A stretch of DNA of 64,000 nt from an uncultured Verrucomicrobiae bacterium. Lineage in GTDB: Bacteria > Verrucomicrobiota > Verrucomicrobiia > Limisphaerales > UBA11358. How positions within the stretch are numbered: position 1 is the first letter of the stretch; each line of letters begins with the position of its first letter. Location of the stretch: positions 160,375 through 224,374 of the forward strand of contig CAWDKS010000008.1 of NCBI GenBank assembly GCA_963802965.1, given 5' to 3'. The notes under the pieces were generated by a model. The model was not told the DNA's origin and searched no databases. It saw nothing but the letters and a program-made list of their open reading frames with translations. A program made the position numbers and the translations under genes. Of the stretch, positions 1-64,000 are shown in pieces.

Positions 1-124
1 GTCATAATTGATAAAACCTTTGATTTAGTCAGAACGAAGGAGTTAAATCTTCCAGAAAGGCTTGGGAAAACGAAATGCGTCAACCAGTCCCTTTTACAGC
101 GTTACGAGGAACCTAGATTAACGT

Positions 125-1147
125 GTGACGAGAAATGGAATGATTATGTCAGAAATAAATATTGTCGGTTTTAAGAAAATTCAATCCGTAATCAGCGTTG
201 GTGGTTTGTTGCTGGCTTTGGCGTTGCGCGCTCAGGCCGCGCCACTCACGGCGGGCGCTCCCATTCTGCTGCCCGGCACGCAGGGCGGATTTGATTTCAT
301 CCGCGTGGATGCCACCGCAAACCGCCTGTTACTGGGACACGAGGGCAACAAATCATTCGATGTCTTTGATCTCGGCACCGGCAAGTTGCTGAAGGCCATC
401 CCCACCAGCACGGCCCAGGATGCCGCGGTGGATGTAAAACGCAGCCGCTATTACGTCAGTGGCAATGATCCTGCCCGCATGGTCATCGTGGATTCCGCCA
501 AGCTAGAGGTGACCGGTGAAGTTGCCGTGCCAGCGAACACCGATTTGATTGCCTTCAACCCCGTGACCGGATTGGTCTATGAATGTAATGACACCGCCGG
601 CGAGCTATGGGTGATTGACCCGGCAGCCAATAAAATCGTCACGACCATCAAACTCGACGGCAGCGGCGTGGAAGATCTGGCTTTTGACCCGGAATACAAA
701 CACCTGTATCAGGCGGTGAAAGGGAAAAACACCATCGCGGTGATTGATCCGGCCAACAACAAGGTTTTGGAAACGTGGCCCTGCGCACCGGACAAAGGGG
801 TGCATGGCATTGCCGTCGTCCCCGAAAGCAACGGCCTACTCGTGGCTTGTGCCGGCAGGCTGGTGTTGTTCGACCGTTCCAGCGGAAAGGTCACGGCGAC
901 CGCGCCCACGGGAGGGCGGGTTGATGAAATGGCTTACGACCCCGGCCTGCATGTGGCCTATTGCGCCAGCCGTCAGGGTAAGATTTCCGTCGTGGCAGTT
1001 GAGGCCGGCAAATTGACCGTGCTCGGCGATGTGCCGGACGAAGCGGGAACCGGAAGCATTGTCGTTGACCCCAAGACGCACACCGTGTGGATTGCCTGTC
1101 ACAAGGGCGATCAATGTTTAGTGCAGCCGTTTACTCCAAACAATTAA
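125..1147 (+). CDS. Secreted YncE/YVTN-type beta-propeller repeat protein
   Basis: 340-aa ORF with a signal-like N-terminus (GGLLLALALRAQA). Recurring strand motifs (VIVDSAKLEV, WVIDPAANKIV, AVIDPANNKVL) are typical of YVTN beta-propellers. Start uncertain: GTG 125 or ATG 140/146. Confidence 0.7.
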   Translation: MTRNGMIMSEINIVGFKKIQSVISVGGLLLALALRAQAAPLTAGAPILLPGTQGGFDFIRVDATANRLLLGHEGNKSFDVFDLGTGKLLKAIPTSTAQDAAVDVKRSRYYVSGNDPARMVIVDSAKLEVTGEVAVPANTDLIAFNPVTGLVYECNDTAGELWVIDPAANKIVTTIKLDGSGVEDLAFDPEYKHLYQAVKGKNTIAVIDPANNKVLETWPCAPDKGVHGIAVVPESNGLLVACAGRLVLFDRSSGKVTATAPTGGRVDEMAYDPGLHVAYCASRQGKISVVAVEAGKLTVLGDVPDEAGTGSIVVDPKTHTVWIACHKGDQCLVQPFTPNN

Positions 1148-1209
1148 ATGGATATCAAAACCGGTTGGCCAAAGGCAGCCGTTCACATGTGGGCATGTCA
1201 CAAGTCCTG

Positions 1210-2478
1210 ATGCAACGCTTTCTAAAGACACCTTTAATCGCGATTCTCATCGTAATCCTGGCCGGCGGAGCTGGAGCCTGGTGGTGGCATGTGCGGGGAA
1301 ATGCCAAACTGTCCTTTCTCACGGCGGTCGTGAAGCGCGGTGATGTCGCGGCCACCATTAGCTCCAGCGGCACCATTGAACCAAGTGAAACCGTGGATGT
1401 AGGCGCGCAGGTCGCCGGGCGCATTACGACTTTCGGCACGGACATCGCCGGCAAGACGATTGACTACAACTCGGTGGTGGAGCAAGGCGCCATGCTGGCA
1501 ATGATTGATGACTCGGTTTATGCCGCCGACCTATCGGTCGCCAAGGCGGGTGAATTGACCGCCGCCGCGAATCTCGAACAGATGAGCGCGAAGCTCGACC
1601 AGGCCGGGGCGGAATGGAAACGCGCGCAGTCGTTATACGATTCCAAATTGATGTCGCAGGTGGATTATGACACGGACAAGGCGAATTATGAAGTCGCCAA
1701 GGCAAATGTCTCCGTCGCCAAGTCGGGTATCGCGCAGGCGCAAGCCGATTTGGACAAGGCGCAGCGGAACCTGGATTTCTGCATCATCAAATCGCCGGTC
1801 ACGGGCGTCATCATTGACCGCCGCGTGAACATCGGCCAGACCGTTGTGTCCAGCCTCAATGCGCCGAGCCTGTTCCTCATCGCCGAGGATTTGACGAAGA
1901 TGCAAATCTGGGTGGCGGTGAACGAGGCGGACGTCGCGCGGATCAAGCCCGGCGCGCCCGTCACCTTCACCTGCGACGCCTTTCCGGGGCGGCGGTTCGA
2001 GGGCACCGTCGGCAAGGTGCGCCTGAATGCCACGATGACGCAAAATGTGGTGATGTATACGGTGGTGGTGAACACGGAAAATCCGGACAAAGTTTTGCTG
2101 CCTTACCTGACCGCCAACGTGACTTTCACCGTGAGCAAACAAACCAATGCCCTGCTGGTTCCCAATGCGGCATTGCGCTGGTCGCCATCGTCACGCAACC
2201 AGATAGCGGTTGACGCGCGTTCGCAAAATCCGGTTGACCCGCCGGCTGACAATCCATCCGGCGCAAAAGGCGCAAAGGGGGGGCAGGGCATTATTTGGTT
2301 GAAGGACGGCGAATTCGTCCGGCCTGTCGAGGTGAAGGTGGGAACTTCGGACGGTTCCAACACCGCCGTCGCAGCCGATAACCTGAAAGAAGGTGAAGAG
2401 GTTGTCACGGGTGAAACCACGGGACCGGAGCAGGGTGGAACCCAAAATCCGTTCCTGCCGCACTTCATCAGGCGCTGA
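1210..2478 (+). CDS. MacA-like periplasmic adaptor (HlyD/MFP family)
   Basis: N-terminal TM segment, coiled-coil hairpin ([15 protein letters not shown]...[12 protein letters not shown]) and beta-barrel region. Start set at ATG 1210 by alignment with the paralog at 18588..19856 (MRRFLKIP vs MQRFLKTP). Confidence 0.85.
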
Positions 2479-2480
2479 AC

Positions 2481-3866
2481 GTGAATACTTTTCACGGAAC
2501 CTTGCGGATGGCCTTGCGCGCCTTGCGCCGCAATGTCATGCGGTCAGTGCTGACTTGCCTGGGCATCATCATTGGCATCGCCGCCGTCATCGCCATGATG
2601 GAGATCGGCCGCGGTTCTTCCTATTCCATCGAGCAGACCATCGCCAGCCTCGGCGCGAATGTCATCCAGATGGATCCCGCGCACATGACCATTGCCGGCA
2701 TCAATTCAGGCGCCGGCGGGCAGCCGACCCTCACGCCAATGGATGCCGATGCCATCCGCGAGGAATGCAGTGCCATCAAATGGGTCGCGCCCAGCGTGGA
2801 TTGCCGTGCCCAGATCATTTATGGCAATCGCAACTGGAATCCGGGCCGGATTCTCGGCACAACACCGGATTATTTGGTGGTCCGGAGCTGGCCACTTTCC
2901 GACGGAGAATGTTTCACGGAACAAGATGTGCGCAGCGCGGCGGCCGTCTGCATCATCGGGCAGACTATCGCCAAGCAGTTGTTCGGTAACGAATCCCCCC
3001 TTGGTAAGGAAATCCGCGTCAAAGGCGTCGGGATGAAAATCGTCGGTGTCTTGAGCCGGAAAGGGCCGAACATGATGGGGCAGGACCAGGACGACTTCCT
3101 AGCCGCCCCCTGGACCACCATCAAATTTCGCGTGACCGGCGTCCGGCAAAACGGACAGTCTGCGGTCACCACCGCGTCCAGCGGGGTCAATTCTCTCAAC
3201 CAGCTTTATCCGAATCAATCTGTGCAGCTTTATCCCCAACAAGACTCGATTCAGGCCGCCGACACGCCGCAGGTGACGCGGTTCTCGGATATAGACGACA
3301 TCTGGATGTCCGCCGACTCACCGCAGGACATTCCGAAGGCCCTCCGCCAGGTTACGGTCTTGATGCGCGAACGGCATCATATTCAGGCCAGCGAGTTGGA
3401 CAATCAACCCGGCACGCTGGACGATTTCCGCATTCACAGTCTCACCGAGCTTTCGCAGGCGCTCGCCTCCACCAGCGGCGTGATGACGAAGCTGCTCCTC
3501 ATCGTGGCGTTGATTTCACTGGTCGTTGGTGGCGTCGGCATCATGAACATCATGCTCGTGTCCGTCACCGAGCGGACGCGGGAGATTGGATTGCGAATGG
3601 CCGTCGGCGCGCGGTCGCGCGACATTTTAAGGCAGTTTTTGGTGGAGGCGGTGACGCTTTGTCTGGCCGGCGGCATTGCCGGAATTTTGCTGGGGCGCGG
3701 CGTGTCGCTCGCGGTCACGGCATTGTTGCATTGGCCCACCATGCCGTCCGTGCCGGCAATCATCGCCGCCGTCGCAACATCGGTGACCGTTGGAATCGTT
3801 TTCGGATTTTATCCGGCATGGAAAGCTTCCCGGCTCGACCCAATTGAGGCACTTCGGTATGAATAA
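2481..3866 (+). CDS. MacB-type ABC transporter permease (FtsX fold with large periplasmic domain), no fused ATPase
   Basis: 461 aa with GTG start. N-terminal TM ([22 protein letters not shown]), long periplasmic domain and C-terminal FtsX-type TM bundle ([24 protein letters not shown]). Starts 3 nt after the adaptor gene. Confidence 0.85.
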
Positions 3867-3928
3867 TGTGCCAATCGTCGAAAGGTTAAGTTGGCACAAG
3901 AAAAGTAGTGATGGTTGCATGATAATTT

Positions 3929-4330
3929 ATGCAACCACTCCATATAAAAAATATACTGCTCCTTCTCTCGCTTTGTCCTGTTCAAATTTCCCGATCACGA
4001 CAGCCATACCCACAGCATTGGAAATCAAACCAGCGAATTCTGTTACAGCCACAGACACTCGGCGAGCAGATCAAAAAGCACCGCTTGGAACTGCACTGGT
4101 TGCAAACGGATGTTGCCACAAAGATCGGAATTTCTTCCGCGTCGGTTAGCAATTGGGAGCGCGGTATCACCTCCCCATCGCGGAGGATGACAAAGAAGAT
4201 TCGGGAATTCCTTGGTTACACACCACCTGCACTGGTCCCGAGAAAACGAAGTCTCGGTTTATGCCGTTGGAAATGTGGAATTTCTGAAACCTCTCCCGAA
4301 CGCTGCCTGTTTGAGGGGGTTTGCAAGTGA
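3929..4330 (+). CDS. XRE-type helix-turn-helix protein
   Basis: HTH segment LGEQIKKHRLELHWLQTDVATKIGISSASVSNWERG. Lies in an AT-richer stretch. Start uncertain. Confidence 0.5.
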   Translation: MQPLHIKNILLLLSLCPVQISRSRQPYPQHWKSNQRILLQPQTLGEQIKKHRLELHWLQTDVATKIGISSASVSNWERGITSPSRRMTKKIREFLGYTPPALVPRKRSLGLCRWKCGISETSPERCLFEGVCK

Positions 4331-4498
4331 TTCAATAAAAGGAGCTTGCAATTACAAGTTCATGCACCTGACCCCAATAAAGTCGGCAGGATTCATTGCT
4401 ACAACGAGCAGGAATTGTGATGAAAAAATCATTGTTCCTACTGTCCACGAAATCCAACAGCTCAACAGATTATTCGCATATTTTATTCTAACTATTAG

Positions 4499-4526
4499 GC
4501 TGGCGGAAGGGGTGGTTTCTGAACCC
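4499..4526. repeat. Direct repeat of the tRNA-Ser 3' end (att-like island boundary)
   Basis: GCTGGCGGAAGGGGTGG (17 nt) is identical at 4499-4515 and 8031-8047. Similarity continues to about 28 nt (TTTCTGAACCC vs GATTCGAACCC). Confidence 0.75.
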
Positions 4527-4557
4527 TTTTTGCCATCTGGCGATCAAGGCCATAAGG

Positions 4558-4764
4558 GTGGATTCGCCACCCTGCCAAAACAGCCCCCAATCGCTCGCGG
4601 AATTACTAACAAAATACCGCGTGAAAATGAGCCTTGCCCGGGAAAACTTGGCCGCAAAACTGGGCGCGAGCTTGGGAACACTCAAAAACTGGGAGTGCTG
4701 CCGAACTAAGCCCAACAGGCAATTTTGGTCAAAAATTCGAGAGCTGGAAGAGGGGCGTCATTGA
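4558..4764 (+). CDS. Small XRE-type helix-turn-helix protein
   Basis: 68 aa with GTG start. HTH segment LAELLTKYRVKMSLARENLAAKLGASLGTLKNWE has the same architecture as the 3929 gene. Confidence 0.5.
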   Translation: MDSPPCQNSPQSLAELLTKYRVKMSLARENLAAKLGASLGTLKNWECCRTKPNRQFWSKIRELEEGRH

Positions 4765-4837
4765 TCCATTCTCCCCCCCCACTGGCCTTGTGGTAATTGA
4801 ATCGTTTCACTTTATGCTTGAAAACCGAAAGGAATAG

Positions 4838-5077
4838 TTGGAAATTCTTACAATGACGAGCACCATTACAACCAAAGGTCAGACGGTCGTGCCAAAGGAA
4901 TTGCGCCGGAAATTTGAACTCGACTCCGGCGCTGTTCTGGATTGGCACGCCGATGGTGATTCCATGCGCGTGGTCAAATTGACACGATCCGCAAAAGGCA
5001 GCTTCACCCAGGCACTGCGTCGTCTGGGCCGCGTGCCGGCCTTTCCGCGCGATCGCCGACTGGTGGAGGCTGCTTGA
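4838..5077 (+). CDS. vapB: AbrB/SpoVT-family antitoxin (VapB-like)
   Basis: TITTKGQTVVPKELRRKFELDSGAVLDW is a SpoVT-AbrB swapped-hairpin motif. Start is TTG 4838 (RBS-like AAAGGAA just upstream) or ATG 4853. Overlaps the toxin gene by 4 nt. Confidence 0.8.
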   Translation: MEILTMTSTITTKGQTVVPKELRRKFELDSGAVLDWHADGDSMRVVKLTRSAKGSFTQALRRLGRVPAFPRDRRLVEAA

Positions 5078-5481
5078 GATTCCTTCTCGACACCAACGTC
5101 ATCACCGAAATCGCCAAGCTACGCCCCAACGCCCGTGTGTTGAACTGGCTTTTGGCGCATGAAGTGGCGAGCGGCATTCCCAGCGTGGCTGTCGCCGAGC
5201 GATATCAGGGAGCGCATAACGCACCCAAGGAACATCGCGTCCGTTTGCTGGCGGAAGTGGATCATTTTATCCGCGAGTTCGGGGAGACCGTGGTTCCATT
5301 TGACGCAGAAGCGGCCAAAGTATGGGGCGAATATGTTTCGCGTCCCGCCTTGAAACAAAGACCTCGCAGCTACCCAGACACGCAGATTGCCGCCATTGCC
5401 TTGAGCCGGGGATTAACCGTGGTCACGCGCAACGCGCAGGATTTTCCGGAAGTGCCCGTGCTTAATCCGTTTGAGGATTAA
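5074..5481 (+). CDS. vapC: PIN-domain ribonuclease toxin (VapC-like)
   Basis: MRFLLDTNV..., DTQIAAIA and VTRNAQDF acidic/PIN signature positions. The TTGA start/stop overlap with the antitoxin gene suggests translational coupling. Confidence 0.85.
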   Translation: MRFLLDTNVITEIAKLRPNARVLNWLLAHEVASGIPSVAVAERYQGAHNAPKEHRVRLLAEVDHFIREFGETVVPFDAEAAKVWGEYVSRPALKQRPRSYPDTQIAAIALSRGLTVVTRNAQDFPEVPVLNPFED

Positions 5482-5532
5482 ACTGCAACAGACTTCTCGC
5501 TGATACCGGCCCATACCGACCGCGGCTCTCGA

Positions 5533-7958
5533 TCAATCTCCATTTTGAATTTGATAACCGACCGCTTCATAGCCACGCACACGCTTTGAATACATAGCGG
5601 ACAGAACCGGCACACAACCATCCACATAATCATAAACGATGACTTCGCGTTTGTTATCGTGCAGACGATGCAAGCGGCCAACGTATTGTTGAAGCGTGCC
5701 GCGCCACGAAATTGGCATGGCTAGGAAAAGAGTGTCGAGTCGTGCGTCGTCAAACCCTTCGCCAATATAGCGGCCAGTCGCCAGCAGAATTCTTTCCTCG
5801 TCATCCGGAATTGCCGCCAGTTGTTCAGCAATGCCACGCCGTTTTTTGCACCCATGCCTCCTTTCAGCACAACGACGTGTTTTACAAGACTGTTCAATCT
5901 CCCGGCAAATTCATCTACCTGGTTGGTGCGTTCGGTCAACAGGATCGGAGAGCGTCCGGCTTTGATGGCGCGTAGCAGGTCAATACAGATGAGATCGTTA
6001 CGGGCCTTGTTTCCAGCCAATGCCGCATAAATCTCGTGCATTTCCGGCTTTCCAGTCGTGGGCGGCAACCGGAAATTGGTCGGCCTTGGAATGACGAGGT
6101 GTTTGAATGGTCGCGCGAGTGTCTGCGCTTTGGCATCCACGCGATGACGGATCGGTCCACATTGCATTACGATGATGGGATGATGCCCGTCCTTGCGTTG
6201 CGGCGTGGCAGTCAAACCCGTGATGTAGCGCGCCTTCACCTGCCGCAACACCTGCTCAAAACTCACTGCCGACAAGTGATGGCATTCATCCACAATGACG
6301 TGACCGTAGTTGGCAACCATGTCATCCACAACTTGTTTGCGGTTCAGGCTTTGAATGATGGCAACATCAATAGTACCGGTGGCGCGTCGCCGTCCGCCGC
6401 CAATCTGACCAATGCTTTTGATCGGCAGATTTAGAAATGCCGCAAGTCGCTCGCGCCATTGATCCAGCAGTTGCCGCCGATGGACGAGAATAAGGGTGTT
6501 CACTTTCCGTGCGGCAATAAGCCACGCAGCGATGACAGTTTTCCCGAAGGCGGTCGTCGCGCACAGAATGCCGTCATCGGACGCAAGCATGGCAATGGCG
6601 GCGGCTTGTTGTTCGGGGCGAAGTTGACCGTGGAATTTCACCTCAATCGGGCTGCCAACAAATCGCTGATCGTCGAGTTGGATCGCGACATTGTGTGATT
6701 TGAAAAACCCCGTCATTTCATCAAGGCAACCACGTGGCAAGGCAATGTGGCGTGGAAATTCCTCCGCGCACTGGATGACGCGCGGCTTGCCGAACGTGGA
6801 CAGCCGCATTGCCTGTGCCCGGTAAAATTCTGGATTTTGTAATGCAGCCAGCCGGTGCAACCGGTTTAACATCGCAGAGGGCAGTCCTTCCTTCTCCACA
6901 TAGATAAGATTGCTGCGAATGATTTTTACACTTGTCGGCAGCGGGCCGGGAATCGGTTCATCTTTTTTCCGCCGCGACGGTGGCAACGTCCACGGGTCTT
7001 CGTTTGAATCATCGTCGGTGACGCTACGCCGGACGCCAATGATATCACCACTGCGTTCGGCATCACGCACCAAGGTTTCAATTTCGGCAAACGACATCCG
7101 CTGGATGCTCGACAGGAATGCCCACTGGTCGGGATGCGGATTGAAATCAGCGGCAAGGAAAATACTGTTGCCGTGGCTGCGTGGCACGTGTTGCAACGGC
7201 AGCGCGATGAGGTTGCCGAAGCCGCCTTTCGGCATCGTGTCCTAGCTCGGAAAGAAACGGTCGTAAGAGTCTAGGCCGATCTGGTGTCGCCGCTCCATTG
7301 TTCGGGTGAGAATGGCCGCGCCAAGTTTTCGTGCCAAGCTGGCGGGCAGGGGTGCATCAAAGAAAATCCAGATGTGACCACCGCGCCCAGAACGCGACCG
7401 TTCAAAGGCGGCAGGAATGTTCCATTCGGCACAGGTTTCAAGGAATGCCCGCACATCATCCTGCCATGTCGTTTTGTCGAAATCAGCAGCCAGAAACCAG
7501 CACGTTTCATCGGTCAGCAGTGGATAAATGCCTGCCGTAAGCTTGCCCGTCAGGTGATCATGGATGACTTGATCTGTCAGCGAGAAGTATTCCTTTGGTT
7601 CATCAGGTTTTTTCTGGAACGAATTGCTCCATATTTTTTTATAGGCGGGTGAATAGCCGGTCTTGCCATCTCGTCCTTCCCAGCGCACCGCATAAACATC
7701 TTCGCGTCCGCGAAAAAGACTGCGGAACGACCTCACTTTTTCATCAGGACAAGATTTGGAAATGATCGCAGCCACAGTGGAGTTGAATTCACCACCGCTA
7801 TTTGTTGATTGAGCCGCCGCTTCGGCCTGTGGCAGTCCCAAGCGCTCGCGAAGCTGCTGGTTTTCAGCGCGCAATCGTTCACATTCCCCAAGCGCATCGG
7901 CCAGTCTTTGTTCAATTAGCGAACTCACTGGTTCAAGACTCCTAAAATCCGGGTTCAA
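5533..7958 (-). pseudogene. Disrupted AEP (primase-polymerase) / SF2 DEAD/DEAH helicase fusion gene
   Basis: Three ORFs (7958..7242, 7235..5721, 5718..5533) read as one protein: coiled coil, AEP core (LFRGREDVYAVRWE, WFLAADFDK, RSRSGRGGHIWIFF, DSYDRFFPS*DTMPKGGFGNLIALPLQ) and helicase (GKT, VIVDECHH). There is an in-frame TAG at 7242-7244 and a frameshift at the T6 run 5842-5847. Confidence 0.85.
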
Positions 7959-7960
7959 TC

Positions 7961-7991
7961 GAAAGAAAAAGCGTGATATGGATCACGCTTT
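7961..7991 (-). terminator. Rho-independent-type hairpin downstream of tRNA-Ser
   Basis: Minus strand reads AAGCGTGAT-CCAT-ATCACGCTT followed by TTTCTTTC. Located between the tRNA 3' end and the pseudogene start. Confidence 0.55.
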
Positions 7992-8032
7992 TCATGTTCA
8001 GCAAGAAGTCTAATTATTAAAATAAGAAAAGC

Positions 8033-8122
8033 TGGCGGAAGGGGTGGGATTCGAACCCACGTTAGGATTGCTCCTAAGCCTGATTTCGAGTCAGGTGCCT
8101 TCAACCACTCAGCCACCCTTCC
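8033..8122 (-). tRNA. tRNA-Ser (anticodon CGA)
   Basis: Minus strand reads GGAAGGG...CCTGA-CTCGAAA-TCAGG (anticodon CGA), a long variable arm (TTAGGAGCAATCCTAA), T-arm GTGGG-TTCGAAT-CCCAC, acceptor CCCTTCC-G and an encoded CCA. Confidence 0.9.
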
Positions 8123-8166
8123 GCTGCGGCGCTGGCATTAAACCAGAAACCACCGCGCGGTAAATC

Positions 8167-11100
8167 TTATTTCGGCGGCGTGACTTTCTTGAACGAGCGC
8201 AAAATATAATAGGCCACGGGCGTCGCGACGAGCGACAGCAGCACGGAGATGCACAAGGCGCCGATGACCGCGATGGCCAGCGGACGCAGCATGTCCGCGC
8301 CCGCACCGATGCCATAAGCCAGCGGCAACATGCCGAGCGCGGCGGCCATCGAGGTCATCAGCACCGGACGCAGACGGCGATGGCCGGAGCGCACCAGCGC
8401 CTCCACCAATTCCGCGCCGCCCGCCTCGAGTTGCTGCACGAAGTCGAGCATGAGAATGCCGTTCTTGGCCACGATGCCGATGCCGATGATTGCGCCGAGG
8501 ATCGAAACGATGTTCAGGGTGATGCCTGTGATCCACAATGCGGCGACCGTGCCGAACAACGCCAGCACGGAGCCGAAGACAATCGCCACCGGCTCGTTGA
8601 AGGAGCGGAATTCAATGACCAGCACGGTGAACACCAGCAGGATGGCGGCGGCAAGGACGACCACCAGATTGCGGAAGGATTCCTGTTGCTGCTGGTAAAG
8701 CCCGCCGTATTCGACCGTGCCGGGCGGCAGCCATTTGTCCTGGCTCAATTTGTCCTGGATTTCACGCATTGTACTGCCCAAATCGCGGCCTTCGAGCCGG
8801 GCGGAGACGATGATGTCCTGACGCAAATCGTCGCGGACCAGCTCGACTTGACTCGGTTCCACACTCACGTCGGCGACCTGGTTCAGTCGGACAACCGCGC
8901 CACTTGGCGTGCGCAGCGGCAATTCGCGCATCGCGGCGACGCCGTTGACGCTCGACGGTTCGTCCAGCACGCGGATGTTGACCACGCGGTCGCCATCGAG
9001 CATGGAGGAGGCAACCTGACCGAGCAGCGCGGTGTTCGCGGCGGCGGCGATGTCCTGCGCGGTGAAGCCGAACCGCTCGGCTTCGGCGGGGCGGACGCGC
9101 AGATTGATGGACGGGCCGGTTTCCGTCAGGCCATCGAACGTGTCCACGACGCCGGGAATTGTTTTGATTTGTTCCTGCACGCGCGGCGCGGTTTGTTCGA
9201 GCCATTTCAAGTCCGGCGAGAACAATTTGATTTCGATCGGATCGGGTGTCAGTTGCAAGTCGCCAATCACATCGGTGAGGATGCCAGGGAATTCCCATCG
9301 CACCATCGGGAATCGCTGGCTGAATTTGTGGCGCAATCCGGCGATGACCTCCTCCGTCGTGTGCTGGCGGCTGGCCTTGAGCTTGACCGCAAAGTCACCG
9401 CGATACGGCTCGGTAATGAACATGCCCATTTCCGCGCCGAGCCGCCGGGAATAACCCTCGACATCCGGGTTGGCGCGTAAAATCTCCTCCGCCTCGTTGA
9501 GAATGCGCGAGGTTTCCGTAAGGCTCGTGCCGGGTGGCGACCAGTAATCAATGACAAAACCACCCTCGTCGAAATCAGGCAGGAAATCGGAATCCAATTG
9601 CCGGTAAATGCCCACGCCTCCGGCGAAGATCAGCCCGCACGCGAGCATGGTCAGCCAGCCATGCCGCAGCGCAGCGCGCACGGCGAATTCGTAAATCCGG
9701 ATGACCTGCGTCAGCAGGAATCCGCCTTCCAGACTCTTCGGCGCGTGGCCGTGCTCCATTTTTTCGCGGTCACGGATGAACCACGCCGCCAGCGAAGGCG
9801 TGAGCGTCAGCGCCAGAACCAGCGACACGAGCAGAGACACGACCATCGTCAGCGCCAGCGCCCGGAAGAACACGCCGGCAACGCCGGTCAAAAACGCCAG
9901 CGGAATGAACACCACCACCGGCGTCAGTGTCGAGCCGATGAGCGGATATAAAATTTCGCCGATGGCCTCCTGGATCCCCGCCAGCCGCGGCCGCCCGGCG
10001 GCGATTTTCACGCACATCGCCTCCACGACGACGATGGCGTTGTCAATGATGAGGCCGATGGACGCCGCGATGCCACCGAGCGTCATCATGTTGAAGCTCA
10101 TGTTCGCCAGTTTCATGGCGACGAACGTAATCAGCACCGTGATGGGAATTGTAACGATGGCGGTCCACACGCTGCCCCAGTTTTTCAGGAAGAAATAAAG
10201 GATGAACACCGACAAGATGAGGCCGAAAATGATGGCGTCCCAGACGCTGCCCACGGAATCGCGCACAAACTGCGACTGGTCGTAGAAAAAGTCGAGGTGC
10301 ATGTCCGGCGGCAGTTCCTGCTGGAGCTGCCGCATTTTCGTTTTCAATGCGGCGGCTATGTCCAGCGTGCTGCCGTCGGGCTGGCTTTGGACATTGAGCA
10401 AAACGGCGTTGCGGCCCTGCGCGGTGACAACGGTGAAGGCCGGTGCCGGCCCGCGCTCGACGCGCGCCACGTCCCGGATGCAAATCGGATGCCCGCCGCG
10501 AACGGCAATCACCACGTTTCCGATGTCCTCCGGCGAATGCGCGCGTCCATCCACCGTCGTGAGGTAAAGGTGATAATTTTCCTCGATCATGCCAGCGGGC
10601 GCGACGAGGTTGTTTTTCGCCAGCGCGTCGCTCACGTCCGGCAAACCGAGACCGGCGGCCTGTAGTCTCAGCGGGTCCACGACGACGTGATATTCCGGCA
10701 CGTGGCCTCCAAGGATTTCCACCTTCGCGACGCCGGGGATTTGCAGGAAGAGCGGTTTCAACTGGTAATTCGCCGTCTCCCACAGGTCCATGATGTCGCG
10801 ATTGGAACTGGTGAGGCTGATGCCGATGATGGGAAATGCCGAGAACGTCACGCGCTCGACCTCGGTCCCGGCGGTTGCGGGCAAATCGCCGCGGATTTGC
10901 GACAGCCGGCCCAGCACGTAAAGTTCCGAGCGCTCCATGTCCACGCGCCAGTTGAAGAAAATATTGATTTGGGCCGAGCCGCGCTTGGTCGCCGAGCGCA
11001 CGGACACCGCGCCCGGAATGTCCTTCATCGCCTCCTCGATGGGCCGCGTGACGGTGGCCATCATTTCGTCGGCGGGCATGATGCCGTTGTCCACGAGGAT

Positions 11101-11253
11101 GACGACGCGCGGGAAATTGGTCTGCGGAAACACTGACGACGGCATCCGCAGAGCTGACAACACGCCCGCCAGGCACAACGCCACGGCGATGAACGTGATG
11201 GACAACGCGTGCCGCGTGGCGAACCGGCCCAGGAATGAAGTGGTGGAGGTCAT
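8167..11253 (-). CDS. RND efflux pump inner-membrane subunit (AcrB/CzcA superfamily)
   Basis: 1028 aa. Typical RND N-terminus (FIAVALCLAGVLSALRMPSSVFPQTNFPRVVILV), 12-TM layout and two large periplasmic loops. Confidence 0.9.
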   Translation of the reverse strand: MTSTTSFLGRFATRHALSITFIAVALCLAGVLSALRMPSSVFPQTNFPRVVILVDNGIMPADEMMATVTRPIEEAMKDIPGAVSVRSATKRGSAQINIFFNWRVDMERSELYVLGRLSQIRGDLPATAGTEVERVTFSAFPIIGISLTSSNRDIMDLWETANYQLKPLFLQIPGVAKVEILGGHVPEYHVVVDPLRLQAAGLGLPDVSDALAKNNLVAPAGMIEENYHLYLTTVDGRAHSPEDIGNVVIAVRGGHPICIRDVARVERGPAPAFTVVTAQGRNAVLLNVQSQPDGSTLDIAAALKTKMRQLQQELPPDMHLDFFYDQSQFVRDSVGSVWDAIIFGLILSVFILYFFLKNWGSVWTAIVTIPITVLITFVAMKLANMSFNMMTLGGIAASIGLIIDNAIVVVEAMCVKIAAGRPRLAGIQEAIGEILYPLIGSTLTPVVVFIPLAFLTGVAGVFFRALALTMVVSLLVSLVLALTLTPSLAAWFIRDREKMEHGHAPKSLEGGFLLTQVIRIYEFAVRAALRHGWLTMLACGLIFAGGVGIYRQLDSDFLPDFDEGGFVIDYWSPPGTSLTETSRILNEAEEILRANPDVEGYSRRLGAEMGMFITEPYRGDFAVKLKASRQHTTEEVIAGLRHKFSQRFPMVRWEFPGILTDVIGDLQLTPDPIEIKLFSPDLKWLEQTAPRVQEQIKTIPGVVDTFDGLTETGPSINLRVRPAEAERFGFTAQDIAAAANTALLGQVASSMLDGDRVVNIRVLDEPSSVNGVAAMRELPLRTPSGAVVRLNQVADVSVEPSQVELVRDDLRQDIIVSARLEGRDLGSTMREIQDKLSQDKWLPPGTVEYGGLYQQQQESFRNLVVVLAAAILLVFTVLVIEFRSFNEPVAIVFGSVLALFGTVAALWITGITLNIVSILGAIIGIGIVAKNGILMLDFVQQLEAGGAELVEALVRSGHRRLRPVLMTSMAAALGMLPLAYGIGAGADMLRPLAIAVIGALCISVLLSLVATPVAYYILRSFKKVTPPK

Positions 11254-11287
11254 TCGAAATTATTTGGAATAAATCAATCGCCCTTTG

Positions 11288-11427
11288 GGAATGACTAATG
11301 ACGAAACCATAATGACGAAGGAATGACAAAATCCGAATGACCAATACCTGAAAGCGCGCCGCGAAACGTTCTTGAATTTCGTCATTGGGAATTCTTTGGT
11401 CATTAGGATTTAGGAATTAGTCATTTT
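11288..11427. repeat. Inverted arrays of AATGAC / GTCATT motifs in the adaptor-pump intergenic region
   Basis: Left half carries AATGAC five times (gaatgactaatgacgaaaccataatgacgaaggaatgacaaaatccgaatgacc). Right half carries GTCATT three times plus ttagtcatt. Together they form a long imperfect hairpin inside the operon. Confidence 0.7.
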
Positions 11428-11465
11428 CCCCGCAAAAGCGACGTCAACGCCACCATGGCCCAATT

Positions 11466-12479
11466 TCATTGTTTACCAGTCGGATTCACGACTTGGATCC
11501 TTGTTTTCTCCGGCAAACCATAAGCGCCAATCGTCACGACGGAATCGCCTGCCTTGATTCCGGTCCCGGCAATTTCCACCCAGCCGTCCTCGCGCAAATC
11601 CGTTTGCACCGGCATTTGTGTCGCCTCGTCGCCCTTGACCAGCGCGATGACGCTGTGACCACTTTCATCCGTCACGACACTTTCAATCGGCGCGGCGAGG
11701 CAGTTGGTGTGAACTGCTGTGACCACGCGCAATTGAACAAACTGTCCGGGACGCAATCCGCTGTCCACCGCCAGCGTCGCGCGCGTTAAAACCGTGCCGC
11801 TGGCCATGTCCACCGCCGGGCTGATGAACGCCAGCGTCGCGGTTGCCGGCGGGTCGGTCAACACCTGCACTTCCTCGCCGGTTTTCAAATCATTCGCCTC
11901 TGCCGCCGGGATACTCGCGCTCACCGCAAGCCGGTTCAGGTCAATCACCTCGGCCACAATTGTATTTACGTCCACCGATTCGCCGGGCTTGACGTTGAGG
12001 CGCGTGACGGTGCCGGACAACGGCGCGATGACGCGCAACGAAGCGAGTTGCGCCCCGGCATCCTGCAAATTTTTCAAAGAAGTGTCTTGTTGCGCGTATA
12101 ATTTTTCCTGTCGGGCCGCAGCCTGTTCCGCGAAATCCGCCGTCATCGCGCCCGAATTCAACTCCACCAGCACGTCACCCTTGTTGACCTGCTGGCCGGC
12201 GACGACGTTGACCTTCGCAACGACTCCCGCGACCGGCGCGGCCAGTGTCGCGCCAGCCGCCGGTTGCTCCGCCGTGGCGGGCGCGGGTTCAACCGTGCCA
12301 TAGCCTTCGACGTAACGATGCAGCGTAACGTTTGTGAGCGCGCCAACCTGGACCGTGACGACGCTCGGCGTTGTTTCTTCGTCGGACGCGGCGGCCGGGC
12401 CGCGCGATTTGATGAGCGCAACGACGCCCAGCCCCGCGGCCAAGACGACAATGCCCGTGATGATTTGTTTTCGACTCAT
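11466..12479 (-). CDS. RND efflux periplasmic adaptor (MFP/HlyD family)
   Basis: 337 aa with N-terminal TM (IITGIVVLAAGLGVVALI), lipoyl/beta-barrel motifs and a 4-nt overlap with the upstream OMP gene. Confidence 0.85.
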   Translation of the reverse strand: MSRKQIITGIVVLAAGLGVVALIKSRGPAAASDEETTPSVVTVQVGALTNVTLHRYVEGYGTVEPAPATAEQPAAGATLAAPVAGVVAKVNVVAGQQVNKGDVLVELNSGAMTADFAEQAAARQEKLYAQQDTSLKNLQDAGAQLASLRVIAPLSGTVTRLNVKPGESVDVNTIVAEVIDLNRLAVSASIPAAEANDLKTGEEVQVLTDPPATATLAFISPAVDMASGTVLTRATLAVDSGLRPGQFVQLRVVTAVHTNCLAAPIESVVTDESGHSVIALVKGDEATQMPVQTDLREDGWVEIAGTGIKAGDSVVTIGAYGLPEKTRIQVVNPTGKQ

Positions 12480-13882
12480 TTGGAAGAATGGTTGGGAGTT
12501 TCGGGTGAATTATTTTCCGCGGCGCGAATCGTGTCCGGCGCCAGCGTCAACGGACTTTGGACGGCGTCCTCCAACTGGCCGAGCGCCTGCTGCGCCTTGA
12601 CGAGCGCGTCGAGCCGGCTTTGCGCGCCGGTGGCGTATTCGGCTTCGGCGTTGGCCAAAGTCAGCGGCTCCACTTCGCCCGCCTGCGCCTGCGCGTGGAC
12701 GGAATCCAGTTGTTTCTGAAAATCATCCAGCAACGTTTTTGCCGTCGCCGATTTTTGCAGCGCCGCGTCGTAACCGGCCAGTGCGCTGTCAATTTCGGCG
12801 ATGGCGGTGGTTTGCACCGTCAGAAAATGCGCGGCGGCGGCGGCGCGTTTCGCCTTTGCCTCGGCGACCGGACCTTGATTATGATTTAGAACCGGCAAAT
12901 CCAAAGAAACGCCGAGCGACCATTTGTTGTCGGTTTGATCCAGTTCGTAGCCGGGGCCGAGATGGAGGTCAGGATATTGTTTGGCGATTTCAAGCTGGAG
13001 CGCGGACTGGCTGGCGGCGTAATCAGCCAGCGCGCTCCGCACATCGGCTCGGTTCAAAATCGCATCACGCCGGATTTCCGGCGCGGTCAGGTCCTGTGGA
13101 AATTGGTCCAGCCCGTCGAATGAAAATTTCACGCCGTCCAGCGCGCGCAACGGCAGGCCGAGCGCGCCGGCCAGTTGCACGCGCGCCTGGCCGGACTGGC
13201 CGGTGGCATCCTGACGCGCCAGCCGCGTGGTGCCCAGCGTAACGCGGGCCTGCGTGACTTCGTAACTGGACACCGCGCCGGCGGCAAACTGGCCTTCGAG
13301 CAGCCGGACGACGTTGCTTTGCGCCGCTTCCTGCCGCGCGAGCAGTGCTTCGGTTTCGCGCGCGGCGTAAAGATTGAGCAGCGCCGCGCGGACATGGCTG
13401 CGCGTCTGCCACGCGGCGCCTACGAAATCCCAGCGCGCGGCTTCGGAAAGATGCTCCGCTTCCGCAATGCGCCTGCCACGCTTGCCGGCGGTCTCAATCG
13501 GAATGTCCCACGTCACGCCAAAAATCCACGGCGGCGGCGTGGTGGTGTCGTAGGTGGGCGTGAAGCCGACGGTGGGATTCGGGCGCTCGCCCGCCGTGAT
13601 TTTTGCCGCCTGGACCGCCGCCCATTGCGCCCGCGCCTCGGCCAGCGCCGGCTGATAATAAAATGCGACGAGCGTGAGCGCGTTCAAGTCCCAGGAATCT
13701 CGCGGCCAGTCGCCGGTGACGTGATTGGTCTCGAGAAATGCATGCAAATTTTCGTCGCTCAACGACCGCGCGTCGAAGGCGGCAGCGGTTTTCTCCGGCG
13801 AAACCGGCTGCGAATGGAACGTGGCGCAACCGGCAAAGACAAGAACCGAAGCAAGGAACATCCAACATCGAACATCGAACAT
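12476..13882 (-). CDS. TolC/NodT-family outer-membrane efflux lipoprotein
   Basis: Lipobox LVFAGC followed by two TolC-type repeat halves. Start is probably ATG 13882 or 13861. The longer track ORF (to 13963) reads through a palindromic repeat. Confidence 0.8.
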   Translation of the reverse strand: MFDVRCWMFLASVLVFAGCATFHSQPVSPEKTAAAFDARSLSDENLHAFLETNHVTGDWPRDSWDLNALTLVAFYYQPALAEARAQWAAVQAAKITAGERPNPTVGFTPTYDTTTPPPWIFGVTWDIPIETAGKRGRRIAEAEHLSEAARWDFVGAAWQTRSHVRAALLNLYAARETEALLARQEAAQSNVVRLLEGQFAAGAVSSYEVTQARVTLGTTRLARQDATGQSGQARVQLAGALGLPLRALDGVKFSFDGLDQFPQDLTAPEIRRDAILNRADVRSALADYAASQSALQLEIAKQYPDLHLGPGYELDQTDNKWSLGVSLDLPVLNHNQGPVAEAKAKRAAAAAHFLTVQTTAIAEIDSALAGYDAALQKSATAKTLLDDFQKQLDSVHAQAQAGEVEPLTLANAEAEYATGAQSRLDALVKAQQALGQLEDAVQSPLTLAPDTIRAAENNSPETPNHSSK

Positions 13883-13959
13883 CCAACGCCCAATGAAATT
13901 TGCGAACGGCGCGCGCCGCAAATTGTATGTTCGATGTTGAATGTTGAATGTTCGATGTT
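13856..13959. repeat. Palindromic element with heptamer-array arms (family A)
   Basis: Left arm GAACATC-CAACATC-GAACATC-GAACATC. Right arm is an inverted array (atgttcgatgttgaatgttgaatgttcgatgtt). Central part holds the palindrome AAATTTGCG...CGCAAATT. A sibling copy lies inside lysS. Confidence 0.85.
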
Positions 13960-13963
13960 TCAT

Positions 13964-15049
13964 TTATTTTGTGTCCAGCGGCAGGCGCACAGTGACGGTG
14001 GTAAGTTTGGAGGGCACGGACTCGATTTGGATCGTCCCGCGATGCGCGGAGACAATCCATTTGGCGATGCTCAAGCCGAGACCGCAGCCGTCCACCGTCG
14101 GGCTGTGCGCCGGGTCGCCGCGAAAGAAGCGGTCGAAAACGCGCGGCAAAACTTCCGGCGGAATTCCCGGCCCGGTGTTCGCAATGGTGAATTCCACCAT
14201 GTCGCCGGCGCGCCGCAAACTCATCATCACGCGACCCTGTGGCTGATTGTATTTGACGGCGTTGTCGGCGAGGTTCAACAGGAGCTGGCGCAAACGATGG
14301 CGGTCGCCGCGCACGGCAATCTCCTCGCAAGCTGAGAGTTCAACATAAATGCCGTGCGGCTCGGCGAGAATCTGCGCGTCGGCGAAATTATCCCGCACCA
14401 GTTCATCCAGTTTCACCGGTTCCATCGCCAGCGTGATTTGTCCAGCGTCGGCCCTGGCCAGCAGCGTGAGGCCGTCCACGATGCGCGCGAGGCGGCGCAA
14501 TTCGTCGAGCTGGCTGGCGGCGCGTTCGCGCTCGGCGGGCGGGAGTGATTCGTCGCGCGAGGCGATTTCCGCCTCGCCGCACAGGACCGTCAGCGGCGTC
14601 TTGAGTTCGTGCGAGGCGTGCAGCGTGAATTCGCGGGTGCGATTGAACGAATCGTCGAGCCGCGCCAGCATGCCGTTGAAAACCTCCGTGAGCCGGTCCA
14701 GTTCGTCGCCGTTGCCCGTGCGTGGCAGCCGGTCGCCCAAATTTTGGGCGCTGATTTTTTCCGTCGCCCATGTGAGGGTGGCGACGGGCGCGAGGGATTT
14801 TTTCATGAGCCACCAGCCGCCGGCCAGCGCGAGCAGCGCCGCCGGCACGCCGCACCACAGCACGATGCTCGTCACGTCTTCAAAAACATCAGGGTCAACC
14901 CCTTCTTCTTCGCCCCGTTCATGGTTATGCCGCTGCATTTCGTGGCGCGGCTCGATGATGAGTTGATAATAAAGCAGGCTGCCCATGACCATCAACGCGA
15001 TAAACATGATGGCGGCATACCACAAACTCAAGCGCGTGCGGATGGTCAT
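13964..15049 (-). CDS. Sensor histidine kinase (CusS/CzcS-like heavy-metal sensor type)
   Basis: TM-periplasmic-TM-HAMP layout, H-box ASHELKTPLT and HATPase_c (GLGLSIAKWIV). Overlaps the response-regulator gene by 4 nt. Confidence 0.85.
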   Translation of the reverse strand: MTIRTRLSLWYAAIMFIALMVMGSLLYYQLIIEPRHEMQRHNHERGEEEGVDPDVFEDVTSIVLWCGVPAALLALAGGWWLMKKSLAPVATLTWATEKISAQNLGDRLPRTGNGDELDRLTEVFNGMLARLDDSFNRTREFTLHASHELKTPLTVLCGEAEIASRDESLPPAERERAASQLDELRRLARIVDGLTLLARADAGQITLAMEPVKLDELVRDNFADAQILAEPHGIYVELSACEEIAVRGDRHRLRQLLLNLADNAVKYNQPQGRVMMSLRRAGDMVEFTIANTGPGIPPEVLPRVFDRFFRGDPAHSPTVDGCGLGLSIAKWIVSAHRGTIQIESVPSKLTTVTVRLPLDTK

Positions 15050-15726
15050 GGCGCTTCCTTCAACATGTAGCCCGCGCCGCGGACGGTGTGGAGCAGCTTG
15101 GGTTCGAAGTCCGCGTCAATTTTTTCGCGCAGGCGCTTGACATAAACGTCCACGAGGTTCGTGCCGGGATCGAAATCGTAGTCCCAGACTTTTTCGAGAA
15201 TCATCATGCGCCCGCACAGCCGGCCCGCCGAGCGCATGAGAAATTCGAGCAGCCGGTATTCGCGTGCGGTCAGCTCGATTTTTGTTTCGCCGCGTTGCGC
15301 CTGGCGCGTCAGTGTGTCGAGCGTCAAATCCGCGACGCGCAGCACGGCGGATTTGTTTTCGCCGCCGCGGCGCGTCAGGGCGCGGACACGGGCGACGAGT
15401 TCGACGAGTTCAAAAGGTTTTGGCAGATAATCGTCCGCGCCGGTGTTCAAACCTTCGACACGTTCATTGACTTCGCCGCGCGCGGACAGAAGCAGGACGG
15501 GCGTGGTGTTTTTGCGTTCGCGCAACAGGCGCAACACGCTCAAACCGTCACGGCCCGGCAGCATGATGTCGAGCACGATGCCGTCGAAGGGCGTCGCTCG
15601 CGTCGCGGCGAGCGCGTCATCGCCGTTGTGGCAAACATCCACCGCGAAACCTTCGGCCTGCAACGCCTTGCGGACAAATGACGCCGTCTTCTTTTCGTCT
15701 TCAACGACCAGGATGCGCATCGGCAA
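15046..15726 (-). CDS. OmpR-family response regulator (CusR/CzcR-like)
   Basis: MRILVVEDEKKTASFVRKAL receiver domain plus a winged-helix C-terminus (LTAREYRLLEFLM...VRGAGYML). Confidence 0.9.
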   Translation of the reverse strand: MPMRILVVEDEKKTASFVRKALQAEGFAVDVCHNGDDALAATRATPFDGIVLDIMLPGRDGLSVLRLLRERKNTTPVLLLSARGEVNERVEGLNTGADDYLPKPFELVELVARVRALTRRGGENKSAVLRVADLTLDTLTRQAQRGETKIELTAREYRLLEFLMRSAGRLCGRMMILEKVWDYDFDPGTNLVDVYVKRLREKIDADFEPKLLHTVRGAGYMLKEAP

Positions 15727-15765
15727 GAGATTATATCACAATCACGAGGCGGCGAAATCTTTTCG

Positions 15766-16356
15766 TCATTGCACCGGCTTGCCGGCCAGCATGTCCAGGA
15801 GGTCCTTGTAAGCTTCCGCGAAAGCATCCGCGTTGACCTGATCCATGGCATTGGGCGCAAGTTGTTCGATAAGTTGAATCCGGTTCAAAACCAACGGCAG
15901 ATCTTCCGGGCCGGGGTGTTTTGGGTCGGATAAACCGTCCTCGTTCAGATCCTCGATCAAATTCTGCCGCTCGTCGGCGGAAAGGCTTGGATCGTTGATC
16001 GCGCCGATCCAATAGGCCTCGGCAACAGGATCCGCTCCCACGAAACTCAACGCCATGCGCGCCGTGGGATCCTGCGGCCCGTTCGCGTTTGCGGGCAGCG
16101 CGGTTTGGGCGGCGACCGTTTGCGGCTTCACAACCTGCTGAACGTTCGCCGGAGCCGGCGGAATTTGCGTTTTACCTTCAGACACCGGAATTTTCGCAGC
16201 CGGTGTTGATTCGGAAACGGCCGGCTTCGTTGCCGGTTGAGTGACGCGGGGCAATGCAATCGGGGGCGCGATTTTGAGATTGGCAATGATCACACTCGCA
16301 ACGGCGGCCATGAGCGCGACCGCCAGACCTGGAACAAGGATTTTTTTCGCATTCAT
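15766..16356 (-). CDS. Hypothetical secreted/anchored protein
   Basis: 196 aa with N-terminal hydrophobic segment (ILVPGLAVALMAAVASVIIA), a Pro/Ala/Gln-rich linker and an acidic C-terminal domain. I recognise no family. Confidence 0.5.
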   Translation of the reverse strand: MNAKKILVPGLAVALMAAVASVIIANLKIAPPIALPRVTQPATKPAVSESTPAAKIPVSEGKTQIPPAPANVQQVVKPQTVAAQTALPANANGPQDPTARMALSFVGADPVAEAYWIGAINDPSLSADERQNLIEDLNEDGLSDPKHPGPEDLPLVLNRIQLIEQLAPNAMDQVNADAFAEAYKDLLDMLAGKPVQ

Positions 16357-16374
16357 GTCAGCACGGCTCCAACT

Positions 16375-17073
16375 TTATTTCGTCGCGTGTGATTGCAGCG
16401 ACAGCGGGGTTTTCCCCTCGATTTCTTCCACGCAGCCGACACCTGGTGCGTAAAGCTTGTATTCCATATCGCCGTCGGAGGCGCGCTCCTTGATTTTCAG
16501 ACAATTTTGAAAAGTTCCCGCCGGGACCGTCGCCGTTTCAGAAAGCGAAACAATCTCGTCTGCCTCCCAGGTGATGGGCGGAGCGTCCTCGGATTTGAAC
16601 TTGTCGCCGACTTTGGGATGCGCGGGTATCAGCAGGCCGAGTTTTTGTGTATCATTGCCGAACAGCCACGCGCCGCTGTGGCCGGTGATTTTTCCGTGGC
16701 TGTATTCGTCCACGTCTTCGCCCAGATAATAAACATTGCCGTTGTCGTCCTGCGCAAAATAATCCAGCGTCGCTTCGGTCAACTCACCGCCGGCGTTGAA
16801 TTCGCGGTCTTCCACCGTGAGCGCCTCGACGGTTTGCCCGCCGACCTGGAATGTTTTATGAACTTCCGGCCGCGCGGTGCGCTCGACGCGTTCGTTTTCA
16901 TTTTGCAAAACGTCCTGTTTGAGCGATGCCAGCGGCAGATAGGGATTCGTGATTTCGCGTGGATGGGAAAATTCCGGCAATTCCGTTTGGGCGGTTTTTG
17001 TTGAATTCATATTTGCGCAGCCCGTCATCAAACCGGCGGCCAACACAACCCCAAAAGAGATTTTACTTTTCAT
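16375..17073 (-). CDS. Hypothetical lipoprotein
   Basis: 232 aa with lipobox LMTGC. I recognise no family. Confidence 0.55.
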   Translation of the reverse strand: MKSKISFGVVLAAGLMTGCANMNSTKTAQTELPEFSHPREITNPYLPLASLKQDVLQNENERVERTARPEVHKTFQVGGQTVEALTVEDREFNAGGELTEATLDYFAQDDNGNVYYLGEDVDEYSHGKITGHSGAWLFGNDTQKLGLLIPAHPKVGDKFKSEDAPPITWEADEIVSLSETATVPAGTFQNCLKIKERASDGDMEYKLYAPGVGCVEEIEGKTPLSLQSHATK

Positions 17074-17192
17074 GTGTTTGTTTTTGATTTTCTGATCCGA
17101 TGGTTTTCCGACCGTTCATCGAACAATAAACCAGCCCCATGAACTTTCCATTAAGTGCGAGTGACAGTGTTGTCATCTAACAGCCGGAGCAA

Positions 17193-18581
17193 TTACTCAT
17201 ACCGCAGCGCTTCAATCGGGTCGAGGCGCGAGGCTTTCCATGCCGGATAAAATCCAAAAGCGATTCCGACGGTAACCGACACTGCGACAGCGGCAATAAT
17301 TGCCGGCACGGACGGCATGGTCGGCCAATGCAACAGGGCCGTGACGGCGAGCGACACCCCGCGCCCCAGCAAAATTCCGGCAATGCCGCCAGCCAGACAA
17401 AGCACCACCGCCTCCACCAGAAACTGCCGAAGAATGTCGCGCGACCGGGCGCCGACGGCCATGCGCAATCCAATCTCCCGCGTCCGTTCGGTGACGGATA
17501 CCAGCATGATGTTCATGATTCCAACGCCGCCAACGACCAGCGAAATCAATGCCACGATGAGGAGAAGCTTGGTCATCACGCCGCTGGTGGAGGCGAGCGC
17601 CTGCGAGATTTCGGTCAGATTGTGAACCCGGAAATCGTCCAGCGTGCCGGGTTGATTATCCAGATCGCTGGCTTGAATATGATGCCGTTCGCGCATCAGG
17701 ACGGTGATCTGGCGAACGGCCTTCGGGATGTCCTGCGGCGTGTCGGCGGACATCCAGATGTCGTCTATGTCCGAGAACCGCGTCACCTGCGGCGTGTCGG
17801 CGGCCTGAATCGGGTCTTGTTGGGGATAAAGCGCAACCGATTGGTTCGGATAAAGCTGGTTGAGGGAATTGACCCCGCTGGACGCGGTGGCAGCGCTCGC
17901 AGACTGTCCGTTTTGCCGGACGCCGGTCACGCGAAACTTGATGGTGGTCCAAGGAGCGGCGAGGAAGTCATCTTGGTCCTGCCCCATCATATTCGGCCCT
18001 TTCCGGCTCAAGACGCCGACGATTCTCATCCCGACGTCCTTGACGCGGATTTGCTTCCCGAGCGGAGATTCGCCGCCGAACAATTGCTTGGCGATGGTCT
18101 GCCCGATGATGCAGACGGCCGCCGCACTGCGCACATCTTGTTCCGTGAAACATTCTCCGTCGGAAAGTGGCCAGTTCCGAACCACCAGGTAATCCAGCGT
18201 CGTGCCGAGGATGCGGCCTGGATTCCAGTTGCGATTGCCATAAATGATCTGGGCGCGGCAGTCCACGCTGGGAGCAACCCATTTGATGGCGCTGCAATTT
18301 TGGCGGATGGCGTCAGCATCCATGGGCGTGAGGGTCGGTTGCCCGCCGGCGCCTGAATTGATGCCGGCGATCATCATGTGCGCGGGATCCATCTGGATGA
18401 CATTGGCGCCCAGGCTGGCAATGGTCTGCTCGATGGAATAGGAGGAACCGCGGCCAATCTCCATCATGGCGATGACGGCAGCGATGCCGATGATGATGCC
18501 CAGACAAGTCAGCACCGAGCGCATGATATTGCGGCGCAAGGCACGCAAGGCCATCCGCAGGGTTCCATGGAAAGTATTCAC
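17193..18581 (-). CDS. MacB-type ABC transporter permease, paralog of 2481..3866
   Basis: 462 aa, collinear and highly similar to the other copy (identical first 17 aa, [17 protein letters not shown]). No fused ATPase. Confidence 0.85.
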
Positions 18582-18587
18582 GTTCGT

Positions 18588-19856
18588 TCAGCGCCTGATA
18601 AAGTGGGGCACGAAAGGGTTTTGGGTCACACCCTGCTCCGGTCCCGTGGTTTCGCCCGTGACGACCTCTTCACCCTCTTTCAGATTATCGGCTGTGACGG
18701 CGGTGTTGGAACCATCCGAAGTTCCGACCTTCACCTCAACGGGCCGGACGAATTCGCCGTCCTTCAACCAGACGACGCCCTTGCTTCTCTTTGCGCCTTT
18801 GGCACCGGACGGATTGTCAGCCGGCGGGTCAACCGGATTTTGCGAACGCGCGTCGGCCGCTATCTCGTTAGGCGACGATGGCGACCAGCGCAATGCCGCG
18901 TTGGGGACCAGCAGGGCATTGGTTTGATTGCTCACGGTAAAATCCACGTTGGCGGTCAGGTAAGGCAGCAAAACCTTGTCCGCATTTTCCGTGTTCACCA
19001 CCACCGTATACATCACCACGTTTTGTGTCATCGTGGCATTCAGGCGCACCTTGCCGACCGTGCCCTCGAATTGCCGGCCCGGAAAGGCGTCGCAGGTGAA
19101 GGTGACCGGCGCGCCGGGCTTGATCCGTGCGACATCCGCCTCGTTCACCGCCACCCAGATTTGCATTTTCGTCAAATCCTGGGCGATGAGGAAAAGGCTC
19201 GGCGCGTTGAGGCTGGACACGACGGTCTGACCGATGTTCACGCGACGATCAATGATGACACCCGTGACCGGCGATTTGATGACACAGAAATCCAGGTTCC
19301 GCTGCGCCTTGTCCAAATCGGCTTGCGCTTGTGCGATACCCGACTTGGCGACGGAGACATTTGCCTTGGCAACTTCATAATTCGCCTTGTCGGTATCGTA
19401 ATCCACCTCCGCCATCAATTTGTTATTGAATAACTCTTGCGCGCGTTTCCATTCCGCCTCGGCCTGGTCGAGTTTCGCGTTCATCTGTTCGAGATTTGCG
19501 GCGGCGGTCAATTCACCCGCCTTGGCGACGGAGAGATCGGCGGCATAAACCGAATCGTCAATCTTCGCCAGCACGGCGCCACGCTCCACCACCGAGTTGT
19601 AGTCAATCGTCTGGCTGGCGATGTCCGTGCCGAAAGTCGTGATCCGCCCGGCGACTTGCGCGCCCACGTCCACCGTTTCACTCGGTTCAATGGTGCCGCT
19701 GGAGCTGATGGTGGCTGCGACATCACCGCGTTTCACGACCGCCGTGCGAAATGACAATTGAGAGTTGTTCCGTGCGTGCCACCACCAGACGCCGGCCACG
19801 AGGGCGAGGACGGCGAGGGCAACCGCGACAACCGGTATTTTCAAAAAGCGTCGCAT
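18588..19856 (-). CDS. MacA-like periplasmic adaptor, paralog of 1210..2478
   Basis: 422 aa, collinear with the other copy (long identical blocks such as [41 protein letters not shown]). Confidence 0.85.
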   Translation of the reverse strand: MRRFLKIPVVAVALAVLALVAGVWWWHARNNSQLSFRTAVVKRGDVAATISSSGTIEPSETVDVGAQVAGRITTFGTDIASQTIDYNSVVERGAVLAKIDDSVYAADLSVAKAGELTAAANLEQMNAKLDQAEAEWKRAQELFNNKLMAEVDYDTDKANYEVAKANVSVAKSGIAQAQADLDKAQRNLDFCVIKSPVTGVIIDRRVNIGQTVVSSLNAPSLFLIAQDLTKMQIWVAVNEADVARIKPGAPVTFTCDAFPGRQFEGTVGKVRLNATMTQNVVMYTVVVNTENADKVLLPYLTANVDFTVSNQTNALLVPNAALRWSPSSPNEIAADARSQNPVDPPADNPSGAKGAKRSKGVVWLKDGEFVRPVEVKVGTSDGSNTAVTADNLKEGEEVVTGETTGPEQGVTQNPFVPHFIRR

Positions 19857-19931
19857 GAGTCGCTAGCGTCGCGCTGCGCGCGGATGACAGTTTCGTCACC
19901 CACCTGTTAGCCGGACAAGACCACAGCGCGG

Positions 19932-20954
19932 TTATTTGCCCGCGGACTCGTCCATCCCATACACCAGGATTTTGAACGTGCCCGGGACCATCCGCCCGCG
20001 GCGCTGGCCCTCCGCCGGAGCCTCGAATTTGGCCGCCGCCAGGTAAATCTTGTGGGTGGCGGGATCAATCGTCATGGTCCGCGAGCCGCGTTGGGTTTCC
20101 AGGGTCTGCACCACGGTGAGCTTGTCCGGCGTGTCCTCATGCGCGATGGTGACCGTGCCGTCGCCACAGGAACTGAACGCCAGGCCGGTGCCGGGATCAA
20201 ACGCACTGGCATCCACGCCCTGTCCGATGGGCACCGAGGCGATGACTTTGCCGCTGGCGCTGTCCATCATCACCATCGTCTTGCTGCCGCCGCAGCCGAG
20301 AAACAGCCGGTGGTTCGCCACGTCAATCGCCATGCCGGAAGCCTCCTCGCCGGGCGTGATGGGCCAGCGGTTCACCACCGCGTGCGTCTTGGTGTTAATC
20401 GCCACCACCTCGCTCTTGTCTTCGAGGTTGTCGTAAACGCGCCCGGCCTTCGGGTCGGCCTGGGCAAACTCCGGCTTGCCACCCAGGGGAATGGTGGCAA
20501 CGACCTTGCCGGCCTTCGCGTCAATCACCGTCGCCGACTGACTGCGTCCATTGAACATGTAAGCCTCCTGCTGCCCCGGCTCGAACAACATGCCGTCAGG
20601 GTTTTGTCCGGTGTCCACCTTGGAAAGTATCTGCAACGTTTTCAGGTCAACGATGGCCGCCTTGTTTTCCCGGCCGCAACTGACAAAGCCGCGTCCCAGC
20701 TCCGGCGCGGGCGCCAGGCCATGCACGCCCGGCGTATTGGTGATGACACCGGCGACCTGGTCCCTGGTGAGGTCAATCACCACCACTTCGGTCCCGTGCG
20801 ATACGTAGAGGCGCTGGCCCGCCGAATCCACGGAGCAGTAATCCCACCCGCCGTCGCTGCCGACGGGGATTTCCTTGATGAAGTGGTAAGGGCCGTCGGC
20901 GCGGCAAACCGCGACGGCGAGACTGAACAGAACTGGCAGAATAATTTTTTTCAA
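19932..20954 (-). CDS. Secreted YncE/YVTN-type beta-propeller repeat protein (distant paralog of 125..1147)
   Basis: 340 aa with a signal peptide (ILPVLFSLAVAVCRA). Same repeat architecture (VVVIDLTRDQV, AAIVDLKTLQI, ATVIDAKAGKV, VVAINTKTHAV) but low identity to the first copy. Confidence 0.7.
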   Translation of the reverse strand: MKKIILPVLFSLAVAVCRADGPYHFIKEIPVGSDGGWDYCSVDSAGQRLYVSHGTEVVVIDLTRDQVAGVITNTPGVHGLAPAPELGRGFVSCGRENKAAIVDLKTLQILSKVDTGQNPDGMLFEPGQQEAYMFNGRSQSATVIDAKAGKVVATIPLGGKPEFAQADPKAGRVYDNLEDKSEVVAINTKTHAVVNRWPITPGEEASGMAIDVANHRLFLGCGGSKTMVMMDSASGKVIASVPIGQGVDASAFDPGTGLAFSSCGDGTVTIAHEDTPDKLTVVQTLETQRGSRTMTIDPATHKIYLAAAKFEAPAEGQRRGRMVPGTFKILVYGMDESAGK

Positions 20955-21077
20955 TGTAAGAATTGGTTTTGATTGAACTTGTCGCGGAAACTTTTGCGCG
21001 TTGTGGCGGTGGCGTCAACAAACAAAGGCCGGCGGTTATTCACAACCGGCCTTTGATTTTGGCGAACCAGTTGGAGG

Positions 21078-21548
21078 TCACTCCTTGTCCTCGCCTTTTT
21101 CCCCTTCTTTCGCTTTTGCGCCGCCCTCGCCGGCTTCCTTCGCTTCGCTTTCCGCTGATTCCTTGTCCACGGAAATCACGTCGCCGGTAACGGCATCCAC
21201 GTTCACCTCCGTGATGTCCTTGGAATCCGGCGTGGCGACGTCAAACGACCATTGCAGCTTGCCGTTTTCCTTCTCCAGTTCGCCTTCCTTGACCGTGCCG
21301 TTGGGCACTTTGGCCAGCGCGGTTTGCTGGGCGGTTTCCTTGCTCACCTTGGCTTCGGCCATGAGCTTGGCCTGTGAGGCTTCCTTGTTTTTAGCTTCGC
21401 CCTTCTCACCTTTCTCGCCCTTTTTCTCCTGTTGCTCGCCCTGCTCACATTTCTTGCCGTGCCCTTTATGGCCCCCATAGTTTATGTTGATGCAGCCGGT
21501 CAACAGGCCGGCGGCCAGCGCGGAACAGATAATCCAGTTAATTTTCAT
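21078..21548 (-). CDS. PepSY-domain lipoprotein with Lys/Glu-rich regions
   Basis: Start at MKINWIICSALAAGLLTGC (lipobox). PepSY-like core: AQQTALAKVPNGTVKEGELEKENGKLQWSFDV...EVNVDAVTGDVISV. Confidence 0.65.
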   Translation of the reverse strand: MKINWIICSALAAGLLTGCININYGGHKGHGKKCEQGEQQEKKGEKGEKGEAKNKEASQAKLMAEAKVSKETAQQTALAKVPNGTVKEGELEKENGKLQWSFDVATPDSKDITEVNVDAVTGDVISVDKESAESEAKEAGEGGAKAKEGEKGEDKE

Positions 21549-21635
21549 AGTTTGGTTTTGAGTTAATGTTTGTTGTTGTGAAAATTCAGACGCCACCATG
21601 AAACCTCCCGGAGATGAACGCCCGCTGAACGGCGG

Positions 21636-21651
21636 ATGACAATTCTGTCAT
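21636..21651. promoter_or_regulatory. 6-N4-6 inverted repeat ATGACA-ATTC-TGTCAT in the divergent PepSY/recA intergenic region
   Basis: Perfect 6-bp arms. About 200 nt upstream of the recA ATG and about 90 nt upstream of the PepSY gene start. Operator role is speculative. Confidence 0.3.
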
Positions 21652-21675
21652 TTGCGCAAGGCGGTGGTTTTGCCT

Positions 21676-21751
21676 GAATGGAGCGCCGGGCACCGCCTCG
21701 ACAAGTTTGAATTGGAAATCACCTTCGAGCCGGGACGGTGCCCGGCGTTCC
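21676..21751. repeat. Palindromic element (family C, GGAGCGCCGGGCACCG arms)
   Basis: Left arm gaatggagcgccgggcaccgcctcgac, right arm cttcgagccgggacggtgcccggcgttcc. A sibling copy lies inside the ABC-F gene at 53729-53794. Confidence 0.8.
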
Positions 21752-21851
21752 AAATTATACCGCTGCCTGCCGCAACCGGCATTTGACTATTCCACCCCGA
21801 TTCATTATCGTCGGCGGGCTGAAAACCCAGCGGCAACCAACGCAAAATTTT

Positions 21852-22889
21852 ATGGCACCCAAAACGGCTGAAAAATCCGCGGCCGAGACCAAAACCGCCA
21901 CGTCGCACTCGCGGGAACTCGAAGCGGCCATCTCCACCATCACCAAAAGTTACGGCGAAGGCAGCATCATGCGCCTTGGCGACGCGCGGGCGCAGGTCAA
22001 AATTGACGTGATTCCGACCGGCGCGCTGGCGCTGGACCTTGCGCTCGGCGTCGGCGGCATCCCGCGCGGCCGGGTCGTGGAAATTTTCGGGCCGGAATCC
22101 TCGGGCAAGACCACGCTCATGCTGCACGTCATCGCCAACGCACAAAAGACCGGCGGACTGGCGGCGTTCATTGACGCCGAACACGCGCTGGATCCGGGCT
22201 ACGCGAAAAAGCTCGGCGTGAACCTCGACGACCTGCTGGTGTCGCAGCCGGACAGCGGCGAGGAGGCGCTGACGATTTGCGAAACGCTCGCCCGCTCGAA
22301 CGCGCTGGACGTCATCGTGATTGACTCCGTGGCCGCGCTGGTGCCGAAGGCTGAACTCGAAGGCGAAATGGGCATGGCCACGATGGGCATGCAGGCGCGG
22401 CTCATGAGCCAGGCGCTCCGCAAGCTCACCGCGATTCTGGCCAAGTCGAAGACGACCTGCATTTTCACCAATCAATTGCGCGAAAAGGTCGGGGTGATGT
22501 TCGGCAATCCCGAAACGACGCCCGGCGGCAAGGCTCTCAAATTTTACGCGAGCGTGCGGCTCGACATCCGCCGCAAGGAAACGCTCAAGGACGCCGCCGG
22601 CAACGCCACCGGCAATCACGTCCGGGTCAAGGTGGTGAAGAACAAGGTCGCGCCGCCGTTTGCCGAGGCCGAGTTTGATATCGTTTACAATCACGGCATC
22701 AACAAGGAAGGCAGCGTTCTCGACGTGGCGATTGAAAACGGCGTTGTGGACAAAAAAGGCGCGTGGCTGCAATTCGAGGGCGAGTTGATTGGCCAGGGAA
22801 AGGAAGCCGCGCAGAAGGCGATGGCCGAAAAACCCGCGCTGGCCAAAAAAATTGTGGATGCTATTCTTGCCAAACGCGCGGCAGCTTAA
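21852..22889 (+). CDS. recA: Recombinase RecA
   Basis: [17 protein letters not shown] (Walker A), [20 protein letters not shown] and [26 protein letters not shown] 21852 chosen over the long upstream extension. Confidence 0.97.
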
Positions 22890-22910
22890 TGACCGCAAGT
22901 AGTTTCAAGC

Positions 22911-24656
22911 ATGAGCAGTATTTCTGACGTCGAAATTGATCTGGAGAAGCTTTTCCAGCCCGCGTGGGCGCAGGAAAAGCCGTCGGCGAATCGCTACGCG
23001 AAGTTCGCGGGCGAACCCGCCGCGCGCGATGACCGCCAGCGCGAAGGCCGCCGGGGCGGTCCGCGCCGTGAACCGTTCGGCGAGCGCCGCGGCCCGCGTC
23101 CGCCGGGTTCCGGGTCCAAGTTCGGCGACCGTAAACGGGGATTTTCCCCGCGCGAAGACCGGAGCGAACGTCGTGAGCGTCCCGCGCCACCCGCGCCGTT
23201 GCCGGAAATCACCGTCACGTTTTTACCCGACGAAAGAGGCGTCGAGTCTTTGGCGCGCCAGATCAGGGTGACCGGTCGCGCGTTCCCGCTGTTCCAGATT
23301 GCGCAAATCGTCCTGGCGAAACCGGAGCGTTATTCCGTCCAGTTGGACGTGAAGAAAAAACCGGACGGCGCGGTTGCCCAGCCGCTGTTCGCCTGCGCGC
23401 TCGATGACACGCCGTGGTTGAGCGAGGACGAGGCGGTGGCGCACGTGCTGAGAAATCATTTCGCGACGTTTTACCAGGCCGAGCGCACGGCCATCGAGCC
23501 GCCCAAGGGCAAATACACGTTTGTGGCGCAATGCGGCATGAGCGGCGCCATTCTCGGCCCGCCGAACCATCACGATTACCAGAACCAGCTCCGCAAGCTG
23601 CACACCGAGCGTTTTTCCCGGATGCCGTTCGAGGTCTTCAAGGCGCGCATCAAAATTGTCCGTGACGAGGCGGTCGTCAAAAAGTGGGTCGAGGATCAAA
23701 GTTTCACTACCGAATACACCTGTCTCAACGTGCCGGAGCCGCTCAAGCTTCCGAACCGGGAGGAGGTGGAGAAACATTTCCGCGCCGTCCACAAGGACGC
23801 AATCATCAAGCCGGTGGAATCACACGTGGTCGGCGGGGTTTTGAGCCGCAACCTGCGGTGCCGGGAATTGCAGCAGCTCGTGCGCGACGATTGGGAGCGG
23901 CAGAAATATTTTCCGCTGCAACTGGCCACCGGCCTCAGCCGGCAATTCACCGCGCATGGCCTGCATTTCTTCAAGGTCAACCGGACGTTTACCCACGTTT
24001 CCGTCGCCCGCCCGCAATTTCTCGACCTCGAAACCACGCCGGTTTCGGAAAGCATCAAACGCATCGTCGGCCACATCAACGCACATCCGAAATGCACGCG
24101 GCGGCATTTGATTGAAGCCCTCGCGCCGTCGCCAGCGGTCATCCAGATCAAACCCGAAACGCCGGCGCCCACAGTAGTGGCACAGGCGTCCTCGCCTGTT
24201 CGATCCGAAGAAACTCACGGGCAAGATGCCCGTGCCACCACCGCTGCCGCCGCCGAGCCGACACCGGAGCAGACCGCGGTCATCGCCGATTTGCACTGGC
24301 TCGTGCATCAGGGGCACGTGATTGAATTTGCCGACGGCCGGATGGACACGGCCAAAAAACCCGTGCCCAGGCCGCCAAAACCGGAAAAGAAATCCGCCGG
24401 GGAAAAACCCGCCGCGGAAGGCGAAGCCGCTGCCACCGCGGTTGAATCGTCGAGTGAAATTCCGGTTTTGACCGAGGCGGAAATTCCGGCGTCCGAACCG
24501 GAGCCGGTGGCTGAACCGGCACCGGAAGTTCCACCGCCAACGGAAGCTCCGGTCCCCGCAACCGAACCGGCGGCGGCGGTTGAGATCGCACCGGCTGAAT
24601 CCGTCATTACGCCTCCCGATAAAACGACCGAGGAAGCTGTTGAGTCGCCGTCATGA
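22911..24656 (+). CDS. Conserved-looking hypothetical protein with Arg/Gly-rich N-terminus and Pro/Glu/Ala-rich C-terminus
   Basis: 581 aa. N-terminal RGG-like low complexity (REGRRGGPRREPFGERRGPRPPGSG), a roughly 330-aa globular middle and an acidic PEA-rich tail. I recognise no family. Confidence 0.6.
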   Translation: MSSISDVEIDLEKLFQPAWAQEKPSANRYAKFAGEPAARDDRQREGRRGGPRREPFGERRGPRPPGSGSKFGDRKRGFSPREDRSERRERPAPPAPLPEITVTFLPDERGVESLARQIRVTGRAFPLFQIAQIVLAKPERYSVQLDVKKKPDGAVAQPLFACALDDTPWLSEDEAVAHVLRNHFATFYQAERTAIEPPKGKYTFVAQCGMSGAILGPPNHHDYQNQLRKLHTERFSRMPFEVFKARIKIVRDEAVVKKWVEDQSFTTEYTCLNVPEPLKLPNREEVEKHFRAVHKDAIIKPVESHVVGGVLSRNLRCRELQQLVRDDWERQKYFPLQLATGLSRQFTAHGLHFFKVNRTFTHVSVARPQFLDLETTPVSESIKRIVGHINAHPKCTRRHLIEALAPSPAVIQIKPETPAPTVVAQASSPVRSEETHGQDARATTAAAAEPTPEQTAVIADLHWLVHQGHVIEFADGRMDTAKKPVPRPPKPEKKSAGEKPAAEGEAAATAVESSSEIPVLTEAEIPASEPEPVAEPAPEVPPPTEAPVPATEPAAAVEIAPAESVITPPDKTTEEAVESPS

Positions 24657-24782
24657 TAATTTTATCGGAGGGTCGAGTTATACGAGACCAATCGTTTTGA
24701 TTTCAAATTTGGGGGTTGTGTAACTCGCCCCTCCGACCGAATTCCCTGCTTTCATTAATCCGCCATACTGTTAACCTGCCCC

Positions 24783-26021
24783 ATGCCTTTCATTAAGTTG
24801 GGTCTTTCTCCGGCAGTTCTCGAAGGGGTGCGCGCGGCGGGTTACGTCACGCCCACGCCCATCCAACTCCGCGGCATTCCGCTCGTGCTCGCCGGACGCG
24901 ACCTCATCGGCAGCGCGCAAACCGGCACCGGCAAGACCGCCGCGTTCGCGTTGCCCATTCTCACGAAGCTCGGCCAGCACGCGCCCGGTCCGCGCGCGCT
25001 CATTCTCGAACCGACGCGCGAGCTCGCCGCACAGGTGGAAACCGCCATCCACGATTACGCGCGCTTCACCAATTTGAAAACCACCGTCGTTTTCGGCGGC
25101 GTCGGGTACGGGCGGCAAAACGACGAAATGCGCGCCGGCACCGACATCGTCGTCGCCACGCCGGGCCGTTTGCTCGACCATCTCGAACGCGGCACGGTGC
25201 GGCTGGACAAGGTCCAGTTTCTCGTACTCGACGAGGCTGACCGGATGCTGGACATGGGATTTCTTCCGGACGTGCGCCGCATCCTCGACCGCTGCCCGCG
25301 TCAGCGCCACACCGCGCTGTTTTCCGCGACGATTCCGCCGCAGATCGAAACGCTCATCCAATGGGCGATGAAAAATCCGGAAACCATCGAGATCGGCGCA
25401 CGCCGGACGCCGGCTGAAACGGTGAAGCATGTCATTTATCCCGTCTCCGATTCGCAAAAATCCGACCTGCTGCTTCAACTGCTGGCGCGCGTGAATTACA
25501 ACTCGGTGCTCATCTTCTGCCGGACGAAGCACGGCGCGGACCGCATCGCCGGTTTGCTCAAGCGGAACAATCACGCCGTGGCGGTGCTGCATTCCAACCG
25601 CACCCAGCGCGAACGCGAGCAGGCCCTCAAGGGTTTCCGCGACGGACGATTCGAGGTGCTCGTCGCCACGGACATCGCCGCGCGCGGACTCGACATCGCG
25701 GAGGTGAGCCACGTCATCAACTACGACGTGCCGCAGCATCCGGAGGATTATATCCACCGCATCGGGCGCACCGGCCGCGCGGAACACAGCGGTGACGCCT
25801 TCACCATCATGACCGCCGAGGACGCCAGCCACGTGTTTGCCATCGAACGTTTCATCAGCCAGAAAATCCCGCGCGTGAAGCTGGAAAATTTCAACTACAC
25901 CTACACCATGCTGTTTGAGGAAGGAAAACCCGGGCAGCCCAAGGGCGGTTTTCCCGGCAAAGCCCGCGGCGCGCGCGTCCACGGCGGCTACCACTTCGGC
26001 ATGTCCAGACGTCGGCGTTAA
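24783..26021 (+). CDS. DEAD-box ATP-dependent RNA helicase (RhlE-like)
   Basis: Q-motif region, AQTGTGKT, PTRELA, VLDEADRMLDMGF, SAT and HRIGRTGRA. Basic C-terminal tail. Confidence 0.95.
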   Translation: MPFIKLGLSPAVLEGVRAAGYVTPTPIQLRGIPLVLAGRDLIGSAQTGTGKTAAFALPILTKLGQHAPGPRALILEPTRELAAQVETAIHDYARFTNLKTTVVFGGVGYGRQNDEMRAGTDIVVATPGRLLDHLERGTVRLDKVQFLVLDEADRMLDMGFLPDVRRILDRCPRQRHTALFSATIPPQIETLIQWAMKNPETIEIGARRTPAETVKHVIYPVSDSQKSDLLLQLLARVNYNSVLIFCRTKHGADRIAGLLKRNNHAVAVLHSNRTQREREQALKGFRDGRFEVLVATDIAARGLDIAEVSHVINYDVPQHPEDYIHRIGRTGRAEHSGDAFTIMTAEDASHVFAIERFISQKIPRVKLENFNYTYTMLFEEGKPGQPKGGFPGKARGARVHGGYHFGMSRRRR

Positions 26022-27538
26022 TCCAAAAGATGCCGCCGCAGGATGTGAAAAACATCTGTTGATTCAATTTCCTTCGCGCCCAAAAATTCCGGCCGTTCGG
26101 TGATGAACACCGGCCAGTCTTTTTTGTCCGCCGGCCGCCGGCCGTGCGAACCTTTCACCAGCGCCGCATCGAGCGGAACCACGTCCATCAACATCCGGAA
26201 CCCGAGTTTCTTTTGCAGCAGCCGCCAGGCGATTTTCAATTTCGGCAGCAGAATTTTCGGGTCGAGAAACAGTTCCACCGGGTCGTAGCCCGGCTTGCGA
26301 TGGATGTCCACCGTCCGCGCAAAATCCGGCGCATGCGCATCATCGAGCCAGTAATAATAGGTGAACCACGCATTTTCCTCGGCGACGGCAATCAAATCGC
26401 CGGCGCGCGGATGTGCAATGCCCGCCGTAGCTTTTTCAGCCTCACCCAAAACCTTTTCCATGCCGGGAGTCTGTTCCAAAACCACACGCACGGATTTTTC
26501 CAGCGAATTGTCATTCAAGTAAATATGCGCGACCTGATGATCCGCCACGGCAAAAACCCGGCTCGCACCGGCGTCGAGGATTTCCAGACCGAGTTCGTCC
26601 TTCACCGTCAGCCAGCCCCGCTCGCGGAAAACCCTATTCAAATGAATCGGCGTGTCCACGTTCGTGATGCCGTATTCGGAAAGCAACACGACCCGCACGC
26701 CGCGCTGGCTGAAAAATTGGATGAGGTCACCGATAATGGCATCAATCGCCCGCAAATCGGGAATAATGGCGGGATTGATTTTGTAGGAGCCGACGTGAGG
26801 AGGCTCTAATTTATTTCCGATTTCCGATTTCCGATTTCCGATTTTTGAAGTGAGACTCGTTACCTCGTCTCCTACGACAAACGGACCATGCCGTTGCAAA
26901 TTGTAATCGAGATGCGGTAGATAAATCAGGTTCAGCGCCGGCTGATATTTGTTTTCAATCCATTTCGCCGATCCGGCAATCCAGCGCGACGCGGCGTCGG
27001 CCCTGCCTTGAGGCGTGTCCATGCCCGCCGCCGGCCCCCAAAAACCGAAGAACGGAAATTCGCCAAGGTCGCGCTTGATTTCCGTGCGGATGGAATACGG
27101 CCAGGTGTAAATGTCGAAAATCTTCCGGCCATCGGTGGGATACATCGGACGCGGCGTGATGGAATAATCCGCAGTGGAATGCATGTTGAACCACCAGAAC
27201 AGATTTGAAACCGTGAAGCGTGAAGCGTGAAGCGTGAAGCGTTCCCTCAATGTATCCCAGATTTTTGGCTGCTGCACCAGGTGGTTCGACTGCTTCCAGA
27301 ATTGGACCTCGGCAAGCTCGCGGTTGAACCAGCCGTTGCCGACGATGCCGTGCTGCGACGGCGTCTTGCCGGTGAGATAATTCGATTGCGCGGTGCAGGT
27401 GACGGCGGGAAACGCCGGGATGATGGTGGCGGTGGCGCCACCGCCACCACGCCTTTGGAATTCCGCGATGCGCGGGGTGTGTTCGCCGATGAGCGATTCG
27501 GTGAGGCCGACGACGTTGATGACGGCGAGCCGGTTCAT
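26018..27538 (-). CDS. Alkaline-phosphatase superfamily protein (nucleotide pyrophosphatase/phosphodiesterase-like)
   Basis: 506 aa. N-terminal VINVVGLT...PAVTCTAQSNYLTG (metal/nucleophile Thr region) and later LLSEYG. Contains two internal repeat arrays (see repeat features). Confidence 0.7.
   Translation of the reverse strand: MNRLAVINVVGLTESLIGEHTPRIAEFQRRGGGGATATIIPAFPAVTCTAQSNYLTGKTPSQHGIVGNGWFNRELAEVQFWKQSNHLVQQPKIWDTLRERFTLHASRFTVSNLFWWFNMHSTADYSITPRPMYPTDGRKIFDIYTWPYSIRTEIKRDLGEFPFFGFWGPAAGMDTPQGRADAASRWIAGSAKWIENKYQPALNLIYLPHLDYNLQRHGPFVVGDEVTSLTSKIGNRKSEIGNKLEPPHVGSYKINPAIIPDLRAIDAIIGDLIQFFSQRGVRVVLLSEYGITNVDTPIHLNRVFRERGWLTVKDELGLEILDAGASRVFAVADHQVAHIYLNDNSLEKSVRVVLEQTPGMEKVLGEAEKATAGIAHPRAGDLIAVAEENAWFTYYYWLDDAHAPDFARTVDIHRKPGYDPVELFLDPKILLPKLKIAWRLLQKKLGFRMLMDVVPLDAALVKGSHGRRPADKKDWPVFITERPEFLGAKEIESTDVFHILRRHLLD
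26783..26875. repeat. 93-nt palindromic element with a 4 x TTTCCGA core, inside the phosphatase-family CDS
   Basis: Arms gtaggagccgacgtgaggaggctc (26783-26806) and gagactcgttacctcgtctcctac (26852-26875) are inverted relatives. Four perfect TTTCCGA units at 26814-26841. Length is 31 codons, so the frame is kept. Confidence 0.8.
27213..27240. repeat. 4 x GTGAAGC heptamer array inside the same CDS
   Basis: Perfect tandem copies. Encodes RFTLHASRFT on the minus strand. Confidence 0.85.
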
Positions 27539-27551
27539 GGTTTCGCGCAGC

Positions 27552-27605
27552 GTTGGAGTTCACGCTTCAGCGTGTTTTTGGACAAGCCAAAGCTTGAACT
27601 CCAAC
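27552..27605. repeat. Palindromic element (family B, GTTGGAGTTCA-GCTT arms)
   Basis: gttggagttcacgcttcagcgtg ... caagccaaagcttgaactccaac. Intergenic between two minus-strand genes. Sibling at 50995-51052. Confidence 0.8.
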
Positions 27606-27608
27606 CAT

Positions 27609-28784
27609 TCATGTTCGGGTTTGGCCCATGCAACGTTCCCGCAGTTCGTGAATGGCTTCAACGACCTTAGGCAGATTCATTTCGTGAACTTCCACGCCGC
27701 ACCCGATTTCCTTCAAAAGCGTGATGGTCAGTTCGCCGCCGAGGTGTTCGCGGAATTCTTCAAGGCCGTTCAGGATTTGCAGGTGGTCCCCGGCGTCGGC
27801 GTTCAACAATTCATAGGCGAACAATTTGAAGCCAAGCCGCGCGAGCAAATTCAAAATCCGTCCGGCGGACGCCGCGTCCAGCAGGCCGATGTTGCGCGAG
27901 TAAAGCACGTCGAGCGCGATGCCGACGGCGACGGCTTCGCCGTGGCAGATCTGGAAATCGGAGAGCTGCTCCAGTTTGTGCGCCGACCAGTGGCCGAAAT
28001 CGAGCGGACGCGCCGAACCGGTTTCAAACGGGTCGCCGCTCGTGGCAATGTGGTCGAGATGCAATTCGGCGCAGCGATGAATCAATCGCTTCATGGCAGC
28101 CGGCTCGAAGGCCGCCAGCTTGTCCGCCGCGCGCTCGATTTCCTCGAAGAAGGCGCGGTCGCGAATGCAGGCGACCTTGACGGCTTCGACGTAACCGGCG
28201 CGTTTGTCGCGCGGTTCGAGCGTGGCGAGCAGGTTGAAATCGTTGATAACGGCGAACGGCGGCGCGAAGGTGCCGATGAAATTCTTTTTGCCGAAGGCAT
28301 TGATGCCGTTTTTCACGCCGATGCCGGAGTCGGCCTGGCTCAAAGTCGTTGTCGGGATGCGCACGAGGCGCAAGCCGCGGTGCGCGGTGGTGGCGGCAAA
28401 ACCGGCGACGTCCAGCAGCGCGCCGCCGCCGACGGCAATCAGATACGAATGGCGGTCAAGGTGGTGGCGATCAATCTGTGAAAGGATGTCGGTGACCAGC
28501 GTCAGGGAGTTTTTGGCGCTTTCGCCGCCGCAAACGAACAGCGGCGGGCGGACGAGCTGTAGGCGGTCGGCGTGGCTGGAAAAATAGGTTTCGATGCGGG
28601 TTTCGAGTCCGGGCAACGCCTGGGCGAGCGAGTCTTCGAGCACCATCAAAACCTTGCGCCGGGTGGCATCGGCCAGCGCATTTTTCAAAACCGGATTGGC
28701 CGGATTGAAAACGTCTTCGGTGAAAAAGACGCGCAACTGCCAGCCGACCTGAATTTGGCGCTGAATCAAATCCATTGCATCCAA
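27609..28784 (-). CDS. 3-dehydroquinate-synthase-family protein (sugar-phosphate-cyclase-like)
   Basis: 391 aa with GGGALLDVAGFAA (NAD-binding Gly-rich motif), RIPTTTLSQADSG and the metal-binding region HGEAVAVG. Not in an aro context. Confidence 0.75.
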   Translation of the reverse strand: MDAMDLIQRQIQVGWQLRVFFTEDVFNPANPVLKNALADATRRKVLMVLEDSLAQALPGLETRIETYFSSHADRLQLVRPPLFVCGGESAKNSLTLVTDILSQIDRHHLDRHSYLIAVGGGALLDVAGFAATTAHRGLRLVRIPTTTLSQADSGIGVKNGINAFGKKNFIGTFAPPFAVINDFNLLATLEPRDKRAGYVEAVKVACIRDRAFFEEIERAADKLAAFEPAAMKRLIHRCAELHLDHIATSGDPFETGSARPLDFGHWSAHKLEQLSDFQICHGEAVAVGIALDVLYSRNIGLLDAASAGRILNLLARLGFKLFAYELLNADAGDHLQILNGLEEFREHLGGELTITLLKEIGCGVEVHEMNLPKVVEAIHELRERCMGQTRT

Positions 28785-28823
28785 TCTGATACCTTGAATG
28801 GCGCTTTTCGAGTTTTATTTGGC

Positions 28824-28859
28824 AAAAGCAAAAAACCCTCCCGGCGCGAACCGGGAGGG
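28824..28859 (-). terminator. Rho-independent terminator of hppA
   Basis: Minus strand reads CCCTCCCGG-TTCGCG-CCGGGAGGG followed by TTTTTTGCTTTTG, about 20 nt after the hppA stop. Confidence 0.8.
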
Positions 28860-28877
28860 CGCTTGGAGATTCTGTGG

Positions 28878-31352
28878 TTATTTCTTCATCGCTTGGTCCG
28901 TGGGAATCCGCATCGCGTAGAACGAGCGATAGACGAAAACCAGCGCCACCAGGAAGAAAACCGCGCCGATGGCCGTCTTCAAGTGCTGGTTTTGCATGGT
29001 CACGGCGATTTCCGCCGCGAGCAGGCCGAAAAGCGTCGTGAACTTGATGATGGGATTCATCGCCACCGAGCTGGTGTCCTTGAACGGATCGCCCACGGTG
29101 TCGCCGACGACGGTCGCGGCGTGCAGCTCGGTGCCCTTTTGCTTCAAATCCACTTCCACGATTTTCTTGGCGTTGTCCCACGCGCCGCCGGCATTGGCCA
29201 TGAAGATGGCCTGGAACAAACCGAAGAACGCGATGCCCACAAGATAGCCGATGAAGAAATAAGGGTTGAAAAATGACAGCGCCAGCGCCATGCAGAAAAC
29301 AACGATGAAGATGTTGATCATGCCTTTTTGCGCGTAGATGGTGCAGATTTCGACCACCTTTTTGCTGTCGGCGATGGAGGCTTCGGCTTTGTTCAGATTG
29401 AGATGTTCCTTGATGAACACGACCGCGCGATAAGCGCCGGTGACGACGGCCTGCGCGCTGGCGCCGGTGAACCAGTAAATCACCGCGCCGCCCATCAACA
29501 GGCCGAGAATGATTTGCGGCCGCACGAGGCTTAACATCGACTTGATGTCGAAGCTGGGATCTTTATGCAGGCCAACATTTTGCAGCAGCATGATGATGCC
29601 GAAGATCATCGTGGTCGCGCCAACGACGGCGGTGCCGATGAGCACGGGCTTGGCCGTGGCCTTGAAGGTGTTGCCCGCGCCGTCGCCCTTTTCGAGTTCG
29701 AGCTTGGAGTTTTCAAAGTCGGGTTTGAATCCGAAATCCTTTTCGATTTCCGCGCGGACGTTCGGCACGGATTCGATGCGGCTCAATTCATAAATGGACT
29801 GGGCGTTGTCGGTGACGGGTCCGAAACTGTCCACGGCGATGATGACCGGCGCCATGGCCAGGAAGCCAAACGCCACGAGGCCGAACGCGAAGATGGGCGC
29901 GGCGAAATCGAATTGCTGCGGCATGAGGATGAGCAGGGCCGGGTTTTGAGAAAGTTTGTAGGCGGCAGCCATCAGCGTGATGATCACCAGCCCCATCCAG
30001 AACGCGCAGAAATTGCCGGTGACGAAACCGGACAGGATGTTCAGCGACGCGCCGCCTTGACCCGAGCAGGTGACGATTTCTTTCACATGCCGGGACTTGG
30101 TGCTGACAAAGATTTTGGTGAATTCCATGATGAGCGGCCCGGCCAGAGTGCCGCAGGCGACGATGCCGGCCAGCACCCACCACAGGTTTGGATCCGCGTT
30201 GCCCGCCGCGTCCGTAATCCCACCCAGCAGGAACTTGCTGGCGATGAAGGCGACCGCGATGGAAACAATGGAAGTCATCCACACCAGATTCGTCAGTGGC
30301 TGTTCCCAGTTGAAATCCTTTTTGTTGTTGTAGAGCGAATAACTGATGGATTTGTTGACGTAAAATGAACCCAGCGACGCCAGCACCATCAGACTTTGAA
30401 CCACAAAAATCCAGACGATGAGCTGGCCGCAGATGCCCTGGGTTTCAATCGCTCCGCCGAGTGACAGGGCGAGAAAAGAGATCAGCGCCACGCCGGTCAC
30501 GCCGTAGGTTTCAAAACCGTCCGCCGTCGGGCCGACGGAATCGCCCGCGTTGTCACCGGTGCAATCGGCGATGACGCCGGGATTTTTCGGATCATCCTCG
30601 GGCAGATTGAAAACGATTTTCATCAGGTCCGAACCGATGTCGGCAATCTTGGTGAAGATGCCGCCGCCGATGCGCAGCGCCGCCGCGCCGAGCGATTCGC
30701 CGATGGCGAAGCCGATGAAGCAAGGGCCGGCGAGATCGCGCGGGATGAACAGCAAAATGCCGATCATGCAGACCAGTTCCACGCAGACCAGCAGCAGGCC
30801 GATGCTCATGCCCGAACGCAGCGGGATCATCAGCGTCTGGAGCGAATTGCCCCGCAGTGAGGCAAACGCGGCGCGGCTGTTGGCATAGGTGTTGATGCGG
30901 ATGCCGAACCAGGCCACGCCGTAACTGCCCAATATCCCCAGCACGGAACTGGCCAGAATCACCAGCACCGGGCCGACGGTTTTATGCTGTAGAAAGAAGA
31001 AGTAATAAACAATGCACGCGGCAATCAACGCCCAGAGCAGCACGAGGAATTTCCCCTGTTGCGCCAGATACGTTTTGCACGTCTCCCAAATCATGTTGGA
31101 AACGTTGCTCATGGCCTTGTGGACCGGCAGCGCGCGGCACCGGCCGTATTCCCAAAAGCCGAACAGCGCGCCAATCGCGCAGCAAGCCAGCCCCAGATAC
31201 AAAAGGGCATGACCGCCCAGGCCGACGCCCGGAAATGTCACTTGCGTCAAGTCTGGCAGATTGATGTCGGCGTCTCCCGCAAAAGCGTTGGCTCCCAAGG
31301 TCATCAGCGCCAACAACATTGCGCCACGAAAAAACGATTTGGTCTTCAGCAT
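28878..31352 (-). CDS. hppA: Membrane-bound proton/sodium-translocating pyrophosphatase
   Basis: GGIFTKIADIGSDL, DCTGDNAGDSVGPTADGFETY and GGAWDNAKK motifs with many TM segments. Start set at MLKTKSFF (31352) rather than the upstream extension. Confidence 0.95.
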   Translation of the reverse strand: MLKTKSFFRGAMLLALMTLGANAFAGDADINLPDLTQVTFPGVGLGGHALLYLGLACCAIGALFGFWEYGRCRALPVHKAMSNVSNMIWETCKTYLAQQGKFLVLLWALIAACIVYYFFFLQHKTVGPVLVILASSVLGILGSYGVAWFGIRINTYANSRAAFASLRGNSLQTLMIPLRSGMSIGLLLVCVELVCMIGILLFIPRDLAGPCFIGFAIGESLGAAALRIGGGIFTKIADIGSDLMKIVFNLPEDDPKNPGVIADCTGDNAGDSVGPTADGFETYGVTGVALISFLALSLGGAIETQGICGQLIVWIFVVQSLMVLASLGSFYVNKSISYSLYNNKKDFNWEQPLTNLVWMTSIVSIAVAFIASKFLLGGITDAAGNADPNLWWVLAGIVACGTLAGPLIMEFTKIFVSTKSRHVKEIVTCSGQGGASLNILSGFVTGNFCAFWMGLVIITLMAAAYKLSQNPALLILMPQQFDFAAPIFAFGLVAFGFLAMAPVIIAVDSFGPVTDNAQSIYELSRIESVPNVRAEIEKDFGFKPDFENSKLELEKGDGAGNTFKATAKPVLIGTAVVGATTMIFGIIMLLQNVGLHKDPSFDIKSMLSLVRPQIILGLLMGGAVIYWFTGASAQAVVTGAYRAVVFIKEHLNLNKAEASIADSKKVVEICTIYAQKGMINIFIVVFCMALALSFFNPYFFIGYLVGIAFFGLFQAIFMANAGGAWDNAKKIVEVDLKQKGTELHAATVVGDTVGDPFKDTSSVAMNPIIKFTTLFGLLAAEIAVTMQNQHLKTAIGAVFFLVALVFVYRSFYAMRIPTDQAMKK

Positions 31353-31523
31353 AAGATGGACAAAGCTACCGGAAGGGCGCAAGCCGGCCAACCCTTTTTT
31401 GGCAAAGACATCATCTGAAATTGCTTTTTGCGGACAGATTCTGAAGACATTCTTATTGGAAATCACCCCGCTTGCCTTCTTTGACCTTGCCGCTGATTCC
31501 AAGTTTCCCCATGCTGGCGCGCG

Positions 31524-32540
31524 ATGGCGGAACGGCCCATTTCAACCTTGAACAAACCGGACGCCGCGTTGGAACTGACGCTGCGACCGTCGCTGTTTTC
31601 CGAATTCACCGGCCAGCCCAAGGTCAAGGAACGGCTCGAAATCGCCGTCGCCGCCGCCAAAAAGCGGAAGGAGGCGCTCGACCACATTTTGTTGAGCGGC
31701 CCGCCCGGCCTCGGCAAAACCACGCTCGCCTACATCCTCGCCAAGGCCATGGGCACGAACATCAAATCCACCAGTGGCCCGACCATTGAGAAGGCCGGCG
31801 ACCTTGCCGGCCTGCTGACCAACCTCGAAGAGGGCGACGTGCTGTTCATTGACGAAATCCATCGCCTGCAAAAAACCATCGAGGAATACCTCTACCCGGC
31901 GATGGAGGACTTCAAGCTGGACATCATCATTGACCAGGGGCCAAATGCCCGCAGCGTGCGGCTGAACCTGCCGCGCTTCACCCTCATCGGCGCGACCACG
32001 CGCAGCGGCCTGCTCACCGCGCCGTTGCTCACGCGTTTTCCCATCCGCGAGCGGCTCGATTATTACGTCACCGGGGATTTGGAAACCATCACCGTCCGCT
32101 CGGCGCGGCTGCTGGACGTCGGGATCGAACCCGCCGGGGCGCACGAAATCGCCCGGCGCAGCCGCGGCACGCCGCGCATCGCCAACAACCTGCTCCGCCG
32201 CGTGCGCGATTACGCCCAGGTCAAACACGAGGGCCGCATCACCGCCGATATTGCCGACAAGGCGCTGGCGATGTTGGAGATTGACCAGAACGGCCTCGAT
32301 GAAATGGACAAGCGCATCCTCGAAGCCGTCATCGTGAAATTCGGCGGCGGACCGGTCGGCATCAGCTCGCTGGCGGTGGCCGTGGGTGAGGAGCCGGACA
32401 CGCTGGAGGAAGTTTATGAGCCGTATCTCATCATGGAAGGCTATCTCAAGCGCACGTCCCAAGGCCGCGTCGCGACGGAATTGAGTTACAAAAAGCTGGG
32501 ATTGAAACCGGCAACCGGAAATCAGGCGAAACTTTTTTAA
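31524..32540 (+). CDS. ruvB: Holliday junction branch-migration helicase RuvB
   Basis: [46 protein letters not shown] and the [13 protein letters not shown] sensor region. Confidence 0.97.
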
Positions 32541-32556
32541 CCATCGAGTGGATTTT

Positions 32557-32584
32557 GAAATCGTAAATCGGCAATCGTAAATCG
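32557..32584. repeat. 4 x NAAATCG heptamer array (ruvB-carB intergenic)
   Basis: gaaatcg-taaatcg-gcaatcg-taaatcg. Confidence 0.7.
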
Positions 32585-32595
32585 AAAATTAAAAG

Positions 32596-34131
32596 ATGCC
32601 CAAGCGCACTGACATCCACAGCGTCCTCATCATCGGCGCCGGCCCGATCATCATCGGCCAGGCGTGCGAGTTCGATTATTCCGGCACGCAGGCCTGCAAG
32701 GCGCTCAAGGAGGAGGGCTTTCGCGTCATCCTCGTGAACTCCAATCCGGCCACCATCATGACCGACCCGGAGTTCGCCGACCGCACCTACATCGAACCCA
32801 TCACGCCCGAATGCGTCGAAAAGGTCATCGTGCGCGAGCTGGCAGAGATGCGCAAAATGGGCGTTCCTCAGAACCCAAACGCCAGAACCAAGACCCCGCA
32901 TAAACTTGTCCTGCTCCCGACGCTCGGCGGCCAGACGGCACTTAACACCGCGATGGCTTTGCACAAAAGCGGCGTGCTGGAGAAATACGGCGTGGAGATC
33001 ATTGGCGCCAACGCCCAGGCCATCGAACGCGGCGAAGACCGGCAGGTGTTCAAAGACCTCATGCTTTCCATCGGTCTCGACGTGCCCATCAGCGGCACCG
33101 CGCACAACCTGGAGGAAGCCCGCGTCGTGACGGAAAAGATTGGCCGTTTCCCGGTCATCATCCGGCCCGCGTTCACGCTCGGCGGCACCGGCGGCGGCAT
33201 CGCCTACAACCGCGATGAATTCGACAATCTGGCCCGGCGCGGCATGGAGCTCTCGCCCGTCTCGGAAATTCTCATCGAAGAATCGCTCCTCGGCTGGAAG
33301 GAGTTCGAGATGGAAGTGATGCGCGACAAGGCCGACAACTGCGTCGTCATCTGCTCCATCGAAAACGTGGACCCGATGGGTGTCCACACCGGCGACAGCA
33401 TTACCGTTGCGCCCATCCAGACGCTCACGGACAAGGAATTTCAAATCATGCGCGACCAGAGCTTCGCCGTGATTCGCGCTGTGGGCGTGGAGACCGGCGG
33501 GTCGAACATCCAGTTCGCCGTCAACCCGGACAACGGCCGCATGGTCATCATCGAGATGAACCCGCGCGTCAGCCGCAGCTCGGCGCTGGCGTCCAAGGCC
33601 ACCGGCTTTCCCATCGCGAAAATTGCCGCCAAACTCGCCGTCGGCTACCTGCTCGACGAACTCCGGAACGACATCACACGCGAAACCCCGGCCAGCTTTG
33701 AACCGAGCATTGACTATGTCGTCACCAAGATACCGCGGTTCGCGTTCGAGAAATTCGCGCAGGCCGACCCGACGCTGACGACGCAGATGAAAAGTGTGGG
33801 CGAAGCGATGGCGATTGGCCGGACGTTCAAGGAATCGTTGCAAAAATGCCTGCGTTCGCTGGAGATTGGCCGTTACGGCCTGGGCGGTGACGGCAAACCC
33901 TGGCGCATCGGCAACGAGGTCTATGGCGACCGCGACATCCTGCCGCGCGACGTCATCAGCCGCAAACTGAGCGTGCCCAACGCAGAACGGATTTTCTTCA
34001 TCCGGCATGCATTACGCGCCGGCTTCACCATCGACGAGATTTTCAACCTGACGAAAATTGACCGCTGGTTCCTGGTTCAAATCAAAGAAATTGTCGATTT
34101 CGAAGAAGAATTGGCAACGTCAAAGAATTGA
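32596..34131 (+). CDS. carB: Carbamoyl-phosphate synthase large subunit, N-terminal half only
   Basis: [44 protein letters not shown]-grasp motifs and [24 protein letters not shown]. Ends after about 511 aa at ...[21 protein letters not shown], whereas canonical CarB is about twice this length. Confidence 0.9.
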
Positions 34132-34135
34132 TTTC

Positions 34136-34161
34136 GGTGGGGCGAGACTCCGTCGAGCCGT
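34136..34161. repeat. 26-nt box GGTGGGGCGAGACTCCGTCGAGCCGT (family G)
   Basis: Identical 26-mer at 50971-50996. Both copies start 4 nt after a stop codon. Confidence 0.9.
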
Positions 34162-34183
34162 AACTGAAATTAGAAAACTTGAA

Positions 34184-34352
34184 GTCACAATTTGTGACCT
34201 CAAGATTGAGGCAACAAGTGGGCAGAGCTTTTGAAATGCCAGTTTGGCATTTCAAACAACCGGTCACAATTTGTGACCGGTTGGTCGCAGATTATTGTTT
34301 TAAGGTCGCAATTTGCGACCTTAAACGTTTAAAGGTTGTCACAAATTGCGAC
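34184..34352. repeat. Cluster of GTCACAA-N-TTGTGAC type palindromes plus an 11-bp-stem hairpin
   Basis: gtcacaatttgtgac 34184-34198; ttgaaatgcca-gtt-tggcatttcaa 34231-34255; cggtcacaatttgtgaccg 34261-34279; ggtcgcaatttgcgacc 34304-34320; gtcacaaattgcgac 34338-34352. A fifth, 23-nt copy sits at 34579-34601 inside the ORF6N gene. Confidence 0.85.
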
Positions 34353-34375
34353 CACCTCTGGGTGAAAGGCATAAA

Positions 34376-34924
34376 ATGGACGGGCGAATGAGTTTGGTAC
34401 CGGTGGAACGAATTGAGCGGGCAATCCTCTCTATTCGCGGCGAAAAGGTGATGCTTGATAGCGATTTGGCTGAACTTTATGGCGTGGGAACCAAGGCGCT
34501 GAATCAGGCTGTGAAACGCAATCTGGACCGGTTTCCACCGGATTTCATGTTCCAGCTCACGATCACCGAGAAAAACGAGGTGGTCACAAATTGTGACCAC
34601 CTTATCCAGCTCAGGTATTCGCCACATCTTCCTTATGCCTTCACCGAGCACGGCGCGTTGATGCTGGCAAACGTACTGAATAGCGAACGGGCGGCCCAGA
34701 CCAGCGTCATGGTGGTGCGCGCGTTTGTGCGGTTGCGGCAGATGCTGTCGTCCAATACCGAACTGGCCCGGAAACTGGAAGCGTTGGAAAAGAAATACGA
34801 CCGGCAGTTCAAGATTGTGTTCGACGCCATTCGCCGGCTAATGTCCCCGCCGGAACCCAAGCACCGCGAAATCGGTTTTCATGTGAAATATGACGACGAC
34901 AAACCAAAGGCCAAAAAACGCTGA
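34376..34924 (+). CDS. ORF6N-domain (KilA-N-related DNA-binding) protein
   Basis: ILSIRGEKVMLDSDLAELYGV.TKALNQAVKRNLDRFPPDFMFQLT...LPYAFTEHGALMLANVLNSERA matches my memory of the ORF6N family. ATG 34376 preferred over TTG 34346. Confidence 0.75.
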   Translation: MDGRMSLVPVERIERAILSIRGEKVMLDSDLAELYGVGTKALNQAVKRNLDRFPPDFMFQLTITEKNEVVTNCDHLIQLRYSPHLPYAFTEHGALMLANVLNSERAAQTSVMVVRAFVRLRQMLSSNTELARKLEALEKKYDRQFKIVFDAIRRLMSPPEPKHREIGFHVKYDDDKPKAKKR

Positions 34925-34964
34925 CCCCCAACCCTCAACCATGAACCCTCAACCGACTTCGTCT

Positions 34965-35024
34965 CTGGTGCAGATCAAAGAAATTGTAAATTTCGAGGAA
35001 GAACTGGCGGGGGCAAAGAACTAA
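34965..35024. repeat. Diverged duplicate of the last 60 nt of carB (including the stop)
   Basis: 48/60 nt identical to 34072-34131. Encodes [19 protein letters not shown] versus [19 protein letters not shown]. Preceded by CCCTCAA-type heptamers (34925-34952). Confidence 0.85.
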
Positions 35025-35029
35025 ACAGT

Positions 35030-35338
35030 ATGAAAATCTTACTCTGGCAAGACGAAACGGTGTCAATAGATTTGGCCGCGCTCGCAGAGAATCTGACTCG
35101 CTTTTTTGCCGGATTACTTATATTTGAAGCTGGTAAAGCGTCTGTCAAAATTTCTGGCCACTCCATTAAAAATCCAGACACATATAACGCGCTCCTAAAA
35201 TCAAAATCTGTTAGCACTGCGGTCAAAACTCCGAGCGGGTATTTATTATTACCAAGAAGCCATACGACAATAATTTTTTCTGGGATTCGCCACCGGGGGC
35301 ACTTTCAATCTTTTCATGCTTTGGATGGGAGGACTTAA
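35030..35338 (+). CDS. Probable N-terminal fragment of the downstream TIR gene (frame-shifted relative to it)
   Basis: 102-aa ORF in low-GC DNA. The TIR reading frame is already open from 35215 and reads more protein-like there (VFIITKKPYDNNFFWDSPPGALSIFSCFGWEDL). Confidence 0.45.
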   Translation: MKILLWQDETVSIDLAALAENLTRFFAGLLIFEAGKASVKISGHSIKNPDTYNALLKSKSVSTAVKTPSGYLLLPRSHTTIIFSGIRHRGHFQSFHALDGRT

Positions 35339-35349
35339 CAAGCCTTCCT

Positions 35350-36063
35350 TTGAGTAATGGATTGGTTTATGTGGCCGGTTGGTTCGTCGCCAACCGAATC
35401 GAGCTTAGACCTCCCAACCGCCATAATGAAATCACTGGGTGTATCAATGATTTTCTTTGGGACAAAACGGGCATAGATGTTTGTATGCGTTCGGCATTTA
35501 TTTGTCCAGATTGTCTGAGGGCATTCGAGGCGAAAAAGTTGACTAAGGAGAACCGACAGCTTTATGAAGGGTTGGTAAAATTGCTGAACGATTTGTCAAC
35601 GGCTTCGCGGGCTAATAATGACATCTTGAGTTTTTGGGGATTTAGGGTGTCTGAAACCGACTTTGATGTCTTTATGTGTCACAACAGCCAGGAAAAGGCG
35701 CAGATTCGATTGGTCTCAAATCAACTCAAGGGCCAGAATATTCGGCCTTGGCTAGATGAAGAACAAATCCAGCCAGGACGTGCTTGGCAGGATGAACTCG
35801 AAGCAAGTATTCCAAAAATCAAAACTGCGGCGGTTTTCGTTGGAAACAGCGGTTTTGGACCTTGGCAAAACGTAGAAGTTAGAGCCTTTCTCCAAGAGTT
35901 CGTGCGACGACAGTGTCCGGTAATTCCCGTCATGCTGGCCGATGTAACAACAGCTCCAGAGCTGCCATTGTTTATGCGACAATTCATGTGGGTAGATTAC
36001 CGCAAAACTCACCCAGATCCTTTCAAGCAATTAGTGTGGGGAATTACGGGTAAAAAGATTTAG
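35350..36063 (+). CDS. TIR-domain protein (C-terminal TIR, N-terminal Cys-containing sensor-like region)
   Basis: FDVFMCHNSQEKAQI...IRPWLDEEQIQPGRAWQDELEASIPKIKTAAVFVGNSGFGPWQNVEVRAFL...CPVIPVML has the bacterial TIR pattern, including a candidate catalytic Glu. No ATG start in frame (track uses TTG 35350). Confidence 0.8.
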   Translation: MSNGLVYVAGWFVANRIELRPPNRHNEITGCINDFLWDKTGIDVCMRSAFICPDCLRAFEAKKLTKENRQLYEGLVKLLNDLSTASRANNDILSFWGFRVSETDFDVFMCHNSQEKAQIRLVSNQLKGQNIRPWLDEEQIQPGRAWQDELEASIPKIKTAAVFVGNSGFGPWQNVEVRAFLQEFVRRQCPVIPVMLADVTTAPELPLFMRQFMWVDYRKTHPDPFKQLVWGITGKKI

Positions 36064-36224
36064 AATTTACCTGTCTTGTTCGCGCGCCATCCCCGAATCC
36101 CAACGGGATTCAAATCCATCAGCCCAGGGTTGGCGAGCGTGTCCATCTGCGGTTAAATTGCCCGCGTAAAACTGTTTTACATGGCCCGGTCGTCAACACC
36201 GAGATGCTCGTGATGATGCTAGAG

Positions 36225-36350
36225 AAGCATGGCATCGTGCCACGCAGGCGTTCGCGGACCCTGCCGCACCCGGTCGCAGCTCCGTCAGGAGCGAAATCTC
36301 TGTAGAAACACACGCCGCCAAATTCGCCGCCCCGTCGGGGCGGCATAGCC
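36225..36350. repeat. Degenerate GC-rich mini-hairpin repeats (GCTCC-GTCA-GGAGC, GCCCC-GTC-GGGGC)
   Basis: gctccgtcaggagcg 36279-36293 and cccgtcggggcggcata 36331-36347. The same modules occur at 38230-38264 on the other side of the GH30 gene. Confidence 0.7.
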
Positions 36351-36454
36351 TTTGCAGGCGGCTACCATGTCTCCCCTGGCGGAGCTCAAAAAAAATTAAT
36401 TTAGCCCTATAAATAAGTTTCGATTGACGGCGCTCTGGAAACACTTTAATCAAA

Positions 36455-38104
36455 ATGACCTATGAAACTCCGGATCTTCCGATTCCTTACCATGGTTGTG
36501 ATGTTGACCGGTTGTCTCGGCTCCATTGCCCTCGCAGCCCCTTCACCAGCCGAGGCGCAAATGCCCAGGCAGCTGTTTGGCCCAAGCTGGCCGACTTTGT
36601 GCAAACCAGTGCGGGCGGAGATCACTTCAAAGCCCTGCCCCCCGTGAAATTTCTCAAAGGCTCGGCCAGTGGCATTGTCGTCACCGTTACCCCCACCGCC
36701 ACACGTCAAACCTTCGAGGGCATCGGCGGCTCCTTGACCGAATCGTCGGCATTTGTGCTGGCGAACGTCTCCAAGGAAAAGCGCGATCTGATCCTGGATT
36801 ATATCTTCAGTCCCCGGCAGGCCAATTTCACCGTGGCGCGTACCCACATCGGCACCTGCGATTTCTGCGTGAACGGGAAGTATTCCTACGATGACTTCCC
36901 CGGGGACGTCTCCCTGGAACACTTCAGCATCGCACCCGATAAACAGGGCTTCAAAGGCGCCCAGGATGCCAACTACGCGACCCTTTCCCTGATCAAGGAT
37001 GCCTTGGCACGACAACCGCAGCTCAAAATCGTGGCCAGCCCCTGGACCGCGCCCCGTTGGATGAAGGACAACGACGACTGGTACGGCAAAGGCCGGGGCG
37101 GCTCTCTGCTTCCAGAACATTACGACACCTTCGCCCGCTACATGGTGAAGTATGTGAAGGCCTACGATGCCGAGGGAGTGATGATATGGGCTGTGACCCC
37201 CGAGAACGAACCTTGGGGTAACGGTGGTCAGTGGGAGAGCATGGAATTCTCGGCCGGGAACATGCGCGACTACATCAAGGGACACTTGGGACCCCAGATG
37301 GCGAGCAACGGCCTCTCGGGCGTCAAAATCATCGGTTTTGACCACAATTGCGGCGATGGTGCAGTGAAATATGTTGAAACGATACTGGGAGACCCGGTTG
37401 CCGCAAGCTATGTCTGGGGTACGGGATTGCACTGGTACAACACCACCAAAACCGCCAGCGCCGGAACCATGGACCAGATCCACGACCGCTTCCCCACCAA
37501 GGCCATCCTCCATACCGAAGGCTGCATTGATGACATCGGTAACAAGGATGATTCAACCAATGGCAGCTTCCTAGGATGGAAGAATGACGCTTGGTGGTGG
37601 ACTGCGGGAGCCACAGACTGGGGCTGGTACTGGGCCTCCAAGGAAACCCACCCCAAGTACGCGCCCGTGCACCGCTACGCCCGGGATCTTGTGGATGGGC
37701 TCAATCACTGGTTCGTGGGCTGGATCGACTGGAACATCGTGTTGGACAAGAAAGGCGGCCCCAATCACGCAGGAAATCTCGCGGCGGCCCCGATCATGGT
37801 GGACACCGACTCGGGAGATGTCTACGTAACGCCGATCTTCTACGTCATGGCGCACTTCAGCCGCTATCTTCAACCAGGGGACAGCATCGTTCAAGTGAAC
37901 ATTGCCGCCCCGCGCCTGGACCCGGACGACTTCCATGCCACTGCGGCCGTCAGTCAGGACAAGAAGACTCTCACGGTGATTGCCTTTAACAAGGCCAATC
38001 AACCCCTCACCTACAACATCCAGGTCGGCGGCCGCTACGCCCCCGTGACCATCCCCGAGAACGCCATCCAGACCCTGCGTTTTGATCTGCGTAACCTGAA
38101 ATAA
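36455..38104 (+). CDS. Glycoside hydrolase family 30 (glucosylceramidase/xylanase-like)
   Basis: RQTFEGIGGSLTESSA, SPWTAPRWMK, VTPENEP (acid/base Glu region) and HTEGC (nucleophile Glu region). The signal/lipoprotein peptide (MKLRIFRFLTMVVMLTGC) is in a different frame (36462..). Confidence 0.85.
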   Translation: MTYETPDLPIPYHGCDVDRLSRLHCPRSPFTSRGANAQAAVWPKLADFVQTSAGGDHFKALPPVKFLKGSASGIVVTVTPTATRQTFEGIGGSLTESSAFVLANVSKEKRDLILDYIFSPRQANFTVARTHIGTCDFCVNGKYSYDDFPGDVSLEHFSIAPDKQGFKGAQDANYATLSLIKDALARQPQLKIVASPWTAPRWMKDNDDWYGKGRGGSLLPEHYDTFARYMVKYVKAYDAEGVMIWAVTPENEPWGNGGQWESMEFSAGNMRDYIKGHLGPQMASNGLSGVKIIGFDHNCGDGAVKYVETILGDPVAASYVWGTGLHWYNTTKTASAGTMDQIHDRFPTKAILHTEGCIDDIGNKDDSTNGSFLGWKNDAWWWTAGATDWGWYWASKETHPKYAPVHRYARDLVDGLNHWFVGWIDWNIVLDKKGGPNHAGNLAAAPIMVDTDSGDVYVTPIFYVMAHFSRYLQPGDSIVQVNIAAPRLDPDDFHATAAVSQDKKTLTVIAFNKANQPLTYNIQVGGRYAPVTIPENAIQTLRFDLRNLK

Positions 38105-38224
38105 TTTTTTCTTGATTAAATAAATTGCAGAGAAGTCCTATGATTTCAGCCCGGGACTTCTCTGATTTGGCCCGTGCGACATCTTTGCTCCAGAAAAAGG
38201 GGTGTCATTGATTTACAGGGTCGG

Positions 38225-38330
38225 CTAGTCCCGTCGGGGCGGCATATTCCGCTCCTGACGGAGCTTGAAAATATTTTCATCGCGGATCCTACAAAGATAT
38301 CGCCCCGCTGGGGCTGGCGCTCCATCCGCA
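38225..38330. repeat. Degenerate GC-rich mini-hairpin repeats, sibling of 36225-36350
   Basis: cccgtcggggcggcata 38230-38246 followed by cgctcctgacggagc 38250-38264 and atcgccccgctggggc. Confidence 0.7.
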
Positions 38331-39449
38331 TTACTTCGTCACCGGCTGGTAGTCCTGCCACAGCCATTCCAGCGCTTCCGGCAGGGTTTGTTGTTTCACT
38401 TTGCTGTCCACGTGGCCGGCGTTGCGGGCAAAGACAAACTGGTAATTATAGCCCTTGGCCGCCAGCACCTTCGCCATGTTCTCGTTGGCGACGACCCAGT
38501 CGTGCATGTTGTCGCGCATGACGTTCGGATTCAAAAGGTCCCGGTCGCCAACTTCCATCCAGATTCGCAGCGGTTTGGCCGGGCTGTTTGGGATGAGATG
38601 TTCATGAAATTCCCAGGCGCCGTGCGGCGTCTTGGCGTCAGGTGGCCATTGCTGGTTCACATAGGTGCCTGAATACGTCAGCACGCGGTGGTAAAGGTCA
38701 GGATGATACCACGCCATGATCAAGGCGCACGAGCCGCCGGAACTGCCGCCCATCGTCGCGCGGCCGTCGGGATTTTTGGTCAAGGTCACGTGGCATTGTT
38801 TTTCCACGAGTGGCAGCACTTCCTGCTCGACGAACTCCGCATACAAGCCGGACATGGTGTCGTATTCCAGGCCGCGCTCGCTGCCCTGGGCGTCACCGCT
38901 GCCATTGCCAATGGAGATGGCAATCATCACCGGCACTTTTTTTTCGGCGATCAGATTGTCCAGAGCCGTGAACAACGCGCGGTCGGGTCCGTCCGCCCCG
39001 ACAACGAAGGGCGCAACCGTGCCGGGGACGTATTGTCTGGGAACATAAACGGATACCCGGCGGGTGTAAGGAGCCGGATGGCTGGTGGTCACCACCAGTT
39101 TGGCGGGGTCGGTGGGGTCCACCGTGCCAAAAGTGCCTCGCGCGCGCGCGATGCCGGGATAAATTTTGCTGTCCGCCGAACTCATGGTGAAATCATAGAC
39201 CGTTCCTTGCGGCACATTGGTCTGCACAATCATTTCCGATGCGCGGTTGTGAGTCGGGCCAAGGATGAAGTTTCCATCGGCATCCGGCGACGGATTGGTG
39301 CCGTCGGGCAATTCCCTGGCGGTGACATAGCCCGGCGTGTTCGGATCGCGGGTCGGCGGAGGCGCAGCCATCGCGGGATGGACGCCAGCCGTCAAATACA
39401 ACACCGCGCCGAGCAACGCGGCATCATGGATCATTCTGGCAATCTTCAT
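38331..39449 (-). CDS. Secreted esterase (alpha/beta hydrolase, enterochelin-esterase/CE1-like)
   Basis: Signal peptide, then the nucleophile elbow MGGSSGGSCAL and a C-terminal His region (ARNAGHVD). Confidence 0.7.
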   Translation of the reverse strand: MKIARMIHDAALLGAVLYLTAGVHPAMAAPPPTRDPNTPGYVTARELPDGTNPSPDADGNFILGPTHNRASEMIVQTNVPQGTVYDFTMSSADSKIYPGIARARGTFGTVDPTDPAKLVVTTSHPAPYTRRVSVYVPRQYVPGTVAPFVVGADGPDRALFTALDNLIAEKKVPVMIAISIGNGSGDAQGSERGLEYDTMSGLYAEFVEQEVLPLVEKQCHVTLTKNPDGRATMGGSSGGSCALIMAWYHPDLYHRVLTYSGTYVNQQWPPDAKTPHGAWEFHEHLIPNSPAKPLRIWMEVGDRDLLNPNVMRDNMHDWVVANENMAKVLAAKGYNYQFVFARNAGHVDSKVKQQTLPEALEWLWQDYQPVTK

Positions 39450-39609
39450 TTTTTAGCTTTCATGTTCATGGCAATGCCGTCGGCTGCGCGAAGTTGAAAC
39501 ATTCACATTCCCGGGGCAAGCGACAAAATGTTTTTCAATTCCCCGCCATTGAAATGAGGGGCTATTGTCTGGCGTCCCTGCGGGCCTTCTTGCATAGTAT
39601 AACCGAACA

Positions 39610-40878
39610 ATGGCGGGCGCTTTGAAATTTCCCGACGATTTTCTTTGGGGCACGGCCACGTCGCCGACGCAGGTGGAAGGCCATGTCGCCAACGAGTGGA
39701 CGGATTACGTCGCCGCAGACGGCGGACACTGTCGCGTGGCGTGCAATCATTATCATCGTTACACCGAGGACGTGGAGTGGATGACGCGGCTCGGCGTGAA
39801 CGCCTACCGCCTGGGCATCGAATGGTCGCGCCTCCAAGCCGCGCCGTTCGCGCCGCTCAACCGGGCGGAACTGGAGCGGTATGTGGATTTGCTGGACCGG
39901 CTCAAGGCGGTGGGCATCACGCCGATGGTGGTGCTGCATCACTTTTCCAATCCGCCGTGGATTACGGCGGCGGGCGGCTGGCTGAATCCGGCCACGGTCC
40001 CAGCGTTCGTGGATTACGTGACGAAGCTGGTGCCGGCCTTGAAGGAACGGGTCTGGCTCTGGAACACGTTTAACGAGCCGGACACTTACGCGTCGCTGAC
40101 GTATCTGCTGGGTGGGTTTCCGCCGTTTCATAAATGGCATTTCCGGTCCTATCGAAAAGTCATCCAGCACATGGCCGGGGCGCACGCGCAGGCGAGCCGC
40201 GTCATCCGGCGCGAAGGCAACGGTGGCCGGACGCCGGAAACCGGCATCGCGAAGAACTGGACTTTTTTTGGCGCATTCCAAAAATTTGCGCTGTGGGACC
40301 ATCTGGTCGCCGGAATTTCCCATCACGCCTTCAACCGTTTTGTGCTGGACGAGTTTTTGGGCGGACAACGGCGGGAGGCATCCACGTTTCTCGGCGTGAA
40401 TTATTACGGGCTGACGCGGTTCAAAAATTTTCAACCCCTGGTCCCGGCCGGCGGCGCCTGCCCCAAACAGCTCGCCCGGTTGGGCGTGGTTTGCGACGAC
40501 ATGTTCGAGCGACATCCGGCCGGTTTGGGAACCATCCTGCAAAAATTTCGCCGGCGATACGGACTGCCACTTTACATCACCGAACACGGCGCGGCGTCGA
40601 GCGACGAAGCATTCCGCATCCGCGACCTGACGGAGCATCTGCGCGAATTGCAGGGCGCGGTGAATGACGGCGTGGACGTGCGCGGTTTTTTCTACTGGTC
40701 GCTGCTGGATAATTTTGAATGGCAGTTCGGCTACACGAAGAAATTCGGTTTGCTGGCGGTGGATTTCAGCGACGAGAAGCTTCCGCGTAAAATGACCAGC
40801 GTCGGCGAATTTTATCGTGGCATCTGCCGGACGCGCGCGGCGGCGGCGGCGCAAAATTCCCTGGCTGCCAGCCGTTGA
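39610..40878 (+). CDS. Glycoside hydrolase family 1 beta-glucosidase
   Basis: FPDDFLWGTATSPTQVEG, TFNEP (acid/base) and ITEHG (nucleophile), then FYWSLLDNFEW. Confidence 0.92.
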   Translation: MAGALKFPDDFLWGTATSPTQVEGHVANEWTDYVAADGGHCRVACNHYHRYTEDVEWMTRLGVNAYRLGIEWSRLQAAPFAPLNRAELERYVDLLDRLKAVGITPMVVLHHFSNPPWITAAGGWLNPATVPAFVDYVTKLVPALKERVWLWNTFNEPDTYASLTYLLGGFPPFHKWHFRSYRKVIQHMAGAHAQASRVIRREGNGGRTPETGIAKNWTFFGAFQKFALWDHLVAGISHHAFNRFVLDEFLGGQRREASTFLGVNYYGLTRFKNFQPLVPAGGACPKQLARLGVVCDDMFERHPAGLGTILQKFRRRYGLPLYITEHGAASSDEAFRIRDLTEHLRELQGAVNDGVDVRGFFYWSLLDNFEWQFGYTKKFGLLAVDFSDEKLPRKMTSVGEFYRGICRTRAAAAAQNSLAASR

Positions 40879-40913
40879 ATTTGCATTCGGCAAAATACGT
40901 GTATATTGCGGCC

Positions 40914-42221
40914 ATGCTGGCGACACCGGAACTGATCCGCGAGGCGGGACAACTCCCGCAACTGGCCAGGCTCCTGCCCCGCTGGCGGGCGGTGCCGCTC
41001 TACCGCAATTCACTGGCGACGGCGGGAACGCATCCAGCCGAAACCGACGCCTTCGCAAGCTTCCGGCGTCTGCCTTTGCTGGCCAAACCGCAAATGCGCA
41101 ACGGTTTTCCCCAAAATTTTCTTCCCGCCGGACAGACGCTGGAAACGTTGCTGGAGAACAAGCAGGTGGAATTGGAGCACACCTCCGGCACGTCCGAGGA
41201 ACGGTTGCCGGTGATTTTTGGCCAAGGCTGGTGGAATGCGCAGGAGGAACGCGCGCTGCGGTTGAATGACTTCGTCGCGCGGGTCCTGGATGAACGTGCC
41301 GACGCGCGGCGGGCGACGCTCGTGCCACCGGCGTGCAACGGCCTGACGTGCCCGACGGTCTGGATGTCACGCGAACAACGGACGATGGGCAACACCCTGT
41401 TCGTGAACCTGGCACGCATCCCGTTTCTTTTGGACGGCCGGGAGCTGGCGCGGATAGCGGGGGAAATTTACGAATGGTCGCCGGAATTTCTGGACGTTGA
41501 TCCGGTTCATGGCGCGCGCTTCGCGCTCTACTGCGAGCAACACAAAATAAAATTTCCGTCGCTGAAATTTATCTTGTGCAGTTATGAATTTGTCAGCGTG
41601 GTGCATCGCCGGATCCTGGAGCGCGTCTTTGGCGTGCCGGTCTTCAACCTGTATGGCTCGACGGAGACCGGCCATCTGCTCATGGAAAACGGGCACGGCG
41701 AGATGAAGCCCGGCTACGAAACGGCCTTTCTCGAAATCGTGGGCGCCGGACCTGACGGCGTGGGCGAACTGGTCGTCACAACGCTGACCAACGACTACAT
41801 GCCATTGCTCCGCTATCGCATCGGCGATCTGGCGGAACGGCGCGCGCAACCCTACGGAACTGATTTCGTGATCCATGGCCGTGTCCGCGACGTGCTCCGC
41901 GCTGATGACGGCCGGCGCGTGACCACCTGGCAGGTGGACCAGTGCCTTGTGGAGTTGTCCGGCATCCTCCACTATGAATTGCGCCAAAACGAAAACGGCG
42001 GTTGCGTTTTGCGCTTTGTGCCCGAGGAGGCCGGGCCGGCGGATGCGGAACTGCGCCGCGTGACTTCACGGCTCGAAACCTTGCTGGGCGCCCGGGCTGA
42101 AATCACCAGCGGGGCGATGCCGGTCGTGCTTCCGACTCCTTCGGGAAAATTCCGCCTGACTTGTCCCGCGGTCGCAACCAATCCCCCCGACGAATCCTGG
42201 GTTTTTGGCACACGCGGTTGA
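40914..42221 (+). CDS. Adenylate-forming enzyme (phenylacetate-CoA ligase / F390-synthetase / CapK-like)
   Basis: HTSGTSEERL (AMP-binding P-loop-like motif), YGSTETG and RYRIGDL. ATG 40914 preferred; TTG 40875 would overlap the GH1 stop. Confidence 0.7.
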   Translation: MLATPELIREAGQLPQLARLLPRWRAVPLYRNSLATAGTHPAETDAFASFRRLPLLAKPQMRNGFPQNFLPAGQTLETLLENKQVELEHTSGTSEERLPVIFGQGWWNAQEERALRLNDFVARVLDERADARRATLVPPACNGLTCPTVWMSREQRTMGNTLFVNLARIPFLLDGRELARIAGEIYEWSPEFLDVDPVHGARFALYCEQHKIKFPSLKFILCSYEFVSVVHRRILERVFGVPVFNLYGSTETGHLLMENGHGEMKPGYETAFLEIVGAGPDGVGELVVTTLTNDYMPLLRYRIGDLAERRAQPYGTDFVIHGRVRDVLRADDGRRVTTWQVDQCLVELSGILHYELRQNENGGCVLRFVPEEAGPADAELRRVTSRLETLLGARAEITSGAMPVVLPTPSGKFRLTCPAVATNPPDESWVFGTRG

Positions 42222-42281
42222 TGTCACCCTGTTCCGCCGGTCCGTCGGCGCCCGGGCAATGCCGGATGCGTGGCCGACGGC

Positions 42282-42770
42282 TTATTTCATCAACTGGGTC
42301 TTGAATTCGGCGAGTTGGTCGCAAAAGAAGTCCACGGATTTGGGCGTGGTGGTCACTGTGGAATCATAGTTCACGAGCGTGACCAGTGTGCTGTAGGTGG
42401 CCATGTCATGCACCGGCAGCACGGCCCGGATGCCGCCGGCCGGTCCCAGGCGCGAGTAACAATCCTGCTCGTGGATTTGCTTCACCACGATGACGCGATA
42501 GCCCAGCTTGCCCAGAAACATCTGGTAGGAATTCGTGGTGATGATCGCCCCTTGCATCACCGGGACAGCGACGCCGAGATTGTCGAACACGGCTTTCAGC
42601 GGTTTGAATTGGTCGCGCGACAGGATGCGCTCGAACCGCTGCTGTTCGGTTTCACTGACCGGCGGCTGATTGGCCGCCGGCGTGATGGCTGCTGGCTTTT
42701 TGATCATACAATTTTGGGTCGGAACTGGAACCCGGTCCGGCTCGCTAGGCGGGAACGCGGGCATTATCAC
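42282..42770 (-). CDS. Hypothetical protein
   Basis: 162-aa ORF with ordinary composition. No recognised motif. Start uncertain (a later ATG gives MIKKPAAI). Confidence 0.45.
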   Translation of the reverse strand: MIMPAFPPSEPDRVPVPTQNCMIKKPAAITPAANQPPVSETEQQRFERILSRDQFKPLKAVFDNLGVAVPVMQGAIITTNSYQMFLGKLGYRVIVVKQIHEQDCYSRLGPAGGIRAVLPVHDMATYSTLVTLVNYDSTVTTTPKSVDFFCDQLAEFKTQLMK

Positions 42771-42820
42771 TGATGGCGGCGGGAAAGTCCATGATTCGTT
42801 TGCGGGAACCCCGGCGCGGG

Positions 42821-43543
42821 CTACTTCAACGCCGCATAGACGCGATGCACGTCGTCGTGGTCGTCAAGGGCGTTGAGGAAATTTTCGACGTCCTTGCGGT
42901 CGGCGGCGCCGACTTCGACAAAATTCTTGGCCAGATAACGGATTTCGGAGGCGATGACATTCCAACCGGCGGCCTTCAACGCCCTGGCCACGTGGTCGAG
43001 GTCCTTGATTTCCGTGAGAAAGCGCGCCCCCTTCTGGCCGGCGGGGACTTCCCCGGCTTCGAGCGGCTCGATTTCCTGCGCGCCGGCTTCGATGGCATCG
43101 GCTTCGGCGTCGCGGTTGGCATCGGGATGCGTCGCTTCAACGACGCCGAGGTGATTGAAGAAAAAGCTGACGCTGCCGGGCTGGCCGAGCGAGCCGGCCT
43201 TGAATAGATTGCGTATTTCGGGCGCGGTACGGTTCCGGCTGTCGGTGAGGCATTCAACGATGACCGGCACCTTGTGCGGCGCGAAACCTTCATAGACGAT
43301 GGTTTCGTAATTCACCTTTTCCGTGTCCAGCCCGGCGCCCTTCCTGATGGCGCGTTCGATGGTGTCGCGATAGACGGAGGCTTTCCGGGCCTTTTCGACG
43401 GCGACGAAGAGGCGTGGATTCAGGTCGGGGTCAGGACCGCCGAGCTTGGCCGCGACCATGATTTCGCGGACCAGCTTGGCGGTCATCTGGCCTTTTTTCT
43501 GCGCGTTGATTTCGCGTCCGGCCTGTTTCCATTGCGCGCCCAT
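42821..43543 (-). CDS. yebC: YebC/PmpR-family transcriptional regulator
   Basis: WKQAGREINAQKKGQMTAKLVREIMVAAKLGGPDPDLNPRL is the family signature N-terminus. Confidence 0.92.
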   Translation of the reverse strand: MGAQWKQAGREINAQKKGQMTAKLVREIMVAAKLGGPDPDLNPRLFVAVEKARKASVYRDTIERAIRKGAGLDTEKVNYETIVYEGFAPHKVPVIVECLTDSRNRTAPEIRNLFKAGSLGQPGSVSFFFNHLGVVEATHPDANRDAEADAIEAGAQEIEPLEAGEVPAGQKGARFLTEIKDLDHVARALKAAGWNVIASEIRYLAKNFVEVGAADRKDVENFLNALDDHDDVHRVYAALK

Positions 43544-43627
43544 CGGGTTTGACCAGTGTGGAAAGATCGCCGGGCCGGTTCAATGCAAATTGCGCAGCTT
43601 GGTGGCGCGCAGCTTCGAGGCGTTTGT

Positions 43628-45685
43628 TCAGGGTAAATGAAATGGGAGGCCTGCTTGATAGCGCTTCAACTGTGATCGAATGGCCTCGGCCAGCGCGGTG
43701 TTGGACTGCGTCCCGGCCACTTGCAGGGCGCGCTGCGCGGTTGCCACCGCCTCGGGAAAGCGCCCGGCCTCGGCATAAGCGGCGGCCAGGGTGCCAAGCA
43801 CGACCGGATTTCCATCACCCGTAAGCTGATTCGCCCGTCGGGCCAGTTCCACCGCCTTGCCGCCGTTGCGCAGCGAAGCTTGGGGACAGGTCGCCAGCAC
43901 CCAGGCCAGATTATTCTGGGCCTCCGCATTGTCGGGCTCGATTTGAAGCGTCTTTTGGAAATGGGTGATCGCTTCGCCCGCATTGCCCTTTTGCAACAGC
44001 GCTTTGCCGAGGTTGTTGTGGGCTTCCGCGAAGTCGGGTTTGATTTGCAGCGCCTGTTGGTAATGGGCGATCGCTTCGTCCACCTCGCCCTTTTTGAGCA
44101 GCACATTGCCGAGGTTGTAGGAGGCTTCCTCATTGTCGGGTTCGATTTGCAGCGCCTTTTGGTAATGAACGATCGCTTCGCCCACACGGTCTTTTTTGAC
44201 CAGAGCGGCGCCGAGATTGATGTGAGCTTCCGCGTAGTCGGGTCTGATTTGGAGTGCCTTTCGGTAATGAACAATTGCTTCGTCCACCTTGCCCATTTTG
44301 ACCAGCGCGTTGCCGAGGTTGTTGTGGGCGAGCACGTTGTCAGACGTGCAGGCGAGCGTGTGAGTCCACAGCGATTCACTGTTCCGCCAATAAGAAGTCT
44401 GCACGTGCGCGCAGAAAATCAAAGCAGCAAGGATGAGCGCGGAGCCGCCGCCCAGCACCACGCGGCGGTGACGCCATCTGGCGCACAGATCAACTGCCGC
44501 CCAGGTCAGCAATAGATACAAGCCGATCTGCGGCAGATAGGTGTATCGATCCGCCCGCGCCCGCAAACCCGACTGGACCAACCCGATGGCCGGAACCAAC
44601 ATCCCCAAATACCACAACCAACCAATCAAAAACCAGGGCTGCTTCCGCCGGGCGGCAACGGCGCCGACGGAGATGACCAGCAACAGGACAAAGGCCGCGA
44701 TAATTTTCCAGAGCGCCAGGCCGTTTCCCGGATAGGGATAGAAAACGGCCAATCCAGCCGGATAAATCATCTGTCCCAAATAAACAACGTAGGAAACCAG
44801 GGCATTGCCGATTCGCAAAGATAGAGGCACCAATTGGATTGCCTCCTTCTGCGCAAAAAGCGTGGCCACGCAGGCCGCGCCGGAGAGAGCCAGCAGCGGA
44901 ACCTTTTCGACGATCAGACGCCAGGGAATCAAATGGCCGCCCGGTTGAGGAAATCGTTTCAGCGGCCAGTAGTCCAACAACAGCAGCACAAACGGGAGCG
45001 TGACCACCATCGGCTTGGACATCAACGCCAGTGCCAGCATCAACAACACCATCAAGTAGCGACCGGTGGACCACCGGTGGCGGACATAACCGGCATAAGC
45101 TCCCAGCGTCAGCATGAAAAACAATCCGCTGAGCACGTCCCTCCGCTCGGCGATCCAAGCCACCGACTCCACATGCAACGGATGGATCGCAAACACCGCT
45201 GCCACAAACGCGCTGCGCCACAGGAACCCCGTCATCCGCCGCAGCACCAGGAAAAGCAGGATCGCCGTCGTTGTGTGGAGCAGGAGGTTGGTGAGATGAT
45301 GGCCGCCGGGGTTCAATCCGTAAAACTGGCAGTCCAGCATGTGAGTGATCACCGTCAACGGGGTCCAATTGACGTTCACGTTGTGGGTAAACGCCCAAAC
45401 GATTCCTTTCAGGCTCAGGCCACCGAGAACCGCCGGGTTGTCGGCAACGTAAAGTGCGTCATCGTAGTTCACGAACTCGTGCCCCAGCGTCTGCCCGAAT
45501 ACGACAAACGTGATCGCCGCCAGAAAAATACAGACGCCGGGGACCAGCCAGCGGTCATTCCAACCCGCCGGACGGCCTTCGGATTCCGGCGGGCGGGAGC
45601 CGGCTGTTCCCGGCATTTCACCGGCCGGCGGAACGGGCGCGCTTGACCGCACGGCGGGGGCTTTTTTGTTCGATCTTCGACTCAT
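43628..45685 (-). CDS. Polytopic membrane protein with C-terminal TPR repeats (PMT/TMTC-like glycosyltransferase architecture)
   Basis: About 10 TM segments with FVNYDDALYV near the N-terminus, then 7-8 TPR units (AHNNLGNALVKMGKVDEAIVHYRKALQIRPDYAEA...). Confidence 0.75.
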   Translation of the reverse strand: MSRRSNKKAPAVRSSAPVPPAGEMPGTAGSRPPESEGRPAGWNDRWLVPGVCIFLAAITFVVFGQTLGHEFVNYDDALYVADNPAVLGGLSLKGIVWAFTHNVNVNWTPLTVITHMLDCQFYGLNPGGHHLTNLLLHTTTAILLFLVLRRMTGFLWRSAFVAAVFAIHPLHVESVAWIAERRDVLSGLFFMLTLGAYAGYVRHRWSTGRYLMVLLMLALALMSKPMVVTLPFVLLLLDYWPLKRFPQPGGHLIPWRLIVEKVPLLALSGAACVATLFAQKEAIQLVPLSLRIGNALVSYVVYLGQMIYPAGLAVFYPYPGNGLALWKIIAAFVLLLVISVGAVAARRKQPWFLIGWLWYLGMLVPAIGLVQSGLRARADRYTYLPQIGLYLLLTWAAVDLCARWRHRRVVLGGGSALILAALIFCAHVQTSYWRNSESLWTHTLACTSDNVLAHNNLGNALVKMGKVDEAIVHYRKALQIRPDYAEAHINLGAALVKKDRVGEAIVHYQKALQIEPDNEEASYNLGNVLLKKGEVDEAIAHYQQALQIKPDFAEAHNNLGKALLQKGNAGEAITHFQKTLQIEPDNAEAQNNLAWVLATCPQASLRNGGKAVELARRANQLTGDGNPVVLGTLAAAYAEAGRFPEAVATAQRALQVAGTQSNTALAEAIRSQLKRYQAGLPFHLP

Positions 45686-45812
45686 GGCATTGAACCCATG
45701 ATTGAGAAAAACCGCGCAGTGTGACGAGCAAAAAGGGTCACCACAGGCCCAGGCCGTGATTTTTCCCGTCCCTGGGCTTGAGCTTTTTCCAGCTTTCGCT
45801 TATTCGTCGCAC

Positions 45813-46109
45813 ATGCTTGTGGTCCACGTTCATGTTCATGTCAAACCGGAGTGCGTCGAGGCGTTCACGGAGGCGACGCGCGTCAACGCCAGCCTGAGCT
45901 TGCTGGAGCTGGGTATCCTGCGCTTTGACGTCCTGCAACAGCAGGACGACCCGACGCGGTTCGTGCTGGTGGAGGTTTATCGCGACGCCGAGGCCGCCGC
46001 CGCGCACAAGGAAACGCAGCATTACCCGGTCTGGCGCGAGGCGGTGGCACCGATGATGGCCGAACCGCGTTTGAGCGTGAAGTTCAACCAGGTTTCTCTG
46101 GAGGACTAA
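45813..46109 (+). CDS. Antibiotic-biosynthesis-monooxygenase (ABM) family protein
   Basis: MLVVHVHVHVKPECVEAF...FVLVEVYRDAEAAAAHKETQHY is a ferredoxin-like ABM pattern. ATG 45813 chosen. Confidence 0.75.
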   Translation: MLVVHVHVHVKPECVEAFTEATRVNASLSLLELGILRFDVLQQQDDPTRFVLVEVYRDAEAAAAHKETQHYPVWREAVAPMMAEPRLSVKFNQVSLED

Positions 46110-46203
46110 GAGTGGCGAACGGTGGGACGAGGCTGCTGACGAGCCGCTTCGTCCCAAAAAAAGAGCGGCTCGCGAGGACGCCCGCCCCACCATTTGATTG
46201 GAT

Positions 46204-47358
46204 ATGCACTTTGAATTTGCAACGGCGGCGAAAATTATTTTCGGCGCGGGCACGCTGCGCGAGGCGGGCGTCATGGCCAGGGAATCTGGCCAACGCGCGC
46301 TGGTCGTGACGGGTCGCGACGCCAAACGCGCCGGACCATTGCTGAAAATTCTTCGCGCCGCCGGCGTGAACGCGGCAACCTTTTCCGTGACCGGCGAGCC
46401 GGAGCTTTCCACGATTGAGCGCGGCACGGCGCTGGCGAAAAAGGAAGATTGCGAACTGGTCATCGGCTTTGGCGGTGGCAGCGCGATTGACGCAGGCAAG
46501 GCCATCGCCGCCATGCTGACAAACGATGGCGCGCTGACGGACTACGTCGAAATCATCGGGCGCGGCAAGGCGCTGAAGAAACCCTCCGCGCCGTTCATTG
46601 CCATTCCGACGACCGCAGGCACCGGTTCGGAAGTCACGCGCAACGCGGTGTTGTCGTCGCCGGAGCACAAACTGAAGGTCAGCCTGCGCAGCCCGTTGAT
46701 GCTCGCGAAAGTGGCGTTGATTGATCCCGGGCTCACTTGCGATCTGCCGCCCGCGCTTACCGCCAGCACCGGCCTCGACGCGCTGACGCAACTCATCGAG
46801 CCGTTCGTCTGCTCGCGCGCGAACCCGATGACGGATGGTTTGTGCATGGAAGGCATCCGCCGCGCGGCGTGGTCACTGCGTGTGGCGATTGCCGATGGCA
46901 AAAACAAACCGGCGCGCGAGGACATGGCGGTGGCGAGTTTGTTCGGCGGATTGGCGCTGGCCAACGCGGGTCTGGGCGCCGTCCACGGATTTGCGGGGCC
47001 AATCGGCGGCGGTTTTCCCGCACCGCACGGCGCGATTTGCGCGGCGTTGTTGCCACACGTGATGAGCGCGAACCTCCAGGCGCTCCGGCAACGCGCGCCC
47101 GGCGGTGAAGCGTTGCGGCGCTACGACAAAGTGGGACGATGGTTGACCGGCAACGCGCAGGCGACGGCGGATGATGGCGTGGCCTGGGTCCGCAAACTTG
47201 CCGGCGACGCGCGGATTCCGCGGCTGGGCGCCTACGGCATCCGCAACGAACACGTTGCCGGGCTGGTGGAGAAAGCCGCTCACGCCAGCAGCATGAAGGC
47301 AAATCCGGTTGCGCTCACGCCGGAGGAATTGGCTGACACACTGCGGCAGGTGTTGTGA
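46204..47358 (+). CDS. Iron-containing (group III) alcohol dehydrogenase
   Basis: GFGGGSAIDAGKAIA, IPTTAGTGSEVT and the His cluster GAVHGFAGPIGG...HGAICAALLPHV. Confidence 0.88.
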   Translation: MHFEFATAAKIIFGAGTLREAGVMARESGQRALVVTGRDAKRAGPLLKILRAAGVNAATFSVTGEPELSTIERGTALAKKEDCELVIGFGGGSAIDAGKAIAAMLTNDGALTDYVEIIGRGKALKKPSAPFIAIPTTAGTGSEVTRNAVLSSPEHKLKVSLRSPLMLAKVALIDPGLTCDLPPALTASTGLDALTQLIEPFVCSRANPMTDGLCMEGIRRAAWSLRVAIADGKNKPAREDMAVASLFGGLALANAGLGAVHGFAGPIGGGFPAPHGAICAALLPHVMSANLQALRQRAPGGEALRRYDKVGRWLTGNAQATADDGVAWVRKLAGDARIPRLGAYGIRNEHVAGLVEKAAHASSMKANPVALTPEELADTLRQVL

Positions 47359-47367
47359 TTTGAAAAA

Positions 47368-47835
47368 GTGGATGCGATTTGGAAAACGGACGCGGTGATT
47401 GCGCAGACGGCCTGTCTGGCGCGCAGCTTGAAACATTGGACCGGACACGAATTGATGCCCGGTGTGGCCGCTCCTCCGGCGGAGCTGGCGCGGGCGGTGT
47501 TCGAGGCGCCGTTTGTCATTGTTTCGCATGGCACGGAGGCCGATCCGGTTTTGAATTACGGCAATCGCGCGGCCCTCACGCTCTGGGAAATGCCGTGGGC
47601 GGAACTGACCCGCACGCCGTCGCGGCTCACCGCCGGGGCGCCCAGCCGCGAGGAACGGGCGCGGTTGCTGGAAACCGTGACGCGGCGCGGGTTCATTGAC
47701 GATTATTCCGGCGTGCGCATCTCGAAAAGCGGCCGGCGCTTTCGCATCAGCCGTGCGACCGTTTGGAATCTGCTGACGGAGGACGGCCGGCCTTGCGGTC
47801 AGGCGGCGATGTTTGATCGCTGGGAATTTCTTTGA
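47368..47835 (+). CDS. MEKHLA-domain protein
   Basis: PFVIVSHGTEADPVLNYGNRAALTLWEM...PSRLTA...ERARLLE...GFIDDYSGVRISKSGRRFRI..ATVWNL...GQAAMF matches the MEKHLA pattern as I recall it. GTG start. Confidence 0.75.
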   Translation: MDAIWKTDAVIAQTACLARSLKHWTGHELMPGVAAPPAELARAVFEAPFVIVSHGTEADPVLNYGNRAALTLWEMPWAELTRTPSRLTAGAPSREERARLLETVTRRGFIDDYSGVRISKSGRRFRISRATVWNLLTEDGRPCGQAAMFDRWEFL

Positions 47836-47872
47836 GCTTTGGTGACGGAGCTTTAAGCTGACTGCGAATATC

Positions 47873-49390
47873 GTGAGCGACGCCGATTCCAACCTGGCCA
47901 CCGGAAACCCCGGGACGCGCGAACGCACCATCGTCGGATTATTATGCCTGCTGGCCGCGGTTCACGTTTTCATTTTTTCCGCCGCTTTTCCTTTTTTCAA
48001 CAACGTGGACGAATCCGCCCACTTTGACCTGGTCCTGAAATATGCGCAGGGCCACATCCCGCGCCAATTGGAGCCGGTGTCAACGGAAACCGCGCGTTAC
48101 ATCGCGGTCTACGACGCGCTCGAAATCTACCTCTGGCCTTCAAACAATTGTCCGACGGAACAAACCCCGCCGCTGTGGACCCAGCCGATGGAGAAGGCCG
48201 CGCCACTTTTAATGTCCAGACAAAGAGGGTGGGAAAAGGTAATCAATCACGAAGCCTGGCAACCGCCGCTTTACTACGCGCTGGCCGCTTTGTGGTGGCA
48301 TGGGGGGCGGTGGCTCGGTTTGGATGGCGGCAACCTGTTGATTTGGCTTCGGTGCCTGGACATCCCGGTGGTCATGGCGCTCGTTTGGCTCGGCTATTTA
48401 ACGGCCCGCGTCCTCTTCCCGGAAAATTTATTTTTGCGCATCGGCGTTCCGGCGCTGCTGGCGGCCATGCCGCAAACCGCTTTTTATTCAATTTCAAACG
48501 ATGTCTTGTCGCCGCTTTGCTTCGGCGTGTCGTTTATTTTGCTGACGCGCTGGCTGCAGGCGGACATGCCCGGCGTCCGGTTGGGAATCTTTGTGGGTCT
48601 GGCGCTGGCGGCCACTGATTTGGCCAAAATCAGCAACCTGCCGCTGCTGGCGGTGTCAGCGGGGGCCGTGTTGTTCAAGTCGTGGCGGCTGGCCTGGGCC
48701 GGAAAATTGCGCGCGGCGCTTCCGATGCTGGCCACCTTGTTTTTTTGCGCCGCCTTGCCCATGGCGGCATGGGCCGTGTGGTGCAAATATAACTTCGGCG
48801 ATTTCACCGGCGCGGGGGCGACCGCACATTTTTTCGGCTTGGAGCGCAAACCGTTCAGTGAATGGTGGCGTCACCCCATCTTCACCCCGCCAGGTCTGTG
48901 GACGTTTGTGTCCGGGCTGACGGCGACTTTCTGGCGGGGGGAAATTTTGTGGCATAGGGTGCCGCTTGCCCTGCCGACGGTTGACTGGTTTTACATCATT
49001 TCGTCCATCGGCCTCGTCATCGCGGCCCTGGTTGCCCTCCTGCCGCGCCGCCAGCAGGCAAGCGGGCGGCAGCGGCAGGCGCTCACGCTGGGCTTTTTGA
49101 ATGTGGCCGCGGCGGTGGCGTTTCTAGGTTTCCTGTCCGTCATTTACGATTTCCACGATAATTTCAATCCGTCACGCGAGCATCCGTATTTCACGCTGGG
49201 CCGGTTGATGCTCGGTGCGCTGGTTCCCTTTTTGCTGCTTTATCTTTACGGCCTTGACCGCGTTCTGAACCAGTTGAGCCTCCGGACGAAATTTCTGGCG
49301 CTCGCCCTCCTGATTCTGTTCATGCTGGTTTCCGAAATCACCGCCGACTGGCCGGTCTTCTTCAGCCGGTACAACTGGTTCCACATGTAA
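47873..49390 (+). CDS. Polytopic membrane protein, glycosyltransferase-39/DUF2142-like (paralog 1)
   Basis: 505 aa with about 11 TM segments. VDESAHFDL in the first loop and QPPLYYALAALWW. GTG start. Confidence 0.65.
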   Translation: MSDADSNLATGNPGTRERTIVGLLCLLAAVHVFIFSAAFPFFNNVDESAHFDLVLKYAQGHIPRQLEPVSTETARYIAVYDALEIYLWPSNNCPTEQTPPLWTQPMEKAAPLLMSRQRGWEKVINHEAWQPPLYYALAALWWHGGRWLGLDGGNLLIWLRCLDIPVVMALVWLGYLTARVLFPENLFLRIGVPALLAAMPQTAFYSISNDVLSPLCFGVSFILLTRWLQADMPGVRLGIFVGLALAATDLAKISNLPLLAVSAGAVLFKSWRLAWAGKLRAALPMLATLFFCAALPMAAWAVWCKYNFGDFTGAGATAHFFGLERKPFSEWWRHPIFTPPGLWTFVSGLTATFWRGEILWHRVPLALPTVDWFYIISSIGLVIAALVALLPRRQQASGRQRQALTLGFLNVAAAVAFLGFLSVIYDFHDNFNPSREHPYFTLGRLMLGALVPFLLLYLYGLDRVLNQLSLRTKFLALALLILFMLVSEITADWPVFFSRYNWFHM

Positions 49391-49449
49391 TTTGGCTCGA
49401 AGCCGAACTTGTGCTTTGACTGGGGAGTTTTAAGCTGGCGGCGAATATT

Positions 49450-50967
49450 TTGAGCAACGCCGATTCCAACCCGTCCGCCGGAATCTCCGGGACGCGCGAG
49501 CGCGCCGTCGTCTGGCTGTTGTGCCTGCTGGCGACGGTCCATGTTTTTATTTTTTCCGCCGCCTTTCCCTTTTTCAACAGCACGGACGAACAAATCCATT
49601 TCGATCTGGCGGTGAAATGGTCGCAAGGACACGTGCTGCGCGCCCTGGAGCCGGTGTCCGACGAGGCGGTGCGTTACATCGTGCTCTACGGTTCGCCGGA
49701 GTATGTGGGCATCCCGACCAACGCCCCTGACGGGCAGTTTGCCCCGCCGCCATGGAAGCAGCCGCTGGAAAAAGTCCGCCCGGCCCTCATCGCCAAAACC
49801 AAGGTCTGGCGGACGGTGACGAACTACGAAGCCTCGCAGCCGCCGCTCTATTACACGCTGGCGGGTTTGTGGTGGCGCGTGGGAAAGGCATTTGGATTTC
49901 ACGACGGCCTTTTGCTCTATTGGCTCCGCTTCCTGAATGTGTTTTTCATCGCGGCGCTCGTGTGGCTGGGCTATGCGGCCGCGCGGATGGTTTTTCCGGA
50001 AAACCTGTTTTTGCGGCTCGGCGTGCCGGCGCTGCTCGCGTTCATGCCGCAGACGGCGTTTTACGCGATCCAAAATGACGTGCTCTCGCCGCTGTGTTTC
50101 GGCGCGGCGTTCATTTTGCTGGTGCGCTGGCTGGAATCCGAACGGCCGGGTGCGCGCCTGGGCATGTTCACCGGGCTGGCGCTGGCGGCGACGTTCCTGG
50201 CCAAAATCACCAACGTCCCGTTGCTGGCCGTCTCGGCCCTGGCCGTGCTGTTCAAAATGTGGCGGCTGTTCCGGGCTGAAAAATTGCGCGCGGCAAAGCC
50301 GTCCATTTTTTGGTTGGTGATTTGCGCGGGACTGCCGATGGCGCTCTGGCTCGCGTGGTGCAAATATAACTTCGGCGATTTCACCGGCTCGGAGGCGAAA
50401 ATCCGGTTTCTGGGCTGGACGCACAAACCGTTCGCCGAATGGTGGCCGCATCCGATTTTCACGCCGCACGGTTTTTGGGTGTTTCTGTCCGGCAATCTGG
50501 CGACGCTGTGGCAGGGCGAGATGTTGTGGCACCGCCAGCCGCTCGCCCTCCATGGCGTGGATTCGGTTTACGCGGTTCTGTCCGCCGGACTGATCGCGTT
50601 GGCGCTGGCCGCCCTTTTCCGGCGTCCCGCCGTCACGACCACTCCGCAATGGCGGGTGCTGTGGTTCGCCTTCGGCTGTTTCACCGCGGCCCTCGCGTTC
50701 TTCGGCTGGCTCTCCATCATTTACGATTTTCAGGACTGCTTTTATCCGTCGCGCGCACACCCGTATTTCACCTCCGGTCGCCTGCTGCTAGGCGCGCTGA
50801 TTCCGTTCCTGCTGCTCTTCGTTTTTGGCCTCGACCGCGCGTTGAGCCGTTTCGGCAACCCGGCAAAATTCTTCGTGCTGGCTGGAATCATCCTGTTCAT
50901 GTTGATTTCCGAAGTCACGATTGACTGGCCGGTTTTCCAGAATCCCTACAACTGGTTTCACATGTGA
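49450..50967 (+). CDS. Polytopic membrane protein, glycosyltransferase-39/DUF2142-like (paralog 2)
   Basis: 505 aa, collinear with paralog 1 (TDEQIHFDL, QPPLYYTLAGLWW; both end NWFHM*). TTG start. Confidence 0.65.
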   Translation: MSNADSNPSAGISGTRERAVVWLLCLLATVHVFIFSAAFPFFNSTDEQIHFDLAVKWSQGHVLRALEPVSDEAVRYIVLYGSPEYVGIPTNAPDGQFAPPPWKQPLEKVRPALIAKTKVWRTVTNYEASQPPLYYTLAGLWWRVGKAFGFHDGLLLYWLRFLNVFFIAALVWLGYAAARMVFPENLFLRLGVPALLAFMPQTAFYAIQNDVLSPLCFGAAFILLVRWLESERPGARLGMFTGLALAATFLAKITNVPLLAVSALAVLFKMWRLFRAEKLRAAKPSIFWLVICAGLPMALWLAWCKYNFGDFTGSEAKIRFLGWTHKPFAEWWPHPIFTPHGFWVFLSGNLATLWQGEMLWHRQPLALHGVDSVYAVLSAGLIALALAALFRRPAVTTTPQWRVLWFAFGCFTAALAFFGWLSIIYDFQDCFYPSRAHPYFTSGRLLLGALIPFLLLFVFGLDRALSRFGNPAKFFVLAGIILFMLISEVTIDWPVFQNPYNWFHM

Positions 50968-50970
50968 AGC

Positions 50971-51052
50971 CGGTGGGGCGAGACTCCGTCGAGCCGTTGG
51001 AGTTCAAGCTTCAGCTTGTTCTCCCTCCAACAGGCTGAAGCCTGAACTCCAA
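50971..51052. repeat. Family G 26-nt box fused to a family B palindrome
   Basis: ggtggggcgagactccgtcgagccgt (50971-50996), then gttggagttcaagcttcagc ... gctgaagcctgaactccaac (50995-51052). Possible terminator-like hairpin after the membrane gene. Confidence 0.85.
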
Positions 51053-51119
51053 CATGGCCACGCCGAATTCATTTCCGCGTGCAAACGTGGGCGGTTTCTG
51101 ATTTACTCCGCCGACTCTG

Positions 51120-52664
<1,545 letters not shown>

Positions 52665-52835
52665 GCTGTGGGTAGCACAGGCCTCGGGCCTGTCGTTTCC
52701 GGCGTCGCGCCGGAAACCTTCGCAATTCACAATTCCCAACGTGCGAACCATCATGCATCTGCTACACTGTCCGACGAAATTCGGCGGGACGCCGAATTTA
52801 ACCCGCGAGACGCGGGTGCCACCGAATTTTTTTTC

Positions 52836-54776
52836 ATGTTAACCGTTGCCGGACTCAGCAAAGCCTTTGGCGGTCGTCAGCTTTTTGACGACGTGTCGCT
52901 CACGCTCCTGTCCGGCGAGCGCGTCGGCCTCGTCGGGCCGAACGGCGCGGGCAAATCCACACTGCTCAAAATCATCCTCGGCCAGGAATCGCCGGACGCC
53001 GGCGAGGTCACGTTCATCCGCGGCACGCGGTTCGGCTACCTGCCGCAGGAAAGCGAACCCGCCGGCAACGAAGCCGTCCTCGACATCGCCGTGCCGCACG
53101 ACCACGAGCACGACGGCCAGTTCGTCGCCCGGGCGAAACAGATTCTCGCCAGCCTCGGTTTCAAGCAGACGGACTTCACGCGTCCGGCGCGCGAATTGAG
53201 CGGCGGCTGGGTGATGCGCGCGCACTTGGCGCGGTTGCTGGTGCAGGAACCGGACGTGCTGATGCTCGATGAGCCAACCAATCATCTCGATCTTGAAACA
53301 CTGCTTTGGTTCCAGGAGTATCTGCGGAATTATCCCGGTGCCATCCTGCTCATTTCGCACGACCGCGAATTTCTCAACCGCCTTTGCACGCACGTCGCCG
53401 AACTCCGCTCGGCGCGCGTGCTGCGTTACACCGGCAACTACGACGAATACCTCGAACAACGCGCCGCCGCGGAAGTGACGCTGGTTGCCACGGCCAAGGC
53501 GCAGCAGCGCGAGATTGACCGGATGCAATTGTTCGTGGACCGGTTCCGCGCCAAGAACACCAAGGCCGCGCAGGCGCAGAGCAAGATGAAACAGATTGAG
53601 CGGCTCAAGGAGGACATGGTCCAGACGCCCGACGGGCCGGGTCCGACGGTGGGATTCCGTTTCCCGCAACCGCAACGCAGCGGCCATCGCGTCATCACAT
53701 TGAAGCATGTGAAGTTTGGCTACCCGGTGGAGCGCCGGGCACCGTCCCGGCTCGACGATGAACAGAAACACGCCGAGGCGGTGCTCGGCGCTCCGGTTGC
53801 AGACACCAAGCTCCTTTACGAAAACCTGAATTTCGAGGCCGAGCGCGGACAGCGCATCGTGCTGGTCGGACCGAATGGGGCGGGCAAATCCACCCTGCTG
53901 AAGCTGCTGGCTGACGTGCTGCAACCCGTGTCGGGCGAACGCCGGCTCGGGCACAATGCGAAGTCCGGCTACTTCGCGCAGCATCGCGCGGCCATGCTCA
54001 ATCCCAACCATACCGTGTTGCAGGAGGCGCTCGAAACGCCGCAACGAGTCACGGAACAGTTCGTTCGCACCGTGCTCGGCAGCTTTCTGTTCCGGGGCGA
54101 CGACGTGTTCAAGGCGGTGAATGTGCTGAGCGGCGGCGAGAAAAGCCGGCTCGCGCTGGTGAAACTGCTGCTCGACCCGCCGAACCTGTTGTTGATGGAC
54201 GAGCCGACGACGCATCTCGACCTCGCGAGCGTGGACGCGCTCATCGAGGCGTTGCAGCCCTACGAAGGCACGTTGATTTTCATCAGCCACGACGTGCATT
54301 TCATCCGCGTGCTGGCGAACCACGTCGTGCGCGTTGAAAACGGCCGGCTCCGGCATTTCACCGGCGGCTACCAGTATTACCTCGACAAGACCTCGCAATC
54401 CGCCCGCGCGGCGCTGACGTCGTCTGGTAGGGACGCGCTGCCGCGCGTCCAGGCTGACCGGCAGGTCAGCCCCACCATTGACCGCAAGGGACAAAAACGC
54501 ATTGAAGCCGAGCAACGGCAGGCGCGTTCGCGGAAGAAACAGGAAATCCAGAAACGCCTCGCCGCGCGCGAAAAGGAAATCGCGGAACTCGAAACGAAGG
54601 AAAAGGAATTAACGGCGGAACTGGAGAAACCGGAGACCTACACGACCGGCGGGCGGGCGACGCAGATCAATCGCGAGCTGATGCACGTCCATGAACGTCT
54701 GGCGGAGGCGAACACGGAATGGGAAAAGGCGGGGACGGAACTGGCGCGGTTCGAGGCGGAAGCCGCCGCGACGTGA
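52836..54776 (+). CDS. ABC-F family ATPase (two ABC domains, no TM) with a repeat-derived in-frame insert
   Basis: Two Walker A motifs ([12 protein letters not shown] twice), two signatures (LSGGW, LSGGEK), an inter-domain linker and a C-terminal coiled coil. ATG 52836 chosen. Confidence 0.92.
53729..53794. repeat. Family C palindromic element inside the ABC-F CDS
   Basis: ggagcgccgggcaccgtcccggctcgacg ... cgccgaggcggtgctcggcgctcc. The left arm matches the reverse complement of the right arm of the recA-upstream copy. Confidence 0.85.
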
Positions 54777-54978
54777 TTTTCCCGGGAGGGTCGCCGTGTC
54801 GGCGACCCAAAATCTCGAAAAAATGGGACGGCGACACGCCGTCCCTCCCAAATCACAACCACGACTTCAACCGTTCACCAGGCGGCGGTTCCAGAATGTT
54901 CGCCCGAGACCCTGAAAATTTTTGAGGGAATTTTCGCAGGTTGGTGTATAATATGCGTCGTTATACTCGATATTGATT

Positions 54979-55305
54979 ATGAAGAAATTGAAAATACTTG
55001 CGGCCATTGCGGCGGCTGTTCCATTCCTCGCCTTGCCGCTCGCCGGTCTGGCGGACGGCACAAATTCGGTGGCTGCCTCCAAGCCCGTGCCGTATCCGCT
55101 CGACACGTGCATTGTGTCCGGCGAGAAATTCGGCGGCGACATGGGGCCGCCCGTCGTGTTCATCTATCAGGACAAGGCAAAGGGCATCAACCAGGAGATC
55201 AAATTTTGCTGTCCGATGTGCAAGCCGAAATTCCTCAAGGACCCGGACAAATACATGAAAATCATCCACGACGCCGAGGCCAGGGCCAAGGACGCCAAAA
55301 ATTGA
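54979..55305 (+). CDS. Small secreted protein with YHS/TRASH-like Cys motif
   Basis: Signal peptide (MKKLKILAAIAAAVPFLALPLAG), then C-x(n)-FCCPMCKPKF..DP.KY, resembling a metal-binding TRASH/YHS module. Confidence 0.55.
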   Translation: MKKLKILAAIAAAVPFLALPLAGLADGTNSVAASKPVPYPLDTCIVSGEKFGGDMGPPVVFIYQDKAKGINQEIKFCCPMCKPKFLKDPDKYMKIIHDAEARAKDAKN

Positions 55306-55362
55306 TGGGCGAAAGCCAAAAAACGTGCGGCATGATTTGCCCATCGGAGTGAAATTCAAATC

Positions 55363-55698
55363 GTGAAAACGGCACTGTCCATCTTTTGCAGCCTGGCGTT
55401 CGCCTGGGCGCAGATTGCCGTCTGCGAGCAAACGCCGCAGGCGCCCGCCGCAAAAGTGGATTGCGGTTGCGGCGGCAAAATGGCCTGTTGTGCCGCGATA
55501 CCCGTCCCGGCTCCGCCGCCGCTCACGGCCAATCCGGCCCCCGCCGGAAACCAAAACCAGCTTTCCGTTCCTCCGCAAAACATTGTGGCGTGGGTTTTGC
55601 CTGACGCCGCATCGCCCGGGTTTTCCCCGGTTGCTTCAACATTGTTCCCCGCGCCCGGTGCCGCGCTCTACGCGCGGGACTGCGCCCGGCTGATCTGA
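55363..55698 (+). CDS. Small secreted Cys-rich protein
   Basis: Signal peptide, then the DCGCGGKMACCA cluster and a Pro/Ala-rich tail. GTG start. I recognise no family. Confidence 0.45.
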   Translation: MKTALSIFCSLAFAWAQIAVCEQTPQAPAAKVDCGCGGKMACCAAIPVPAPPPLTANPAPAGNQNQLSVPPQNIVAWVLPDAASPGFSPVASTLFPAPGAALYARDCARLI

Positions 55699-55850
55699 TT
55701 TTTCCGCTTCCCCGCCCGGAGTGTGCCTTGAGCCGGCGCGCTTCGGACACGCTCCTTTGCTCCACGGAATTTTTGTGCCCGTGATTTGCCCCAAATTTTT
55801 CCGCCGCGCACAAACGGCGGCGATTGAAACAAAAACGAAAGAGAAATTTT

Positions 55851-56129
55851 ATGAAAACGAAACTGATTTTAATCGCTGTCCTAGCCGCCATGCTGGGCGG
55901 AGCCGCCGGCTGGCTGGCGCCGCATCATCCGGTGGGGACTGTCACCGCGTCCTCGGACCGCAAAATTCTTTACTACGCCTGCCCGATGCATCCGAACATC
56001 AAATACGACAAGCCCGGTGACTGCCCGATTTGCGGCATGAAGCTCCAGCCAGTTTATGCGGATGAAACCAAAACGAACGCGCCCGCCGCACCGCCGGCAG
56101 GTTGCTGTTCGGTCGGCACGACCCCTTGA
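55851..56129 (+). CDS. Small membrane-anchored heavy-metal-binding-domain protein
   Basis: TM anchor, then ILYYACPMHPNIKYDKPGDCPICGMKL (the HMBD found at CusB N-termini) and a C-terminal GCCS. Confidence 0.7.
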   Translation: MKTKLILIAVLAAMLGGAAGWLAPHHPVGTVTASSDRKILYYACPMHPNIKYDKPGDCPICGMKLQPVYADETKTNAPAAPPAGCCSVGTTP

Positions 56130-56142
56130 AGCGGGCAATTTT

Positions 56143-57021
56143 ATGAAACCGAAAACCCTTTTGCTCGTGCTGTTCGTCGCCGTCGCGAGTGCGACAACGG
56201 CGTGGTTCGCCGCGCGGCGCGAGCCTGCCCCAACGACCACCACTCACACCGCCGCCACGGGCCGAAGGATTCTTTATTACCAAAGTCCAATGCACCCGTG
56301 GATCAAGTCTGACAAGCCGGGGAAATGCCCAATTTGCGGCATGAACCTGGTGCCGGTTTATGAAAGCGGGGAAAGCACCAACACCGGCTTCGGCCTCAAG
56401 CTCAATGCCGACAGCGTGAGCGTCGCCAACGTCCAGACCGCGACGGTCGAACGCCGCCTGCTCGTCCGCACTTTGCGCGTGGCTGGCAGCATCTCGGCGA
56501 ACTCCTGGACGGCGGCCTGGTTCGAGTTCACCGCCTATTCCCGCGACCTCGTCTGGCTGAAAATCGGCCAAACCATTGAAGTCACCGTGCCGTCCGCACC
56601 GGGAAAAGTTTATTCGGCGCAAATCAAATTGCACGGTGTGCGGCCCGTCGCGGACACGGATTTTGACAGCGCGTCGGACAGCACCAAAATTCGCGCGGAA
56701 ATTTCCGATCCGCCGGTCGAGGCCGGTAATTTGGGCGGGGAAAAACTGTTCACCGGGCTTTACGCCGAGGGCCGCGTGCTGGTCAGCCTGCCGGAAACCC
56801 TCGCCGTGCCGCGCAACGCGGTGCTTCAGCCCGGCCAGCAGCCGGTCGTTTATGTGGACGAAGGGAATGGTTATTACGAGCAGCGCAAGGTGAAGCTGGG
56901 CCGCGTTGGCGATGAATTTGTCGAGGTCCTCGACGGTTTGAAGGAAGGCGACAAGATCGTCACCTCCGGCGGGCTGTTGATTGACGCCGAGGCACAGATT
57001 TCCCAAAGCGCCCAAAATTAA
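56143..57021 (+). CDS. cusB: CusB-like RND adaptor with N-terminal heavy-metal-binding domain
   Basis: [27 protein letters not shown] followed by MFP beta-barrel motifs ([46 protein letters not shown]). Confidence 0.8.
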
Positions 57022-57025
57022 TGTC

Positions 57026-60000
57026 ATGATCAACCGCATCATAGAATGGTCGTTGCGCAACCGCTTCCTGGTCTTTTGCGGTGTGGCGCTGCTCATCGGC
57101 TTCGGCGTCCGCGCCGTTTATCGCACGCCGGTGGATGCGATCCCCGACTTGAGCGAAAATCAGGTCGTCGTTTTCGCCGACTGGCCGGGGCGCAGCCCGC
57201 AGGAAGTCGAGGATCAGGTCACCTATCCGCTCTCGGTAAATTTGCAGGGGCTTGCCGGCGTGAAAACCGTCCGCGCCAACTCGATGTTCGGCTTCTCGCT
57301 CGTCACCATCATTTTCGACGACAAGATTGACAATTATTTCGCGCGGTCGCGCGTGCTCGAACGGCTGAATTATCTCGGTGACGTTCTGCCCGCCGGCGTC
57401 GAACCGAAGCTCGGCCCGGACGCGACCGGCCTTGGCTGGGTTTACCAGTATTACCTCGACGTGGACCCGAAGCTTGCGCCGGATGGCGGTTACGACCTCG
57501 GGCGCTTGCGCGCGATTCAGGACTGGTTTGTGCGTTATCAACTCAATGCCGTTCCCGGCGTGGCCGAGGTCGCGAGCATCGGCGGTTTCGTGCGGCAATA
57601 CCAGATTGAGGTCTCGTCGCTGCGGATGCGCGCGATGAATGTGACACTGCAAATGGTCATGGACGCCGTGAAGCAAAGCAATTTGAACGTCGGCGGCAAG
57701 GTCATCGAGGAAAACGGAATGGAATTCGTCGTGCGCGGCGTCGGCCTCGTCAATTCCAACGCGGATTTGGAAAACATCGTCCTCACGCAGAGCAGCGGCA
57801 CGCCGGTTTATCTCAAGGACGTGGCGACCGTGCAGGTCGGCGGCGATTTCCGGCGCGGCGCGCTGGACATTGACGGGCACGAAGCCGTCGGCGGCATCGT
57901 TGTCATGCGCACCGGCGAAAACGCGATGCAGGTCATCCGCGACGTGAAGGCCAAGATCGCGCAAATCGCGCCGAGCCTGCCGCCGGGCGTCAGCATCAAA
58001 TCCTTTTACGACCGCAGCGAGCTGATTGACCGCACGCTCGATACGCTCAAACACGCGCTGACCGAGGAAGCCATCCTCGTCACGTTCGTCATCATCCTCT
58101 TTCTGTTCCATTTCCGCAGCATCCTCATCGTCACGCTGCCGCTGCCGCTTTCGATTCTCGTTTCGTTCATCCTGATGAACCAGTTCGGCATCACGTCGAA
58201 CATCATGTCGCTCTCCGGCATCGCCATCGCCATCGGCGTGCTGGTGGACGCGGGCATCGTCATGGCCGAAAACGCCATCCGGCATTGCGAACTGGCGGAG
58301 AACAAGAAAGGCGCGCGGCTGAACAAGACCGAGTCGTTGCAAGTCACGCTGGAGGCGGCGCAACAGGTCGGACGCCCGATTTTCTTCGCGATGGTCATCA
58401 TCATCCTCGCATTCGTGCCGGTGTTCGCGCTGACCGGCCAAGAGGGAAAACTGTTTCACCCCCTCGCGTTCACGAAGACCTTTGCAATGGCCGGCTCGAC
58501 GCTGCTGGCCATCACGCTCGTGCCGGCGTTGTGCGCGACGTTCATCCGTGGTCCGTTCCATGCCGAAGACGCCAATCCGTTGATGAAAATCCTGCTGGCG
58601 ATTTACAACCCGATCTTGGATTGGGCATTGCGCTTCCGCAAAACGGTACTCGGCATTGCGTTGATTTTGGTCACTGCCGCGCTGGTTCTGGCCTTTGGCG
58701 TTCCGTCGAGAAATTGTCTCTCAACTCTCAATCCTCAACCCTCAACTGGCAACGAAGCTGCCCCGCGGCATGGGCAGCGAATTCATGCCGACACTAAACG
58801 AAGGCAGTCTGCTTTTCATGCCGGTGCTGCTGCCCAGCACGTCGCTCACAGAAGTGAAACGCATCATGGCTTGGCAGGATCAGGTCATCAGTCAGACACC
58901 CGAAGTAGCAAGTGTCGGCGGAAAATTAGGCCGTTCCGAGACCGCCACCGACCCCGCGCCGATTGAGATGATTGAGACGACCATCATGCTCAAACCGGAA
59001 TCACAATGGCGTCCAGGCATGACCAAGGAAAAACTCATCGCCGAGCTGGAGGAAAAATTGTCGCAGATGCCTGGCTACGTGCCCGGATTTTTGCAGCCGA
59101 TTGAAAACCGCATTTTGATGATCAGCACCGGCATCCGCGCGCAGGTCGGCATCAAGATTCTCGGCGACAACTTGGACGCGCTCCAGCAAAAGGCGTTCGA
59201 GGTCGAGCGTGTCGTCCGGCAGATTCCCGGCGCGGTCGGCGTGGCCGCATCGCGCACGGAAGGCAAACTGTATCTCGACATCGAGGTGGACCGCGCGGCG
59301 ATGGCGCGTTACGGCCTGCGCGCGCAGGATGTCCTGGACCAGGTCGAAGGCGGCATCGGCGGCGACAATGTTTCCACGGCGATTGCCGGACGCGAACGCA
59401 TTCCCATCCAAGTCCGGCTGCAACGGAGCGAACGCGACGACATCGAGCGGCTCGGCGATCTGCTCGTGCCGACGCCGGCGGGAAAATATGTTCCGCTCGG
59501 TGAAGTGGCAAAAATCCGCCGCGAAATCGGGCCGAGCGAAATCAACAGCGAAAACGGGCGTTTGCGTGTGTTCGTGCAGGCGAACGTCGAGGGCCGCGAC
59601 CTCGGCGGCTTCGTGAAGGAAACGCAGGCGCGCCTCGCGAAGGAAATTTCCCTGCCGCCCGGCATGACGATTGAATGGAGCGGCCAATACGAAAACCAGA
59701 TCCGCGCGCAGCACACGTTGCGGCTCATCGTGCCGGCGGCGTTGTTCGTCATCTTCCTGCTGCTGTATGTCGTTTATCACAGCGCGAAGGAGGCGGCGCA
59801 CGTCATCCTCGCCGTGCCGTTCGCGCTGACCGGCGGCGTGTTCCTGCAATGGCTGCTCGGCTACAACTTCAGCGTGGCGGTCTGGGTCGGCTACATCGCG
59901 TTGTTTGGAACGGCGATTCAAACTGGCGTCGTGATGGTGGTTTATCTGGATGAAGCGGTTAAAAAGAAAATGGCCGAGCGCGGCAACTTATTTTCCCGCG

Positions 60001-60242
60001 AGGATTTGATTCAAGCGGTGAAGGACGGCGCCCGCTTGCGGCTGCGCCCGAAGGTGATGACCGTGGCGACCATCGTTGCGAGCCTGTTGCCGATTTTGTG
60101 GAGTCACCGCACCGGCGCGGAGGTGATGAAACCGCTGGCGACGCCGGTCATCGGCGGCATGTTGAGCAGCCTCGCTTGCATTTTGATTGTGACGCCGGTG
60201 ATTTTCGCGTGGTTGCGGGAGCGGGAAATGGAAAACCGTTGA
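57026..60242 (+). pseudogene. cusA: CusA/CzcA-type heavy-metal RND pump interrupted by a +1 frame change
   Basis: N-part (57026 to about 58699: [16 protein letters not shown]...AALVLAFG) and C-part (about 58755 to 60242: [23 protein letters not shown]...) are collinear with CusA as I recall it. They sit in different frames, separated by about 55 nt containing a heptamer array. Confidence 0.8.
58719..58746. repeat. 4 x YCTCAAY heptamer array at the cusA frame break
   Basis: tctcaac-tctcaat-cctcaac-cctcaac. A related CCCTCAA array lies at 34925-34952. Confidence 0.85.
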
Positions 60243-60410
60243 ACCGCGGATGACGCGGATGGACGCGGATTCCCTGAGCTGAAGGTGCTACGGAAATTAG
60301 CCCAGTGTTGGCGCAACGCGACTACGCCGGGTAATCGTCCCGCCAATTATTTCCACCCTGAAGGGGTGGCGGAGGCTTTTCTTCGCCACACAAATTGATA
60401 TTCTTTTCGC

Positions 60411-62634
60411 ATGGCAACGGCCCGCCATCCGAAAGCGACCTTTTTCGTCCAGCGACAATTATTCTCTGGTCTGAGCAGCTTTGCCGAATTGGAACAAAAG
60501 ATTGCCGCGCTGCCCGACGAACAATCTCGCGGGGCTGCGTTTGAAGTTTTTGCCGAAGCCTATCTCGCCACGCAACGGAAATACGACGCCGCCCAAGTCT
60601 GGCCGCACGGTTCTGTCCCGCTCGACATCCTCAAAAATCTCGGCCTCACGGTGCTGGACAAAGGCGTGGACGGCGTGCTGCAAACCTTACTCGGCCAGTT
60701 CAACGCCTATCAAGTCAAGTTCCGCACCGGACGCCCGTCGCTGACGTGGCGCGAACTCTCCACCTTCATCGGCCTAGCCGACAGCCAACACATTCACAGC
60801 CGCGTCCTGATTACCAACTGCGACGAGCTGCCCGCCGTCCTCAACGACCGCCAGGGTTTCTTCTGCATCCGTGGCTCGGACCTGGATCGTTTGGAACCCG
60901 GTGACTTCCGCGCGATTGAAGCATGGCTGGCCGACGCCGCTTTCGTCGCACCGAAAAAATCGCCGCAACCGCACCAGACCGAGGCGCTGGACGCGTTGCT
61001 TCCCGCGTTGCAAACGCATGACCGCGTTTCCGCAATCATGGCTTGCGGCACGGGCAAAACACTCGTCGCGCTTTGGGTTGCGGAGAAAGTAGCGCAGGCG
61101 TCCTCGCCTGCGGGTTCCAGCGGCGTCCCCGCCGCGAGAATCCTTGTCCTGCTCCCCTCGCTCGCGTTGCTGCGCCAGACTTTGCATGAATGGTTGCGGG
61201 AAACCCGTTTGCCAAGCCTCGCCTATCTCTGCGTCTGCTCCGACCCGACCGTGAAGGAAGGCATTGACGCGCTCACCACGCAACAATCTGACCTCGACTT
61301 TCAAGTCTCCACCGACGCCGCGAGTGTGCGGAGTTTTCTGGACGCGCCCTTTGCCGGCGTGAAAATGATTTTCTCCACCTACCAATGCCAGATGTCTGAC
61401 TGAAGGAGTTGACGTGCCGGCGGTTGACATGGTGGCGTTTCTCGCGCCGCGCCGGAGCGTGGTTGACATTGTTCAAGCGACTGGTCGCGCAATGCGCCGT
61501 TCGCCCGGCAAGCAGTTCGGCTATGTGCTGGTGCCGCTTTATGTGGAAAAGACGCGGGGAGAAACGGTGGAGCAAGCTGTCCTGCGGAGCAACTTCGATG
61601 AAATTTGGAAAGTTCTTCAGGCATTAAAAGAACAGGATGATTTGCTGGCGCAAATTGTAGATGAAATGCGAATCCAGCGCGGACAAACAGGCGGTTTTGA
61701 TGAAAGTCGTTTTCGTGAGCGCGTGGAAATGATAGGCCCGGAAATTTCGTTGGATAGTTTGCGGCGATCAATAACCGCAGCTTGTATTGACGCGGTTGGT
61801 GAAGGTTGGTTTGAGCGTTATGGACAGCTATTGGCTTATCAGCAAAAGCATCGGAATAGCGATATGCCTGCGCGCTGGCCGGAAAATCAGAAACTCGCAA
61901 CGTGGGTTGTGAACCAGCGCGTGCTAAAGCGGGATGGTGTATTGGAGGATGAGAAAATTACGTTGCTTGACCGGATTGGATTCAAGTGGTCACCGCATGA
62001 AAGCAAATGGCGGACATATTATCTGGCTCTGTTGAAATACCGGGAACGCTTCGGCAACTGCCGCGTGCCGCAAAACTGGAAAGAGAATGAAAAGCTGGCC
62101 CGATGGGTGAGCGCGCAACGGCTTGATTATGGTCGTGGTGATATTTCCCGCGAGCGCGTCGCGATGCTGGACAAGATTGGATTCGATTGGGAGAAATACT
62201 TTCGACAGTTGGTGGAGTTCAAGCAAGAGCATGGTCACACAAATGTGCCTCAACGTTCAGGCAAATACCGGGAACTAGGAACATGGGTGAGAAACCAAAG
62301 AGCTGCGAAACGGTATAAACGCCCGATTATGGCGGAACGTGCCAAGCGTTTGGATGAAATCGGATTTGTCTGGGTGCTTGTTGAGCCAATGGCTTGGGAG
62401 AAAATGTTCGCGGCGCTCGTTGAATACAAGAAGGTGCATAACCATTGCAACGTCCCGCAAAAAGCTGGCGAATATAAACGGCTAGGGAAATGGGTGAACA
62501 CTCAACGCACTCATTATTTGGGAACCCGCTTAGGCGGGAGCGCCGAAGACTTGGGAGATTTTTCGCCTATCGGCGCCTTTCAGGGCTATGCCCTTTCGTC
62601 GAAAAACGTCCCAAAACTTCGGCTAGCAGAATGA
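60411..62634 (+). pseudogene. PD-(D/E)xK nuclease-like / SF2 helicase / helicase-associated (HA) repeat gene with internal deletion
   Basis: N-terminus: nuclease-like (GAAFEVFAEAYL...DKGVDGV...YQVKF). Helicase motif I (ACGTGKT) through FSTYQ, then a direct jump (in another frame, at about 61383) to NARCLTEGVDVPAVDMVAF...QATGRAMRR (motifs V-VI). Motif II is missing. Four HA-type repeats follow (W..RY..L..Y...HG...VP). Confidence 0.8.
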
Positions 62635-62712
62635 GCGGGCAAGCCGACACGGGCACCGCGCCTTAACAGCGTGAATCCCGTGTCCGCTCGCACAATCCGT
62701 TCATACTGGTTT
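62621..62712. repeat. Structured ~85-nt direct repeat, copy 1
   Basis: gaatgagcgggcaagccgacacggg...gaatcccgtgtccgctcgca...ccgttcatactggtt. Internal complementarity GAGCGGG/CACGGG with CCCGTG/CCGCTC. Starts at the helicase stop codon. Confidence 0.75.
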
Positions 62713-62719
62713 ACACAGT

Positions 62720-62791
62720 TTAAGGACGTTTGCCATGTCCAAAAATGATTGCCAATACGATTATTAAAATAAGCACATTTTCGATGTTCAT
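62720..62791 (-). CDS. Candidate 23-aa hydrophobic peptide
   Basis: MNIENVLILIIVLAIIFGHGKRP*. AAGGAA lies 4 nt upstream of the ATG. AT-rich context. No family recognised, so this is speculative. Confidence 0.3.
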   Translation of the reverse strand: MNIENVLILIIVLAIIFGHGKRP

Positions 62792-63054
62792 TTCATTCCT
62801 TTTGCAACTATTTATACTCAAGAACCGGAAAAAAGGTCGGAAGTGGAAAAAATTAAACTTTTCGGGTTTTTTACGGGAAAAAGTGTAGAGGTTAAGCCGT
62901 AGCAACTTGACGCTAACGGCAGTATAACATAAACGTGCGATTCACGGCAAACAGCCAAAGACTTGTGAGCTTTCATCGCTTTTTCGGGAATCCCGCCTTA
63001 CCCCCTACATCCCTCCGGCAGGAGCCCTCCAAGCTTGAAACGTCGCAAGATTTT

Positions 63055-63143
63055 GGCTTGGAATGAGCGGGCGAGCCAGCACGGGATTGCTCTTGCTCGG
63101 AATCCCGTGCCCGCTCGCAGTGACCGCTCATACGGGTTAGGAG
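63055..63143. repeat. Structured ~85-nt direct repeat, copy 2
   Basis: gaatgagcgggcgagccagcacggg...gaatcccgtgcccgctcgca...ccgctcatacgggtt. Same orientation as copy 1. Confidence 0.75.
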
Positions 63144-63259
63144 GACGAGTTTCCACAGCCCGATTTTGGTCAGAAGGCGGCCATTCGGATATACTGTCCG
63201 CCAGAACTTCAGTTTTTTAACCCGTTCCGAACAACCTCAACCAAGAAAGGGACATCACA

Positions 63260-63745
63260 GTGGGCATAGGCCGGGACAAGGCCGTGACCCTCGTTGCAGC
63301 ATTCACGCTGGCAAGCAAGATCGCGGAGGAATTGCAACGCGAATCGCCCGTGCTCGACAACCCGGAAGCAATCGCAGGACTTCTGCGGGAGCAGAACCGC
63401 CTGAAACAGGTCGAGACGTTCCAGATATTGATGTTGAACACGCGACGACGCCTCATCCGCGTCGAGCAGGTGTCACAGGGCTTGCTGGATACGATTCTTG
63501 TGCATCCGCGCGAGGTATTCCAATCCGCCATCGCAGCCCGCGCGGCTGCCATCGTTTTGGTTCACAACCACCCGAGCGGCGACCCGACGCCGAGCGACGC
63601 GGACATAAAGGTCACGCGCGATCTCATCCGCGCCGGACAACTTCTGAAAATCGAAGTGTTGGATCACGTCATTCTCGGACGGGCGACCGTGGACAGGCCG
63701 AAGGATTTTTCATCGTTACGCGAGCTTGGGTATTTTTTCCAGTGA
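63260..63745 (+). CDS. radC: RadC-like JAB/MPN-domain protein, N-terminally truncated
   Basis: HNHPSGDPTPSDADIKVT (JAMM motif) and LLDHVIL-type C-terminus (VLDHVILG). The ORF begins within the HhH region (GIGRDKAVTLVAAF) at a GTG, with an in-frame stop at 63218. Confidence 0.75.
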   Translation: MGIGRDKAVTLVAAFTLASKIAEELQRESPVLDNPEAIAGLLREQNRLKQVETFQILMLNTRRRLIRVEQVSQGLLDTILVHPREVFQSAIAARAAAIVLVHNHPSGDPTPSDADIKVTRDLIRAGQLLKIEVLDHVILGRATVDRPKDFSSLRELGYFFQ

Positions 63746-63792
63746 CCCGCGACTAAGCGCACGAGGCGATTCCCGATAAAGGAATCGCTTTT

Positions 63793-64000
63793 TTAATTGT
63801 CAGAAGCACTGGCTTTTCGCTGGGCAATCTGCAAAGCAAGACTGGTCCCGCCGAGCCTCGACAGGCTTTCGACGATTTCTTCATACGTGTCGCCGATGAC
63901 CCACGGTTCGGCGATGAGAACCGCCTTCACATCCGTGGCATTGGCTTCCGCGACCACCTTGATCCATTCCGCAAATTTCGTTTCGTATGGAGTGCGCTCG
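63793..64000 (-). CDS. 3' end of an unidentified gene running off the window
   Basis: Open minus-strand frame from the window edge: ...ERTPYETKFAEWIKVVAEANATDVKAVLIAEPWVIGDTYEEIVESLSRLGGTSLALQIAQRKASASDN*. Not in the ORF track because it has no start. Confidence 0.35.
   Translation of the reverse strand, partial: ERTPYETKFAEWIKVVAEANATDVKAVLIAEPWVIGDTYEEIVESLSRLGGTSLALQIAQRKASASDN

Follow-up and report, generated by a model that had tools for sequence, protein, structure and literature searches.

A single gene of 344 codons, located at 35030-36063 on the forward strand of the window (the 64,000-nucleotide stretch of an uncultured Verrucomicrobiae genome analysed here), encodes a TIR-domain protein whose reading frame is broken by a single lost base. 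On balance, we favour the reading that this gene specifies a single-gene TIR effector of the abortive-infection type, gated by a pseudo-protease sensor and inactivated in this genome by the recent loss of a G. The N-terminal half of the protein is a module with no counterpart in Pfam or NCBIfam, for which a metzincin-like fold devoid of the catalytic zinc motif is predicted.

Gene structure and the single-base lesion

The 5' part of the gene (35030..35230, forward strand) comprises codons 1-67 (MKILLWQDETVS...AVKT) in the frame of the ATG at 35030; at their N-terminus, the intact homologues P0001-P0004 are 100% colinear with it. The 3' part (35231..36063, forward strand) comprises codons 68-344 and the stop codon at 36061-36063, is colinear with the homologues as well, and reads ...ERVFIITKKPYDNNFFWD...HNEITGCINDFLWDKTGIDVCMRSAFICPDC...DFDVFMCHNS...GPWQNVEVRAF... 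in the frame that ends at this stop. The ATG at 35030 starts a 102-codon ORF in a frame different from that of the TIR-encoding ORF. The latter is open from 35215 and, as the earlier note on this DNA had stated, lacks an in-frame ATG upstream of the conserved region, its earliest start codon being a TTG at 35350. The repaired protein consists of 344 amino acids, in line with the ~340 expected beforehand, and full-length homologues (326-363 amino acids) span 100% of it, hence the two ORFs together make up one gene rather than lying side by side by chance. The homologue P0001 (loci L001-L003) is 87% identical and uninterrupted. A natural split into two genes was considered and rejected: the break falls inside the N-terminal module (N-module), at residue 67/68, and the downstream ORF, which cannot start earlier than TTG 35350, would be left without the invariant residues T75 to W100.

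Immediately upstream of the ATG, 34965..35024 (forward strand) repeats the 3' end of the split carB gene and forms the direct repeat D2 with 34072-34127 (82% identity). The same carB-end duplicate is found upstream of the TIR gene in L001. The TAA of the duplicate (35022-35024) is separated from the ATG by 5 nt, not by the 6 nt given previously. The gene is confirmed to be of low GC content, 0.43-0.49 over 34950-36150 vs 0.57-0.64 in the flanks. Scans of its surroundings for promoter and terminator consensus sequences found about as many matches as expected by chance, and an Rfam search of the region returned no match.

DNA alignment with three intact relatives revealed one 1-nt gap in the window and no second indel or stop. 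The deletion site is at 35229..35232 (forward strand), where a G was lost after 35230 (ACT-GCC-GAG became ACT-CCG-AG). Run X2, representing a related soil population, has the G put in behind 35230 and reads ACT GCC GAG, encoding T-A-E as in P0001. The 1-nt indel suspected near 35212-35240 is therefore placed, by the DNA alignment and by run X2, between 35229 and 35231, and in place of the multiple disabling lesions that would have spoken against the earlier proposal, only one lesion separates the window from the three intact loci. A Logan contig of 849 nt (34861-35709) from run X1, the likely source, shows 0 differences and 0 gaps compared to the window and reproduces the deletion, the two assemblies being probably built on the same reads and therefore not fully independent. 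Reproduction of the deletion in a separate assembly implies that the frameshift is probably a genuine deletion and not an assembly error. The dN/dS ratio of the gene relative to L001 is 0.09 (0.10 in the N-domain and 0.05 in the TIR domain), which indicates that purifying selection acted on the gene until very recently and that the lesion arose only a very short time ago, a sequencing error being the less likely alternative.

The gene might be intact in the organism if, in this metagenome bin of low coverage, the G had been dropped by mistake during sequencing or assembly. The word depth of only ~4.6x across the deletion site in run X1, the presence of just one lesion at a dN/dS of 0.09 and the G carried by the closely related X2 population are compatible with an error; however, the perfect match of the X1 contig argues against it, as do the sequence of the site (CAAAAC/TCCG), which is not a long homopolymer, and the apparently short-read nature of run X1 (151-nt records), since a consensus built from short reads seldom lacks a single base. 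We regard such an error as unlikely, although it retains some weight. The possibility that programmed -1 ribosomal slippage at C-AAA-ACT gives the full-length protein without any base being restored draws on the A-rich stretch around which the two frames overlap by just 16 nt (35215-35230), and on the otherwise intact state of both halves. C AAA ACT, however, departs from the canonical slippery sequence X XXY YYZ, and 120 of 120 homologues among the matches listed use one frame, including those with 87% and ~95% identity, and slippage is accordingly considered extremely improbable. Thus, from the earlier description of a single, possibly artefactual frameshift, the single lesion stands, while its origin in assembly gives way to a probably genuine deletion. 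The gene in this genome is most likely a very recent pseudogene, and the window's copy is probably inactive whatever the function of the family may be.

The TIR domain and the N-terminal module

The TIR domain comprises residues 212-337 (35662..36039, forward strand) and is supported by Pfam TIR_2, by Foldseek and by a family profile compared to AbTir. TIR_2 (PF13676) matches residues 215-337 over the whole profile (1-122) with 69.6 bits (cut-off 28; E 4e-19), and is matched by all 56 aligned homologues. For structural analysis P0001 stood in for the hand-repaired window protein, to which it is 87% identical. Its AF2 model (pLDDT 90.7) was matched by Foldseek to the TIR domains of MyD88, TRR-2, AbTir, SARM1 and SPARTA with probability 1.0 and target-normalised TM of 0.6-0.8. 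The best PDB matches of the family profile are AbTir 7uwg/8g83 (E 4e-8); phmmer with the TIR segment of the window alone gave no PDB match at E<=0.01. The W-Q-N-V-E motif is encoded at 35863..35877 (forward strand), with the Trp codon at 35863-35865 and the codon of the candidate catalytic Glu283 at 35875-35877. G277, P278, W279 and E283 are invariant in the 56 homologues, and in the family profile W279 and E283 align with the W and the E of 'DWTNYEL' in AbTir and 'EWPQKEL' in PdTIR. The Glu of the AbTir W-x3-E segment is E208, which we take to be the catalytic residue of AbTir. The TIR domain recognised earlier from the sequence alone is thereby borne out by profile and by structure prediction, and the candidate catalytic Glu by alignment. 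Judged from its sequence, the domain would act as an NAD+-hydrolysing or -cyclising effector once TIRs are brought together.

The N-module (~205 amino acids; 35030..35643, forward strand) is predicted to adopt a metzincin fold, with archaemetzincins as its closest structural relatives and without the catalytic zinc motif; a long helix (173-194) leads into the TIR domain. The AF2 model of the module has a pLDDT of 91.9 and a pTM of 0.89. When the module alone was compared to PDB by Foldseek, the top matches were almost all metzincins, in the order AmzA 3zvs, 3lmc, then fragilysin, snake-venom metalloproteinases (adamalysins) and TACE. The AmzA match has probability 1.0 and E 3e-4, and the archaemetzincins 3zvs, 4axq and 3lmc score probabilities of 0.99-1.0, with TM of only 0.41-0.55 across the top metzincin matches; with archaemetzincins the match is moderate (TM 0.46-0.55, rmsd ~5.5 A). 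In Pfam the module of the repaired protein and of 56 members found no match at E<=5, Peptidase_M54 included, and it is likewise without match in NCBIfam. A 27-sequence profile of the module searched against all PDB sequences at E<=10 gave chance matches only and no AMZ chain, and PADLOC (PADLOC-DB 2.0) gave no match covering the module. Among the viral folds of BFVD, nothing matched at E<=0.001. Only structure comparison provided the module with a relative; sequence-level searches did not. Based on the models, its relation to archaemetzincins is one of fold resemblance, be it by homology or by convergence. The module is as uncharacterised as the earlier note assumed, having no Pfam, NCBIfam or PDB sequence match, and can now be described as a predicted metzincin-like fold lacking HExxH.

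The Cys-containing character of the N-terminal region proved to be a family trait. His132 (35422-35424), Cys138 (35440-35442), Cys159 (35503-35505) and Cys162 (35512-35514) are 97-100% conserved in 212 domains and delineate a candidate zinc site, H-x5-C...C-x2-C (35422..35514, forward strand), the pattern H-x(4-7)-C-x(18-24)-CxxC being present in 201 of the 212. Asp141, Lys146, Asp150 and Met153 lie between the cluster residues; Met153, a candidate equivalent of the metzincin Met-turn residue, is kept in 197/212 copies, and Cys152 occurs in only 18/212. In the model residue 138 is beta-bridged to residue 157 and the CxxC caps the helix 160-168. The His/Cys3 cluster probably binds a structural zinc. 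The order of the landmarks (His, Cys, Met, CxxC) resembles that of the archaemetzincin motif, HExxHxxGx3Cx4CxMx17CxxC (PMC4681839).

HExxH is present in none of the 212 copies of the module, and the helix 108-124, the expected site of the catalytic motif, carries no conserved His or Glu in them. The invariant polar residues include T75, Y79, N81, N82, S96, W100, T104, N110, H132, D141, K146 and D150, which is unusually many for a pure binding domain and would suit an enzyme with a non-canonical active site (e.g. a hydrolase acting via H132, D141, K146 and D150 and a Cys-bound metal), in which case the protein would combine two activities in one effector or act as a pro-toxin that processes itself. 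The universal absence of the metzincin catalytic motif speaks against catalysis, as does the fusion of the module to many unrelated toxic domains (see below), the usual signature of a regulatory module, and we consider an enzymatic role quite improbable.

Distribution, module shuffling and proposed function

The genome scan with full-length alignment found 55 loci across many phyla, and full-length copies are carried by two cultured strains, Acetobacter peroxydans NBRC 13755 and Mycobacterium asiaticum. A tblastn search of 50,697 phage and 72,556 plasmid records detected no full-length copy. In a set of 33 loci drawn from 12 or more phyla, the TIR gene is the sole common gene, and each neighbour family is limited to 3 loci at most. 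The TIR gene is absent from runs X21 and X22, which represent closely related populations, though the flanks are retained. Absence of a conserved partner, sporadic occurrence across phyla and presence/absence between close relatives are the operational marks of a single-gene system, and the stand-alone nature proposed for the gene is upheld. The typical defence-islet context claimed for it applies in part: in some loci it lies beside ThsB, SoFic, MADS, pVip, GmrSD+HEPN, nSTAND, CHAT, toxin-antitoxin genes or integrases, whereas many others are housekeeping contexts, such as L012, where the gene is located between sdhA and sdhB. Homologues are thus not confined to housekeeping surroundings.

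The modularity of the N-module was assessed on 94 representative proteins carrying it. Its partner domains are TIR_2 (43), Mrr_cat (10), KAP NTPase (6), EAD11 (3) and Nuc_deoxyrib_tr-like (3), with one example each of caspase, HisKin-conflict, cytidine deaminase, SLFN_AlbA_2, GmrSD_N, ResIII, LRR and SMC-like ATPase. The suggestion in the earlier note that similar modules are fused to other effectors is hereby substantiated (Mrr, KAP, deaminase, caspase and HisKin-conflict). The domain order is invertible, as TIR-module and caspase-module proteins were found, and the module sits at the N-terminus of the KAP NTPases. The EAD11 fusions and the N-terminal place on KAP NTPases would also be in keeping with the module serving as an adaptor, or even as an effector.

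An adaptor role would mean that the N-module is a homotypic assembly domain, similar to EADs, which recruits the TIR protein to a module-bearing partner (e.g. the KAP NTPase fusion) encoded elsewhere. The module is indeed shared by effectors (TIR, Mrr, deaminase, caspase) and NTPases (KAP, ResIII, SMC-like), with EAD11 present in three representatives; for the EADs of NTPase-centred conflict systems, such a division into effectors and NTPases has been described (PMC7159879). However, neither a second module gene nor a conserved NTPase gene was found beside the TIR gene in the 33 loci. EADs are small helical domains, and the N-module, with 200 amino acids and ~20 invariant polar or metal-type residues, is much larger and more enzyme-like. 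We hold the adaptor role to be unlikely.

We infer a defence role and a sensing mechanism for the family, in which the N-module would be a pseudo-protease acting as a sensing or gating module. The relict substrate cleft, surrounded in the proposed arrangement by the invariant polar residues, would bind a cue arising from the infection, a peptide or protein being the most plausible candidate. Binding of the cue may release or oligomerise the attached effector, and the activated TIR domain would then deplete NAD+, leading to abortive infection. A broader proposal, which we put forward tentatively as possible rather than probable, is that the HExxH-less metzincin-like module (200 amino acids) represents a new and widespread class of infection sensors, the relict cleft of which recognises a protein or peptide of phage origin, or else a small molecule, and which gates at least 12 effectors (among them TIR, Mrr nuclease, deaminase, caspase, conflict-type histidine kinase, and KAP and SMC-like NTPases) in single polypeptides in bacteria and some archaea.

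TIR effectors are a common immune output in bacteria, plants and animals, the input differing between systems, and this family pairs a standard TIR domain with an input module for which there is no Pfam or NCBIfam model. The ligand of the N-module, once known, would account for a whole set of uncharacterised immune-type proteins, and if the proposal is true, protease-derived pseudoenzymes join the folds used in bacterial pattern recognition. The sensor idea is directly testable with the two cultured strains and with the intact, 87% identical sequences. The window's copy, being probably dead, illustrates the fast loss of toxic accessory genes.

Comparison with known systems

Within the paper library searched, archaemetzincin or metzincin combined with TIR or anti-phage retrieved no paper, nor did any mention of the N-module come to light, and the module is not described by Kaur et al. 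2020 (PMC7159879). PADLOC gave a weak partial match to the candidate PDC-S66 (E 3e-6) over the linker and TIR region only, together with likewise weak and partial matches to SAVED-TIR and RT-TIR. In NCBIfam the retron-TIR reverse transcriptase comes nearest, with a score far under the cut-off of that model. The protein resembles the bacterial TIR NADases, which are stand-alone or fused effectors (AbTir/TcpB-type; Thoeris, retron-TIR, SPARTA, Cat1, TIR-SAVED) in having a TIR_2 domain with the beta-A strand FDVFxCHNS, the BB-loop WLDEEQ..PG and the invariant W-x3-E, and in uniting sensor (a predicted role here) and TIR in one polypeptide. It differs from them in the partner of the TIR domain, which is not SAVED, STING, APAZ/Ago, RT, CARF or a coiled-coil; a ThsA-like second gene is not present.

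Archaemetzincins (MEROPS M54; AmzA, human AMZ1/AMZ2) are the best structural match for residues 1-205 and show a similar order of landmarks, namely central helix, His/Gly-Cys, conserved Met and CxxC. They have the catalytic zinc site HExxHxxGxxH with a Glu as general base (PMC4681839), whereas the module has neither HExxH nor the catalytic Glu in 212/212 copies; they have a Cys4 site, while the module keeps three Cys and one His; and the spacing is C-x4-C-x-M-x17-CxxC in archaemetzincins vs C-x14-M-x5-CxxC in the module. Archaemetzincins are free peptidases, in contrast to the module, which is always found within a multidomain conflict-type protein.

Kaur et al. 2020 (PMC7159879) describe prokaryotic conflict systems in which inactive enzyme domains (caspases, trypsins and cyclases) serve as binding or decoy modules. 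They are alike in combining a dead peptidase fold with swappable effectors in sporadically distributed genes. Those domains belong to multi-gene, NTPase-centred (MoxR-vWA) systems, where they take the effector position, whereas here the dead peptidase fold predicted for the N-module is joined, within the product of one gene, to an effector that appears to be active.

Structure and probable recent inactivation of the TIR gene

The TIR gene extends over 35030-36063 (+ strand) in two overlapping reading frames, a first ORF of 102 codons starting at ATG 35030 and a second frame, open from 35215 to the stop codon at 36061-36063, which has no start codon before TTG 35350. The GC content is 0.43-0.49 over 34950-36150 versus 0.57-0.64 in the flanks. 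The product of the joined frames is matched by 369 database proteins; among the 120 matches listed, most are 326-363 amino acids long with 100% query coverage, the closest being P0001, an intact protein of 344 amino acids (87% identity). Since full-length homologues cover the joined product completely, the two ORFs are halves of one gene. The earlier note had placed a 1-nt indel near 35212-35240; DNA alignment with three P0001-encoding contigs (86% nucleotide identity) located it as a single 1-nt gap between 35229 and 35231. Putting back the absent G gives a reading frame for 344 amino acids that has no further defect, in line with the intact product of about 340 amino acids foreseen upon repair. 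In the public read run X2, from another soil sample and about 95% identical, a G is inserted after 35230, which changes ACT CCG AGC to ACT GCC GAG (Thr-Ala-Glu), the residues found in P0001 (KTAERVF); the remainder of the gene is gap-free relative to the window.

At a word depth of 4.6x the missing G could be a sequencing error or, as the earlier note had considered, an assembly error; this is unlikely, since the deletion site is no long homopolymer and a second assembler yields the same sequence. Run X1, the likely source of the window (it contains 95% of the region's words), provided a separately assembled contig of 849 nt (34861-35709) with 0 differences and 0 gaps. The dN/dS relative to contig L001, which encodes P0001, is 0.09 overall (0.10 for residues 1-205, the N-module, and 0.05 for the TIR domain), thus the gene was under purifying selection through essentially all its divergence. 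We conclude that the TIR gene of the window was most likely inactivated very recently and that this copy is almost certainly dead; synthesis of a full-length product by programmed frameshifting is scarcely credible.

The TIR domain and the N-terminal module

Residues 212-337 of the repaired protein match Pfam TIR_2 (E 4e-19). In structural superposition, the confident AlphaFold model of P0001 (pLDDT 90.7) matches TIR domains from MyD88, Hydra TRR-2, AbTir, SARM1 and SPARTA, and the family profile matches AbTir (7uwg, 8g83; E 4e-8), aligning the invariant G-P-W-x3-E of the family with D-W-T-N-Y-E-L of AbTir. The C-terminal bacterial TIR domain and its candidate catalytic Glu (codon 35875-35877, + strand), first recognized from the sequence alone, are borne out. 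The Glu of W-x3-E is the catalytic residue of TIR NADases, and its invariance and alignment with the catalytic-Glu segment of AbTir predict an active NAD+-cleaving TIR.

The N-module has no match in Pfam (nor have 56 members of the family, at E<=5), NCBIfam, PADLOC or PDB sequences. Modelled alone with 27 diverse sequences (pLDDT 91.9, pTM 0.89), its PDB fold matches are led by metzincin metalloproteases, with few low-probability exceptions: the archaemetzincin AmzA (3zvs; E 3e-4, probability 1.0, TM 0.46/0.55) is at the top; 3lmc comes next, and fragilysin, snake-venom metalloproteinases and TACE follow. The full-length P0001 model gives the same AmzA matches. Archaemetzincins carry the signature HExxHxxGx3Cx4CxMx17CxxC and a conserved Met, and hold a catalytic zinc by three His and a second zinc by four Cys (PMC4681839). 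The N-module resembles them in fold but lacks the HExxH, which is present in none of 212 copies; in the same copies, no His or Glu is conserved in the central helix (residues 108-124). His132, Gly137, Cys138, Asp141, Lys146, Asp150, Met153, Cys159 and Cys162 are 93-100% conserved, and 201 copies contain H-x(4-7)-C-x(18-24)-CxxC. The model has a beta-bridge 138-157 and a helix capped by the CxxC, an arrangement typical of a zinc knuckle, and the module probably binds zinc. We read the N-module as a probable metzincin-derived pseudo-protease in which the catalytic metal site has disappeared and a structural one persists, so that the fold likeness would reflect homology rather than convergence; that it is a residual, non-canonical enzyme is very improbable.

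The N-module core of the window, used as query in a full HMMER scan against 1.84 billion representative proteins, detected 161 clusters. Among the 94 representatives of at least 260 amino acids, the Pfam partner is TIR_2 in 43, Mrr_cat nuclease in 10, KAP NTPase in 6, EAD11 and Nuc_deoxyrib_tr-like in 3 each, and caspase, HisKin-conflict, cytidine deaminase, SLFN_AlbA_2, GmrSD_N, ResIII helicase, LRR and SMC-like ATPase in one each, which substantiates the earlier impression that such modules are fused to other effector domains. The module is mostly N-terminal, and TIR-module and caspase-module orders occur too. Such sharing among many different effectors characterises the regulatory or sensor modules of conflict systems; that it serves as an adaptor instead of a sensor is quite improbable.

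Genomic setting in the window and elsewhere

The naturally split carB (32596-34131) encodes a 511-aa N-half that stops within the oligomerisation domain. The final ~56 nt of the gene occur twice (34072-34127 and 34965-35020, 82% identity), each copy having its own stop codon, that of the second at 35022-35024; the ORF6N gene (34346-34924) lies between the copies and the ATG of the TIR gene 5 nt after the second. L001 (72-356) has both copies side by side, with no ORF6N gene between them and with the intact TIR gene behind them. Runs X21 and X22, from closely related populations, cover the carB end and the flank beyond but not the TIR gene; in one X22 contig 34073 is joined to 34971, so that a single hybrid copy would result. 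The TIR and ORF6N genes therefore behave like separate accessory cassettes at one insertion hot spot, and the carB 3' end seems to be a hot spot of recombination or insertion. No integrase was detected within 32000-39500. The 17-nt palindrome GGTCACAAWTTGTGACC occurs five times in 34183-34598 and is absent from the rest of the 64-kb window (chance expectation 0.02). Four copies precede the ORF6N gene or lie at its start, one is inside it, and two of the five belong to an inverted repeat of 27 nt (34332-34358 and 34577-34603). The palindromes might serve as operators of the ORF6N/KilA-N-type DNA-binding protein or mark the termini of a small mobile cassette. Downstream of the TIR gene, the non-coding stretch 36080-36400 draws many contigs from other soil metagenomes, with a depth far above that of the gene (e.g. 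32 versus 0 in X21) and many loose ends and back-joints, which points to either a dispersed repeat or a conserved intergenic element; within the window, a 30-mer taken from this stretch is unique.

Species-representative genomes hold 55 loci of the family, in groups including Balneolales, Ignavibacteria, Planctomycetota, Acidobacteriota, Desulfobacteraceae, Dehalococcoidales, Omnitrophota, Zixibacteria, cyanobacteria, Gemmatimonadota and one Methanomicrobiales archaeon (module only); two are in cultured strains, Mycobacterium asiaticum and Acetobacter peroxydans NBRC 13755. The phage and plasmid collections searched contained no full-length copy. All-against-all comparison of 33 loci found no neighbour family, besides the TIR gene, common to more than 3, which makes the gene a single-gene unit, as the stand-alone system of the first reading implied. 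The defence-islet context proposed with it held in part: defence or mobile genes adjoin some loci (GmrSD_N and HEPN at L010, a toxin-antitoxin cluster at L007; ThsB, SoFic, MADS, pVip, nSTAND, CHAT and integrases at others), whereas other neighbourhoods are plain housekeeping.

On three metagenome contigs (L012-L014, 8001-8981), the family member P0006 (326 aa, GTG start) lies between sdhA and sdhB, genes of the succinate dehydrogenase flavoprotein and iron-sulfur subunit, and overlaps the sdhA end by 4 nt, an unusual site for an accessory toxin-like gene. At L004 (3583-9032), a split carB N-half (494 aa) has trpC behind it and the distant member P0039 (49% identical) ~3 kb downstream, with an rve transposase fragment near; this second case of proximity to a carB N-half may reflect lineage synteny or a shared insertion site. 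At L008 (6443-7915, Candidatus Thiodiazotropha), a 490-aa protein with faint ATPase_2/AAA_22 and weak TIR_2 matches is encoded directly 5' of P0065, hence two TIR proteins in tandem. In two species-representative genomes, an Opitutaceae MAG (L039, 5701-6739) and a Gemmatimonadota MAG (L048, 1383-2379; overlapping ORFs of 208 and 149 aa), module and TIR are in different frames, and the frame changes near residues 200-212, where the two domains meet; each is either another frameshift pseudogene or a naturally occurring two-gene form of the system.

Proposed function of the family

We propose a single-protein system of the abortive-infection type, a view supported by its architecture, its conserved active site, the exchange of effectors and its behaviour as an accessory gene. 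In this system the pseudo-protease module would keep the TIR inactive until an infection cue binds, whereupon the TIR domains would associate and NAD+ would be destroyed. As a whole, this proposal is somewhat probable; its structural part, a TIR joined to an HExxH-less metzincin-like module and broken by one deletion, is highly probable. The interest lies in the family, the copy in the window being almost certainly dead. That TIR effectors can carry variable sensors is well established; none of the papers searched connects metzincins or archaemetzincins to TIR or to phage defence, and the N-module, which has no family model, appears to be an undescribed, putative sensor module.

What the first reader, a model, noticed from the sequence alone, without database searches (positions are those of the whole stretch)
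58695..58760. cusA is split exactly at a heptamer array: possible slippage-controlled (phase-variable) copper pump or a fresh pseudogene
The N-terminal 558 codons end at ...AALVLAFG and the C-terminal part resumes at [17 protein letters not shown] in the +1 frame. In CusA as I recall it, these blocks are separated by only a few residues. Here they are separated by about 55 nt containing tctcaac-tctcaat-cctcaac-cctcaac. Four units are 28 nt (1 mod 3), whereas three units would be 21 nt (0 mod 3). Gain or loss of one unit would therefore restore a continuous ORF with a short in-frame insert, as seen in lysS, the ABC-F gene and the phosphatase-family gene. The upstream cusB and the three small metal-binding genes look intact.
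Basis: partly seen in the sequence, partly recalled or inferred. Interest (0 to 1): 0.65.

Follow-up and report, generated by a model that had tools for sequence, protein, structure and literature searches.

The report
One-base frameshift in cusA, not slippage
The copper/silver efflux pump gene cusA is split by one extra base (G at 58710) lying 9 nt before a heptamer-looking stretch that is ordinary, conserved coding sequence, so this is a young broken allele or a consensus error and not a repeat-controlled switch.

Summary
The split of cusA is real in this sequence. Codons 1-561 are in one frame and the rest, up to 60242, is in the +1 frame. The cause is not the heptamer stretch.

- **The stretch is native coding sequence.** 58719-58746 encodes [10 protein letters not shown]. 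This is part of a 20-residue loop found at constant length in all 119 close homologs and in relatives down to 66% identity.
- **An intact sister has the same units.** Sister locus L001 carries the same four units, in more regular form, and is uninterrupted.
- **The lesion is one extra base.** Against L001, L002 and three metagenome contigs, the window has one extra base, G58710, in TCGA[G]AAATT.
- **An in-frame allele exists in the same population.** A 151-nt contig from the same soil study is identical to the window except that it lacks this G.
- **Removing the G restores the gene.** The result is a 1071-aa protein that aligns without gaps to P0001 at 95.7% identity.
- **No unit-number variation was seen anywhere.**
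- **The lesion is very young or an artefact.** dN/dS (the ratio of protein-changing to silent substitutions) is 0.08, the same as among intact sisters.

No reads of the source assembly were available, so I cannot separate a real null allele (about 50%) from a consensus error (about 43%). Phase variation is about 3%. This is an ordinary finding of low interest.

The parts
57026..58708 (+). cusA N-terminal part in the original frame (codons 1-561, MINR...LAFGVPS). It covers TM1-TM7 and the first periplasmic domain.
   Evidence: Translation. tblastn of the L002 CusA covers aa 1-573 in frame 2 at 94.9%. Pfam ACR_tran matches profile positions 1-627. The best solved structure is E. coli CusA, E=4e-273.
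58710..58710 (+). The extra G that shifts the frame: TCGA[G]AAATT. Without it the codons read TCG AAA ATT GTC, which is S-K-I-V.
   Evidence: DNA alignment with intact L001 and L002. The X2 contig covering 58599-58750 has 0 mismatches and one gap, reported as '58710 left out'. The X5 contig lacks 58710 and the X4 contig lacks one base at 58706. In-silico deletion gives a 1071-aa ORF that aligns without gaps at 95.7% to P0001.
58709..58966 (+). Out-of-frame tail of the N-terminal product as assembled ([22 protein letters not shown]...), ending at the stop at 58964-58966.
58700..58768 (+). Coding segment of the clade-specific 20-residue loop between TM7 and the GxGSEFMP motif. After removal of G58710 it reads [23 protein letters not shown].
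   Evidence: The loop is present at constant length in 119 homologs. It is also present in loci from Verrucomicrobiota, Lentisphaerae, Planctomycetes and Chromatiaceae at 66-96% identity. It is absent in the Acidobacteriota type and in E. coli.
58719..58746 (+). Heptamer-like stretch tctcaac tctcaat cctcaac cctcaac. It is the codons TCT CAA CTC TCA ATC CTC AAC CCT CAA C(TG), encoding [10 protein letters not shown]. It is neither an insert nor the site of the lesion.
   Evidence: The codon-by-codon alignment shows the same positions in relatives that lack the periodicity, for example L010 with TCA CAG ATT TCA AAA TTT AAT CCG CAG CTT. Intact L001 has CTCTCAACTCTCAACTCTCAACCCTCAAC.
58710..60242 (+). 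cusA C-terminal part in the +1 frame (EIVSQLS...REREMENR, then the stop). It carries the second periplasmic domain, TM8-12 and the three methionines that align with the metal-binding triad of E. coli CusA.
   Evidence: Translation. tblastn covers aa 561-1070 in frame 3 at 95.7%. Pfam ACR_tran matches profile positions 548-1020. The alignment to 3t51 shows LLFMPV / APIEMIETT / NRILMISTGI opposite LLYMPS / APLEMVETT / NRIDMLSTGI.
56143..57021 (+). cusB-like membrane fusion protein with an N-terminal HMBD domain. It is intact.
   Evidence: tblastn against L002 cusB covers 1-292 at 89.4% with no gaps. Pfam hits are HMBD and HlyD_D23.
55851..56129 (+). Small HMBD metal-binding protein. It is intact.

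Best explanation
cusA in this assembly is interrupted by a single inserted base, G at 58710 (TCGAAAATT became TCGAGAAATT). The insertion lies 9 nt upstream of a stretch that looks like four heptamers.

That stretch is simply the coding sequence of a conserved loop, [10 protein letters not shown], and plays no part in the lesion.

Taken at face value, the insertion makes a very young, strain-specific null allele. Translation would give TM1-TM7 followed by an 86-residue nonsense tail, from codon 562 to the stop at 58964-58966. It would lose the second periplasmic domain, TM8-12 and the methionine triad, so the pump would be dead. An in-frame allele persists in the same soil population.

Shown:
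- the position and nature of the lesion;
- that the array is not involved;
- that the in-frame allele exists;
- that there is no sign of decay.

Inferred:
- that the extra base exists in the organism and not only in the consensus;
- that the truncated product is non-functional.
For: - **Position of the lesion.** The DNA alignment with two intact sisters shows one extra base at 58707-58710 and identical register through the heptamer stretch.
- **In-frame allele nearby.** The X2 contig, from the same study as X1, is identical over 58599-58750 except that G58710 is left out. X1 holds 71% of the words of 50500-60400.
- **More distant contigs agree.** Contigs from X4 and X5 also lack the base.
- **In-silico repair.** Removing the G gives a 1071-aa protein that aligns without gaps to P0001 (95.7%) and P0003 (95.2%), with the consensus loop length.
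- **Assembly quality.** Over about 39.5 kb laid against same-study short-read contigs, this is the only indel: 0 indels and 3+3 substitutions in X1. The assembly is otherwise clean, which speaks for a real variant.
- **Sequence context.** The insertion is not in a long homopolymer.
- **Age of the lesion.** dN/dS of the window against its sisters is 0.077-0.086. The post-frameshift part gives 0.083-0.098, no higher than among intact sisters at 0.074-0.105. The lesion is therefore very recent.
- **Neighbouring decay.** The helicase gene immediately downstream looks truncated by an internal deletion, and X1 contigs match the surrounding region without indels. Real gene decay next to cusA is therefore plausible.
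Against: - No sequencing run or contig carrying the extra G was found. X1 has no coverage over 58564-58973, and the sampled words that span the G are held by no indexed run.
- The only same-population sequence across the site is in frame.
- The window spans at least 64 kb, yet the matching short-read run has only about 5x depth. The assembly therefore probably comes from deeper, possibly long-read, data, where isolated 1-nt indels are the usual residual error (inference).
- A related MAG, L048, also has a split cusA, at an A6 run.
- A complete lack of decay is what a consensus error would also show.
Confidence: 0.5

Rival explanations
1. Consensus or assembly error. The organism's cusA is intact (TCG AAA ATT GTC) and the extra G at 58710 is an artefact of base calling or polishing in the source assembly.
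For: - The only near-identical environmental sequence across the site (X2, depth 2) lacks the G and is otherwise 151/151 identical.
- No indexed run holds the words that span the G.
- All 119 homolog proteins are in frame at this site, and so are all the fetched loci, including L048, whose split lies elsewhere.
- dN/dS shows no relaxation at all.
- Relatives in the public genome set are largely long-contig MAGs. One of them, L048, has a 1-nt frameshift in an A6 run of the same gene.
Against: - The assembly shows no other indel against same-study short-read contigs over about 39.5 kb.
- The inserted G is not a homopolymer extension, which is the commonest long-read error type.
- X2 comes from a different sample from X1 and differs from the window by a substitution elsewhere (49622), so it may simply be a sister strain.
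Confidence: 0.43
2. One reading: a heptanucleotide-repeat contingency locus. Slipped-strand gain or loss of YCTCAAC units switches cusA on and off, as in neuO.
For: - Loss of one unit, or gain of two, would formally restore an ORF.
- The genome is unusually rich in true heptamer arrays.
- 31-mers of this stretch are multi-copy in peat and soil metagenomes.
Against: - The lesion maps 9 nt outside the stretch.
- Intact L001 has the same four units.
- The loop length is fixed in 109 of 119 homologs. The 10 exceptions differ by 1 aa downstream of the stretch.
- No contig differs in unit number.
- There are only four imperfect units, with just one identical adjacent pair. neuO has 3-53 perfect units (PMC13001214).
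- The 'ON' form made by unit loss would give ...[14 protein letters not shown]..., 2 aa short, a form that no homolog has.
Confidence: 0.03
3. The gene is expressed despite the shift. This could happen by programmed +1 ribosomal frameshifting at UCG-AGA-A, or by the two halves working as separate polypeptides.
For: - AGA is a codon at which +1 shifts have been reported when its tRNA is scarce (my own knowledge).
- RND pumps are built from two homologous halves (established knowledge).
Against: - The frameshift is not conserved. Every relative, including a near-identical one, is in frame.
- There is no slippery motif, and no stop codon or Shine-Dalgarno-like stimulator was seen at the site (by inspection).
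- The break falls after TM7, not between the halves.
- The C-terminal frame has no obvious independent start. The N frame runs on to 58966, so re-initiation is not expected.
Confidence: 0.02

Closest known systems
Ordinary frameshift pseudogene or null allele of an accessory metal-resistance gene (or an indel error in a MAG consensus)
   Same: - A single-base insertion in an otherwise perfectly conserved gene.
- Intact alleles in the closest relatives.
- No accumulated decay.
   Different: Nothing distinctive. The only peculiarity is the chance neighbourhood of a heptamer-looking coding stretch.
E. coli CusA (CusCBA Cu(I)/Ag(I) efflux pump, HME-RND; PDB 3k07/3t51)
   Same: - The repaired protein aligns end to end, E=4e-273.
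- The three methionines of the metal-binding site are aligned.
- The genetic context matches: a cusB-like membrane fusion protein and small metal-binding proteins.
   Different: - This clade carries an extra 20-residue loop between TM7 and the GxGSEFMP motif, which E. coli lacks.
- No cusC-like outer-membrane factor gene lies next to it, either in the window or in sister loci.
- The gene is frameshifted here.
neuO heptanucleotide-repeat phase variation (E. coli K1 prophage CUS-3); also the heptanucleotide repeats at hmw1A/hmw2A of Haemophilus influenzae
   Same: The repeat unit has the same length (7 nt), so frame depends on copy number modulo 3. In neuO, full-length translation occurs only when the copy number is divisible by 3 (PMC13001214).
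   Different: - neuO has 3-53 perfect units that vary between and within strains.
- Here there are four imperfect units, fixed in number in all relatives and encoding a conserved loop.
- The frame lesion lies outside them.

Membership tests
CusA / HME-RND heavy-metal efflux transporter | Full-length RND (ACR_tran) architecture with closest similarity to CusA rather than to multidrug RND pumps | tested here: met
   Pfam ACR_tran matches both parts, profile positions 1-627 and 548-1020. PDB best hits are CusA at 4e-273, ZneA at 2e-167 and AcrB-type at about 1e-60. Homologs are named CusA/SilA or CusA/CzcA by their sources.
CusA / HME-RND heavy-metal efflux transporter | Three-methionine Cu(I)/Ag(I) binding cluster (M573, M623, M672 in E. 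coli numbering, from my own knowledge) | tested here: met
   In the alignment to 3t51, methionines stand opposite LLYMPS, APLEMVETT and NRIDMLSTGI. All three lie downstream of the frameshift.
CusA / HME-RND heavy-metal efflux transporter | An uninterrupted reading frame, that is, a functional gene | tested here: not met
   The frame changes at 58710. Whether this is true of the organism or only of the consensus was not testable.
Simple-sequence-repeat contingency locus (phase variation by slipped-strand mispairing) | The frame-changing difference between ON and OFF alleles is a change in repeat-unit number | tested here: not met
   The in-frame (X2, L001, L002) and out-of-frame (window) alleles differ by G58710, not by units. 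L001 has the same four units.
Simple-sequence-repeat contingency locus (phase variation by slipped-strand mispairing) | Unit number is polymorphic among strains or reads | tested here: not met
   The loop segment is 39 aa in 109 of 119 homologs and 38 aa in 10, where the loss lies outside the stretch. The 82 loci and the contigs from X2, X4 and X5 show no unit-number change. Raw reads of the source genome were not available.
Simple-sequence-repeat contingency locus (phase variation by slipped-strand mispairing) | A tract of many identical tandem units | tested here: not met
   There are four units with 82% matches and only one identical adjacent pair, CCTCAAC CCTCAAC. neuO has 3-53 perfect units.
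Programmed ribosomal frameshift gene | The frameshift is conserved in orthologs and sits at a slippery or stall site | tested here: not met
   No ortholog is shifted at this site. No slippery heptamer or in-frame stop is present at 58700-58715.

The most novel reading that the evidence does not exclude
This lineage's genome carries many heptamer arrays of about 30 nt. One is a 96-nt inverted pair inserted in frame in lysS.

The cusA loop may have been progressively 'heptamerised' at constant length, from about 2 periodic units in 78-88% relatives to 4 units in the nearest sub-clade. The cause would be a lineage-specific DNA-level process, such as template switching or conversion from dispersed arrays, and not drift.

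The resulting tract could then offer a -7 slippage route that compensates the +1 insertion.
Probability: 0.05. Interest if true: 0.45.

Novelty: already known. Interest (0 to 1): 0.1.

Why it matters
It matters mainly as a correction. The apparent repeat-controlled copper pump is an ordinary one-base frameshift next to a coding stretch that only looks repetitive.

For annotation, cusA here should be flagged as frameshifted, either a possible pseudogene or a consensus error. It should not be listed as a contingency locus.

If the lesion is real, this strain has recently lost a Cu/Ag efflux pump that its closest relatives keep under purifying selection.

The dispersed heptamer arrays elsewhere in the window are the more interesting lead and deserve their own assessment.

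Tried and rejected
1. **The 55 nt or the array is an insertion relative to the ancestral gene: rejected.** The loop is present at constant length from 66% to 96% identity, and the periodicity arises by point substitutions at homologous codons.
2. **Looking for the frameshift allele elsewhere: nothing found.**
   - The sampled words across the G are held by no indexed run.
   - Two pattern scans of JGI metagenome contigs, written to catch both alleles, found nothing. They did not even find the L001-type sequence, so that collection simply lacks these contigs.
3. **Identifying the source record through exact window proteins: not on record.** I tried cusB with two different starts, lysS and the HMBD protein. 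L048 looked like a candidate because its match is 3211 nt long, but it is only 87% identical to the window and is split at another site.
4. **Additional runs for the junction: not informative.**
   - X1, the best holder of this genome, has a coverage gap over 58564-58973.
   - X21 and X35 give no coverage of the junction. X22 and X27 have none there in the 44500-64000 lay.
   - X6-X8, X10 and X13 match only the array 31-mers and downstream sequence, and X9 matches nothing.
5. **The search of 1.84 billion protein representatives: no help on this question.** It only confirmed that the family is huge, with 11,833 clusters at E<=1e-30, and added nothing on the loop beyond the 82 loci.
6. **Literature searches: no description found.** Searches for heptanucleotide arrays in Verrucomicrobia and for cyanobacterial STRR returned no account of the arrays seen here.
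7. **Programmed frameshifting and a split functional pump: considered and rejected** (see the rival explanations).

Full report
**What is in the sequence**

The window has 58.6% G+C. Its relatives are soil and peat Verrucomicrobiota MAGs.

That frame then runs on as nonsense ([25 protein letters not shown]...) to a stop at 58964-58966. The recognisable C-terminal half (..[17 protein letters not shown].. to the stop at 60242) is in the +1 frame.

tblastn with an intact sister protein gives aa 1-573 in one frame and aa 561-1070 in the next. The four units tctcaac tctcaat cctcaac cctcaac are at 58719-58746. The raw observation is therefore correct.

**The heptamer stretch is native coding sequence, not an insert**

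E. coli CusA does have only a few residues between TM7 and GGEFLP. The close relatives do not.

- All 119 homologs where the anchors could be found (85-96% identity) carry the loop LAFG[30 protein letters not shown].
- The anchored segment is 39 aa in 109 of them and 38 aa in 10. The single-residue loss lies after the stretch.
- A scan of species-representative genomes gave 80 further loci (L003-L082), making 82 with L001 and L002.
- A loop of the same length, with other sequences, occurs in Verrucomicrobiota, Lentisphaerae, Planctomycetes and Chromatiaceae at 66-80% identity.
- The Acidobacteriota type (55-59% identity) and E. coli lack it.
- Codon-by-codon alignment shows that the periodic look arises by substitutions at homologous codons. 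L010 reads TCA CAG ATT TCA AAA TTT AAT CCG CAG CTT, and L001 reads TCT CAA CTC TCA ACT CTC AAC CCT CAA CTG.
- S-Q-L-S-T-L-N-P-Q-L happens to be what the three frames of CAACYCT spell.

**Where the frame is actually lost**

Aligned to two intact sister loci, the window reads CCGTCGAGAAATTGTCTCTCAAC. L001 encodes P0003 and L002 encodes P0001, and L002 shares gene order with the window. L001 reads CCATC-AAAAATTGTCTCTCAAC. The window therefore has one extra base, 9 nt before the stretch.

L001 has the same four units, in more regular form, and is uninterrupted.

In-silico edits gave the following:

| Edit | Result |
|---|---|
| Remove G58710 | 1071-aa ORF, loop [23 protein letters not shown], gap-free alignment at 95.7% to P0001 and 95.2% to P0003 |
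| Remove one unit | ORF restored, but loop 2 aa short and reads [14 protein letters not shown], a form no homolog has |
| Add one unit | Frame not restored |
| Add two units | Frame restored |

**Evidence at the level of reads and strains**

- Run X1, a soil metagenome, holds 71% of the sampled words of 50500-60400, so it contains this population.
- Over 44500-64000 and 1-20000, X1 contigs show no indel and three substitutions in each stretch. The assembly is clean.
- X1 has no coverage over 58564-58973.
- Run X2, from the same study, has a 151-nt contig covering 58599-58750. It is identical to the window except for '58710 left out'. That is the in-frame allele, with four units.
- More distant contigs in X4 and X5 also lack one base there.
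- No indexed run holds the words that span the G.
- Two scans of JGI metagenome contigs found neither allele.
- Among the 82 loci, only L048 has a split cusA, at a different place, an A6 run near codon 425.

**How old is the lesion**

dN/dS of the repaired gene against L001, L002 and L003 is 0.077-0.086. For the post-frameshift part it is 0.083-0.098. Among the intact sisters it is 0.074-0.105. There is no sign of relaxed selection, so the lesion is either very recent or not real.

**Interpretation**

Two statements are well supported, at about 0.95 together:
1. The frame is lost through one inserted base at 58710.
2. The heptamer-like stretch is not involved and is not hypervariable.

What cannot be settled here is whether the G exists in the organism.

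For a real allele:
- The consensus is otherwise free of indels against short-read contigs.
- The insertion is not a homopolymer extension.
- The helicase gene just downstream appears genuinely truncated. X1 contigs match that region without indels.

For an error:
- The only same-population sequence across the site is in frame.
- Nothing supports the G.
- A contig of at least 64 kb from a population seen at about 5x in short reads suggests deeper, possibly long-read, data, where isolated indels are the typical residual error (inference).

My estimates are about 0.50 for a real young null allele, 0.43 for a consensus error, 0.03 for heptamer phase variation and 0.02 for programmed frameshifting or a functional split gene.

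If the lesion is real, the product would be TM1-TM7 plus a nonsense tail. It would lack the second periplasmic domain, TM8-12 and the three methionines that align with the E. coli metal site. The pump would be inactive (inference).

**Comparison with known systems**

There, a 5' AAGACTC tract of 3-53 copies slips, and translation is full length only when the copy number is divisible by three (PMC13001214).

None of the defining features of such a locus is met here. The ON/OFF difference is not a unit change, unit number is not polymorphic, and the tract has only four imperfect units.

The gene itself passes the sequence tests for CusA-type HME-RND pumps, apart from being frameshifted.

**Verdict**

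This is an ordinary single-base frameshift, either a young pseudogene or a consensus error. It sits next to a coding stretch that looks repetitive by accident of the peptide and its codon choice. Interest is low.

The window's true heptamer arrays are a separate and more interesting matter. Period 7 is uniquely enriched, each array is about 30 nt, and one inverted pair forms a 96-nt in-frame insert in lysS.

Noticed in passing
window 11402-11420, 13857-13887, 13923-13959, 26813-26844, 27212-27242, 32558-32589, 34924-34954, 52005-52041, 52075-52097: True heptamer tandem arrays of about 30 nt each (mostly 4.3-4.6 units), with differing units such as AACATCC, ATTTCCG, CGTGAAG, AAATCGT and ACCCTCA. 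Period 7 is uniquely enriched: 6 strict arrays, against 0 for the other periods from 4 to 12 and 0 in shuffles. Some arrays lie just upstream of start codons (32558, 34924). Two (26813, 27212) lie inside the phosphodiesterase-family ORF 26018-27538(-). No description was found in the literature searches.
   Followed up: partly
window 51998-52093 (lysS, 51120-52664): A 96-nt (32-codon) in-frame insert relative to the lysS of sister locus L002, which shares gene order with the window. It consists of an inverted pair of GATGTTG/CAACATC heptamer arrays around an A-rich loop, so it can form a hairpin. It resembles in-frame palindromic-element insertions such as the Rickettsia RPEs (that comparison is from my own knowledge). 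A similar inverted pair lies at 13857-13960, at the 5' end of the outer-membrane efflux protein ORF.
   Followed up: partly
window 58714-58747, as seen in runs X4-X8, X10, X13: The 31-mers of the (YCTCAAC)n stretch attract depths of roughly 10 to 1200x from many other loci with different flanks in peat and soil metagenomes. Arrays of this unit are therefore a dispersed multi-copy sequence in these communities.
   Followed up: no
L072 5793-6004; L015 1405-1491; L028 9289-9349; L022 5170-5201: Heptamer arrays also occur next to cusA homologs in other phyla, and some are long inverted pairs. Examples are Blastocatellia with (ATTTGTC)n/(TGACAAA)n directly upstream of the gene, and also Spartobacteria and Lentisphaerae.
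   Followed up: no
window 60411-62634: The two ORFs downstream of cusA look like one Mrr-nuclease/helicase/HA-domain gene with an internal deletion and a frame change near 61385-61400. The first ORF ends ..FSTYQCQMSD*. The second begins inside ..CLTEGVDVPAVD..QATGRAMR. The middle of the helicase core is missing. X1 contigs lie over this region without indels. Sister loci have lpxD downstream of cusA instead.
   Followed up: partly
window 8167-13963 (- strand): A second, intact tripartite RND efflux operon: an outer-membrane factor (12476-13963), a membrane fusion protein (11466-12479) and an RND pump (8167-11253). The pump is 27% identical to the CusA of sister locus L002.
   Followed up: no
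window 32596-34131, 34346-34924, 35350-36063: The carB-like ORF covers only the N-terminal half of the carbamoyl-phosphate synthase large chain. It is 511 aa and ends inside the oligomerisation domain. It is followed by an ORF6N-domain gene and a TIR_2-domain gene. This could be a naturally split carB or an interrupted one.
   Followed up: no
window 5492-7676: A contig in run X22 joins 5492 to 7676, skipping 2183 nt. This is a presence/absence polymorphism that covers ORF 5721-7235(-) and part of 7242-7958(-).
   Followed up: no
L048 7262-7287: The cusA of a related MAG is split by a frameshift near codon 425, at GGCGGAAAAAACC (an A6 run). This may be an indel error of that assembly.
   Followed up: partly
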